Of a DNA stretch of 64,000 nt, positions 1 to 64,000 are shown piece by piece. The position numbers and the translations under genes are program-made. The stretch is from Felis catus (taxonomy: Eukaryota), in assembly GCF_018350175.1 (NCBI RefSeq), contig NC_058372.1, positions 4,030,001 through 4,094,000 on the forward strand, in the 5' to 3' direction. The notes below the pieces were generated by a model. The model searched no databases, was not told the origin of the DNA, and saw only the letters and a list, made by a program, of their open reading frames with translations. Position 1 is the stretch's first letter; every line of letters begins with the position of its first letter.

Positions 1-754
1 GTTTTAAAAGGGTTAACTTTTCAACAACTTGCTTCACTTCTTACATGGTTTTTTGACATGAACGAGTTTTCTTAATGCAAATTGATAAATTCTATTTTCA
101 TAGAAAGTATGGATATTATCTGCTTTCCCTGTAACTAACACCTTATGTATTTTAAATGCCTCGTCTCCTTTGTCCCCACCATCAGTTATGTTGAATCTCT
201 CTGCCTGATCGATCTGAGTTATGAATTGTTTCACTGCGGCGAACGGCATCTGCTCTCAAAGGATCAGCTCTTGTACGTAGATTTCATCGCGATTTCCTTC
301 GTGATTCGCGTTCACTTTTTCTACATTTGAGTTGTCTGTTCTGTTTTTCCATGTACTTTCCTTGAAGTTGTAGACTCAGTGAACTGGATGCGTAATGAAG
401 TTGCTTTCATCTCTTTTAAGACAATCTTCATTGTCTTCCCTTCTTCCTGCCGATCATTTTTTGATCCACTTGACTTGCTACCCTACCCCTCTGTGTCCTC
501 CGTGACTTTTTTAAGCCTTGGCTCTGTGTCACTGATTCGATTTTCTGTAGTGATGATTTCTTTCCTTGCTGCTGCTAATTCCTTTTTAACTCTGAAGTAA
601 TGTATTTTCCTCTTCAGTTTCCTTTCACATCTACGTGGGGTTCTTCCTTCACATTCTTCTGTTGATTTGCTTCCTACTGTCTAAGCTTCTTCTTATTCTT
701 GAGAACTGAAATTAGGAATGAAAACAGCCCTCAGTGTCCCCAGATAAAATCAGC

Positions 755-985
755 ACAGCAGTGTGATATAATGGTTAGCAATCAGACCGCTGGGGTTGAA
801 ATCCAGATGACGCCTCTTTGTGCCTTGATGACTTAAATCTTTCTTCCTCTGTGCTTGAATTCTGGCTCCTGTACAATGGTGACGATGCTAGTAACACCTT
901 CCTTGAAGGGTTGTTGCAAGGAGTCAGTGAATTAATCCGTATAAAGTGCTCAGAACAGTGTCTGGCTCACAGCATGCCCTCATTA
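755..985 (+). mobile_element. MIR SINE remnant
   Basis: MIR core and 3' motifs (gttgttgcaaggagtcagtgaattaatccgtataaagtgctcagaacagtgtctggc). Confidence 0.75.
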
Positions 986-1263
986 TGCGACGATCGCTCT
1001 TTTATCTGATACATTTCTTTTTATTCCTTTCTGTGCTAAAGTATTCACATGGGTCCCTTGTGCTTCGTCTCTGCAGTCTTGGGCCATAGGGGTCAATCAT
1101 TTGTGATTTCGTGCCCGTGTGTTGAAACCTTTGCAATGGGCCACCTTTGTGGTCTGAGGCCCCGTTGTCATGTGATGGTAACAGTGCGTGTGTGAGTGGG
1201 AGGATGGCATCTTACATTTCTTTCACCAGTCCAAGGGAAGTAACTCCTCTTCCATTAAAAACA

Positions 1264-1470
1264 TTTTTTTTAAAATGTTTATTTATATTTGAGAGAGAGG
1301 GAGAGAGCAGAGACGGGGAGGAGCAGAGCAAGAGGGGGGCAGAATCCGAAGCAGGCTCCAGGCGCCCAGCTGTCGGCACAGAGCCCGACACGGGGCTCGA
1401 ACCCATGAACTGTGAGATCATGACCTGAGCCGAAGTCAAACACCTAACCGACCGAGCCCCCAGGTGCCCC
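1264..1470 (-). mobile_element. SINEC (Can-SINE)
   Basis: Reverse tRNA-derived head, (GA)n and poly-T; flanking ctcttccatt repeat. Confidence 0.9.
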
Positions 1471-1924
1471 ACGACTCTTCCATTTTAATTTTGCGATGAC
1501 CTGGTAGATTTTGAGGACAAGTCTCCCAAATGTCCCAGTTAATTTCTGCCATCACACATGTTTTCCCTTGGTCTGTTGTACTGGCTCGAGATGCTAAGAT
1601 GCCAGTGTTTAGAAAGATGGGTGAGCTGTGGAGGGGTAGACATCAGGATGGGGGCCCATGGGAGCTTCACCCCATATCCCAGCGCTGCAGACTCACCCTG
1701 CTGCTGGTGGTCTACTGGCCTCTAGACACTGCCGTTCAGAGCTAGGAAGCATGAGCCAAGGCTTCAGTGTCCCCCTGTCTTTCTGTGTCACTGTACCATG
1801 CTCCAAGGACGAGAGTTTGGTCAGCTCTTGACATCCTCTCTCAATATCATCCAGAATGTATTAAAGCAATCCACAAGTCTTAGCTTTTATAGTGTGTGGT
1901 AGGAATAGTTCCTTAGTTTTGTGG

Positions 1925-2137
1925 GTTTTTTTTAGATTTGTTTTTAATGCTTATTTATTTTTGAGAGAGAGAGAGAGAGAGAGCGCGCGTGAGTGGGGGA
2001 AGGGCAGAGAGAGAGGGAGACACAGAATCTGAAGCAGGCTCCAGGCTCTGAGCTGTCAGCACTGTGAGATCATGATGTGAGCTGACGTTGGACGTCTGAG
2101 CCACCCAGGCACCCAGGCTGAGCCATCCAGGCACCCC
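1925..2137 (-). mobile_element. SINEC
   Basis: Typical body; TSD-like gaatagttccttagtttt / gaacagttccctagtttt. Confidence 0.9.
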
Positions 2138-2774
2138 GGAACAGTTCCCTAGTTTTAACCTAGATGGAGATACTTTCTCAAGTGGTGTGCTTGTTTATTT
2201 CTGTGACTTTCAGAAAGGGATGTGATTGTAGACTGGCCTTTGAGTGACATTCTTTCCATGGGCTGGGGCTCTTTCCACGTGGGCTCTCGATGGGGAGGAA
2301 GGAAGCTATGCCTGATGCTGTTTGTGAAGATTCTCACTCCATCCTTGCCTTGCCAAGTTCTCCACAGTAACAGAGAGACAGATACCTGAAAATGGCAGCC
2401 CTCAATCTACCATGCGAACAGGATTCCAACAAGGAGGGCGTTCTGGCAAGGTTTGGAAGGGTGGACGGTGAGAAGCCATGATGCCATGAGGCAGCTACAG
2501 GCCCATGTATGAGGGTCGTTGATGGTAGACGTGGGATTTCTGCCTGTGACGTTTGGTTGTCCCCTTGAAAATCACCCACTCAGGGCTGCACGTGGTCATC
2601 AGAGTGATGCATTATTATTAGTCCTCAGCAGAGGACTAAGCAAAATGGTAGGGCGGATGTCCTAGGAGACTGTAGAAGAAACCAGGAAGGTCGGCTATGA
2701 GTGTCACCACTGCCAAAAAGTGGGCTGAGCCAGGAACACTGTGTGAGAGCTGATGATCATCAACTCTGTATAAA

Positions 2775-2970
2775 GTTTATGTAGTGTTGACTGTGTGCCA
2801 GGCATTGTTCTAAATGGGTTACACATTATAACTAATTTAATCCTCGTTAAATTGTGATGTGAGGTACACACTATTATTTTGTCTTTACAGATAAGGAAAC
2901 GGAAACACACAAAGTTCAAGTAACTTCCCTAAGGTCACACAGCTCATACATGGCAAAATCAGGATTGCAA
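2775..2970 (-). mobile_element. MIR remnant
   Basis: tttacagataaggaaacggaaacacacaaagttcaagtaacttccctaaggtcacacagct core motif. Confidence 0.75.
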
Positions 2971-3364
2971 ACGTGGGAAATGTTTATACACAAGTTCTTT
3001 ATATTTCTGATGTTGGCGAGAGAGAGTTAGGATAGGAGAATTTGGCCGAGGGTATTGTCCTCTAGACTCTTAAGTGTTTAGAAGTGGATGAGGTCTTAGG
3101 GATGCAAGAGTCGAGCTCTCCCATTTTGCAGATGAGGAAGCTAGGCAATGGAATAGTATTCATTCCAGGTCAAGTGGCTCATAGTTAACTGTAGATGGGG
3201 TATGAGAAGGCACCTGTCCTGATTTCGTCTTCGATGGGTAAGATGCAGAGAATCCTCTTGTCCTTCAGATATGCCCACTTCCCAGCAGACACCCTGGCCA
3301 AAATGTTGAGTATTGTGAAGCATCCCATATTGGTTAGTGCTTTACTTTTCAAAAGCATTGTCTT

Positions 3365-3577
3365 CTTTTTAAGTTTGTTTATGTATTTTGAGAGCAAGAG
3401 AGAGAGAGTGTGGGCACACACGTGGGGAGGGGCAGAGAGAGGGAGAGACAGAATTCCAAGCAGGCTCTTTGCCATCAGTGCAGAGCCCGAGGTGGGGCTC
3501 GAACTCACAAACCGTGAGATCGTGACCTGAGCCGAGATCAAGCATAGAGCTTAACCCACTGAGCCACCCAGGCACTC
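3365..3577 (-). mobile_element. SINEC
   Basis: Typical Can-SINE body and tail. Confidence 0.9.
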
Positions 3578-4089
3578 CCTCAAAGACATTATCTTATGAA
3601 AAGCTTATGTCCGTAAGAAAATTAATGAATCACACAGCTCTTGAGTCATTAGAAATCTAGAGTAAAATAAGGTGTTCAACAGTTCTTCTGAGTGAGAAGC
3701 TCTTGGTCATGCTTTAGACAACATGGAAGACGGAAAGTGACTTCTCGGGTACGGTGGAAAGGAAAAGCCTTCTCTCTTTGAGGCAGGTGTGGATCTATAT
3801 GGGCAGAGAGATCTAGTGGGATGCTCCTCAGTTTAGAATCAGAAAAACCAAGACTCGTCTCCATGTTTTCTACTTAGCATCTGTTCTGAATTTTTATTTA
3901 TCTGTAAATCATGTCTTGATACCTACCTGTCCTATGTACCTTCAAGGTTTCTTGCAAGAAGTGAAATACTTCTCAGTAAAAAATGCTTTATAGCTGTCTG
4001 GAGTCCTTGGCAATTGGTGGTAGCAAGAAGACGCTGTGTATCACCAACAGGGAAGTCAAGGTGACACAGATCCAAGTACGTGAACTTAC

Positions 4090-4177
4090 CTTTCCTGGAG
4101 GTTTGCGCTTGAGCCATATTGAAATTGCCATCACTGGAAATATGTCCCATTGCCTCAGCTTCTGCTCTGGTAGACAT
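4090..4177 (-). CDS. SLC17A4: SLC17A4 first coding exon (exon 4090-4212, ATG at 4177); the rest of the gene lies beyond the left edge
   Basis: Translates MSTRAEAEAMGHISSDGNFNMAQAQTSRK(G), matching the SLC17A4 N-terminus as I recall it (human MSTGPDVKATVGDISSDGNLNVAQEECSRKG). Acceptor ttttatttcag at 4213, phase-1 donor AAG|GTAAGT at 4089. Adjacent to H2AC1/H2BC1 as in other mammals. Confidence 0.9.
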
Positions 4178-6022
4178 TTTGGTTGTCTTCTCCCAGGACT
4201 GGTGTTCACCTCCTGAAATAAAAGAACACAAAAGCAAATACAGGGTGACACGTGTCCAACATCACACATGACAGTGCCCCAATTCTAAGAAGGAGGAGGA
4301 AATATTTGGTGGGAAAGGTGCTAGACCAGGGTTCAGGAGACCTGATGTGTTGTCCAGACTCTATCAGTAGGCAAATGTATGGCCTTGGAAAGGTCACAGT
4401 TACCCTGGTGTTAGTCTCTGCGTCTCAAAAATGAAGGGTCCGGTATGGGTTGCCTTAATGGGTCATAACATTCTTTCCAGTTCTGTGTTCCCGTGTCTCT
4501 CAATGGATATAGGAATCAACTGGATGTTAAAACTTGACAGTCTTTGAAATTTCATCTAGAAGATTCCAGTGGATTAAATTACCCAAAAAACTGTCTATTA
4601 CAAGCATCTAGAGATACCAGACGAAATATGGCAAACATCTTTTTAAAGACGTAGCTCCAAAGATAGCAAGAGATATCCCCATGGATGTAATGAAAAGTTT
4701 GCAGTATGAGCTAACTCTTCAGTGACCCTGGGACTGGGGTGAGGAGCCAGCATCGGCTTCCATGACGCGGGATCTTGAGGTCCCTGGGGATGAGGGATAG
4801 AGCCTTAGACCTTTATCTTCTTGCCAGGAAGGCGATTGTAGTGGAGATCCTATTACAGAACCAGAGCCCTTGAAGGAGTTCAAAACTGAGTTAAAGAGCT
4901 TCTGTCCCTTGCAACAGCGAGCCAATGACAACTTTATGCTGTCCTGAGCTCTGGTTTGAAAATAAAGAGCCTCTCCTGGAAATTCTGAAAATTCACAACT
5001 GTATCATGGAGAGTTGGGGGTTGGAATTTACACAGTTTTCATTGTCTGAGAACTCTTTCTCAGCTGAACATCTCCTCTAAGAACTGGGCCCAGGCTGATG
5101 TCCTCAACACAGATCACATGGAATTACTGAAGGTGAAGCTCCACTTAATATGGAGATCCAAAATTATAAACAGTCACAGAAGCAACCATCCAAAGCAAAC
5201 CCTCGGACTCAACACATGACCAGATCAAATTGCCGAGATCTTCCAAGGGTAAAATACACTGATAAACGCATTATATAAGCGTGCTTAAAACAAGTGGAGA
5301 AATACAGGATAGTCTCTAAAACATAGAAGACACCCAACAGAACAGGAAGATTTAAGAAAGACACTACTTGAAATCTGAATGGCAAACTTAGGCATTAAAA
5401 TAGGAAACTAAGTGACTAGACGTATCTAAAAGACTGAATGAGTGAAATAAAAGGTAGAGCTATGTGAATGATACAGAATAAAGCTCAGGGAGATCATGAG
5501 GTATGATAGCAACATTAGGGGGTCTGGAGAAGAGAATGAAAAGGTGCAGAATATGTCGAATGAGACTTCTAGGAGAGGAAAAGGAAGAGACTTGAGGAGA
5601 GGCAGTACTTTAAGAAATAATGATCAAGGCTTTTCCAGAACGGATGAAACAATATTCCTCAGATTCAGGAATCACAATGAGTCTGAAGCCCGAGAAATGA
5701 AGTTAAAGCTACACCCAGCTACACCTACATCTAATCATAAGGATCCCGTGGGATGCAAAAAAGCATGAAACTATCCATAGCGATAGATGCCATAAGAGGT
5801 CATTAGCAGGGATGAGAAGGTAGAAATTAATTACAGTATGATATCAGATAAGAGAGTGGGGTTTTTTAAACTTCAAGATCATCAAAAAAAAAGACAAAGT
5901 ATCAGAAAGTGGGTGAAGAGTGTGTTAACTACCAGGACAATACATAAACAGATGACGAACAGATACGGGAAAATACACCCTGCCTTACTGTCAAAGACAT
6001 GGACATTAGAAGAACCAGATCT

Positions 6023-6242
6023 TGGGGCGCCTGGGTGGCGGAGTCGGTTAAGCGTCCGACTTCAGCCAGGTCACGATCTCGCGGTCCGTGGGTTCGAGCC
6101 CCGCGTCGGGCTCTGGGCTGATGGCTCAGAGCCTGGAGCCTGTTTCCGATTCTGTGTCTCCCTCTCTCTCTGCCCCTCCCCCGTTCATGCTCTGTCTCTC
6201 TCTGTCCCAAAAATAAATAAAAAACGTTGAAAAAAAAAAAAA
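6023..6242 (+). mobile_element. SINEC_Fc (young felid SINE)
   Basis: GGGGCGCCTGGGTGGCG head, (CT)n, poly-A; TSD aaccagatctt. Confidence 0.95.
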
Positions 6243-6596
6243 CCAGATCTTGTTATTTCTTACCCATTTGCTTCCATAAATATTTAAAAGACTTATCGCT
6301 GAGTTTAGGCAACAGTGTAGGGAGATAAGCTATTTGTGGGAATCGGTGCATCTTTCCACTTGATATTGGTGCTTCATGGCGTCTACCAGAGAGTACTACG
6401 CACAGCCACACGAAAGTATGTCCCAAGACCGTCTTTGTAGCAATATTTGGAGAAGTGAAAAATTAGCAGCTAATTAAAGGTCATTAATATTTAAGTAATT
6501 AAGTAAAGCACATATTTTTTGGAATACTATACAGTCATCGAAAAGAATTCATAAAATCTCTTCACGTAAGTATATAAAGATTGAAAAGGCATATTA

Positions 6597-6737
6597 AGGA
6601 GCGCCTGGGTGGCTCAGTTGGTTAAGCATCTGACTCTTGATTTCAGCTCAGGTCACGATCTCATGAGTTCGTGAGTTCGAGCCCTGCATCGAGCTGTGCT
6701 CTGACAGTGTGGAGTCTGCTTGGGATTCTCTTTCTGC

Positions 6738-6770
<33 letters not shown>

Positions 6771-6800
6771 AGAATAAATAAACTTTAAAAAAAAAAGAAA
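6597..6800 (+). mobile_element. SINEC
   Basis: Typical body; TSD-like gaaaag(g/a)catattaag. Confidence 0.9.
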
Positions 6801-6834
6801 AAGAAAAGACATATTAAGTGAAAAAAGCAAGTTG

Positions 6835-7370
6835 TAAATTCCAAGGGATACATGCACCCCGATGTTTATTGCAGCCTTATTTACAGTAGCCAAGATATGG
6901 AAGCAGCCCAGGTGTCCATCGATGGATGAATGGATAAAGAAGAAGTGATATACGCATACGATGGACTATCACTGAGCCATAACACGAATGCAGTCTTGCC
7001 ATTTACAATGATGTGGATGGAGCTAGAGAGTATAATGCCAAGCGAAATAAGTCAGAGAACGACAAATCCCATATGATCTCACTCATAGGTGGAACCGAAG
7101 AAACAAAATAAACAGGCAGAGGGGCAAAAATGATAGAGAATGAGAGAGAGACCAATCAAGGAACAGACTTAACTGTAGAGAACACACTGATGGTCACCAG
7201 AGGGGAGGTGGGGTGGGGGAGGGGGAAACACGTGATGGGGATTAAAGAGGGCACCCGTCGAGATGAGCGCTGGATGCAGAATTGTCGAATCACCATATTG
7301 TACATTTGCAGCTAGTGTGACACTGCATGTTAACTAACTGGAATTAAAATAAAAACTTGAAAAAAACAAG
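6835..7370 (+). mobile_element. L1 3' fragment (carnivore L1)
   Basis: ORF2 C-terminal and 3'UTR motifs (tgcaccccgatgtttattgcagc; gatgaatggataaagaag). Confidence 0.85.
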
Positions 7371-7865
7371 GAGAAAGCAAGTTACAGAACAAGAAGTACC
7401 ATGGAAATAAAACAAGGGAAGCGTACATAAATATAACGTTACATTGTGTAGTTTGTGTGTTTGTAAGGGAGCAGAAAACTATGAACAGAAAAATCCTAAT
7501 ACGGAGACAGTGACAGCTGTCATCTACGTTGTCCTGAGCTCTGGTTTTAAAATTAAGCTACAATAATACAGTAACTGTGGTCCTTCCCTCGGGAAGAATG
7601 GGCACCAGGGAACTCAACTGTGATCTGTGGTGTTGAATGAACTACAACAATGCTATATTTATGAATGATTACTGTGATTCAAAAATACATCTAAAACGGC
7701 AGCAACAGCACAACTGTCATAAGAGCTGGTCACAGTGTCTGGAGCTTGGGAATCTTTCATCCTGACGGATCCCTTCACAGATTGTGCACGGATTTGCGCG
7801 CACGCGCCTGCATGTGTGTGTGTTGTGTGTGTGCACGCCTGGATGTTAAGGTGGGACTCTTACTC

Positions 7866-8010
7866 GGGGCACCCAGGTGGCTCAGTCAGTTAAGTGTCCA
7901 ACTTCAGGTCAGGTCACGATCTCATGGCTCGTGGGTTCGAGCCCCGCATCAGGCTTGTCAGCACAGAGCCCACTTCGGGTCCTCTGTCCCCCTCTCTGCC
8001 CCTCCCTCAC

Positions 8011-8058
<48 letters not shown>

Positions 8059-8101
8059 AATAAACTTTAATTAATTAATTAATTAATTAATTAATTAATT
8101 A
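7866..8101 (+). mobile_element. SINEC with long (CT)n and a (TTAA)n tail
   Basis: Typical body; tail expanded into (TTAA)n at about 8067-8101. Confidence 0.9.
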
Positions 8102-9804
8102 AAAAATGGGACTTGTACTCGATGCGACTGAACCCAGACTATTTTGAGAACACCACAATGAGTGTGGCCTCCATTCCCAAGTGGTAGGAGACCAGCATCT
8201 GGGACCGAGAAGGAGGCTGTTGAGCCCACTTCGAGGGCACTTCAAGGGCCCAAACTGCTGAGATGTAGAAGCTGAGAGAGAGTTTCTCGAGAGAAAGCTG
8301 CTGGTTTGGTCTGTCACTCATTCACCCTGCCTCCGTGAGAGAGGGAGTTGCGGGAGGCGCCCTCCCCTTTGTGTCAGATGATAGAAGCTGCCTGCCAGGG
8401 GGCTGTCCAGAGACCTTGACCTGTGTCCGCTGGAGGTTTGGCTGTGTGCCTGCGAGTGAGAGAGAGAAGGGGCTGGCGAGCGACATCTGCCTCAATCCAA
8501 GGGCAGGAGGCTGCGCAGAGCAGAGCAAGAGCCCCCGCCAGCCGAGCCGTCGGGCACCCAAAGCTGTCCCGGCAGCAGGTGCAAAGAGCCCCGGGCAGAG
8601 AGCGCAGGCTCCTTCTGAGCCAGATGTGGACGACTCGGGAGGGCTCCAGCCGACAGTAAATCCTGCGCCAGAGAACTGTCTAGAGGGGCCACGTGACCCC
8701 AGAAGAGGCGGATGGGCCGCAGGAGGCCCAGCAGCTGACAGAGGCGTGGTAAGGGTGTCCCCAGTGGGGAGCTCTCTGAAGGACTCCGCATCGACCACCC
8801 TCCCAAGCCCCGAGAACACCAGGGCCAGGCCACGAGAGTCTCCGTCCCAAATCGCTTCCCGCCTCTTACCAGCCGCCTCCCCGGCTCCCTAACCACCAGC
8901 CCTGGAAAGATCAGAAGCCTTAGCAGGGTGAGGCCAGGAGCTGCCCGAGAAAGGGAATGAGAAGCCAAGCCACATGACCCCGCCACCGCCACCCCCCCCA
9001 CCCCGCCAAGGTCCAAGCTGGAGACAGGGAGAAGATCTGGTGTTTAAAAGTGTAGGTAACGCACGGCGTCATGTTCGTTCGGGGCGTCCAATAGAACGAC
9101 CCGAAAGTTCTCCACCTGACTCGGTGCTCAGCACGACAAGTGGACGCTTAGCCCCCTTTATCTGCGTAGGGAGACGCTGTACTGTGAGATAAAGTCTGGA
9201 GGCCTGTGCTTCCCATCAGACCGGACCTCTTAGTTATAACAGGCGATTATATGAAAGCTGAAGACAGCCAGCGGACTTTGTACTGTGCGTGGCTCTGGTG
9301 GCCCTGGGAGCGGTCCCGTCAAACGAAGGGATGCGTTGCTGTAGACGTCATTTGTGTATCGCGTCGGCCCACCTGTAGGGCAGTTGGTTGAGCTGCAAGG
9401 ATAGTATCTGTCACAGGGATCCAAGGCTTTCAGACTAACGCTTTTTCCCAACGGTCAGCCCCTGTGAGGACTCTCCTGAGAGGTCACTGACTGCTAGTTC
9501 CTTCATTGATTTGGCAAATGTTTGTTGAACCGGCGAATGGAATGTTATGCGTCCTTAGACCTTTCTCTTGCATTTGTGGCCAAAGGGCTTCGTTCTCATG
9601 AGATGCCCCCTCTATGTACTTGCTAGGACGGAGGCACTTGCCAGGTTTTCTAATAACCGACAGCGGTGCCTCCCGCGTCGTCCCCGGTGGCGTCCCTTGC
9701 CCTCCATCAGATGTGTCCTGCCCTCGTCCTCCACTGCCAGCTTAGACTGCCTTGTCAACTCCAGCTGGGCCGCCAGGAGAGGCGCCCCGGAGGAGAAAAA
9801 CCTT

Positions 9805-10020
9805 GGGGCACCTGGGGGGCCCAGTCGGTCGAGCGTCCAACGCTTGGTTTCGGCGCAGGTCATGATCTCGCAGTTCGTGGGTTCGAGCCCCGAGTCGGGC
9901 TCCGGGATGACAGTGCAGAGCCTGCTTGGGATTCCCTCTCTCTCCCTCTGTGTCCCTCCCCTGCTTATGCCCTCTTTCTCTCTCAAAAGAAATAAACTTT
10001 CAAAAAAAAGAGAAAGAAAA
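9805..10020 (+). mobile_element. SINEC
   Basis: Typical body and A-rich tail. Confidence 0.9.
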
Positions 10021-10379
10021 ACCCGAGAATGGCATTTGCTATGAAGAAGCTGAGGGTCACAGTGACAGCCACTGGGTAACTAGCAAGAAGAGGGCAAGTG
10101 CTTTACCAGGTTGTATGGAAAGTTCCATGTGCGCTGCGGTGGGAGGGGTGAGAAGAAAGTAGCCCTGAGCAAGAGCGTTCCGGGCAAGGAAGCGGCAGGT
10201 TCGTCCAGGTCCGGTGCAGAGGGAGCGAGCAGGTTCATGTGGCAAGGGAGACCTAACTGGTGGGCGGGGGCCATGCCACGTGGGGTCCTGCAACTTGAGG
10301 AAGGGGACGGGATTCACTTGGCTGCGGAGTGATGCATGGTCTCTAAGGGACAAGACCGGGAGCTTGGGCAGAGGCAGTG

Positions 10380-10740
10380 GTAGCCTGCGCAAGCATTGAT
10401 GTCTGGGCGAGGCTGCTTGTGGGGCTGTTTTGGAGTTAAAGCCAACAAGAATTGCTGACGAGGTGGGGAGGGGAGGAGAGAATGGGGCCGATCGTTGGAA
10501 ATTTCTAGATGTATGGCTTGAACAAATGAGGGAGTGGCGTTGTGCTCCGTAGAGATGGGAAAGGGAGCAGCGAGCGGGAAGGAAGCGGGTTTCCAGAAGG
10601 AAAATAAGAGTTTCATTTTGGACTGTTGGGTTCGAGATGCCTTTAGACCGAGAAGAGAAGATGGCCTGGCCGGCACTGCGTCTGTGAATCTGTAGCTTGG
10701 GCCCGGGGGCCCGGGTGAGATATAAACTTGAAGGTCATCC
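10380..10740 (+). mobile_element. L2 remnant
   Basis: aagagtttcattttggactgttgggttcgagatgcct is a typical L2 3'-region motif; strand approximate. Confidence 0.55.
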
Positions 10741-11225
10741 CTCTTCCCTATTTAATCAGACTAAGTACATGAGGAACAACCCGCAAGGATGCTGAGCGCG
10801 TCATTCTTCTCTCCGTTGGCCGTTGCCCCGGCCAGCGCTGATTCTGTGTCTCTTCCCTTTGCACGAACCCCTGTCTTCTTCGTGAGCTCCCCGGGGAGTG
10901 AGACTCCTCCTTCAGGTCCCCAGCTCAGCTGCTAGAAACTCACATGTTTTTATACCTGGCCTCAGCACTGAACATTTTCTCCGTACATGAAGCAGCTTGG
11001 GACTCATATTTACAGCTCCCAAATCAGAGTCCCCTGCCCCCAAATCTTCACCCAATAACTACTTCCCAACGTCATGGATTCCATTTTGTTTTACTTCTCT
11101 CCATGCATAAATTCATTGGAGGCGTCTTGTCTGTTTTGATTAATTTGATCTTTTAGCCCTGATAAAATCTTCCTTTTCAGAATTCAGCTTTCGCATTTTT
11201 ATCTCACCATAGATGTGATCAGTGC

Positions 11226-11259
<34 letters not shown>

Positions 11260-11427
11260 CATTGCACAAAAATTAGCCCAGTAGATGACTCTTAAGCTGC
11301 AGGTATCCAGTCTAGTCCCAGTATTTGGGTAATAGTCACCCTTAAAGCATAGTTTAAAGTTGCTGGTTCACCTCCATGTGCTTCAGATAGTTCAGACTCT
11401 CTCTCTCTCTTTCTGCAGCTACTTAAT

Positions 11428-11633
11428 TTTTTTTAATGTTTATTTATTTTTGAAGGAGAGAAAGAGACTGAGCGGGAGAGGGGCAGAGAGAAAGGGAGAC
11501 ACAGAACCCCAAGCAGGCTCCAGGCTCCCAGCTGTCAGCACAGAGCCCGACGCTGGGCTTGAACCCACGAACCGCGAGATCATGACCTGAGCTCGAGGCA
11601 GACGCTTAACCGACTGAGCCCCCCCGGCGCCCC
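11428..11633 (-). mobile_element. SINEC
   Basis: TSD tctttctgcagcta. Confidence 0.9.
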
Positions 11634-11871
11634 TCTTTCTGCAGCTATTGTTTTGGATGATTTTGTTCCCTAAAGCTTTATTCCCTGGGGTTCTGGAGCT
11701 CTTGCTTCTACTAGGAAAAGGTGATGTTCTCTGTCACTTTGCAGAATTATCTTAGGAAAGAGGAGTTCTCTTCACTACCCCACAGCCTCTACCCCAAAAT
11801 AGCAAATGAGAAAAAGACCCACCCCCATCCCCTCAAAAGCAGAATGTTGAGGGGAAAGACTGAAGACTAAC

Positions 11872-11935
11872 CTGAGAGAGTGCAGGGTCCTCATTTCTTT
11901 CCAAAAAATGCCTCCAAGTTTTTCAGCATTTTCTC
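11872..11935 (-). other. SLC17A4: Probable non-coding exon 1 of SLC17A4 (TSS approximate)
   Basis: Donor CTCTCAG|GTTAGT at 11871, just downstream of an ATTTAAG TATA-like motif and HNF1 sites, about 7.7 kb upstream of the coding exon. Confidence 0.5.
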
Positions 11936-11940
11936 CAGTG

Positions 11941-12040
11941 CCTTAAATCCCCATGTGGTAAATGATTACCTCAAAACCGTTAGCCTGTAAGCTCCCCGGT
12001 GGGAAGATTTTACTGGGTCAGTGGTTTAATCTTTAACTTT
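11941..12040 (-). promoter_or_regulatory. Putative SLC17A4 promoter with two HNF1-type sites
   Basis: GGTAAATGATTACC (11957-11970) and TTTAATCTTTAAC (12025-12037) resemble the HNF1 consensus GTTAATNATTAAC. Confidence 0.5.
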
Positions 12041-13771
12041 AATTGGTCAATTGACAAGTAGACCAGACTCCTTAAATCGTCTTCATGCTTCGCAGCCAGC
12101 AAGGTCCCTCCTGTCTTCCCCAATCTTCCCATCAGAATCCGCGTTCCTTCTCTGTAGGGTCCTGACACCCCATGCCCCCCATTTCCAGGGGTGTTCATTC
12201 TGTTCTTCAGCAGGATGGGGTGTGTCCCCGTCCCCTTTGAGCCCTGTCTCCACCAGGACCGTTTGTCAGAACGAGGCTTTCGACAGAGCGGACACGTAGT
12301 ATCCACCGCGGTTGACTCAAATGCCTTGTGGCTTTATGATTATAGCTGTTGGCACAGAGACCACTGGGCTTTCTGTGAAAATTAACCGCCTGTGATTCCG
12401 CTCCCTTTGGCAGCAGAACATCTCAGAAGCTGCGCCCAGACCTGTGTTCTGTTCCCTTGTGTCCAGTTCATTCTCGAGCCCAGTCGAGATGAGAAAGCCC
12501 TTGGTGAAGCCATCAGTGACTTCCATGCTGGCAGATCCAGTGGCCAGTCCCTAGGTTTTGTCTGATAAGCCCGACAGCTTTCCTCACCTGCTTCTTGCCT
12601 GGATTGTTTCACTTGATTGTCACCGGTGAGCTGGACCTGATTTTCCTTGTGCCTCATTGGTTGCTGCTCCTGAATCTTTTTAGCAGGTTCTCATGTTTTC
12701 TCTAACCTCCCTTGTTGGTACGCCCAGGCTGGCGTCCTTGAATTTCTTCTGTGTTCAGGCTCACTCCCGAGATGAGCCCGGTCTCCTTTCTTACATGCCC
12801 TTCCTCTGACCTCTTCCCTCAGCTCAGAACTTGACCTCTTCAGCTGCCCTCATCTCTCCTTGAGTATCCAGGAGGTGCCTCGGTCTTAACATGACCACAA
12901 GAACGACTCCGGGACCCTCTCCATCTCCCCCTACCCTGGCGGGGGGGGGGGGGGGCATTACCATTTTCCCACCTAATCTTGCCCCAAACCTCAGAGTCTT
13001 TCTTAATTAGTCTGCTCTTCCCCTCGGTAGTGAGCCTTCACTCCACCAGCATGTTCCGTCGGCTCTACCTTCAGACGTTTCCAAATACCATCACTAGTCG
13101 TTTCCTCCATTTCTCACGCAATTGCCTGTCTTCCGAGTAAGTAGAACAGACTCTTACCTGGCCCACAGCTTCTCCTCTCTTTTAGTGCATCTCCACGCAG
13201 CAGGCATAATGTTGAAACTGTAAATATCATAACACTACTTACTGGTTTAAAGTTTTCCAGAGTTTTCTCCGTGAAATTAAGACAAAATGGGCCAAATTCA
13301 GTCTCTTGCAGGTGTCACTTATCAGGTCACTTGCTGACCTCTGCTCCATCCACTCTCCCTTTGCCTTCCCCGTGGAGCTCTTTCCTGCCTCAGGGCCTTT
13401 GCACTTATAGTTCCTCCTTCCAAAATGCCGAAATCCCCAAGTTGATTTCACATGTTTTATGATGTTATTGAAAACATAAAACACTTGAAAATATTTCTTC
13501 TAAGAAACCTCTAATGTGATGTTTGGATAGTAATCCCAAAAGATTATTAAAAGAAAAAAAAGTTTGAAGAAAACAACTCCAAACACAAATCTAAAGAAGT
13601 AGGTTCAAAAACCAGGAATGTATTTCTGTGATATGGGCAGGATGCATGGAAAAGTTGGCTGAGAACTCTGGAAAGTGAATAGCAGCACGAGGGTCGGAGA
13701 AGACTAGATTTGAGCATAGAATTTTACTTAAATTACTTTTACTTCTAATAAATTACAAAAATTACTACTTA

Positions 13772-13947
13772 GGGGCACCTGGGTGGCTCAGCTGGTTAAG
13801 CGTCCACCTCTTGATTTCAGCTCAGGTCATGATCTCACAGGTCCTGAGTTCAAGCCCCATGTCTGGCTCCGCACTGTCAGTATGGGATTCTCTCTCTCTC
13901 CCTCTCTGCCCCTCCCCCTTCTTTTTCTCAAAATAAATAAATTTTGA

Positions 13948-13999
<52 letters not shown>

Positions 14000-14020
14000 A
14001 GAAAGAAGGAAAAAGAAAGA
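13772..14020 (+). mobile_element. SINEC with (GAAA)n microsatellite tail
   Basis: SINE body 13772-13940, (GAAA)n at about 13946-14020. Confidence 0.9.
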
Positions 14021-16456
14021 TTACTACTTACAAGTAGAGTTTCTAATTTCTGTGTCCTAGCTTTCCTCTCTACTGTTAATGGCTATAAAAACAAAATCCT
14101 CCTCTTTGTGCTTTCCTTGGAAATACACATTTCTGGCCATTGATGGATTAAAAAAGTAAGCCTGTGCCTCATCTTTTTTTTCCCCCTTCTTTTCCTGTCT
14201 TGGCTGTAGATGTGAGCTCTGGAGGTGTAGCCCTATGGGAAGACCACAAGCTGGATTAGAATGAGGTATGAAATGACCCCCAAATCTCAGCTGCTTTTAA
14301 CAACAAAGGCTGATGTGATGTTTGCAGTTCATGTCCATTGTGTGTTGGCTGTAGCTGTGCATCATGTTACCATAACTCTAGGACCCATCTGATGAATGAG
14401 GCGTTGTCTGGAACATGAATGGTCTCATGGCAGAACCAAAAGAGAAATCGTGGTGACCGGGGTGCTGGATTAAAAGTTTTGCCTAGATGTCAATTCCACT
14501 CAAATTTCTTGGGGAAAAACAAGTCCTATGGCCAAAATTGACAGAACGGAGATAGAGAAGTATAACTCGTCCCNNNNNNNNNNNNNNNNNNNNNNNNNNN
14601 NNNNNNNNNNNNNNNNNNNNNNNNNNNNNNNNNNNNNNNNNNNNNNNNNNNNNNNNNNNNNNNNNNNNNNNNNNNNNNNNNNNNNNNNNNNNNNNNNNNN
14701 NNNNNNNNNNNNNNNNNNNNNNNNNNNNNNNNNNNNNNNNNNNNNNNNNNNNNNNNNNNNNNNNNNNNNNNNNNNNNNNNNNNNNNNNNNNNNNNNNNNN
14801 NNNNNNNNNNNNNNNNNNNNNNNNNNNNNNNNNNNNNNNNNNNNTGAACATGGGCTCCATATGGGACTCGATCTCAGGACTGCAGGATCATGACCTGAGC
14901 TGAATTGAAGAGTCAGACATGCAACCACCTGAGCCACCCAGGCGTCCCTCCAGGGAATGTTTTTGAACACTAATACAGTTTAACACAGTCTAGGCTTCTG
15001 TTAAACTGTCTTCCATTAATGCTCCTTTCTGCACACAAAACATAGCCAGCTTGATAGCCAGCTCTCAAGTCCCAGTGAACCAGAGCACCAGGCCTGACGG
15101 TCAGTGTTTTCATGGCATTATCTCATCAGTTGGAACGTGACCTCTCTTGTTCCAGAAACCCATGTATTAACAAGATGTCTTCCCTACACACACCCAGTGT
15201 GTGAGGCTAGAACACAGACAAGGCAACTGCTAATAGGGGAACACACAGTAGGTGCTACTGAAATCAGAAATCACACAGGAGACGGACAGGAGTCTCCAAA
15301 GGGGGTCCTGTACCCCATGGTGAGTACGGCAGTGCCCTCAGAACTTTCTTCAAGGCTCATGGCTCCACCCTCTGGGGGCATCTTCCCTCTCTGCCATCCG
15401 CTTTGGCCACATTTGAAGAGTCCTTGCAAACCAAGCAGATTTCTTGGCCGACCTCTGACAGTACAAAAAGTGGGAGGACCCCAAGTGACCTTTGAACCTT
15501 TGATGAGTCACAGCCTCCTGTAGCCTCTTTTATTCAGATTGGTAGCTCTCCGGTATTACACAACTCAGGATGTTCATCACCTTCTTATCTGTTTGCTTAC
15601 TTGTATCAGTAGCCACACCTACCTCTCGAGAGTTCATTCTCAGTCTCTCTCTTTCTCCTCCTTCCCTACCCTTCCCACCTCTGGATTTTGGATACATTGA
15701 GCCTATCAGGCTTCAGTAGGAAAGCCATCACTTTAATTTCATTTTCTTGAGCCATTTCGTTAACTAAAGTGTCTCACGGGACATTATCTCAGACCATTGA
15801 GAGACGGTTGTAACAGTGAGGTGGTCGCACCTTGATCTGGTATTTGCCCACGACTGAGCCTAAAAAGAGCTTTCTTGTTGAAATCATTTCTCGATTTTCC
15901 CTTTAACTGTTGGTGTTGGGAAGAAGTCGCTTCTTTCCACTCAGGAAGCCTAGAATTTTTAGTTTCTCTCAATTTCTTTCATTCCTGTTTGTAAACCAGC
16001 CAATTACTTTTGATTCTGTCTCCCCCCCCCCCCCACTTTTGGTAGTACTTTGTCAAATGTAGTCAGTAGCGCATCACACGATGTATGTTTATTTTGCCAA
16101 AAACTTCACCAAAACTAGTAAGGTCAATAGGGGAATTAGCTGTAAGTTATTGTAGGGAAAGCATTGTGCAAATTAGGGACACCTGTCCTTTCAAACCGTA
16201 ATAACAGTCTCTTTTTGTCCCCGTCCCATCCCTGGAGCCAATGGCAAAAATTGTGCCATCTTGGCTTTGTTTTGCTTTCACTATGTGGTAACACCCTCTG
16301 CTCTGCGCTAATTTCTGCATTGATCGGGAGTGTGGTTAAGCCGTGGTGGGCCAAGTGAAACCTCCATCTGGGGTGTTTTATTTCCTTTTCACGTTGCACA
16401 TGTAGCACGTGTAGACTGCCAGCATCCCCTGGCCCCATTATCTTCATGCCAGGCTG

Positions 16457-18387
16457 ATGGGCAGCCCCCCCGTGGGAAATACTGCCAGTCTCATGGCAGA
16501 GGAAGGAGAGAGTATGTGGGAAAACTTGACAGCTAGAAATTACATGTTATTTCTGCCTCGACTGCATTGATCAAGGCAAGTCCCGTGAACCGGATGGACA
16601 GCGTGTGGCAGAGAGGTACAACCCTTCCTCCAAGAAAGGCAGCAGATACCTGTGCGCACATAAGTAGTACGGAAAAATCGAAAAAGCCCGTTTCCTTCTG
16701 GCTTCATGGAACTAGTCTACGAGTTTGGGGCCACCTAGAAGCTGGAAAAAACAAAATTCTATTTGTTTATGCCGTTCCTTACAGTTCAAGAATTGAGCAG
16801 TGTCTAATCTGGTACTAAATTCACCTTTACGGAGTTTTATTTGCCCCCTCTGCCTTTTGCCCACATCTGTTTTCTTAATTTGGGTACTTTCTTTTTCATT
16901 AAAAAAGCTTTTTAATGTTTATTTCTTTTTGACCACGAGCAGACTTCCTGTTTGCTTCTGCTAAATAGCAAGGCCACTTGTATGTACATTTTATGACCTT
17001 GGTCTTCTTGTACTATGTAAATAGCATATATGTGAATCGAAAACTAAAGGATGTAGAGCCTGTGGTTATTAATTTTATTGGGAAGTATTTTGGGGTTTTT
17101 TGTTTGTTTTGTTGTGACCATCTAGAATATGGGCCAAGAGAGAAAAGCTTTTTGTCTGAGCAGATGAACAGATTTATTTTTTCGAGTTTGGCCCCCAGAG
17201 CAGCTGTGGCCTACTGTGCAGGTCCTGGCTCTGTGTGACAGCAATTAGGAGAAGACACTCTTTAGTGGGACCTGAAGTTTTATGTCGGTAAACAATAATT
17301 GAGAGTTACGGGCATACTCAATTGAGCTGATGAATATAATCAGAAAGAAACTACATTGCAGCCCTCTCTTTTTTTTTTTTTTTAATTTTTTTTTAAATTT
17401 TATTTATTTTTGAGACAGAGAGAGACAGAGCATGAACAGGGGAGGGTCAGAGAGAGAGGGAGACACAGAATCGGAAACAGGCTCCAGGCTCTGAGCCGTC
17501 AGCCCAGAGCCCGACGCGGGGCTCGAACTCACGGACTGCGAGATCGTGACCTGGCTGAAGTCGGTCGCTTAACCGACTGAGCCACCCAGGCGCCCCTGTT
17601 GCAGCCCTCTTATTGCTGGCGTCCTTCCTTTTCCATCTGGCTGCTCACCTGGCCGACCGAGTAATGGTGGGGATTTGGATGGATGGAGGAAAGGAGCTTA
17701 GTTTCCAGCAGGACGGGTGTTAGAGCTTGCTTCTATTTCTTCTTTCTAGAATGGCCTGGGAAGTGAACCTACTTGAGTTAATGTTCGGTTCTGAGCAACT
17801 TGAGGGAAAGGGCAGGAAGGTAACAACGGCCCGGGGGCACCTCCTCGGGTCCTTCCAGGCAAGGCTTGGAGAGAGAGAGCCTGGAGGTGATGTCAGGAAT
17901 GTCCTGGGGCTTCTCCACACTTTTTCAGAGGGGCCAGCTGTGCCCTGTGTTTTAGCAAAAATATCCCCGTTGGCCTGCTCCCGGGAAATGGACTTGGCCT
18001 TTACTGAATATTAGGCCTTTGTTAGCTGGCACTGAAGTGTCCTCAGATGGCCCTAGAGGGATGTTGTTGGAAGAAAAGCATTTGCTTGCTGGGTGTGGGT
18101 GCCCACCACAGGCTCCAGGGCCACCTCTGCAGCCCCTCGACACCTGAACTTGGCTCCCTCCAGGGCACAGCTGTCTGCAACTCCCAGCCCACCCTGCTAC
18201 TAAGGTCTGGGTCTCTGTCCTTGGTGCCTGTTCGGCGGGGGGGGGGGGGGAGCAGCAGCTGCCCCTAACCTCTGCTCTTCCTGTCACTTAGAGTTTTTTT
18301 ACTTCCGTCCAGCCACCTCCTCCTGTCTGCAGTCCTTTGAGTTTATGATTCTTCCTACTAAGCTTTCCTCACTCAGTTCGCTGTGCG
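16457..18387 (+). CDS. Tentative 5' exons of an uncharacterised spliced gene (16457-16511, 17164-17287, 17750-17819, 18026-18092, 18292-18387)
   Basis: AG/GT-bounded, phase-compatible and stop-free when joined. Several splice sites are only moderate and alternative acceptors exist. Confidence 0.3.
17368..17596 (-). mobile_element. SINEC_Fc
   Basis: Near-consensus; TSD ttgcagccctct. Confidence 0.95.
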
Positions 18388-19479
18388 GTTTGTCTCTCCT
18401 GATTGATGACTGATAGAACCATAGACTTGGCTTTGTGCCTATTACTGAATATGGAGCCATTTGGATCATAGTTTGGCCTGACATGCTCATTATTTAATGT
18501 TCTCCCAGAGGTGACATCTAACCTTTAATGTAGGAAATACATTGATCAATACTGATCACTTTTGAGCTTGTTCCTTATTAGGTTTGACCATACTCGTACA
18601 TTTTCTACTTAAATAAAAATGAAACATATTTTTTTGTGTAATTTATCTGTGATTCAACTTTCTCTCCATATTTTCCAGAACTTTTCTGCCTTTTTGAGGA
18701 GGGGGAAAAAAAAAACCACTCATAGCTAGTACACACACACACACACTCCTGGAAATAGTACGATATTTCATCATCAAACATGATATTGAACTTTAGGTTG
18801 AGATATATTTGGCTTATGTTAAGAATACTGTTAGTCTCGTTTTACTAAGCACTGTTTTCTTCAGGTAAAATAAGTAATAAGTAGGTACATATGCCCTTTG
18901 AGCAAATTTTGAATTTAACACTGTTTTGGGTCTTGGGATTTTTTTTTTTTTTTAGCACAAATGTTATTTAATATGAAAGCAAAATCTATGTTAAAATGTA
19001 TGTTTTTTTAAATTTATGTTTTTAAAATTTAATAGTAACTAGTTAATAAAGTAACATGAAAAGTGAATGAGAGGGTTGGGAAGGGAATATTTGATCATGG
19101 CGCTATTGGACTACAGTTTTTGCGGCCTACTCCTATTTGAAATTTCCATGTAAATTATGTACATTATACATATATATCCAGTTTGTTTTCTGGAAAAAAC
19201 AGACTAATTACCATCAAGTCAATATTAAAGTGCTTTGTATTGAAAACTACAGCTCCCCTTCCTTGAGCAGTGGGCTTTAGGACATTGGATTGGAAGGCAG
19301 TGGAATAAATAATGTATTTGTGTGTGACTTAAGATGTAAAATGACTTGTGAAGAGAGGAAGGCTATTCTGAGGAACTGTAGCACTGATGTGAAAAAGATG
19401 AACACATGTTTTCAGAAATAATCTGTTAAAGTAAAACCACCCCCAAATGTATGAATATCTTTCTACCAAATGTTAGTTC

Positions 19480-20290
19480 TTTTTTGTTTAAGTTTTCATT
19501 TAAATTCTAGTTAATGTACCTGGAAGATTGGTTTCGGGTGTCCAATTTAGTGATTCAACACTTACATACATACAACACCCAGTCCCCACAAGTGCTGTCC
19601 TTAATCCCCATCACCTGTCTCCCTTGTGCCCCTCCCACCGCCCCTCTGGTGCCCATCAGTTTGTTCTCTGTAGTGTAGTTCTTGGTTCTCCTTTCTCTTT
19701 GTGTCCCTATGCTCGTTTGTTTTGTTGCTGAAATTCCACATATGAGTGAGATCATACGGTGTTTATGAGTGAGATCATACAGTATTTGTCTTTCTCTGAT
19801 TTATTTCTCTCTAGCCCTATCCACATTGTTCCAAATGGCAAGATTTCATTCTTTTTTATGGTTGAGTAGTATTCCATTGTGTATATATGCCACATCTTCC
19901 TTAAGTTTGTTTATTTTGAGAGAGAGAGAAAGCATGAGTTGGGGAGGGGGGAAAGAGAGGGAGAAAGAGAGCATCCCAAACAGGCTCCCCACTGTCAGTG
20001 CAGAACCTGACTCGGGGCTCAAACTCACACACCGTGAGATCATGACCTGAGCCGAAGTCAGGCACTACATTGATTGAGCCACCCGGGCACCCCTATGTTA
20101 CGTCTTCTTTATCCATTCATCAGTTGATGGACACTTGGGCCATTTCCATAATTTGGCTGTTGTAGGTAATGGTGCCGTAAACATCAGGGTACATGTATCC
20201 CTTCGAATTAGTATTTTGTATTTTTTGGGTAAATACCTAGTGGTGCCATTGCTGGATCATAGGGTAGTTCTACTTTTAACTCTTGTACTC
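19480..20290 (-). mobile_element. L1 3' fragment with nested SINEC (about 19900-20093)
   Basis: Reverse L1 3'UTR motifs (ttccacatatgagtgagatcatac; tttatccattcatcagttgatggacacttg). Confidence 0.85.
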
Positions 20291-20422
20291 TCAGTGGGAA
20301 TGCAGACTGGTGCAAAAACGGTATGGAGTTTCCCCAAATGTTAGTTCTAAGAGAAGAATTGGGAAGTCTTTGCACCTGCCCATCTTACATATCAGTCCTG
20401 CCTCTACTACTCTGCTCCCTAG

Positions 20423-21938
20423 TCACTCCCCTCTCAAGTGAGATTATGTCAGAGAAACTACTGTCATGTGAGTTTATTTTAAGTAAGGCCAGTTTCAAAT
20501 TTTTAATAAAATGGATTCTTTTTGAAAGCACAAAAGATGAAATCTCATTAAGGAAAAGTATCAGTTATGTGGCGTATATTATATGAATGTGATTTTACAT
20601 CCACGTGAGCCGTAAGACCAAGCGTGACCACACTACACAGTACCTCTGATTTCATTACACCTCTTAACCACTTGTGGGGTCTTGCTTTGTCTATGCTTTG
20701 GCTTCTCTTCAAATCACTAATCTTTTATGTTTATTTTCTCGATGGGAAGAGAGTACATTTTACCTACACAAATCTAAGGCCATTTAAATACAAGCTTGTC
20801 GATGTGAAAATTGATGACCAATGTATCGAAATTACAAGACAAAGTTGTTACATTCTAATATTTACCCGGAGCAAATCAGTCATATAACTCGTTTGACCGC
20901 TGTCTCAAGAGCCACGGGCCAGAATGAAATTCATTTTTATGGAGAAGAATGATGAATAAAACGGGAATAAGGACTAGGTCTAGGTTCTCAATAGTATTGG
21001 TGATGAATTGAAAGGAAATCTTTTGGTTTGGTGTTATAAGTCCCCTATTATACATTTCCCCAGGTTATATACTGGTTCTTGGAAGGACACTCCTGACTAG
21101 AAGATACTTGGAGAAATTACACAGCTTGGAGGTGAGGGGACATTGCCATGTCCTTGGGGTCCTCCGCCATCGGGCACTTGAGCTGAAACTCATGCCTGAA
21201 AACCTCGGGCTGAAAGTTTACGTGCCTCCTTCCATTGCCGCTAATCCCATCACCATGTAAGCCCAGCTCCTTACATCGTTGAAAGAAATGCCCTAAAATA
21301 AGGTCTCCCTGCCCAGCCATGACTAGCTACATCTTTATTTTTCTTTCTCAAGCACTACATTGTTGTCATGGTGGCAGAACACTTGGACTTTGCTCCGTTA
21401 CCCTAGGATAGCTCCACGGATGCCCTGACCGAAAAGATGACAGTGCTGCCCAAGACCCTGCTGGGTCAGCTGCTCTGCCCGCCCATAGGAGATGGTAAGT
21501 GGCTCACCTCCTACGCGCATCCTCTGTAGCCATGGGCATCAGGACTCCCTCTTTGGTGATGTTCTCAGTGAACTGCTTGGGGAGGCCCTTGTCCTTCACA
21601 TCAAAGATTGTTTTTAGAGGACTGTGAATTTATCAATGAAAATGGTGATAAATGAAAATACCTCCTTTTATGGGCAGTCTCTTGCTGGGAGTCAGTCAGC
21701 TGCTATGTTCTGACGCTTTGTGACTGAAACAGGCGTCATTGTCTATTACGACCTGATTGCCAAAGGAGTGCCACCATCTTGGAAGCTGGCCACCATACCA
21801 GGTAAGCAATGAAGTCATGGGAAAGGACGATACTGTCTTAGAGTTGGCCATGGTTAAATGCTGTGCCTGGTGGTTTTGTCTAATAGTCCACAACAAGACG
21901 TATGGTGGTGACAAGGACTGTCTCTTGCAGGCTTTTGA
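20423..21938 (+). CDS. 3' exons of an uncharacterised spliced gene (20423-20467, 21064-21131, 21407-21494, 21733-21801, 21931-21938 ending TGA)
   Basis: Strong donors (GTGAGT, GTGAGG, GTAAGT, GTAAGC) and mostly pyrimidine-rich acceptors. Junction phases 1-0-1-1 give ..TPLSSEIMSEKLLSCYILVLGRTLLTRRYLEKLHSLEDSSTDALTEKMTVLPKTLLGQLLCPPIGDGVIVYYDLIAKGVPPSWKLATIPGF*. AATAAA at 22695-22700. Confidence 0.55.
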
Positions 21939-23121
21939 CACTAATGACGATAAAACTATCAGTTCACTATTGAACATATGATGCTGGGCTTTTTTTGTTG
22001 TTGTTACTGTTCACTCAACGATTTTTGGAATGTATCCCATTGTCCTCAGTTTACTAAGGATTTTTAACTTTACAGTACCTACAGCGAGCATCTTCAAATG
22101 TGTTTTTTAGTAACCATTGTTACGAATATGGTACTGTAGCAGGGTTGACTGACTAATTTGGCGAATCACCTTTATGGATGTACCAGTATGGAATCATCCT
22201 CATGTTCTGGGAAGGAACCCTAGGAGGCAGTCCTATGATACGCCGCTTAAAGATCATCAGAAACCAAAGTGTTTTGAAAACAACTAAGTTTCCAAACTAA
22301 GGGCTGTGATTAATTATGTCTTCCTTGTTGATAGTGGCTCTGAATCACACAGTTCCTTGGTAAGACACGATGCATCTTTTTGCTGAATTTATTATTTACA
22401 ATTTGGGACACACAAGCTGTGGCAAACCATTACAAGTGATGTCATAAACATCTGAGTTCTCCAAGTTGATTATGATTAATTCCACTTATTATTAGGGTTG
22501 CAAAATAAGCTTGTGAGCCCTCACCTCTGTCTTAAAGTCAAACACGCGATTTTTATTTCCAGGCAAGTCTTTTAGCACTTCCGAAGCCATCTTGTGCAAT
22601 GCACTGTTTCTAGAAAGCCTCTGAGGACTCGTTAACTGGAAGGAGTGTGGGAGAAAGTTTTTCAAGTAAAGGAAGGTCTCTAAGGAGAAAAACTAATAAA
22701 TTCCCCCTTGGGGCCCATGCGTTTTGGTCTTTAAGAGGTTTCAGCTGCACGATCAGAGTATTGTGAGCACCAAGTCAGTCCTCTCTGAAAAGAGGCCATT
22801 TCATCTGTTTTGGCTACTTAGATGATTGATACTCCATCAGTCTGAGATACAAGGACCTGGAGCCTGGGAGAAAGCCTTCAACTTAGGGAAGACTATAATG
22901 GGAATAACGAGTAGGTTTTGTTTCCTCTCTGTTTTCTCTAGTACAGGGAAAAGAAGTTCTTCCCATAATCCCTCTTCCCCTCAGGAAACATGTTAGGATT
23001 TGAAGACAAAGAACAAGTGAGTGTTAAAAGGTTTTTGTTTTTTGTTTTTTGTTTTTTTTTTTTTGCTTCTCCCTGTCCTCTGTGCATGTATACTCAGGGG
23101 CCTCTCTCAGATGTATGGTTT

Positions 23122-23506
23122 TGTCAACATGAAAAGTAAAAACAGCCAGTAATTTTACCAGAAAAATGGGTTTATTTGGGAATAGCAGAGGATTTGCAAT
23201 TTGGGACACACCAGCTGTGGCAAACCATAGGCAAGTCCAGAGATCAAAGGAGAGGAGTATTACTGTGTAGAGAAAAGGAGGAAGTCCGGAGGGGCTGCTT
23301 TAAAGGAAAGCCCAATGGAGGAAAGTGAGGGTTCAGGGTGGTGACAGTTTCTCATTGGCTGAGTTGTGGCATTTTCTTATTGGCTGAGCTTGTTGCTGGG
23401 CAAGAAGAAAGTCTGCCTTCCTCCCGCCGGAATAGTAAAGTAGGTTTCTTCCGCTCCTTTCTGGTCTTGACTCCATTTTTAAATGAGGTTTCCTTTACTC
23501 AGTTTC
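23122..23506 (-). mobile_element. Probable solo LTR
   Basis: TG start; reverse poly(A) signal tttatt and two attgg (CCAAT) boxes in LTR-like order. Confidence 0.5.
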
Positions 23507-25299
23507 CTAGTTTAGAGACAGAGATGTGCTGGTAAATGTTTAATGACTGACTCTGAGAGAAAAATAAGCACACGTATATGTACGTACGTATATATGTACA
23601 AATGGTGTATAAAACGTGATACTGCTTGAAGGTTGATGTAAAAATTTCTGTTAAATATTTCTTTATAGAGTTGTAGAAATAAATTTTAAGTTAAAATGCT
23701 TCTTGGAAATTCAGGTTAGACCTAAAACTTCAAATGAATGGCTATTTCTTGCAAAATAGCAATTTTATAATTTTTATAAAATTATAGCCATTGTTATAAT
23801 TTTATTGCCAACAGCAGTGTCACAAAATCAAACTGGAAATAACTGCTTAACTGCTTGGTTGCCATCCATTTCCATGACAAGAAGTCACACACACCACTGA
23901 CCAGTGAGTTTAGAGCTGGCATAAATGTTGGTTATTTTCTTTTATTTCTTTTTTTAAAATTTCACCGAATCAGACAAATGGGTGTCGGAATATTGCTCAG
24001 ATGGCAATGACGTGAGCAAATACCTTGTGCAATCAGATACTGGAAGAATATTTGTTAAATACTTTGGGTTATTTACCCGTGTCTACGGATACATGGCTGA
24101 TGCGGTGGCTACAGATGTATCCCACTTTTACATTTAATCCACATTTTCTACACGATGTTCTAGATGATCAACAAAACCTTAAATTTGAAGAGTCAACAAA
24201 ACAATAAGTAAAGTCCTGATTTACAGCACTAGTTGATTTCCATGGTGTAAAAATCCCACCAGGCTGATTTCTAGCTACCGGCCCATCTCTGAAATCAGAG
24301 TTGGGAAGTTGTGCGCAGCATCATGCCGTTAAATGGCCCTCTGTCATTCACATGTGGTTGGTGAAAATAGCCTCAGGAGCACAGATGATAGTCAATGTTG
24401 GCAAATAATTGGGAAGTGGTGAGGATCTCCAACTGTTGTAAATTTAATTTACTTAATTGCAACTTTATGTAATTTAATTTTTCAATAATGGTGATGCTGG
24501 ACAACAAGCTTGGAGAATCCCCAAAAATGTAACCATTGGGCCTCACGGGTAGCACAACACTGGCTCTGCGGTGACAAGTTGTAGGGATTAGGCCGCAAAG
24601 GTGACCCCTCCGTGCCTTGGGTGGGGCTCCTCTGTCTCCCTCACTGGACCTTGGCCTTTTCTCTGCATGGCATTTAGTGACTCCCTCATCCAGGCCCGGC
24701 TCTCATAGTCTTGTCCTTGGAGAAGTCAACCCAGTAGCTCTCATAGACTTCTGTACATATGTCTGCTGCAGCAAAAGCTTTTTTAAGACCTAACGATTAC
24801 GTGAAATTATCTGCTTCGTTTATCTGTTCACTCCCCTATCCATAAGCTCCTTAAAAGGTGGTCTGGTTTGCCACTGATTTCCCAGGGCCAGGCGCAGTGT
24901 CTGTCACATGGGCATGCTCAGTAACCCTTGTTTGATGAGTGGGTGGATGACATTTTAAGTCCTTAACTATACTGATGTTCCGAGGCTACACCGTGTACTT
25001 CCTGGTGTATGTTTCCTTAATAATGCACTTGGTTCATTTTTATATGATTCTGTTTTGGGACTTCTGCATGTACTCTAGTATTTCAGCATGCTTTTGAGTT
25101 TTCCTGTGCTACGTTTGTCTTGTTTTCATCAGAGTAATGTTAGCTCATAGCATGCCATAGAAGTTACTGTATTTTTTTATGGTTTATAAAATCTGGGTTT
25201 GTTCGTTGGTTTAAGTTTCTGGTGGAAATAGAAGGCATCTGACTAAGAATGTATCATCAAAGAATTATATTCAGAAGTCATTAGAAATAATGTATTCTT

Positions 25300-25624
25300 G
25301 GGGCACCTGGGGGGCTCAGTCGGTTGAGCCTCGGAGTCTTGATCATAGCTCAGGTCTTGATCCCAGGGTCGTGAGTTCAGGCCTCACGTTGGACTCTGCA
25401 CTGGACACGGAGCCTACTGTATTTATTTACTTTCTAAGTTTATTTACTTATTTTCAGAGAGAGAGCCAAGCCGGGGAGGGGCAGAGAGAGGGAGAGACAG
25501 AATCCCAAGCAGGCTCTGCGCTGTCCGCACGGAACCCAACGTGGGGCTCGATCTCACGAACCTTGAGATCATGACCTGAGCCGAAATCAAGAGTCGGCCA
25601 CTTAACTGAGCCACCCAGGCACCC
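25300..25624. mobile_element. Partial + SINEC abutting a - SINEC
   Basis: Head at 25300 (+); reverse element at about 25425-25624; repeated agcctact flanks. Confidence 0.8.
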
Positions 25625-25956
25625 GAACGCAGCCTACTATTCTCTGTGTGACCATATTACTAATACGATACACAATTAGCTTTATTCATTTCAGTTTAAT
25701 TTCAGAATTTGCTTATTTGCCCTCAGATTTCTTGAACCATTAACATGGCTCACATTTCCCCCCTTTTTACACACGGGCAGCACTNNNNNNNNNNNNNNNN
25801 NNNNNNNNNNNNNNNNNNNNNNNNNNNNNNNNNNNNNNNNNNNNNNNNNNNNNNNNNNNNNNNNNNNNNNNNNNNNNNNNNNNNNNNNNNNNNNNNNNNN
25901 NNNNNNNNNNNNNNTCTTCACCTCACAATGTATCAAGGAGTTTTTCCTCTATCATT

Positions 25957-26610
25957 ATGAGAAGGCTGGATCCAAACCAGATGCGAGTTCATCCATCTGG
26001 TGCACAGAAAGCCAATAAATGCAGACACTGAGCTTTGGCAGTGAAGAAAGATGGGCTATTTGTTGACATGGTGCCATCCAGGAGAACTGGAGCTAATGCT
26101 CAAAAGTCCTGAACTGCCCGATGGCTTATACAAGCAGCTGGGCTTAAAGGGTGAAAATTCAGGGTAAGGGGTAAGGGGGTCAGGGGTTTGGATCATGCTG
26201 ATTGATTAGGGATTAGGGTCAGCTGAGATATTTCCTTTCTCCATCGTCTTATCCATTCCGGTGTCTCCCTTTCTGGTGTTGGTGTGACTGCAGTGAGATA
26301 GTCGTTCTGCTTCGGGGGTCCTTGCAATCTAGGGGCCTGGAGAGAAACGTTGCCAGCAGACTGCAGTAGTGACGTCATACCTAGAGTCCAAGGGCAGACG
26401 TTCTACATCCTGTGACTGTTACCAGGCTGCAAACTATTATTGTTTTTTTCTTACAAACGTGGCACGTTAGATTTGTTATCTCAGGCAGAACAGCATCCCC
26501 CCAGACTTTTTGGGGAGGCAGCTTTTATGTTTTCCCTGAGGCACTTTTACAGGGTTTTTTAACAGTTACTAAGGGCTACGAGACTCTGGTCAGAGGAAGC
26601 TAAGAGCCAT
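25957..26610 (-). mobile_element. ERV1-type LTR remnant
   Basis: LTR-like motifs (gctcaaaagtcctgaactgcccgatggc; ctgattgattagg); family not resolved. Confidence 0.45.
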
Positions 26611-27391
26611 ATGTGTATAAATTGTGGAGTCGGTGGGGGCTTGTATCCCAGTTTCAAGAATGATTCTCATTCATTTTTGTGGCTTTCCAGGTGCTCTAGT
26701 GAGTCTGTCCTGGAGATTATTCACCGTTTCCCCTATGATGGACATTCACATTATTTCCAATATTTGATACCATATAATTATAATAGTATAAAATCCTAAT
26801 AATTATAATTTCCAATGTTTTATGTGATAATATTTCACATTATAGCATATATAATTATAATAACTATGTGAACAACTTTGTACATTTTTGCTATCTCATA
26901 TACGTGGAATTGTATTTTCAGGGTACATTCTTAGAAGTGAGAATTCCTGGGCCCAAGGTTAAGGCAGATGTGACTTTGTGAGATTTTACTCAGTGTCCCC
27001 ACGATAGGTCTTCTATTGCTTTACCCTGCCACCAGCAAGGCGTACATGTGCCCGTGTGCCTGTGTCTCCCCAACATCGTCACCTACGTGTGTTGTTCGAT
27101 TTTTGACCACGTGAGAGGCAAGGAATGGCTTTTCCTGTATAATTTTTTTTTTACCTCTATAGTTTTAATTTGCCCTCTGTTTTGATTGTAAATGAAACTA
27201 TGTTCCTATTTAAGGGCCATTTGCCCTGTTTCCCCCCTGTGGACTTTCTTCTAGTTAAACAGGAAAAGCTGAATTTGTCAGGATGTTAACGTCACTCCAT
27301 CCACAAGTCTGGGATGCCGTCTTATTTATTCAGAGCTACTTTTGAGTCTTTTAGGAGTGTTTCAGTTTTTTTCCCGTGTGGGTTTTGCATG

Positions 27392-27862
27392 CAGACAGGT
27401 CATTTTATTGTGTTTTGCTTTACTGCACTTCACAGGCACACATCTTTACAAACTGAAGGTTTGTGGCGACCCTGCGCGGAGCGAATCTGTCAGCGCCATT
27501 TTCCTATAGCAGCATATTTGCTCACTTTGTGCCTCTGTGTCACGTTTCGGTAATTTTGCGATATTTCAAACATTTTCTTTGTTATTATATTTATTATGGT
27601 GATTGCAATCATTGATTATAATTCCCTGGAAGCTCAGATGATGGTTAGCCTTTTTAAAAAGAAATAAGCTTTTAAATTAAGGTATATCCATTGTTTTTTA
27701 GACATAATGCCATTGCATGCTTAATAGACTACAGTATGGTGTGAGCATAGCGTTTATATGCACTGGGGAACCAAAACATTCATTTGACTCGCTTTATTGT
27801 GATACTGGCTTTATCCCACTGGTGTGGAACCAGACACACAAAACGTCTCCGAGGTATGCCTA
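27392..27862. mobile_element. Internally deleted Tigger1-type DNA transposon
   Basis: Right end tctccgaggtatgccta plus TA; left end cagacaggtcattttattg; diagnostic ttacaaactgaaggtttgtggcgaccctgc. Confidence 0.85.
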
Positions 27863-27932
27863 TATATTTCTTCTGAAATTTGCTCCTAAGTATTTTATAT
27901 GCACTATTTTGTGTCTTTTAAAAATTTGGTCT

Positions 27933-28100
27933 TGGGGTGCCTGGGTGGCTCAGCCGCTTGGGCATCCAACTTCGGCTCAGATCATGATCTCACAGTTCAT
28001 GGCTTTCTGCTGTCAGCACAGAGCCTGCTTTGGATCCTCTGTCCCCCTCTCTCTCTCTGCCCCTGCCCTGCTCTCTCTCTCTCAAAAGTAAATAAACATT
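27933..28100 (+). mobile_element. SINEC
   Basis: Typical head and (CT)n. Confidence 0.85.
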
Positions 28101-28832
28101 TTTTTAAAATTTGGTCTTTTTCTTTTTTGTTATCTTCTAAATGGTAATAGTTATAAATATTGCTATTGATTTTTGTGTTCATTTCGTATCTTGCCACTGC
28201 ACTAAATTATCTTGCTTTTCACTGGCTCTCTTGAGTTTTCTCCAAGAAAGTTCTGTTACTCTGTTGTCTACAGAAAGTAAAACTGTGCCCTTATTCTTTC
28301 TGATTCCTGGACTTCTGTTTTATCCGTTTCTGGTGCTGTTCTGGAGAGCGTTTATATAGCACTTCCGTATGTTAGTCAGTGTTCCAAGTACTTTAGGTAC
28401 GCTTACGCTGTTAATTCTTGCAATAGACCTGCCATGATCCTTGCTTCACAGAGAGATTAAGCAACCTACTTATAAGGAGTTGGTGTCAGGATTCCAGCCT
28501 TGAGCCTAGCTGTTGGGTTCTCCTCATACCCTCCATCTTTTAGAAAATAAAAGTTTCCCTTAAATTTTCTGTATTTTCCTTCCTCTTGGTTCAACCACCT
28601 CAGCATTCTAATCTTAGCTTGGAGTCGAAGCAAAAGCAGAGTTTCTTTTATTTTTTTCTTAATACCAGCGCTCTCTTAAGGAAGGTCACACACGGCTTCA
28701 GACTCTGCGTGAACACTTTCTGCTTCAACTGTCTTTACCTTAAAGCCTTTGAATGCGGGGGTAAGTCTGGGGCGAGTAGGAGAATGGCACTACTCTTTTG
28801 CTACCGATTGTCCCAGCATTTTTCTTTTATCT

Positions 28833-28899
28833 TTTTTTTTTTTTAATTTAATTATTTATTTTGAAAGAGAGAGTGTATGAACACGAGCAGGGGAGGGGC

Positions 28900-28941
<42 letters not shown>

Positions 28942-29054
28942 TCCCGAGTCAGCACAGAACCAGACGCAGGGTTCCAACTCCCAAACCATGAGATCGTGAC
29001 CTGAGTGGAAATCCAGAATCGGAAGCTTAACCAACTGAGCCACCCAGGTGCCCC
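28833..29054 (-). mobile_element. SINEC
   Basis: Typical body; flanking cagcattttt repeat. Confidence 0.9.
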
Positions 29055-29449
29055 TGTCTCAGCATTTTTCAAATTGCAGTGTTCTGCTGTGCCTTGAAAT
29101 CAATTTAGTGGGTACCTAGAGCATATTTGTAATGAGAAGGGTTAGAACAGGATTAAAATCTATTCAGACAGTCTTAAGTTTCGAGTAAAACCCATTCTCC
29201 TAGATTAATTTACAGGAAATATTTATTATTAATAATTATTTATATATAATTATATAATAATTAATTTACAAGCGAACATATTAAGTGGACTGATTTATTG
29301 AAATATGTATTGTTCTTGGGAATCAAGCTCTTTCTCTGAAATTGGGTGCACGGCTCTGAGAAAGAGCCTTTGGTGTTTGGTTTGCTGTTGTCTCCTTTTC
29401 CCAGAAATGCATATTCCTCGCTGGGCTTTATTGGCTGGAGACTCAGCTA

Positions 29450-29606
29450 CACCTGCCTCTGCAGTGGTGGTCCTTGGTGTTCTTGGACGGTGGACAGGGC
29501 TGCACGGTGGCTGCCAGGTCAGGCAGGACGGTGTTGGCCTCGCAGCTGTCCGCCGTGGGCCAGCTCCATTCTCTTTCCGGTCATCCTCGCCTACCTGCTT
29601 CCCACC
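29450..29606 (-). pseudogene. Highly decayed H2A 5' remnant
   Basis: GGGAAGCAGGTAGGCGAG resembles GKQGGK codons; GCGAGGCCAACACCGTCCTGCC..CCGTGCAGCCCTGTCCACCGT resembles [15 protein letters not shown] codons; sits on the H2A side of a histone-type promoter. Confidence 0.4.
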
Positions 29607-29699
29607 TTCAAAAACAGAGAAAACAGAAAAATAGGGCACTTAAGGCCCAACGGAGGGAAGGATCCTCAGGCAACTTTGAGTGTGGAAATGGAGCGCGCT

Positions 29700-29852
29700 T
29701 GGTGCTCTGATTGGCTGAGGTCGGGTAGGCGTCTATCCAACCAGAGAGTCGAACGGGCAGCCCTGCGTTTACGTGTGTATTCTGTTATTATCGTTTGTCC
29801 AATCAGACCTGGTTGTTTCAATCGGCATTTGAATACGCGGACTGTAAATACC
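29700..29852. promoter_or_regulatory. H2A/H2B-type bidirectional promoter (orphan)
   Basis: CTGATTGG 29707-29714, CCAATCAG 29799-29806, octamer-like ATTTGAAT 29827-29834 and TATA-like TGTAAATA 29843-29850, in canonical H2B promoter order; CpG-enriched. Confidence 0.6.
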
Positions 29853-29951
29853 CGCCTTCCACTGAGTCCCCAAAAGTGATGGGGCTCTCTTAGCAACTTG
29901 CGTTCCTGTGGTTGATTCTCTCTCGGCGAGGTTTTTGTGAGTCTCTAGGGA

Positions 29952-30058
29952 AGGCGATGAGGAATGCAAGGGCCGCCACCGTCGACGTCACAACAAGAGT
30001 TTTGTTTGTTGGGCCCGACCCCAAAGCAACTTTGCCCTAAAGGTCAGCGAGCGTAGTG
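29952..30058 (+). pseudogene. Highly decayed H2B 5' remnant
   Basis: GCAAGGGCCGCCACCGTCGACGTCACAACAAGAGTTTT resembles GKKRKRSRKESY codons; GACCCC..AAGGTCAGCGAGCGTAGTG resembles HP..KAMSIM codons. Confidence 0.35.
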
Positions 30059-30239
30059 GGTGCCGAGTCTCCTGGGGAATGGGGCAGTGGCAGGAAGCCG
30101 GAGCCTCTCTGCTCCCCGAGGGTCGTGCTAGACAGTTTCACTAGAAGCGAAGGCTTTCTGCAGACCTGGAAGTTCTTTCATCAGATGGATGTTTCCTGTG
30201 TGATGACCACCGAAGACACCAGCTGGAAATAAGCACTGA

Positions 30240-33200
30240 TTTATACGCTATAATTTTATTTTGAGATATATACATGAAATCATATCATCTGTAATCTTTT
30301 AGGATTGGCTTTATTTTGACTGTGCATAATTCCACAGCGGTGTACCCAGATTTTTGCATGTATAGGTCGCTTTTCCCTTTTTGTTGCTCAGTAGCGTTCC
30401 GTGGTAGGGATAAACAACAGCCCGTTTAATATTCACCTGTTAAAGGACCTTTTAGGTCTTTGTGTAAATGTAAGTTTTCATTTCTCTGGGGTGAATGCTT
30501 GGTAGTGTAGTGTGGGATCATATGGTAAACATACATTTCGCTTTTTAAGAAACTGCCAAGATATTTTCCAGTGACTATACCATTTTATTTTCTCACTGGC
30601 AGCGTGTGAGACATGGAATTTCTCCACATTTATGCCAGCATTCAGTGTTGTCACTATTTTTTATTTTAGTTGCCTAATAGGTATATATTGGTATCTTATC
30701 ATAATCTGAATTTGCAGTTTCCTAATGGTCATTAATGCTAAAGGTTATTAATTTCCATGACTTTTGCCCATTTTTTAATGGGATAATTTGGATTTTTTAC
30801 TATTGAGCTTAGTTTTTTTTCTTTTTTAAATAGACTCCACACATAACGAGGAGCTTGAATTCACTACCCTGAGATCAAGAGTCACATGCTCTATGGACTG
30901 AGCCAGCTAGAGCTCCAGAAAGTCTTAATATATTCTAAATACAAACTTTTTGTTGTGTATATAGTTTGCAGATATTTTCTTTATGTGCATAGCTTCTCTT
31001 TTTAAACTTCTTTGCAGGACTTTCCACAAAACAAATGTCGTTACTTTTGATGAGATCTACCAATTTTTTTCTCTTCTGGATGATTTTGGTTTCATGTGTA
31101 AGAACTTTTTGCATAGTTCCAGATCCCGAAGATTTTTCTCTTTTTTCTAAAAGGTTTACAGTTTTACATTTTACCTTTAAATCTACCATCATCAGTTTCA
31201 AGTGAATTTTTGCAGAAGGTGTGAGGCTTAGGCTGAGTTTCATATGTTTGCCTGTTGGTCTTTGTTGAAAAGAGTGTACTTCCTCCCTTAAATTTCTTTT
31301 TCATCATTGTCAAAAACTACCCGTGTTAGGGTAGTTGGCCCTACCCGTGTAGGACTGTTTGTGGGTTCTGTTTTATCTATTCCTTCCTATTACTATACAG
31401 TCTTGATCACTGTATTATATAATAAGTCTTGAAATTGGGGAGAGCGATTCCTCCCACTGTATTCTTTCTTTTCAAAATTGTTTGATATTCTGGTTCAGTT
31501 ATTGGTTTTAGGAATTTTGTTTTCTTTTTTTTTTTTTTTTTTGTAAATTCTTTGTGATTTTCCACATAGACAATCACATCGTCTTTAAATAGAGGGAGTT
31601 TTGGGGCACCTGGGTGGCGCAGTCGGTTGAGCGTCCGACTTCAGCCAGGTCACAATCTTGCGGTCCGTGAGTTCGAGCCCCGCATCAGGCTCTGGGCTGA
31701 TGGCTCAGAGCCTGGAGCCTGTTTCCGATTCTGTGTCTCCCTCTTTCTCTGCCCCTCCCCCGTTCATGCTCTGTCTCTCTCTGTCCCCCCCCCCAAAAAA
31801 AATAAACGTTAAAAAAAAATTTAAATAGAGGGAGTTTTATTTCTTCTTTTCAAATCCAAAAGCCTTTAATCTCTTTTTCTTGCTTCATTGTACTAGGAAG
31901 GACTTCAGGGGTTGAATTTATAATTTTTTAAAAATGTTTATTTATTTTTGAGAGAGAGAGAGCATGAGCAGGGGAGGGGCAGAGAAAGAGGGGGACACAG
32001 AATCCGAAGCAGGCTCCAGGCTCCGAGGTGTCAGCACAGGGCCCGACGCGGGCCTTGAACCCATGAACTATGAGATCATAACTGAGTAGAAGTCGCATGC
32101 TTAACCAACTGAGCCACCCAGGTGCCCCAGGGGTTGAATTTAATGGTGATAATGAACATCTTTGCCTTGTTCCTGATCTTACTGGGAAGCACTGAGTCTC
32201 TCTTCATTAGGATGACATTACCTGTAGAATATTTGTAGATGTCCTTTTTCAGACTCAGGAAGTTCTCTGCTATTCCTAGTCTGTTGAAAGTTTTTAATCA
32301 GGAAAGGATAGTGACTTGTCAGATGTTTTCTCTGCATTCATTACTATGATCATAGTTTTCTTCTTTATACTCTTAATATGGTAGATGACCTGAATTTTGA
32401 ATATTGAACCTGTCTTGCATTCCTGATCTATATACATTGTTGGACTTGATTTGCTATTATTGTTTCTGTGTTCATAAGGGATATTGGTCTGTAGTTTTAT
32501 TTTGTACTGTTTTTGTATTGTTTTAGTATTGGGCTAATTTTGGAATCATAAATGGAGTTGGAAAGTATTTTTTCTTTCATTTTCTGGAAGAAATTGTGTA
32601 AAATCAGTGTTATTTCTTCTTTAAACATTTGGTAGAATTCTTTAGTGAAACCATCTGGGTCTACAGATTTTATTTGGTGAAGGTTTTTCGTTACTATTTC
32701 AGTTTCTTTAAAAGATATGAAAATATTCAATTTTTCTAATTTATCTTGGATGAATTCTTCTGGTTTTGTGATTGCTTGTCATATTACCTTATCATTTTAA
32801 TGGTCTGTTACATCCCCTGTTTTCATTCTGAGATTCACTAATTTGTGTTTGCAAATTGTGCCTTCTCTCTTTTATCATCAATCTTGATAGAGCTTCTCAA
32901 CAGTATTGATTTTTAAAAAAAATATTTTTTTAACGTTTATTTTTTTTGAGAAACAGAGACCGAGCATGAGTGGGGAGGAGCAGAGAGAGAGAGGGAGACA
33001 CAGAATCTGAAGCAGGCTCCAGGCTCTGAGCTGTCAACACAGAGCCCGACTCGGGGCTCAAACTCACGAACCATGAGGTCGGAGCCACCCAGGTGTCCCT
33101 CTATTGTCCCTTTTTAAAGACATTTTCTTACAGTAGTTTTGCTGTTGTTTTTCTGTTTTTAATCTCATCGAGTTATCTTCTTATCTTTCTTTTTGCACTG

Positions 33201-34900
33201 AACTTATTTTGCTTTTTCCGTATCTTAATGTAGAAGTTTGTAGTAATGGTTTGAGAACTTTCTCCTTTTCTTTTTTTAAAAATTAAAAAAAAAATTTTAG
33301 AGAGCATGCACACACATGCGTGAGCAGATGGGGGAGGGGCAGAGGCAGAGAAAGAATCTCGAGCAGGCTCCACACTCACCTCAGAGCCAACACGGGGCTC
33401 CATCCGACGACCCTGGGATCACGACCTGAGCCGAAATCGAGAGTCTGGCCCAGGCACCCTGAACTTTCTCCTTTTCTGATATAAACATTTTGTGCTGGAT
33501 TTCCCTTTCTTTTAACGGCATCCTACAAATTTTTTAAATTAAACTTTGAGATAACTGTAGGTTCACATGCAGTTGTAAAAAATATTACAGATACCACGCA
33601 CAGTTTACTCAGTTTTCCCAAAAGGTACGTCTTGCAAAACAGTACAATGTCACAGCCACGATGTTGACATTGATATAGTCAAATATAAAATACTTCCATC
33701 ACAGCAAGGATCTCTCATGTTTCCTTTTTTAGCACAGACACTTCTCTGCCACCCACACTCCCTCTCAACTCTTGGGCCACGAATATAGTCTCAGTTTCTT
33801 TAACTATGTCATTGCAAGAACGTTTCTATAAATTGAATTATACAGGAGGGTAATCTTTTGCAATTGATTTTTTAAAAACAGACTTTATTTTTAAACGCAG
33901 TTTCGGGTTGACAGAAAGATTGGGCAGAAAGTGCATATATCTCGTATACCCCCTCTGCCTCTACATTAGTGTCATGCATTTGTTACAATTAATGAACCGC
34001 TATTGATATATTATTATTAACTAACGTCCATAATTCACATTGGGGTTCACTTTCTGTCGTGCAGGTTTGTGTGTCTATGGGTTTTGACAAACGCGTGAGG
34101 TCACATGTCTGCTGTAGAGTATTACGCAGAATGGTTTCCTTGTCCTAAAACTTGCCCGTGTTCGGTCTGTTCGTCCCTGCCCCCTCCCACCGCCAAAGCC
34201 TGACAACCACGGCTCTTTTTACTGTTTTTATAGTTTTGCCTTTTCCAGGATGTTCTTAGACTCCTGCAGTCTGTTGCCTGTTCAGACTGGCTCCTTTCAC
34301 TCAGCAATATGCTTTTAGGATTCCTACTGCCTTTTCATGGCTTGATGGCTCATTTCTTGTTTTATCACTGAATCATACTTCCTTATATGGATGTACCATA
34401 GTTTATTGCTCCAGCCACCTATTGAATTGAATTGTGAATAAAACTGCTATAAACATTTGGGAGATAGATGTATATCTTGCTGGATCCAACAGAAAGCTAA
34501 CATTTACTTTTGTAAGCAACGGTGTCTTTCAGAGTGGCTGTGCAGATTTTCACTACAGCCGGCGATTAATGGTCATTTCTGTCATTCCAACCCCTGGCCA
34601 CAATTGATGGTGTCGGTGTTTTGGATTTTGGTCATTCCAGTAGGTATATAGTGGTATCTCATTATGGTTTTAATTTGAAATTCCCTAATGACATAGGATA
34701 CTGACAAGTGATAGTTCATGTGTTTATTTGCCATCTGTGTATCCTTTTTGGTGAAAAGTCCCGTCACGTTTTTCATCCATGTTCTATTTGGATTGTTCGG
34801 TAATTTTTAGGGTAGAGTTTCGGAAGTTCTTTATATATCCCAGATGCTAGTGCCTTGCCACGTGTGTGTTTTACGGCTATTTTCTTTGCGTCGATAGCTT
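30240..34900 (-). mobile_element. Old L1M fragments interrupted by several SINECs (31603-31820 +, 31924-32128 -, 32915-33100 -, 33275-33459 -)
   Basis: ORF 32497-32730 gives ..DPDGFTKEFYQMFKEEITLILHNFFQK (L1 ORF2); L1M 3' motifs; SINE TSDs such as ttaaatagagggagtttt. Confidence 0.8.
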
Positions 34901-36067
34901 GTCTTTTGATCCCCTTAAGAGAGGGTATTAGTTTCTTGTGGGTCACAGCAAATGATCACTTCTTTAGTTCTAAATTATCCTTCTTTAGTTCTGGCAGGAA
35001 GAAGTCAAAATCAAGTGTTGGCAGAACTGGTTCCTTTATGCTCAGAGAAAGAATCTGTCCCGTGCTCCCCTCCTGGTTTCTGGTGGCTTCCAGGAATCTT
35101 CGGCGTTTCTTGGTTTGAAACCATATTGTTTTCACCTCTGCCTTCATCTTGCACATAATCTTCTCTTCTCTGTGTCTTCTCTTTGGTCTCTTATAAGGAC
35201 ACTTGTTATTGAACTTAGAGACCCTTCTGGGGCCCTTAAGATGATAGGAGATCCTAGATTGCCCAGAAAGAACACACGTACCAACCTAGAATCCAAGCAG
35301 AACGTGAATGGCTGGGATTCAGGAGAATCAGAAGAAAGATGTTAGGAATGAAATGACTTGACTCTTATTTAATTTATATATATGTTCATATGTATATATA
35401 AATATATATGCAAATATATATTTAATTTATATATTTAATTTCTCTGTGATAAAGGGAGAGGAGATTCATTTGGGGATTCCCAAATTTTGCTGCCAGATTT
35501 TAAAGGGAAACTGTCAGTGATCCAACAATATTGTTATTTTCCAGGGAATGCAACAAGTTTGTTCTTACTTTCAGCATCATGTTATTTGGGTGTCATTGTT
35601 ACATGATGGTCATATATTATTGCTTGATTAACACACTGTGTAAGAACATCCAGTAGTTTAAGATGGGAAGAAAATTATATGCCACTTTTATTTCTACTAA
35701 GTGGAAAGTTAAATGTGGTCTGGTTCTGGTAAATATCAGGATTTCAGAGGACTCGTGGGGCCAGGGAAGAAACTATAAGTGACAGACCGGCTTATGTCAC
35801 TGCCCTCATCTGGATTCTAGCAGCACAGGATAGGATTGGGTTGATCACCCCATAGAATAGAGTCACAACGTTCTGTCGATCCAAAAATAGCCTCAGATGG
35901 CCAGCCATACCCCATGTTGGCGTTAAGTTTTCTTAATTGCCTTATACTATTGGAAGAAAGAGGAAAATTCCATCCCTTAGCTAACATTCATGTTGCTTCT
36001 CTGCCTCTTCTCCCTTATTCGCCAGTTATCTCTCAGTGATACCCTTGATTAAAAACAAGGCCATTTC

Positions 36068-36425
36068 AGGGGCTCTTGGGTGGCTCAGTTGGTTAAGTGT
36101 CTCTGACTTTTGATTTTGGCTTAGGTCATGATCTCGAGGTTTGTGCTCATAGCACAGAGCCTGCTTGGGATTCACTCTCCCTCTCTCTCTGCCCCCACCC
36201 CCTTCAAAATAAATACGCTCCTGGGTGGCTCAGTCGGTTAAGTGTCCGACTTCAGGTCACGTCACAATGTCGCAGTCCGTGAGTTCAAGCCCCACGTCGG
36301 GCTCTGTGCTGACAGCTCAGAGCCTGGAGCCTGCTTCGGATTCCGTGTGTCCCTCTGTCTCTGCCCCTCTCCTGCTCTCTCTCTCTCTTTCTCTCAAAAA
36401 TGAACAAATGTTAAAAAAATTAAAA
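36068..36425 (+). mobile_element. Two tandem SINECs
   Basis: Two heads (36068 and about 36215), each with (CT)n and an A tail. Confidence 0.85.
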
Positions 36426-37229
36426 TAAGTACATAAATAAATGCACATTAAAGTAAAAAAGGCCATTTCATTTCACCCAAAAGAGTACTGTGATGAGGGG
36501 CCAGGATTAAAGACCAAACGCATTTAACTGACCATGTGCTGGAGGTAGGATTTGTGCTGTACCACATGAATTTGCCAGACAAAAATGTGCTTGCAAGTGA
36601 AAGAAACCCATCACTGAAATAGATTAAGTACAGAGAGGGAGGTGTTAAGGGTCTTCTGCTGTGGTTACCCTTAGAACGGAAATCAAGGCTGCTGGGACTG
36701 ACACAGAAACATAGACATCCTCTATTCTCTTTCAGCAGCCACACATTTTTTTTTTCCGGTGTCACCTTCATCTTGTTAAATTTCTCTAAGAGCAAGAGAG
36801 ACTCAGCCACTGGCATCTCTGGATCAAGTTTCTAGTCTTCAGACTGCCCTGCAGCCCTGGCTGCGTCCCTTCACACTCCAGGCTGGAAGTCTCAGGGAAC
36901 ATTCTTAGTGGCTCATCTCAGGCAGCACTGCCACTCATTGCGGCTCAGAGAGTGCGCTTCCTTTACTGGCGAAATCTGCAGGCCGCGGCTGCTTTGGCCG
37001 TTCTTCATCATCCCAGTGTTCTGCACAGCAGGTTGTGAACCCTTCATGAAGTAGGAGATGCCAGGAAACAGTAGGACAAAACAGAATGATGGAGAAGAGC
37101 AATCTCAGAATCCTTCCACAATGGCGTGCTGTTTCTGAAATCTTTCCTTGTAGTTACTGGTATGCATGTGTATTTCCCAGTATGACCTCGGTCATAATAT
37201 AAAATGTATTTCTTTTTTTCATTAAAACA

Positions 37230-37440
37230 ATATTTTTAATGTTTATTTTTGAAAGAGAGAAAGACACACAGAGTATGAGCCAGGGAGGGGCAGAGAGAGA
37301 GGGAGACACAGAATCCGAAGCAGGCTCCAGGCTCCGAGCTGTCAGCACAGAGCCCGATGTGGGGCTCGAACCCACGAACTGTGAGATCGTGACCTGAGCT
37401 GAAGTCGGACACTTAACCGACTGAGCCACCCAGGCGACCC
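37230..37440 (-). mobile_element. SINEC
   Basis: Typical; flanking aaatgtatttctt repeat. Confidence 0.9.
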
Positions 37441-38458
37441 TGAAATGTATTTCTTAATGTGTGTTGTAGTAAAAAGAATTGAATACAAATGTGCATATTT
37501 GAATTTTATCAATGCTGTCATTCCCGGATTACATGCTTGCGTAACCCGTTAACTCGTAGCGGTGAGGCGCTTCCCCTTGTTTGGACTGTCTCCTAAACTT
37601 CGAGCACGATTGCTCATTTAACCCCTGTGCTCTTCGTTCGCCCCCTTCGATGGTGATCAGGTATACTTACTTCCACTTCTGGGTTTCAGCATCAAGCCTT
37701 CTTTGTCCTAGTTCCTTCCCAGTATCATTTGTCTTTAATCCCCCCCATGCCCCATTTTCCACAGCCCGATTCCAGTGGAATATTACATTTCTTTGACTAA
37801 GTGCTTGCTCGGGCTTCCTGACTTCATGAGAGACAGCCAACATTCACCAAAAATGTCCTATTTATTTTATTCATTAAAAGTTTCTCATCTAACACAGTTT
37901 GCATGAACCAGAGATGTACAAGGAGCATGCTTCCTTCATTGGATGTTATCATATCTCTTCAACACAGACTTTTCTCAGAACCTGGAACCATTTAATTCAC
38001 TGGATTTGTCTTTTCCTTAAACGCCTAAGAGGGTACGTGCTCAGAAGCCTGTCTTTGAGGCTGGTAGCTTATTGGTGAGCTGTTTTTTCTCCCCATGTAT
38101 CTTACCTCTCACTCATTTCCAACGTTAATTTAAGCAATTTATATTTTTCCAGAAATCCTTATATCTCATCAGTATTTTTAAATAAGTTAACATAGGTTTT
38201 ATTTCATGTGTCCTTATAATTGTGAGACACTTCCAATTCTATAGGTTTAGACAAAGACGTTAATTTTGAATTTTGTGAACGTTTAAGGAATTTTTGTAGC
38301 TCATGTAATGTGCAGATTTTGGTTTGTTTTGCGTTGTGTTTGGAGAGTTTTGATGGTTTCATTTTTGTACAAGACTTTTGCATTTGGCTGCTTTCCTTTT
38401 TCATGTTTTGTGGGTTTTTTGCTCGTATGCAATACTAAAGGATCAGGAAAACACTTGC

Positions 38459-38665
38459 GGGCCCCTGGGTAGCCCGTGGCTTAAGCGTCCAACTGTTGAT
38501 CTCAGCTCAGGTCACAATCTCATGGTTTGTGAGATCCAGCCCCGCATCGGGCTCTGTGTGGACAGTGTGGATCCTATCCTGCTTGGGATTCTCTCCCCCA
38601 CCCCTCACGCTCTGCCCCTCCTCCGCACCTGCACGCACTTTCTCAAAATAAACTTGAAAAAAAAA
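38459..38665 (+). mobile_element. SINEC
   Basis: Typical body. Confidence 0.85.
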
Positions 38666-39435
38666 TATTTGCTTCAAGTGGGTAAACCTCTTGAAATCAG
38701 TTCCTAGTATTCTCAAATAATTGATAGAAAGTTGCCTTGTCACCTTACAGACTCGAATGTTGTTGCTGCTAGGATTTTTACCATCAAAATGGTATCAGGC
38801 ATTTTGAGATAGAACACCCTGAGAAATATACCTCCCATCCCTTTTTACTGTTTTTCACAGATGGGCGTGAAATATTTGTGCCTTTTAGCTTTTGGCTAAT
38901 TAGCAGGTCATGGTTACAGACTTCAGGATGTGGAAGAATCCTAGAGCTCTTGGAATGGAAGGAAAGCCCTTGCTGCGGGCACTTGAGAAAATATGCCTAT
39001 AGATGCCTATTGATTTGCTAGCTCCTTGGCTGACCTCCTGCAGGCACGCTATTTGCTTCTAATCTTCGTGTAGTCTAATTCTACCCTCATTAAAACACAA
39101 ACCCTACGGGAAGATTCCACATCTTCAGTCTTTTTCATGGGAATTGGGTGGTCACAACAGCCCGCGTCTAAGTTGGCTCCGTTCCCCCACCCCTGGAAAA
39201 TGGCACTTCTGCCCCCAGCAGCCCGCTAGGTAGCAGCTCTGCAGACTCTGAAGGGCAAGGTCCATCAGCTCCATTGCCAAGTGTACTGCTCATTAAGGTG
39301 AACTGCTTCAGAGGCCACAGTCACCATCAACTAGATCGTTTCTGGAGTCCTGTATAAAGAGTTGTGGTCAATTAAATCCTTATTCGTTGCTGAATCAGCG
39401 GTCTCCAAGCCCAAGCGGTTTCTCAGAAACTGAAC

Positions 39436-39451
39436 AGCTCTGAAAAGAGCC
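39436..39451 (-). terminator. Histone 3' stem-loop (imperfect) of the H2A pseudogene
   Basis: GGCTCTTTTCAGAGCT (terminal C>T), followed by GTTCA rather than ACCCA. Confidence 0.85.
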
Positions 39452-39499
39452 TTTGATTCAGTTGTGGGTTTGTTTTTCTCCATTCTCCGGAAGCGCAGG

Positions 39500-39913
<414 letters not shown>

Positions 39914-39959
39914 CTAAACGGGTTCTAACGGAAAAAATTTCCGTTAGGGCGGGTACAGG

Positions 39960-40115
39960 GCCTATTTATAGTCTGACTTGGGTTGTGATTTGCTATCTGA
40001 TTGGCTGATCGTCTGGGATCCAATCTGAGGGCCTTCCTGGAATCACCTCATGTACCATCATCCAATCAGATGTTGGCTGCCCGATGCGTCATTGAGCGCC
40101 GTGCCTATAAATACC
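39960..40115. promoter_or_regulatory. TH2A/TH2B-type bidirectional promoter
   Basis: TATAAATA on both strands (39963-39970 -, 40106-40113 +), CCAAT boxes at 39997, 40020 and 40062, CRE-like TGCGTCA at 40085; octamer position altered to ATGTACCA (40050-40057). Confidence 0.85.
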
Positions 40116-40165
40116 ACCCTTGCCGCCCTCCAGTCTATTAGTCTGGTCGGAGCTATTCAATAGCG

Positions 40166-40546
40166 ATGGCGGAGCTGATTTTCAACGGCACGACCATTTC
40201 TAAGAAATGCTTCAAGAAAGCTGTAACCAAAACCCAGAAGAAGGAAGGAAAGCGCAGGCGATGCCGCAGGGAGAGCTATTCCGTTTATGTCTACAAGGTG
40301 CTGAAGCAGGTGCACCCCGACACCGGCATCTCGTCCAAGGCCATGAGCACGATGAACTCCTTCGTCGGTGACATCTTCGAGCGCATCGCGGGCGAGGCGT
40401 CGCGCCTGGCGCACTACAACAAGCACTCGACCATCACGTCCCGGGAGATCCAGACGGCCGTGCGCCTGTTGCTGCCCGGGGAGCTGGCCAAGCACGCCGT
40501 GTCCGAGGGCACCAAGGCCGTCACCAAGTACACCAGCGCCAAGTAG
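40166..40546 (+). CDS. Histone H2B type 1-A-like paralogue (second TH2B/H2B.1 copy), 126 aa, intact ORF
   Basis: Complete H2B ORF with a TH2B-type tail ([21 protein letters not shown]), TATA box and downstream stem-loop. Confidence 0.88.
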
Positions 40547-40580
40547 GACTCCCATCAGTAGGCAAGGTTTATAACCCAAA

Positions 40581-40618
40581 GGCTCTTTTAAGAGCCACCC
40601 ACAATTCTGAAGGGACTG
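40581..40618 (+). terminator. Histone stem-loop plus downstream purine-rich element
   Basis: CCCAAA-GGCTCTTTTAAGAGCC-ACCCA, then GAAGGGACTG (HDE-like). Confidence 0.92.
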
Positions 40619-41614
40619 TATAAGCTCTTAGTTAATGTGAGTCGGTCTTCATCTAGAGAAACTTATGGTTTTAGCAGCAAATTGATTTCACTGCTTGCCA
40701 AGTTTACTTTGCTCACCGTAGAATATGCTTGAAGAAAATGCTTGAGAAATAACTTTGCACGAGAGTGGTTGCATTATATACATGTTATACATATTTATGT
40801 TATACATATTTATAATGCATGTTATGTATTAAAATATATAATCTATATAATCCTACATCTGCACTTTTCAGTGAGGCTTGAGATCTAGGTGAAGCAATTT
40901 GGAAAGGGGAGTCATTTGAACAGAAGTTGCAATAATCCTGTGTCCTTGGAGGAGAGGTCCTTCCATGGGCCGTGAGGGCCATGGGAATATGGCTCGCCTT
41001 TCTCTAGGAGTCTTAGTTTTAAGTACCCTCTCAGATTACCAGGCAAGGAGCCTGGAGCTGTGGAAAAACTCAGGACAGTCTAGTACCCGAGCATTAGGTT
41101 ATTACCTGTTTTGCTTCCACTTTACATTGGCTGGTGTGTGAAAAATGTCCTGTGGATCAGGCTAGCTGTCCATTAACTGCTGATACTTGAGGACCAAAGC
41201 TCAGTTTGTTGATCTGACTTAATTTGAACATTTATTGCCATCCCTAAACTGGGCTATTTGTTGAACAGATTGACAAGAGTGTGGAGATCTTGCCGCGACA
41301 CCTAATTCACATGTGTTACCCGATAGTCAGGCTAACCACAATCAGCCTGGCAAACAGATAACGTGAGTTGAGTTGACTCTCTTTTGCATAACTTCTTACA
41401 AGTTATAATAGGATCATCTTTGTTTTGTGATTGGATCATTAAACTCGCATTTGTGCTATTACTGGACTCAAATACCGAGACGTCCCAAATCGGGTCATAT
41501 GGTATTTATCAAAATAGGATGCCCAGTATTCAAGTCACGTGACTTTGGGTACAAGATCATAATCATCTGGATGCTTCTTAGAGAGCCCACAAGCATTTAA
41601 AGAAAATCAGTGAT

Positions 41615-41790
41615 GGGGCACCTGGGTGGTTCAGTCGGTTAAGCATCTGACCGTTGGTTTTAGCTCACGTCATGATCTCACATTTCGCTGACAGTGCGGA
41701 GCCTGCTTGGGATTCTCTCTCTTTACCCCTCCCCAACTCTCACTCTTTCTCAATCAATAAAAAATCAATAAATCAATAAACTTAAAAAAG
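41615..41790 (+). mobile_element. SINEC
   Basis: Typical; flanking atcagtgat repeat. Confidence 0.85.
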
Positions 41791-41942
41791 GATCAGTGAT
41801 AAAGGCCATAGAAATGGACATTAAAAAGAAGGGATCAAATTATTATAACTACTTCCCAGAGACCTGTGGTCTATCTGGAGTCCCCAATTTGACTGTTAAT
41901 TTCTATTTTTATTCTTCCCTTTTAAAAAATAGATTTAATGTT

Positions 41943-42150
41943 GGGGCGCCTGGGTGGCTCAGTCGGTTAAGCGGCCGACTTCGACTCAGGTCATGATCTC
42001 GCAGTCTGTGAGTTCGAGCCCCGCGTCGGGCTCTGTGCTGACAGCTCAGAGCCTGGAGCCTGTTTCAGATTCTGTGTCTCCCTCTCTCTGACCCTCCCCC
42101 GTTCATGCTCTGTCTCTCTCTGTCTCAAAAATAAATAAACGTTAAAAAAT
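41943..42150 (+). mobile_element. SINEC_Fc
   Basis: Near-consensus; TSD aaaaatagatttaatg. Confidence 0.95.
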
Positions 42151-42399
42151 TTTTTTTTAAAAATAGATTTAATGCATATACATTTTTGCAGAGAAAAACC
42201 CAAACCTTAGCACCATTTGATTAAATATGTGTAGTAAAAATTCATAGGAGAAAAGTATCACGTGCTTCTGTACATAGCAAGACAGCCGCTGAACGCCTTA
42301 GCTGGGGGTCCTTCAGGGAGCTAGCAGATGGGACATCTGTGCCACACTGTATAGGAAAGGGGCATCATCTCCAGTCGGGGTCAAGCTGCACTGATTATA

Positions 42400-43400
42400 C
42401 CTTATGAAACAGCCGGTATCCACACAGTTCCCACAGTCTTTATCAACTCTGGAGTTGAAAGGTATCATTTTTTGGTCTGGTGCTTTCCTTTATCAGCGTG
42501 TATTTAAGATTCATCCATTTTTGTTATGTGGATTAATATCTTGTTGCTTTTTATCACTGAATAACTCTGCTGTATGGATATACCACAGTTTGTCTATCCA
42601 TTTACCTATTGCAAGGGATTGGTTCCTTCCACTTTTTAGCCCTTGTAAGTAAAGTTGTTATAAATACTTGTGTGCAGGTTTGGGGCGCCCTGGGTGGCTC
42701 AGTCCGTTAAGCGTCTGACTTTGACGCAGGTCATGATCTCAGGGTCCGTGAGTTCGAGCCCCGAATCGGGCTCTGTGCTGACAGCTCGGAGCCTGCTTCA
42801 GATCCTCTGTCTCCCTCTCTCTACCCACCCCCCATCTGTCTGCCTGTCTGTCTCCCTCGAAAGTAAATAAATGTTAAATAAATAAAAGTAAATACTTGTG
42901 TGCAGGCTTGTGTGGACATAGTTTCAGACCGTTGGGAAAATGTCACCAGGAGCACAGTTGCTGGCTTGGATGTTTAGCTGTGTGAGGAACTCTTTGATTG
43001 TCTTCCATAGTGACTGTGCCTTTGAGCATTCTCACAAGGGGTGAACGAGAATTCTTGTTCCATACCCTCGTCAGCATTTGGTAATGTCATGTGTTGGATT
43101 TTAGCCGTTCTAGTAGGTGTATAATATCTCGTTGTTTAATTTGTATTTCCCTAAGGACAGTTATGTTGAGGATCTTGTGATACGCTTGTCTGACATCTGT
43201 ATATATTTTTGGGCAGCTGTCTGTCCAGATCTTTTGCCTGTTCTTTAATTGGGTTTACTTTACTCTTGAGTTTCAGGCGTTTTGAAAAATATGTTCTGGA
43301 TACAAGTCCTTTAGAAGATACATGATCTTCAAATATTTTCTCCATCTGTGGTCTGTCTTTTCATTCTCTTACCAGTGTCTTTCGCAGAGCCTATGTTGTT
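42400..43400 (-). mobile_element. Old L1M 3' fragment with nested SINEC (42682-42885 +)
   Basis: ORF 43151-43345 EKIFEDHVSSKGLVSRTY resembles the L1 ORF2 C-terminus; SINE TSD aaatacttgtgtgcagg. Confidence 0.8.
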
Positions 43401-43409
43401 AATTTCAAA

Positions 43410-43671
43410 AATGTCCAGTAGAAATATAATGCAAGCCACAAATACTGGCCACATATGTCGCTTGAAACTTTCCAGTAGCCACATTCAAGGTACAAAAAAG
43501 AAACAGGTGAAAGTAATTTTAGTCAAACATTTTGTTTAATATACCAAAAATATTATAATTTCAGTGACTCAGTCGGTGAAGCATCTGACTTTGGCTCAGG
43601 TCATGATCTTACGGTTCGCGAGTTTGAGTCCCACATCGGGTGACATCAAGCCCCGCTTTGGGTGAGCCCTG

Positions 43672-43711
<40 letters not shown>

Positions 43712-43905
43712 CCTCTCTCCCTCTCTCTCCGCTTCTCACTCACTTGCCCCCCATCTCAAAATAAGGGTATAATTTCAACATGTAATAAACAGAAAAATTA
43801 TAAAATTAGGGTTTTGAAATCCCATGTGCATTTTGCTCTTATGGCATGTCTTAGTTCAGGCCTGCAACATTTCAAGCGCTCAATTACATGTGGCTAGTGG
43901 ACACT
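43410..43905. mobile_element. MER3/MER33-like hAT-Charlie element with nested SINEC (about 43565-43765)
   Basis: tgtccagtagaaatataatgcaagccaca ... catttcaagcgctcaattacatgtggctagtgg. Confidence 0.7.
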
Positions 43906-45057
43906 AGACTAAACTCTCTCTCCAGGCAGCCTAAACCGTGCCCCTCGCGCTAAATACCTATGGCAGACGCACAAATCAATCTCTGCGGTCCCACGCTCTC
44001 CATGAATTCTAACCAGTAACTTCAGCTGCTTACTCCTCAGCATCACTTCTCTGCTATCACACAGCCACCTCTGAATTCTCCCCGCGAGGATTCGCAATGT
44101 CCCCTGACAGAGCGTTTTCAATCTCCGTGGTTCGTTGCACCCATGGGGCCGCCCCATTCGCACGGTTGTTCAAGCCAGAAATGTGGTATTTTTCCTGGTT
44201 AGTTCCTTTGTTCAGCCTCTGCTTCAATATGTCTGCAAGCTACGTGGATTTTATTTCCTGTATGTTTCTGTCGTGTGATTACTTTCCACCGTCTCCACCG
44301 CCACCGTGTTTGTCCAGACCCCGCCATCTAGGGCACACATGGATTACTGTCCCTCCCTAGTCTCAGTGCTCTTAATCTTGTCTCCCTAAAACCCACTCTC
44401 TGCTCAACTGACAAAGTAGTCTTAGAGGAGAAAACTTTTCGTTTTCACTAACCATTACCTGAAATTTAGCATTCCTTTCCATCAAGAATACCGAAGAGCA
44501 ACGAGGGCAGTCAGATTAGCCATACTGGTGGCCTCGTTGACAAGGAAATCACAGCTGTAGTCCCAGCACTTCATCGCGGTTACAGATCTCTCAGGACATT
44601 GTTTATGCTCACAAGAACCTCAAAATGTTGTAATTGTTATTTTGCTATTTGAAGTGCGAATGAAGAAGCACAAATACTACTATAGCAAACATTTTAAAGC
44701 TATTTTGGAAACTATTTCAATCTGGCACTATTTTTTTTGTTAAATATGTACTTAGGTATTTCTTCTAAGAAGATGTATATAGGATCAATTAGACTTCAAA
44801 GGAAATCCATAGTACAATAAATTAAGAACGCCTGCTTAAGGATTCCAGCAAACATCTTACGCATAAAGGAGACAGATGACAGAAAAAATCAGATGGCAGA
44901 ATTCCCCTCATATTCCACTTGGGATCAGATGACTGAATCTTCCTTAGTGTTAGACAGATTCCTTCCTCAAGGATGCCGATTCTCTGGTGACGGGATACTG
45001 GGGTTACTAAGGTACCCCATTCTGTTCGTGCACATGTGTCTGCCAGAAACATACATC

Positions 45058-45486
45058 TTTTTTTTAATGTTTATTTTGTTTATTTTTAATCTTTGTTAAT
45101 GTTTCTTTTTGAGAGAGAGAGAGCACAAGCAGGGGAGGGGCAGAGAGAGAGGGAGACACAGAATGGGAAGCAGGCTCCAGGCTCTGAGCCATCAGCACAG
45201 AGCCCGATGCGGGGCTCAAACTCATGAACCGTGAGGTCATGACCTGAGCCGAAGTCAGACGCTTAACCGACTGAGCCATCCAGGAGCTCCCGTTTTATTT
45301 ATTTTTGAGAGAGGGGTAGAGAGCAAGCGGGGGAGGGGCAGAGAGAGAGGGAGACAGAATCCCAAGCAGGCTCTGTGCTGCCAGCACAGAACCCAGTGCA
45401 GGGCTTGAACCCCAAACCATGAGATCGCGACCTGAGCCGAAACCAAGAATCGGACGCTTAACTGACCGAGCCACCCAGGTGCTCCA
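45058..45486 (-). mobile_element. Two tandem SINECs
   Basis: Reverse elements at about 45058-45290 and 45293-45486. Confidence 0.9.
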
Positions 45487-45654
45487 GAAGCACACATCAT
45501 CATCATCATTGTAGTTTTTATCAATGAAACAGAATGTCTCCCATTACTTGTGCCGCCCGCCCCCGAACGTGATTGGAGATGAAGAGCTGAAGAACATCAG
45601 GGGTCAGATGAGAGCTAACCTTTCCTGGAGGGCGAGTCCGAATCAGGAGACTCC

Positions 45655-46100
45655 GTTTGTCGGTTTCCCCAGGGCAGCTGCAACAAGTTACCACAAACTG
45701 GGTGGCTTAAAACAACAAATCTGTTCTTTCACTGTTTTGAAAGCCAGAAGTCCAAAATCAGACGGCCGGCAGGGCTGGCTCTCCGTGGAGGCTCTGAGGG
45801 AGGATGTGTCCCATGTCTCTCCCCGGGCTGCTGGTGGCGGCCGGCAATCTTGGGTGTCCTTGGCTTGCAGCCGCCTCGCTCCAGTCTCTGGCCGCCTCAG
45901 GTTTCCCGTGGCCCCCCTGTTCTGCATCTCTGTGTCTGTGAGTTCCCTCGCCTGTCTCTTATTAGGATACCTTAAATCCAGGATGATCTCCTCTCGTGAT
46001 TCTTTTAATTACATCTTAATTATAGCCCATATACAAACAAGGTACCGGGGATCGGGACCGGGACATGTCCTTTTACGGGACGCGGCTGAACCCATCATAC
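45655..46100. mobile_element. MLT1 (MaLR) LTR
   Basis: gcaacaagttaccacaaactgggtggcttaaaacaaca..gccagaagtccaaaatca is diagnostic of MLT1. Confidence 0.8.
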
Positions 46101-46244
46101 ATCACAAATTAACAAGCTGCCCCAAAGGTTTGGCTTAACGTGGGTTCGCTCAAAATTTGCATCACGCTACCTGGGCTGACGTGACTGACTGATGACTGGG
46201 CAAATGACTCTCTTTTGTCTAGGGGAGTGGGCAGGCATCGGGTC

Positions 46245-46544
46245 TCAGAACCTCTGGAACTGGCTCTTGGTGCCAGCGGGTCTGGTGACCTTGAGCGTGG
46301 ACCCGGACTGGCCCATCTGCCTACATGACGATGTCACTGATCCGGCCATCCCTGGGCAGGGGGACAGGTGCAGGGACACGTTCTTGTCGATGTAGGCGGC
46401 CTCGGTGGCTCTCCGGGACATCTGGAAGCCCAGACTGATGTCCTTATGGAGCTTCTCCTGGCCAGTTTCTCCACGCGGAACCTTGTTATTTTGAAAGATG
46501 GCCAGCAGCTTTGAGTAGGCATGCTCAGCCTGGATGTGTACTGT
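46245..46544 (-). pseudogene. RPS11: RPS11 processed pseudogene, start lost, internal deletion
   Basis: HIQAEHAYSKLLAIFQNNKVPRGETGQEKL..ISLGF..YIDK|NVSLHLSPC..LKVTRPAGTKSQFQRF* aligns to RPS11 (DIQTERAYQKQPTIFQNKK..GETGKEKL..LKVTKAAGTKKQFQKF); intronless. Confidence 0.92.
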
Positions 46545-46585
46545 CTTCCAGATCACCTGAGAAAAAGCTGGACTGAAGTATTTTT

Positions 46586-46795
46586 AGGGGTGCACGCGTG
46601 GCTGTCGGTTGAGCTAAGCATCTGGCTTAATTTGGGCTCAGGTCGTGATCTCATAATTCATGAGATCCAGCCCTGCGTTGGTCGGGCTCTGTACCGACAG
46701 CGTGGAACCTGCTTAGGATTCTCTCTCCCTCACTCTCTCTGCCCCTCCTCTGCACACTCTCTCTCTCTCTCTCTCTCTCAAAATAAATAAACTTT
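46586..46795 (+). mobile_element. SINEC
   Basis: TSD aaaagctggact(g/a)aagta. Confidence 0.9.
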
Positions 46796-47229
46796 TTTAA
46801 AAAGCTGGACTAAAGTAGTTTAGACTAAATTATAGACCATGCAAAGCCTTCTATGGGCATTTATATCTCCCTCATTCACGACTGACTGAGAACGTGAGTG
46901 TTCTGTCTACCTCGCTGTACTAGAAGGGAAACACAGAGTAAGGTTCTGTCTGGTTCTCTGACACACACACCTTCATTCACTGAGCAGATGTTTGCAGAAT
47001 AGAGAAAGGGAAACAATTTTAAAACCCTTTCGGAAAACTAAGGAATAATAATAAAATGCAGCCACTTGGCCTGACTGGCCCTCCGCTAGAGGGAGAGCGG
47101 TGGTGCCTGCCGGGGCAGCGGTGAGGATGTCAGCTGGTCTGGCTCACGCTGGCCCCGCTCCCTGGGAGGCTTTCCCTGGCCCCGCATACCCTCAAGGTCC
47201 TGTCTGAGAAAAGGCTGGCAAGTTTCTCC

Positions 47230-47437
47230 TTTTTTTTTTTTATTATTATTTATTTTGCAAGAGAGAGAGGGAGCACAAGTGGGGGAGGAACAGAGAGGGA
47301 AAGAGAGAATCGGCAAGCAGGCCCCGTGCTTTCAGCACAGAGCCCAGTGTGGGGCTTGAACTCACGAACTGTGAGATCACGACCTGATCTGAAATCAAGA
47401 GTCAGATGCTTCATTGACGGAGCCGCCCCGGTGCCCC
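47230..47437 (-). mobile_element. SINEC
   Basis: TSD aagtttctccttt. Confidence 0.9.
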
Positions 47438-48326
47438 GGAAGTTTCTCCTTTGAGAGTGGCACCAATGGAGGTTTTTCTCCTGTTCAGGCTGGGAGGCAT
47501 TATGATGGCTTTAGGGTAAGGACAGCATCCGGGCTTCTCCGGGGACCGAGGTGCTCTGTCCTTTTCCCAGGCCTCCCCTTACGGGCACTCATTGTGCTCT
47601 CTGCTCTGTAACCAACCAGCACTACAGCCTAGAATTAGAGAGAGACAGGGAGTTCTCCCCCGCTTCCAGGGCAGATCCCGACAGGGAATCCTTTCAGGCC
47701 ACACAGCTGGAGGTACAGGGGGAGGTGGGTAGGGGTAGGGGGGGGACACGTCAGGGATCCTCTTGCCCCAGGTCCCACACCAAACCCTCCTGTATCGAAG
47801 GCAGAGCCCGGCTCAGTGGCGGCCCCGTCCTCAGAAAATTCTGTCTTGCCAATCTCTTACTCAGGGATTGAGATGACGTCAACAGGCAGACAGCACCTTT
47901 CTAAAAACACACGTTTTAAAATCCATTTTGAAACAACAACAAAAAACCATTTTTTTTTCTCCTTTCATATGGATTGTCTTAGACTAAAGCTTTCCTCTTC
48001 TCTGTCTGAAATGGCTGGTCTTCAGAGGTCACAAACCCATTCCAGCCTCCTCTGTGCCACTGAGTTCCCTAAAGCTGGGCTCTTGGCCTGCGTTTGGTCT
48101 GCAAGTCTTATCTAAGGAGAGACCATTTGGCCAGCTGCTATGCTTTGCTAATAACAATAGTTTGCAAGTTCCTGGTGGAGAATGAAGAAATGACGTGTAT
48201 GTCTCAGCCACTCTCACATGTTAATGAAGATTCAGAATATTTCCAGAACCTGTGGGAATAAGGTGAACCATAGCTCAGAGGAAAAAAAGATAGTTTCAAT
48301 GCTTATATTAATAAAAAGCATAAATA

Positions 48327-49603
48327 CAGGCAGTTCTTCAGGTGGTACGAAATCTTAAAAATGACAACGCAAGGCGATCTTAAGAAATGGGGAAAATCAT
48401 GATTTTTCCATAATATTTGAACATTTTTATCTGGACATTTAAAAACTCCCTTAACTCTCTATTATAATTATGGAAGGAAGTGAAAAAAATATTTAGGAAG
48501 TTGTAATTTAAAATATTAAGGAACACCTGGGTGGCTTAGTCGGTTAAGGCTCCAACTCTTGGTTTCGGTTCAGGTCATGATCTCTCAACTCGGGAGATCG
48601 AGGCCCGCATCGGGCTCTGCGACAGCACAGAGCTTGCTTGGGATGCTCTGTCTCCCTCTGTCGCTGCCCCTCCCCCATTCATACTCTCTCTGTCTCAAAG
48701 ATAAACATTAAAAAAAAAAAGAATATTTAAAAAAATAAAATACAATATGAAAACAATGAGAAAGTGTCATTTCTTTTTAAAAAACTTACTGAAAGAGGTT
48801 GAACAGTGGTCGCCGCTTTCTGGTCCTGTAACTTAGGATACAGAGTAAGCGTCTTTTCTGTGCCTTGCTGAATCGTCATGTCTCTTTCTAAATCCGGATC
48901 AGCTTCCAACATGTTATTCTTTGTATTTTCAATGTTGTGAAATCCCTTTGAGAATCCCTGTCGTACGAAGTGTTTTGCCAGTCACTTTCTCTGGAACGGC
49001 TTCATCCTTTTCGACACAAACACTTTCTAATTTAGGTCAAGTTCGCTGTCCCGGAGTTCCTCTGCTAGTCTCCATTGTGAGGGCCCCAGCCACCCTACTG
49101 CCGGCTCTTTCTTCTAGAATGCCATTTATATTCCACTCGAATTCCACTGGTAGGGTTATTACTTTCCATTTTGTTGTTATACTTTCATCTTGGTGGCTAA
49201 CTCTCTTTTGATTATCATTTTTTGTCGGGCACAATGATCACTGGGAGATAAAGCGGCAACTAAAAGTACATGCTTTCTATTTTGCACAGACAGGGTAACA
49301 CGTGCACTGTCCAGGGACAACACATTTTACAATAAGTGACAGGATAAGTCACATGATAGATCACGATGCACATCTGTTATTTGTACAGTGACTTGTGAAC
49401 TGAAGATCCAGCAATGAAGTTTGTCATTTAGACAGTGACTCACTAAATGTGAGTTGAAATGTGAACTGTGTTGTTGGGCAGTTGGTGGTGTTTAACTGAT
49501 CTGTGGAAACTGATCGTTTCTTGGCCTTTTGGCTAAGATCAAGTTGCCAACTGTGGAAACTGAAATTCATTTCTATCAAAACCACGCACCGTGAGAAGTG
49601 TCT
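48327..49603 (-). mobile_element. Tigger (Tigger13-like) DNA transposon remnant with nested SINEC (48520-48720) and U2 retrocopy
   Basis: TA-CAGGCAGT left end; ORF 48727-48912 MLEADPDLERDMTIQQGTEKTLTLYPKL resembles a Tigger transposase C-terminus. Confidence 0.6.
49513..49544 (+). pseudogene. RNU2: 3'-truncated U2 snRNA retrocopy
   Basis: ATCGTTTCTTGGCCTTTTGGCTAAGATCAAGT matches U2 nt 1-32 with 2 mismatches; flanked by the direct repeat CTGTGGAAACTG (49501-49512, 49551-49562). Confidence 0.92.
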
Positions 49604-49791
49604 TTGTGAAGGAAGCACTCCCCTAAAGAAGCTAGGAGAAATCACAATAAAATGAATCCGTGGAAGGCGAAGTGGTAAATGATGGAAAGCCTAGAAGAAA
49701 ATAATTGGGAAAAAGAAAAATGGAACTGGTTTTATATTTTTCATTACAGTAAAATTATAATAAATGCAAAAGGTAAAGAAATCACAAATAT

Positions 49792-50000
49792 GGGTACCTG
49801 GGTCGCTCAGTCGGCTAAGCATCTGACTCTCGATTGTGGCTCAGGTCATGATCTCACAGTTCATGGATTCAAGGTCCACTCCAGGCTCTGCGCGGACAGT
49901 GCGGAGCCTGCTTGGGATTCCCTCTCTTTCCCTCTTTCTCTGCCCCTCCCCCTCAGTCTCCCTCCCTCTCTCTCTCTCTCAAAATAAATGAACTTAAAAA
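49792..50000 (+). mobile_element. SINEC
   Basis: Typical body and tail. Confidence 0.9.
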
Positions 50001-50317
50001 AAACAAAAGGGACAATGAAGTTCTCAGGGAAGGTGTTTCTTACTCTCAGAGACCCAGTAAAATAGTGCGTCTCTTCTAGCCTTTACTTCGTCCCATCTGC
50101 ATGAACACTTGGACCCGGAACCAGCATGAGGAGTGAGTCAGGGTGTAAAGAGCTGAGGTGATCAGGGCGACGGAGCCAGCGCTCTGATCATCCCACTCCT
50201 GAAATTTCTGTGCCTTTGGGCATTGTGATCAGCGACATCATTACGCCAACTTGTTCATTGGGTGCTTCCTGTTATTTGCGGCCAAAACATAATCTGAGGT
50301 GAAAGCTGAGTCAGGTA

Positions 50318-50600
50318 TGGTCTGAAAAGAGCTGTTTTTATTAACATTCTTACTTTCCTTTTGCCCACATAATCCTGAGGGACTTTGGGTAAATCAGGGT
50401 AGCCTGTAGAGTGGTCACACAGTTGACAGGGGATGTGGGAGCTATGTGCTGTCTGCTGTTTCCCAGTCTTACTGGGGCGACTGGGATCCCTGATGAGACA
50501 CACTGTTGCTCCTCACTTCGTGGGCACAGATGTCCCATGTCTGTTCCTTGAGGACCCCCCACTAAGGCATGCAAGGGTACCAAGGCAGTTTCACTGTGCA
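50318..50600 (-). pseudogene. Ancient H2A 3' remnant with degenerate stem-loop
   Basis: Frame ends LQATLIYPKSLRIMWAKGK* (compare [19 protein letters not shown]), followed within 20 nt by AAAAAC-AGCTCTTTTCAGACCA. Confidence 0.45.
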
Positions 50601-51037
50601 CATAGGTGTGGGACGCTTCATTTTATAGGATTTTCTAGGATTTTACCGCGTGCTAATTTTTTTGTCAAGTGGTGCTAAAGTTTTATCTCATGCAAAGAAA
50701 TGTATACCTATATAGTATTTATATATTTAAAAACATTTAAATCATAAAAATGATAGAAGTTGAGGATTTGAGCCAAACCACAGGTTTTACTGGAAGTCGT
50801 TTGGTTCCTTCTTTAAGGTTGTTAAATTCAACTTTAATACTTGGCCTCCTCTGAGAGAGGCCAGAGGAGCCAGGACACAAACACCATGATCAACCCTACC
50901 ACAGAACAAGTGATAACGTGTAGAAAAACAAGGTCAAAAGGGAAGCGATTCAGTTAAGTTAGTTTCCCAGTCGGTTGTGTAGTATCTAACTGCTCAATCG
51001 AGGTGGAGTGCACACCCCTAATTCAGAGGAAATTAGC

Positions 51038-51053
51038 GGCTCTGAAAAGAGCC
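51038..51053 (-). terminator. Histone 3' stem-loop of H2BC1
   Basis: CCCAAA-GGCTCTTTTCAGAGCC. Confidence 0.95.
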
Positions 51054-51089
51054 TTTGGGGTTGAGTAAGAGAGCGCTTACTTGGCGAGT

Positions 51090-51473
51090 CTACTTGGAGC
51101 TGGTGTACTTGGTGACGGCCTTGGTGCCCTCGGACACGGCGTGCTTGGCCAGCTCCCCGGGCAGCAGTAGACGCACGGCCGTCTGGATCTCCCGGGACGT
51201 GATGGTCGAGCGCTTGTTGTAATGCGCCAGGCGCGACGCCTCGCCCGCGATGCGCTCGAAGATGTCAGTGACGAAGGAGTTCATGATGCTCATGGCCTTG
51301 GACGAGATGCCGGTGTCGGGGTGCACCTGCTTCAGCACCTTGTAGATGTAAATGGAATAGCTCTCCTTGCGGCATCGTTTGCGTTTCTTGCCTTCCTTCT
51401 TCTGGGTTTTGGTTACAGCTTTTTTGAAGCCTTTTTTGGAAATGGTCGTGCCTTTGGAAGTCAGCTCCGGCAT
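51090..51473 (-). CDS. H2BC1: Histone H2B type 1-A (TH2B / H2B.1), 127 aa
   Basis: [58 protein letters not shown] carries TH2B diagnostic residues; TATA box and stem-loop; divergent from H2AC1. Confidence 0.95.
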
Positions 51474-51564
51474 GGCGGGTGCACAGCTCTCTAGCGCTAC
51501 AGCTCTACAGTTACGGCTCCAAACCCATGTCAAGTAAGCCAACAGTTTCGGGGCTGGGCCGACT

Positions 51565-51735
51565 GGTATTTATAGGCACAGTGCTGACATGACGTACAGA
51601 GCAGACACCACCTGATTGGATATCGGGTGGTGGCGTGAATGTAAATGAGGTGATTCCGGCGAGGCTTCTGATTGGGTAGATGACCATCAGCCAATCAGAT
51701 AGCAAATCATAACCTCCCAGCAGGCTATAAATAGG
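51565..51735. promoter_or_regulatory. TH2B/TH2A bidirectional promoter
   Basis: TATAAATA 51567-51574 (-) and 51726-51733 (+), CRE-like TGACGTA at 51590, CCAAT boxes at 51612, 51668 and 51691, octamer variant ATGTAAAT 51639-51646. Confidence 0.9.
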
Positions 51736-51787
51736 CCGAGTAGCGGTCTCTTCAGCAACAGCTTTTCTGCCATTCGTCGGACTAGCT

Positions 51788-52183
51788 ATGTCTGGACGAG
51801 GGAAGCAGGGAGGCAAGGCTCGCGCCAAGGCCAAGTCCAGGTCTTTTAAGGCCGGGCTGCAGTTNNNNNNNNNNNNNNNNNNNNNNNNNNNNNNNNNNNN
51901 NNNNNNNNNNNNNNNNNNNNNNNNNNNNNNNNNNNNNNNNNNNNNNNNNNNNNNNNNNNNNNNNNNNNNNNNNNNNNNNNNNNNNNNNNNNNNNNNNNNN
52001 NNNNNNNNNNNNNNNNNNNNNNNNNNNNNNNNNNNNNNNNNNNNNNNNNNNNNNNNNNNNNNNNNNNNNNNNNNNNNNNNNNNNNNNNNNNNNNNNGCGC
52101 AGGGCGGCGTCCTGCCCAACATCCAGGCCGTGCTGCTGCCCAAGAAGACCGAGAGCCACCGCCACAAAGCCCAGAACAAATAA
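51788..52183 (+). CDS. H2AC1: Histone H2A type 1-A (TH2A / H2A.1); core in gap 51865-52096
   Basis: [23 protein letters not shown] ... [28 protein letters not shown]; TH2A-type C-terminus; 131-codon span. Confidence 0.88.
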
Positions 52184-52241
52184 TTTCCAAGCCGTGAATC
52201 CTAGCGAGTCTGACCTGAACCGTTTGCAGAAAAAAACCAAA

Positions 52242-52257
52242 GGCTCTTTTCAGAGCC
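52242..52257 (+). terminator. Histone 3' stem-loop of H2AC1
   Basis: ACCAAA-GGCTCTTTTCAGAGCC-ACTCA. Confidence 0.95.
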
Positions 52258-52782
52258 ACTCAGATGGTCAATGGAGGCTGTGCATGAAATGGCAACGGTT
52301 AGAACTGCACTTCTCCAGAAATAGGCAGCCGTGTACCTATATCCATATACGGTGAGTCTTAGGAAGGTTACGGCATTTGAGACCTGTCTCTCGGTTCTAT
52401 GAACCGGTTCTTTGAGAGTTTTAGCGGAAGCTTTCCTAGGAAGCTGACCTGAGTTGTGAGTCCCCACATCTTGGAGTCCGTGGGAGGAGGGGCTGACTCC
52501 CAATTAGTTAAGCATTATAACCACCACTTGGTTTCTGTGTTAATGTAAACAGGCGGGTTTCATGCTAATACCACAGTGAGTTAAGGGCTCTTAAGTGGTT
52601 GGGGAAGAACAAACAGGAGGTGTAAGCTTGCAGCTCCCACGTGGCAGTCCGGCAGCACGTCTTTAATATTGTTCAGTATCCTGAAATCTTGAAACAAAAG
52701 TTATGTTAACCTTCAAATTTGGTGAAGGGGCGTTTGAGCATTTGATATCCGTGGCTTCACACATGCCTACTAAAAAGCCCTA

Positions 52783-53190
52783 GAGGCGCACCTGGGCGGC
52801 TCAGTCCACTATGAGTCTGGCTCTTCCTTTGGGCTTAGATCGTGACCTCCCATGATCAAGCCCCGCCTTGGGCTCTGTGGGGACAGCTTGGTGCCTGCTT
52901 GGGATTCTCTTTCCCTCTGCCCCTCCCCTGCTTGCATGCACACGTTCCTGTTCTCTCTCAAATATTAAAAAAAAAATATTTTAGGGGCACCTGTGTGGCT
53001 CAGGCAGTTGACCATCAGACTTCGGCTCAGGTCGTGATTTCGAGGTTCATTAGTTCAAGTCTCACATCAGGCTCACTGCTGTCAGCCTGTCAGTGCAGAG
53101 CCCCTTGGGATCCTCTGTCCACCTCTCTCTGCCCCTCCCCTGCTTGCACTCTCTCAAAAGTAAACATTAAAAAAAAAAAAAAAAAAAACA
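52783..53190 (+). mobile_element. Two tandem SINECs
   Basis: Heads at about 52783 and 52984, each with an A tail. Confidence 0.85.
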
Positions 53191-53786
53191 ACCTAAAATC
53201 ATTCCTTAAAATGTAGAACAGCGTAGATCTTGAAACAAAGCTTTGGTGTACCCTGGATGATGGAGAGATGACTGTCAGTCTCATAAGAAGAAAATGTGAC
53301 AAGGTCTATCGACTTTGAAATTACTAAAAAATTTTCATCAAGCTCTTCAAAATTTTAACTACAAAAACAAAATTTTGGTTGATTTGTGAACACTAACAAA
53401 TTGGAAAGCAAATGAACGTTTAGTTAGACTCGTGCATAGTTACAAAATACAAATTACAAAATATTGAGTAGTCCACCTTATCTAAAAGCAAAACGTTTTC
53501 ATTGGTTTTCTTAAAAATAAAAAGCCATTTCTAGACACTTGAGATCAACACATAAGATATGTATAGACGCAGTTATGAAGGAAGGTATAAACTCTAAGAA
53601 GTTGAAAAATGAGAATAAAGTACATAATATATTGATGAGGGGAAATCAGATTATGAAAGAATCCTGTCGAATTTGTGTACAAAAATATCAATACGTGCAA
53701 TTGGGGAGGGTACAAAGATTTTAAAGACTGAAAAATCGCACGGATACATTGAACAAAATGAGATGATGTTTAGAACGTAGCAGTTA

Positions 53787-54447
53787 GGGGGAGTTAAGAT
53801 GGCATAGTAGTAAGGGGACCCTGAGCTTGTTCTGTCCCTGGAGCACAGCTAGATCAACATCAAACCATTTTGAACACCTAGAGGATTGATCTGGGCATTA
53901 ATCTGAACGAGAGCGAGAGAGGCAGGTACGCAGTGCAGAGAGGTGAACTGGGGGAAAGAAAAGCCAAGGTGCCGCGGAGGGCAGGGAGCCTTTTTTGCAG
54001 AGACCGGACAGAGCGACAAAGGAGGGCAGGGGAGAGGGCAGAGGAGAGGGCAGTGCATCAGGATCTTGAAAGAAAACCACTCCCCCCAAAGTAGCTGGAG
54101 AGAAAAAAGAGTGAAAATACTCGCAGGGACTGCACAAGAGATCTGTTCCCCCAAACCACCGATGGGAAAAGGAGAGGGTTTCAATACCGCCAGTTTTTTA
54201 TGATCAGTGGAGCGCAGCATCTGAAGTCTCGGGGCTCAGTGCCCGGTGACAGTCTGGCGAGGAATCCCCGGGAGCAGGCAGCACGGTCTGAGGGAGAGGT
54301 CTGTTGGGAGAGGTGTGGGGTGGGGGCTGGGCTATGTGGGCGATGGGCATTGAAGGCACCTGTTAGGATGAGCCCTGGGTGTTATATGAAACTGATGAAT
54401 CACTAAATTCTGTTCCTGAAACCAATGCTGCACTATAAGTTAACTAA
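53787..54447 (+). mobile_element. Internally deleted L1 (5'UTR joined to 3'UTR)
   Basis: GGGGGAGTTAAGATGGC L1 start; after about 530 nt it switches to carnivore L1 3'UTR (gatgggcattgaaggcacc..gatgaatcactaaattct..aagttaactaa). Confidence 0.7.
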
Positions 54448-54590
54448 NNNNNNNNNNNNNNNNNNNNNNNNNNNNNNNNNNNNNNNNNNNNNNNNNNNNN
54501 NNNNNNNNNNNNNNNNNNNNNNNNNNNNNNNNNNNNNNNNNNNNNNNNNNNNNNNNNNNNNNNNNNNNNNNNNNNNNNNNNNNNNNNNNN

Positions 54591-57500
54591 ACAAATTGGT
54601 TTCCATACAACATCTAGTGCTCATCCCAAAAGGTGCCCTCCTCAATACCCATCACCCACCCTCTCCTCCCTCCCACCCCCCATCAACCCTCAGTTTGTTC
54701 TCAGTTTTTAACAGTCTCTTATGCTTTGGCTCTCTCCCACTCTAACCTCTTTTTTTTTTTTCCTTCCCCTCCCCCATGGGTTCCTGTTAAGTTTCTCAGG
54801 ATCCACATAAGAGTGAAACCATATGGTATCTGTCTTTCTCTGTATGGCTTATTTCACTTAGCATAACACTCTCCAGTTCCATCCACGTTGCTACAAAAGG
54901 CCATATTTCATTTTTTCTCATTCCCACGTAGTATTCCATTGTGTATATAAACCACAATTTCTTTATCCATTCATCAGTTGATGGACATTTAGGCTCTTTC
55001 CATAATTTGGCTATTGTTGAGAGTGCTGCTATGAACATTGGGGTACAAGTGCCCCTATGCATCAGTACTCCTGTATCCCTTGGATAAATTCCTAGCAGTG
55101 CTATTGCTGGGTCATAGGGTAGGTCTATTTTTAATTTTCTGAGGAACCTCCACACTGCTTTCCAGAGCGGCTGCACCAATTTGCATTCCCACCAACAGTG
55201 CAAGAGGGTTCCCGTTTCTCCACATCCTCTCCAGCATCTATAGTCTCGTGATTTGTTCGTTTTGGCCACTCTGACTGGCGTGAGGTGATACCTGAGTGTG
55301 GTTTTGATTTGTATTTCCCTGATAAGGAGCGACGCTGAACATCTTTTCATGTGCCTGTTGGCCATCCGGATGTCTTCTTTAGAGAAGTGTATATTCATGT
55401 TTTCTGCCCATTTCTTCACTGGGTTATTTGTTTTTCGGGTGTGGAGTTTNNNNNNNNNNNNNNNNNNNNNNNNNNNNNNNNNNNNNNNNNNNNNNNNNNN
55501 NNNNNNNNNNNNNNNNNNNNNNNNNNNNNNNNNNNNNNNNNNNNNNNNNNNNNNNNNNNNNNNNNNNNNNNNNNNNNNNNNNNNNNNNNNNNNNNAATTC
55601 ACTTTTGCTTTTAATTCCCTTGCCTTTGGGGATGTGTCGAATAAGAGATTGCTACGGCTGAGGTCAGAGAGGTCTTTTCCTGCTTTCTCCTCTAAGGTTT
55701 TGATGGTTTCCTGTCTCACATTCAGGTCCTTTATCCATTTTGAGTTTATTTTTGTGAACGGTGTGAGAAAGTGGTCTAGTTTCAACCTTCTGCATGTTGC
55801 TGTCCAGTTCTCCCAGCACCATTTGCTAAAGAGGCTGTCTTTTTTCCATTGGATGTTCTTTCCTGCTTTGTCAAAGATTAGTTGGCCATACGTTTGTGGG
55901 TCTAGTTCTGGGGTTTCTATTCTATTCCATTGGTCTATGTGTCTGTTTTTGTGCCAATACCATGCTGTCTTGATGATGACAGCTTTGTAGTAGAGGCTAA
56001 AGTCTAGGATTGTGATGCCTCCTGCTTTGGTCTTCTTCTTCAAAATTCCTTTGGCTATTCGGGGCCTTTTGTGGTTCCATATGAATTTTAGGATTGCTTG
56101 TTCTAGTTTCGAGAAGAATGCTGGTGCAATTTTGATTGGGATTGCATTGAATGTGTAGATAGCTTTGGGTAGTATTGACATTTTGACAATATTTATTTTT
56201 CCAATCCATGAGCAGGGAATGTCTTTCCATTTCTTTAAATCTTCTTCAATTTCCTTCATAAGCTTTCTATAGTTTTCAGCATACAGATCCTTTACATCTT
56301 TGGTTAGATTTATTCCTAGGTATTTTATGCTTCTTGGTGCAATTGTGAATGGGATCAGTTTCTTTATTTGTCTTTCTGTTGCTTCATTGTTAGTGTATAA
56401 GAATGCAACTGATTTCTGTACATTGATTTTGTATCCTGCAACTTTGCTGAATTCCTGTATCAGTTCTAGCAGACTTTTGGTGGAGTCTATCGGATTTTCC
56501 ATGTATAATATCATGTCATCTGCAAAAAGCGAAAGCTTGACTTCATCTTTGCCAATTTTGATGCCTTTGGTTTCCTTTTGTTGTCTGATTGCTGATGCTA
56601 GAACTTCCAGCACTATGTTAAACAGCAGTGGTGAGAGTGGGCATCCTTGTCGTGTTCCTGATCTCAGGGAAAAAGCTCTCAGTTTTCCCCGTTGAGGACG
56701 ATGTTAGCTGTGGGCTTTTCATAAATGGCTTTTATGATCTTTAAGTATGTTCCTTCTATCCCGACTTTCTCAAAGGTTTTTATTAAGAAAGCGTGCTGGA
56801 GGGGCGCCTGGGTGGAGCAGTCGGTTAAGCGTCCGACTTCAGCCAGGTCACGATCTCGCGGTCCGTGAGTTCGAGCCCCGCGTCGGGCTCTGGGCTGATG
56901 GCTCAGGGCCTGGAGCCTGTTTCCGATTCTGTGTCTCCCTCTCTCTCTGCCCCTCCCCCGTTCATGCTCTCTCTCTGTCACAAAAATAAATAAAAAAACG
57001 TTGAAAAAAAAAAAAAAGAAAGGGTGCTGGATTTTGTCAAAGGCCTTTTCTGCATCGATTGACAGGATCATATGGTTCTTCTCTTTTTTTTTGTTAATGT
57101 GATGTATCACGTTGATTGATTTGCGAATGTTGAACCAGCCCTGCATCCCAGGAATGAATCCCACTTGATCATGGTGAATAATTCTTTTTATATGCCGTTG
57201 AATTCGATTTGCTAGTATCTTACTGAGAATTTTTGCATCCATATTCATCAGGGATATTGGCCTGTAGTTCTCTTTTTTTACTGGGTCTCTGTCTGGTTTA
57301 GGAATCAAAGTAATACTGGCTTCATAGAATGAGTCTGGAAGTTTTCCTTCCCTTTCTATTTCTTGGAATAGCTTGAGAAGGATAGGTATTATCTCTGCTT
57401 TAAACGTCTGGTAGAACTCCCCTGGGAAGCCATCTGGTCCTGGACTCTTATTTGTTGGGAGATTTTTGATAACCGATTCAATTTCTTCGCTGGTTATGGG

Positions 57501-60500
57501 TCTGTTCAAGCTTTCTATTTCCTCCTGATTGAGTTTTGGAAGAGTGTGGGTGTTCAGGAATTTGTCCATTTCTTCCAGGTTGTCCAATTTGTTGGAATAT
57601 AATTTTTCATAGTATTCCCTGATAATTGTTTGTATCTCTGAGGGATTGGTGGTAATAATTCCATTTTCATTCATGATTTTATCTATTTGGGTCATCTCCC
57701 TTTTCTTTTTGAGAAGCCTGGCTAGAGGTTTGTCAATTTTGTTTATTTTTTCAAAAAACCAACTCTTGGTTTCGTTGATCTGCTCTACAGTTTTTTTAGA
57801 TTCTATATTGTTTATTTCTGCTCTGATCTTTATTATTTCTCTTCTTCTGCTGGGTTTAGGCTGCCTTTGCTGTTCTGCTTCTAGTTCCTTTAGGTGTGCT
57901 GTTAGATTTTATATTTGGGATTTTTCTTGTTTCTTGAGATAGGCCTGGATTGCAATGTATTTTCCTCTCAGGACTGCCTTCGCTGCGTCCCAAAGCGTTT
58001 GGATTGTTGTATTTTCATTTTCGTTTGTTTCCATATATTTTTTAATTTCTTCTCTAATTGCCTGGTTGACCCACTCATTCGTTAGTAGGGTGTTCTTTAA
58101 CCTCCATGCTTTTGGAGGTTTTCCAGACTTTTTTCTGTGGTTGATTTCAAGCTTCATAGCATGGTGGTCTGAAAGTATGCATGGTATAATTTCAATTCTT
58201 GTAAACTTATGAAGGGCTGTTTTGTGACCCAGTATATGATCTATCTTGGAGAATGTTCCATGTGCACTCGAGAAGAAAGTATATTCTGTTGCTTTGGGAT
58301 GCAGAGTTCTAAATACATCTGTCAAGTCCATCTGATCCAATGTATCATTCAGGACCCTTGTTTCTTTATTGATCTTGTGTCTAGATGATCTATCCATTGT
58401 TGTAAGTGGAGTATTAAAGTCCCCTCCAATTACCAAATTCTTATCAACAAGGTTGCTTATGTTTGTGATTAATTGTTTTATATACTTGGGGGCTCTCATA
58501 TTCGACGCACAGACATTTATAATTGTTAGCTCTTCCTGATGGATAGACCCTGTAATTATTATATAATGCCCTTCTTCATCCCTTGTTACAGCCTTTAATT
58601 TAAAGTCTAGTTTGTCTGATATAAGTATGGCTACTCCAGCTTTCTTTTGGCTTCCAGTAGCATGATAAATAGTTCTCCATCCCCTCACTCTCAATCTAAA
58701 GGTGTCCTCAGGTCTAAAATGAGTCTCTTGTAGACAGCAAATAGATGGGTCTTGGTTTTTTATCCATTCTGATACCCTATGTCTTTTGGTTGGCGCATTT
58801 AATCCATTTACATTCAGTGTTATTATAGAAAGATATGGGTTTAGAGTCATTGTGATGTCTGTATGTTTTATGCTTGTAGTGATGTCTCTGGGACTTTGTC
58901 TCGCAGGGTCCCCCTTAGGATCTCTTGTAGGGCTGGTTTAGTGGTGACAAATTCCTTCAGGTTTTGTTTGTTTGGGAAGACCTTTATCTCTCCTTCTATT
59001 CTAAATGACAGACTTGCTGGATAAAGGATTCTTGGCTGCATATTTTTTCTGTCTAGCACCCTGAAAATCTCGTGCCAATTCTTTCTGGCCTGCCAAGTTT
59101 CAAAAGAGAGATCAGTCACGAGTCTTATAGGTCTCCCTTTATATGTGAGGGCACGTTTACCCCTTGCTGCTTTCAGAATTTTCTCTTTATCCTTGTATTT
59201 TGCTGGTTTCACTGTGATATGTCGTGCAGAAGATCGATTCAAGTTATGTCTGAAGGGAGTTCTCTGTGCCTCTTAGATTTCAATGCCTTTTTCCTTCCCC
59301 AGTTCAGGGAAGTTCTCAGCTATTATTTCTTCAAGTACCCCTTCAGCACCTTTCCCTCTCTCTTCCTCCTCTGGGATACCAATTATGCGTATATTATTTC
59401 TTTTTAGTGTATCACTTAGTTCTCTAATTTTCCCCTCATACTCCTGGATTTTTTTCTCTCTCTTTTTCTCAGCTTCCTCTTTTTCCATAACTTTATCTTC
59501 TAGTTCACCTATTCTCTGCCTCTTCAAGCCGAGCTGTGGTGGTTTCCATTTTGTTATGCATTTCATTTAAAGCGTTTTTCAGCTCCTGGTGACTGTTCCT
59601 TAGTCCCTTGATCTCTGTAGCAAGAGATTCTCTGCTGTCCTGTATACTGTTTTCAAGCCCAGCGATTAATTTTATGACTATTATTCTAAATTCACTTTCT
59701 GTTATATTATTTAAATCCTTTTTGATCAGCTCATTAGCTCTTGTTATTTCCTGGAGATTCTTCTGAGGGGAATTCTTCCGCTTGGTCATTTTGGATAGTC
59801 CCTGGCGTGGTGAGGACCTGCAGGGCACTTCCCCTGTGCTGTGGTGTATAACTGGAGTTGGTGGGCGGGGCCGCAGTCAGACCTGATGTCTGCCCCCAGC
59901 CCACCGCTGGGGTCACAGTCAGACTGGTGTGAGCCTTCTCTTCCCTTCTCCTAGGGGCGGGATTCACTGTGGGGTGCCATGGCCCGTCTGGGCTACTTGC
60001 ACACTGCCAGGCTTGTGATGCTGGGGATCTGGCGTATTAGCTGGGGTGGGTAGGCAAGGTGCACAGGGGCAGGAGGGGCAGGCTTAGCTCGCTTCTCCTT
60101 AGGTGATCCACTTCAGGAGGGGCCCTGTGGCAGCGGGAGGGAGTCAGATCCGCTGCCGGAGGTTTGGCTCCACAGAAGCACAGAGTTGTGTGTTTGCGCG
60201 GAGCGAGCAAGTTCCCTGGCAGGAACTGGTTCTCTTTGGGGTTTTGGCTGGGGATGGGCGGGGGAGATGGCGCTGGCGAGCGCCTTTGTTCCCCACCAAA
60301 CTGAGCTCTGTCGTCCGGGGGCTCAGCAGCTCTCCCTCCCTTTGTCCTCCAGCCTTCCCGCTTTCCGAGCAGAGCTGTTAACTTATGACCTCCCAGACGC
60401 TAAGTCGCGCTTGTTGTGGGAACACAGTCCGTCAGGCCCCTCCGCTTTTGCCAGCCAGACTCGGGGGCTCTGCTTGGCCGGCGAGCCGCCCCTCCGCCCA

Positions 60501-60708
60501 GGCTCCCTCCCGCCAGTCCGTGGAGCGCGCACCGCCTCGCCGCCCTTCCTACCCTCTTCCGTGGGCCTCTTGTCTGCGTTTGGCTCCGGCGACTCCGTTC
60601 TGCTAATCCTCTGGTGGTTTTCTGGATTATTTAGGTGGAATCTAAGTGATCAGCAGGACGTGCGGTGAGCCCAGCGTCCTCCTAAGCCGCCATCTTGCAA
60701 ACCGCCCC
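54591..60708 (-). mobile_element. Full-length felid L1, inactivated: 5'UTR, ORF1 (59789-58868, disrupted), ORF2 (58850 to about 54796; stop at 57909 and SINE insertion)
   Basis: EN domain (LNVNGLNAPTKR..CCLQETH), RT domain (LFADDMILY), C-terminal [18 protein letters not shown]; 5' end GGGGCGGTTTGCAAGATGGCGG. Confidence 0.97.
56801..57017 (+). mobile_element. SINEC_Fc inserted into L1 ORF2
   Basis: 16-bp TSD aagaaag(c/g)gtgctgga at 56785-56800 and 57016-57031. Confidence 0.95.
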
Positions 60709-61625
60709 GCAATTACTTTTTTTTTAATGTGAGATTATAAAATCGGGGAAGAATAATGGTATAAATAAATGATTGTCTACATGAGGGGTATGTGAAAAAA
60801 TCTCCTAAACAGAAAAATACTTAATAACTTCTATAGATATCAAACGGAGTTTAATTCCCCAGCCTTCTGGAAGTGCAGAGTATGGAAAGGCAGGAAAGAA
60901 AGGAAGTGACTTCACGGTGGAGAAATCTAGCAGACGCTTCCTGAGCCAGATGATCAATGTCCACATCATCGGTGATCAGCCATGTCAATAGCATGCGCCT
61001 TTAATATGTTAAAAAGAAGTGAATTTCACTTCGTTGGTCTTCCTCCCGACAATCCCATAATCCCAGTCTAACCGTGAGGAAAATATCAGACAGATCCAAG
61101 TTCAGGAACATTCCCCAAAATATCTGACTATGAATCCTCAAAATTATTAAAGTCATCAAAATCAAGAGAATTCCAACAAACTGTCACAGCCCAGAGGTGG
61201 CTAAGGAGACATTACCACTAATGTTATGCGTTTGGGGTCGGATTTTGGAACAGGAGAAAAAAAACAATAGGTAAAACCTGTTGAAATCCAAACAAGGTTT
61301 AGAGTTCAATTCGCTGCGATGTACCAGTGTTAGTTCCTTACTTGTGACAAGTGCATAAATGTGGACGCTAGGAGAAACTGGGAGAGGAGTGTACGGGAAC
61401 TCTTGTCTTTACAACTTTTCTGTAAATCTAAAATGATTCCCAAGTTAGAAAGCTTATTGAAAAGAACAAAACAAAATAAACTCAAAGTTACTAAAACACC
61501 AGGGAAGAGCTCTAAATCCAAAAACCAACAGATGAAATATAGCCCTTCACCTGATACTCTACCTGGCTCTGAACAAAGAGTCTCTGGTTTGGGATGCTAA
61601 TGTCCTCCTAAAAAACTCGCTTGTC

Positions 61626-61990
61626 TCACTTGTAGCTGGCGTACTTGGTGACAGGACGCACAGTGTGCTTGGCCAGCTCCCCAGGCATCAGCAGGCAGTA
61701 GCCTCTGGGGGTCCCTGTAGACGATTGTCAAGAGCCCATGGTAACAGCCAGGTGAGTAGGCTCACCAGTGCTGTGCTCTCAAGTCACTAACAAACAAGTT
61801 CTTCATTCACAGGGCTTCCATAGAGGTGCCAGTGTTGGGTGAAGCTGCTTGACCACCTACCTTGTAGACCCTTAAGTGTAATAGGGCTGTCTGGAACAGC
61901 TTCTGGTATTTCCTGCCTTTTGGTGTTGATGGTGGTTTCCTGGGCCCTTTCTTGGATATGATAGAAGAGTCAGAGAAAGATTCAGAGCTA
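61626..61990 (-). pseudogene. Decayed TH2B-like H2B pseudogene
   Basis: ISKKG..VYKV..KQLHPNTG..LLMPGELAKHTV..VTKYASYK* recognisable through frameshifts. Confidence 0.85.
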
Positions 61991-62049
61991 GAAGATGCAG
62001 CCTCCCACTACTTGAGGAATAGAGAGCAGCAGGTTGTGAAGCCCTGGGG

Positions 62050-62165
62050 CTTATTAAAATGCCATGTATTCCAACGAGGTGTCTGGTAAACCCAATTTCT
62101 GATTGGAGTAAAAGCAAGAGGCAAAGGCATGTAAATGAGATACTTCAGGTCAACTCTGATTGGAT
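62050..62165. promoter_or_regulatory. Remnant TH2B/TH2A-type promoter
   Basis: CTGATTGG at 62099, ATGTAAATGAG at 62129 and CTGATTGG at 62156; same order and similar spacing as 51612-51675. Confidence 0.7.
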
Positions 62166-62609
62166 GGTACTCAGTCGCATCAACCGCTCAGAATGCAGAA
62201 GACTGTCCCGTGGGGCCTCGATCAAGAGCACTCTGAAGAGGGCCCCGATACATCTGTTGGGTTTTGCAGATTTCAGCCTCAGCTTCCTAGAGAGAGACCA
62301 GCTTCCTCCCCGAGGTCCACATTCCCAGAGGAATGGGTCGGGCCCACTTTGAGTCACAGGTCCACTCACTGTTCATCAACGTTAGAGAGGGAGAATGATC
62401 TTGGAAAAACAGTGCATCCTGAGTGGACACCTCAGGAGGTCTGTCTGTACTTTCCAGTTTTTTCTGACGTGGTGTCGTAACTGCTCTGATGGCCATGTGG
62501 TCAGAAGTACAGTTGCAGTCTCTGTCACCTGAGCAAGTGAAGGTAATACTTTGCTGTTAGAATTATTAGCCTGGACAAATTTCTGTTTTTAGATAGTGAG
62601 GCGAGGCAT

Positions 62610-64000
62610 CATTTCTTGTGGGGTGGCTTTTTTCTGCCTCCTTCCAGAGTTGAGAACAAAATTCTAAGGGTTCTCCTGTTGTTTCTGCCAGAGTGACTGA
62701 CCGGTACCTTCTGGAGTCACAGACACAGCTAATGCCAGTGGTAACCCTGCTTGGGAGCTGCCACGGCTTTAATAAGCTTCAGTAGCATTCACTAGCATCA
62801 CTGGGGACAGAGGCACTGTGCCAGGTGGGGACAATAAGTCCTCCCAAACCCCCAAATCCCTAAACAAGCTTGCCCCGCAAGCTTTGGATAGGTTTGCACC
62901 TTATCAGTCACAGCTCCTGGGACACTGTGCTTCCCGATGTGCTTACCTTACCATGTGACTCCCGGAAACTTCACAGCGATGCCTGGGCCTTGAATTTTCT
63001 GTGAGTTCATCGCCCATCCTTTCCCTTACAGATGCTCCAACAAAGCCTGCGGGGTGTCCTGCAGTAGAATAAGTCTTCATGTGTGTCTTCAATGCAATGG
63101 GCCTGTCTTATGGATGTGGGGAAAGAGAACAGAGAGTAGGTTTGGGCTACTGTCCCATGACTTATGGTGGGGCTGTGCAGGTAGCCTGGGGGAAGCACTT
63201 GAAAGGTCCATGTTGCCCCTCCCACATGAAGGGGGACTTCAGCTGGTGACTCAGTGCCCACGGATATCCTGAAAAAGACATTTGCTCAGTCCAGCTCAGC
63301 ATGGTACACTGCTAGGACCATGGCCAAGGTACCTAAGATGGCGGCCATGTTGGGCACAGCCGCATGGATCAGGGGGCACCACCTTGTTCAATTCTCGGTA
63401 GTCCCCATCATCCACCATGAGCCATTTGGCTTTTTTACTGGCTCTCCTGGGCTGTTGAACGTGCTATGGGCAGGGCATACAATAGCCATTCGGTGCAGTT
63501 CTCAGTGTCTCCGATTCCCTTAGCCCTCATCCCAGGTAATTTATATCGTTTGACAGTTGGACCCTCTTCATGAGGGTGGCGGCTCGAAGGTTCCTAGTGT
63601 CATTTCCATTCAGCACTGGTTTGATTAACCCAGAGGGAGAATTCAAAGATGGAGGTTTTCAGGTAGACCTCGTAGGTTATCAATCCCCAATCTGTCCTCT
63701 AGTATTGGAGAGATGAAAACCTGGTATTCTTGTGAGGGAGGATGCCCACTTCTCAGTGCCAAAAAGACCCTCCTGAGCATAACTGTCTGCCCTCCATAAC
63801 CATCAGTGGCACTGAGGGGCCAGGAAACTTCTAAGGCCTTCAGAATATCGGAGTACCCACCAGAGGCATCACTCTTGGTTTACTTCTGGGGGCCAGTGAA
63901 TGGTGATCTCAACATGGGGACTCTGATTGCCCCCAGTGGGCCCGACCTGGAGACGACTTGGCATGCATCCTAAACCCAGGGCACGGGAGGCACTCACCCT
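62610..64000 (-). mobile_element. ERV-L class internal (pol/RT) remnant
   Basis: Across frameshifts: DYRELNKVVP..AAVPN..D*ANVFFRI..WTFQVLPPGYLHSPTISHG..PLEFCSQLWKEAE, typical ERVL RT and connection motifs. Confidence 0.85.

Follow-up and report, generated by a model that had tools for sequence, protein, structure and literature searches.

The question raised by this locus is whether H2BC2, the second H2B.1-type (TH2B) gene of the domestic cat, encodes a working germline histone or is a duplicate on its way to being lost. A first-pass annotation of the stretch of Felis catus DNA analysed here (64,000 nucleotides of contig NC_058372.1, hereafter the window) had offered two options, a functional variant or an incipient pseudogene, and so omitted the middle case of an expressed, redundant copy. 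On balance we lean towards this middle case, in which H2BC2 is a paralogue of the H2B.1 class that is expressed but redundant and on which selection has relaxed in cats. Across felids its protein has changed unusually fast, and we propose as the likely cause that selection eased while its H2A neighbour, H2AC2, lost its normal start codon.

According to the relevant passages of Seal et al. (2022, PMC9526256), H2BC2 carries a VGNC name in cat (VGNC:109896), dog, pig and macaque and is the orthologue of human H2BC2P, and human, horse and cattle carry it as a pseudogene. The supplement of Raman et al. (2022, PMC8857922) prints a cat sequence, Cat_H2B.1.2, which by eye differs from the H2BC2 of the window only at residues 6 and 23; in the same comparison the H2BC1 of the window corresponds to their Cat_H2B.1.1. 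As the gene is published under both names, H2BC2 is a known gene with a cat sequence in print. The earlier description, which placed a second, intact TH2B where the human genome has H2BC2P, is correct, but it had passed over the published name and sequence. The passages of Seal et al. that deal with H2BC2 give no rates or expression for it, and a felid-wide acceleration is absent from the abstract, sections 8-10 and supplement part 17 of Raman et al. In the open-licence literature we found no account of this acceleration, with its divergence of H2BC2 on the felid stem and continued fast change, of the likely good expression of the gene, or of an H2AC2 neighbour that is without its ATG throughout felids.

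The gene order runs from H2AC1/H2BC1 to H2BC2/H2AC2 and on to SLC17-family exons past the left edge of the window, so that at the SLC17A end of histone cluster 1 H2BC2 forms a head-to-head pair with a gene of the H2A.1 type. These exons are found on the minus strand 3.6-6.5 kb beyond the window, and the other SLC17-family matches of the cluster are on the opposite strand. The synteny noted earlier, with H2BC2 lying toward SLC17A4, holds through these exons; the name SLC17A4 for the adjoining gene and a human gene order matching that of the cat are our assumptions. A short ORF stretch at about 4087-4177 (minus strand) of the window, near the SLC17-family exons beyond its edge, presumably resembles the first coding exon of SLC17A4.

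H2BC2 has the layout of a replication-dependent clustered histone gene, with an intronless ORF, a 3' stem-loop and a downstream element (Table 1). All 126 codons are open, without a stop or frameshift, the ATG has a G both at -3 and at +4, a strong context, and no disabling lesion was found in the ORF, start codon or 3' processing signal in the cat genome. We thus reproduced the earlier reading of ORF, TATA box, stem-loop and HDE-like element as intact. The contigs of sequencing run X1, described below, start at 40151, about 45 nt past the first base of the TATA box. The variant seen in the loop of the hairpin recurs in three other H2B genes of the same genome, and the purine-rich element, by its position and its likeness to canonical genes, would be the histone downstream element. 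The promoter shared with H2AC2 contains CCAAT boxes at 40000 (minus strand), 40020 and 40062 and a CRE-like half site at 40087. The H2B octamer ATTTGCAT, which has a role in S-phase transcription, is exact in 15 of the 22 other H2B loci scanned, with a variant in one more, the upstream DNA covered being 105-200 nt only. A motif scan returned no octamer in the H2BC2 promoter and a one-mismatch site in that of H2BC1. The octamer-like site of H2BC1, ATTTACAT, lies at 51639-51646, and its counterpart in H2BC2 (40050-40058) is altered and adjoins a 15-bp deletion, so that coupling to S phase would be expected to weaken.

Table 1. Features of the H2BC2/H2AC2 and H2BC1/H2AC1 gene pairs, in window coordinates.
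Feature	Position	Strand	Basis or remark
H2AC2, head-to-head partner of H2BC2	39500..39904	-	GTG for ATG at 39902-39904
H2AC2 TATA box	39963..39970	-	sequence
H2BC2/H2AC2 shared bidirectional promoter	40000..40091	.	promoter alignment, motif scan
H2BC2 TATA box TATAAATA	40106..40113	+	sequence, motif scan
H2BC2 (H2B.1.2) coding sequence	40166..40546	+	126 aa, intronless; ORF, felid orthologues, published name and sequence
Histone 3' stem-loop	40581..40596	+	folds as usual 6-bp hairpin
HDE-like purine-rich element (U7 site)	~40609..40619	+	~13 nt past stem-loop
H2BC1 (TH2B, H2B.1.1)	51090..51473	-	conserved paralogue, reference for comparison
H2AC1 (TH2A), intact	51788..52183	+	likely H2A partner in trans

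H2BC1 provides a stable reference, with an identical protein on 23 contigs and a branch length of 0 in the protein tree. Against it, H2BC2 is about 90% identical and shows all of the 13 substitutions and the one deleted codon reported earlier, the gap being placeable at any of three neighbouring codons; we count 10 purely silent codons where about nine silent changes had been given. The pairwise NG86 estimates are dN 0.052 and dS 0.127, and the resulting omega of 0.41 (p 0.02-0.05 against neutrality) compares with 0.05-0.16 in the six canonical H2B pairs computed, which bears out the fast protein divergence already proposed. The number of lysines falls from 20 in H2BC1 to 16, arginines in the tail rise from three to five, and the net charge is 15 versus 18. 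I41V, I43V and S126A bring in residues that canonical H2B uses too. We take T63, G69 and H88 to correspond to canonical I61, N67 and R86, whose presumed sites are the H2A/H4 interface, helix 2 and the DNA-binding loop L2, respectively. Conversion from canonical H2B was considered as a source of the divergence and rejected for the cat: from codon 38 on, H2BC2 has 13 mismatches to H2BC1, 16-19 to 16 of the 21 canonical genes compared and 26-33 to the other five, and its V41 and V43 codons differ from the usual canonical ones.

Here, we used a protein search and cluster look-up, which returned 13 named full-length H2BC2 proteins from 14 other felid species, all intact, and three unnamed ENA proteins in addition to the window's own. 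In a tree of 44 proteins, whose bootstrap was not fully settled, all 16 felid H2BC2 rows cluster together (99/97) on a stem of 0.057, and this cluster falls on the H2B.1 side of a branch (100/99) that cuts off the nine canonical rows. For a parsimony count, 14 leaves were taken, the 13 named proteins and P0129 for the cat (P0121, P0130 and P0131 being left out), and placed on an assumed felid topology. No two of the 14 proteins are the same, and of the 38 changes counted the tail accounts for 21 and the fold for 17. Eleven positions (2, 5, the deleted Lys, 32, 36, 41, 43, 63, 69, 88 and 126) are unlike H2BC1 in 12-14 of the 14 felids, which could mean that selection holds them.

Other residues are less widely shared. 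The G15C change described for the cat is present there, but C15 is common to only 7 of the 14 proteins; likewise S6F is found in the window and yet is a polymorphism within cats, as proteins P0129-P0131 and, in the supplement of Raman et al. (PMC8857922), the cat sequence have S6. Two amino-acid polymorphisms can thus be listed for the cat, S6/F6 (window 40182) and T23/I23 (window 40233), and one of the two peptides proposed earlier for mass spectrometry includes residue 6, so that the S6 allele would escape it. The tiger protein is without H88, that of the lion without A126 and that of the snow leopard without T63, G69 and H88. The snow leopard protein (P0126) carries canonical G62, I63, N69 and R88 within residues 62-88 of the felid H2BC2 frame, and this stretch is likely to be a gene-conversion tract from a canonical H2B donor. 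The segregating alleles and the snow leopard losses indicate that the new residues are not strictly needed. Singleton changes occur at conserved fold positions (D53A, S58P, Y85F and E115G), and H88 is also listed by Raman et al. (PMC8857922) for the H2B.1 of rabbit, horse and one rhino, and is therefore a tolerated change.

The first-pass annotation had spoken of a carnivore germline variant, a proposal that we reject. The four caniform H2B.1 proteins compared, from bears, seals and mustelids, all have 98-99% identity with cat H2BC1, the two panda copies in the list of Raman et al. (PMC8857922) are nearly identical, and in a tail-focused search the clusters above 78% identity (four of the eight matches) were all felid. 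Judged by the proteins seen, which include no hyena, mongoose or civet, the divergence appears to be felid and not carnivore-wide.

The head-to-head partner H2AC2 has GTG in place of its ATG, in the window as well as in the DNA contig of run X3, a TAG in frame four codons before that position, a C-terminal docking region shortened by a 21-nt deletion, and a stop codon changed from TAA to CAA, followed by a read-through tail. Its body is near-identical to canonical H2A, its C-terminal end resembles that of H2AC1, and its protein matches a record named for cat and cheetah. Val replaces the start Met in 6/6 named felid records that reach it (cat/cheetah, clouded leopard, jaguar, leopard, tiger and snow leopard; seven species), a count that leaves out the ENA protein P0148, which may be chimeric, and the Iberian lynx protein P0149, which stops short of the start. 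As these records come from both felid subfamilies, the loss of the ATG predates the split between them; the first-pass annotation made no mention of it. H2AC2 is thus likely to be a felid pseudogene catalogued as coding, and with GTG at the normal start, the coding status that it is given in the passages of Seal et al. (PMC9526256) is doubtful; we flag the cat gene as a probable annotation error. Initiation at the GTG may nevertheless occur. The cat model starts at an ATG at 40058 (minus strand), which is upstream of the H2AC2 TATA box, and needs a splice, and the database models use differing upstream ATGs. P0148, whose contig is possibly a chimera, has both the deletion and a Met at the H2A start; the seven-residue deletion itself is present in the cat/cheetah and clouded leopard records and is not in the four Panthera or the Iberian lynx records. 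In the intact H2AC1, codons 17-21, just before the fold, read S-R-S-F-K versus canonical T-R-S-S-R.

How much selection acts on H2BC2 is best judged with its neighbour in view. Felid H2BC2 has 0.27 changes per nonsynonymous site in the tail versus 0.087 in the fold (p 0.0005), an excess that would fit a fold that is either constrained or converted. The branch omega is 0.64-1.13, not different from 1, on the assumption that all amino-acid changes and 4-7 silent ones fell on the H2BC2 branch. Under neutrality 1.8-9.1 disabling hits would be expected and none was seen (P0 0.16 to <0.001), given assumed tree lengths of 0.09-0.25 substitutions per site, assumed mutation rates and dates, and a protein database that shows intact copies only. 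In the same species, the H2AC2 body has 4 changes in 112 columns; the 90 columns of the H2BC2 fold have 8, and three or four of these revert to canonical. As the body of the ATG-less H2AC2 is no faster than the H2BC2 fold, a slow fold is no proof of selection. Moreover, H2AC2 has only two differences from a canonical H2A in its first 373 nt, which in a gene without its ATG points to strong conversion at the locus. Taken as a whole, we still regard purifying selection on H2BC2 as likely.

Expression was approached through 24 listed sequencing runs, 14 of which hold half or more of the query words. Four runs were mapped, over the region 39875-40285 only; their tissue is not on record, and that X1 and X10 are RNA and X3 is DNA is a guess of the mapping software. 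In X1, 49 contigs lie between 40151 and about 40280, the exact ones at a depth of 10,984-24,833, contig depth being a poor measure of expression. None lies over the H2BC2 promoter, though the 5' UTR and the tail are covered, and holes in coverage as such prove nothing. The 31-mers of four X1 spans are absent from H2BC1 and from the 22 other H2B loci fetched. The X1 contigs break at 40232/40234 into two alternatives at depths of 16,500 and 12,324, the letter of the second not being shown; the break fits the presence of both T23 and I23 alleles. Run X10 holds one H2BC2-specific 31-mer at a depth of 3,300, pieces with H2BC1-like mismatch counts at 13,300 and 14,556, and no contigs over 40151-40204. 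In X3 promoter and gene are covered at a depth of 7 and a contig matches 39875-40246 without difference, so that an assembly error behind the H2AC2 GTG or the H2BC2 F6 is not supported, with the proviso that X3 may be the sample that was assembled. Run X24, on record as RNA, gave no H2BC2 reads from about 1 in 100 read, which is no test. Ten runs, of which X10 alone was mapped, hold 0.52-0.58 of the query words, close to the transcript's share of 0.55-0.57, a lead rather than evidence. The ten supplements of a poly(A) study of cat testis (PMC8611880) contain no row 'histone H2B type 1-A' for either H2B.1 copy, which says little because an mRNA kit was used. From the gene-specific contigs in the runs taken to be RNA, H2BC2 is likely to be transcribed.

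Three readings have to be weighed against these results. H2BC2 could be a new felid germline variant, in which selection for a looser nucleosome that is harder to acetylate favoured a burst of changes on the felid stem, with the tail now evolving under positive selection. We regard this as unlikely, and we are similarly sceptical of the fuller version in which H2BC2, on the felid stem, was released from its tie to an H2A partner, acquired a tail with more Arg and less Lys and three fold residues that destabilise the nucleosome, is abundantly expressed beside TH2B and took on a felid-specific job in germline chromatin. The burst would comprise the Lys-to-Arg changes in the tail, the deleted Lys and T63, G69 and H88, and the shift from lysine to arginine counted above agrees with it. 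The eleven widely shared positions have persisted despite canonical donors able to overwrite the fold, as did happen in the snow leopard; the frame has stayed open while the adjoining H2AC2 gathered three or four lesions; and the X1 contigs are deep and apparently represent both residue-23 alleles. A 13-nt frameshift in H3-4 is reported for Felidae in the consulted part of PMC13396413, and one might argue from it that the germline histone set has shifted in this family; it is context and supports none of the readings of H2BC2. Against selection for a new role, omega on the H2BC2 branch is not demonstrably above 1, snow leopard, tiger and lion each lack some of the residues concerned, H88 is tolerated in the H2B.1 of other mammals, and the fold singletons look like drift.

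At the other end, H2BC2 could be an incipient pseudogene with a live promoter and a transcript but no selection, whose fold is slowed and whose lesions are mended by conversion from about 20 canonical H2B genes and H2BC1. The conversion traced in H2AC2, the similar rates of the H2AC2 body and the H2BC2 fold and the branch omega near 1 all speak for it, as does an orthologue that is dead in human, horse and cattle (in the passages of Seal et al., PMC9526256). The protein database would show intact copies only, and an Iberian lynx H2BC2 protein was not seen in the protein search, though the lynx H2AC2 model was. Canonical donors, however, are unable to repair the H2BC2 start codon or tail, and if the fold is given a weight of only 0.3, the assumed rates still predict 1.8-5.1 disabling hits, against none in 15 species (P0 0.16-0.006). 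The 3' stem-loop and TATA box are intact in the cat genome, gene-specific X1 contigs exceed a depth of 10,000 with none over the promoter (the RNA status of the run being guessed), and translation would be expected of an abundant mRNA whose start codon is strong. We therefore consider this reading quite unlikely, and rank it below that of a new variant.

The expressed, redundant paralogue that we prefer could operate as follows. The shared bidirectional promoter, with its CCAAT, CRE-like and TATA elements, would drive H2BC2 in germ cells, and the mRNA would be cut after the stem-loop. As translation of H2AC2 would not begin at its usual codon, the H2BC2 protein, which is likely to be made, would find its H2A among the products of H2AC1 or of canonical genes. 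Under weak selection the frame would stay open and the fold functional, with canonical H2B or H2BC1 now and then overwriting parts of the gene by conversion, and the tail would change at about the neutral rate. Drift of this kind is likely because H2BC1 does the essential job. From the presumed roles of the sites, T63, G69 and H88 would yield a slightly looser nucleosome, a change in the same direction as in TH2B.

The resemblance to TH2B/H2BC1 is close: the best single-domain structure matches to H2BC2 are H2B type 1-A chains (nucleosomes 3x1t, 3wkj and 5gsu), and the two share the tail type, C34, S62 and a head-to-head H2A.1-type partner. H2BC2 differs in its 126 residues, 13 substitutions, four fewer lysines, altered octamer-like site and decayed partner gene. 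In the examined parts of Raman et al. (PMC8857922), local duplication of H2B.1 together with H2A.1 is reported for the H2B.1 class, as seen here for H2BC2/H2AC2, and one gene of such a pair may survive after its partner is lost. Rates were derived there from the least divergent paralogue and H2B.1 is called slowly evolving, unlike felid H2BC2; the cat is not among the RNA-seq species. H2B.L and H2B.W, as described in the same parts, resemble H2BC2 in the lineage-specific turnover and fast protein change of germline H2B genes, but are old, deeply diverged classes for which positive selection is reported. With the H2BC2/H2AC2 pair, nature has run a small experiment on the routes by which a duplicated histone, exposed to gene conversion, turns into a variant or a pseudogene. 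If the H2BC2 protein is confirmed, it may matter for felid germ-cell chromatin, and if it is indeed a felid variant, its place would be in the chromatin of meiotic cells, spermatids or oocytes of a family from which H3.4 has gone as well.

Some minor observations were made on other sequences. Of two other clustered H2B genes, L014 (G000:C13:3270150-3270950) and L017 (G000:C13:3677400-3678200), one has a frameshifted C-terminus and 128 residues, and the other has Cys for Tyr near the C-terminus and did not match the stem-loop pattern used. In the window, a long LINE-1-like element at about 54400-59800 (minus strand) contains a SINE-like insertion and disrupted reading frames that resemble ORF2 and ORF1; the LINE-1 and SINE family names are ones that we presume from the translations.
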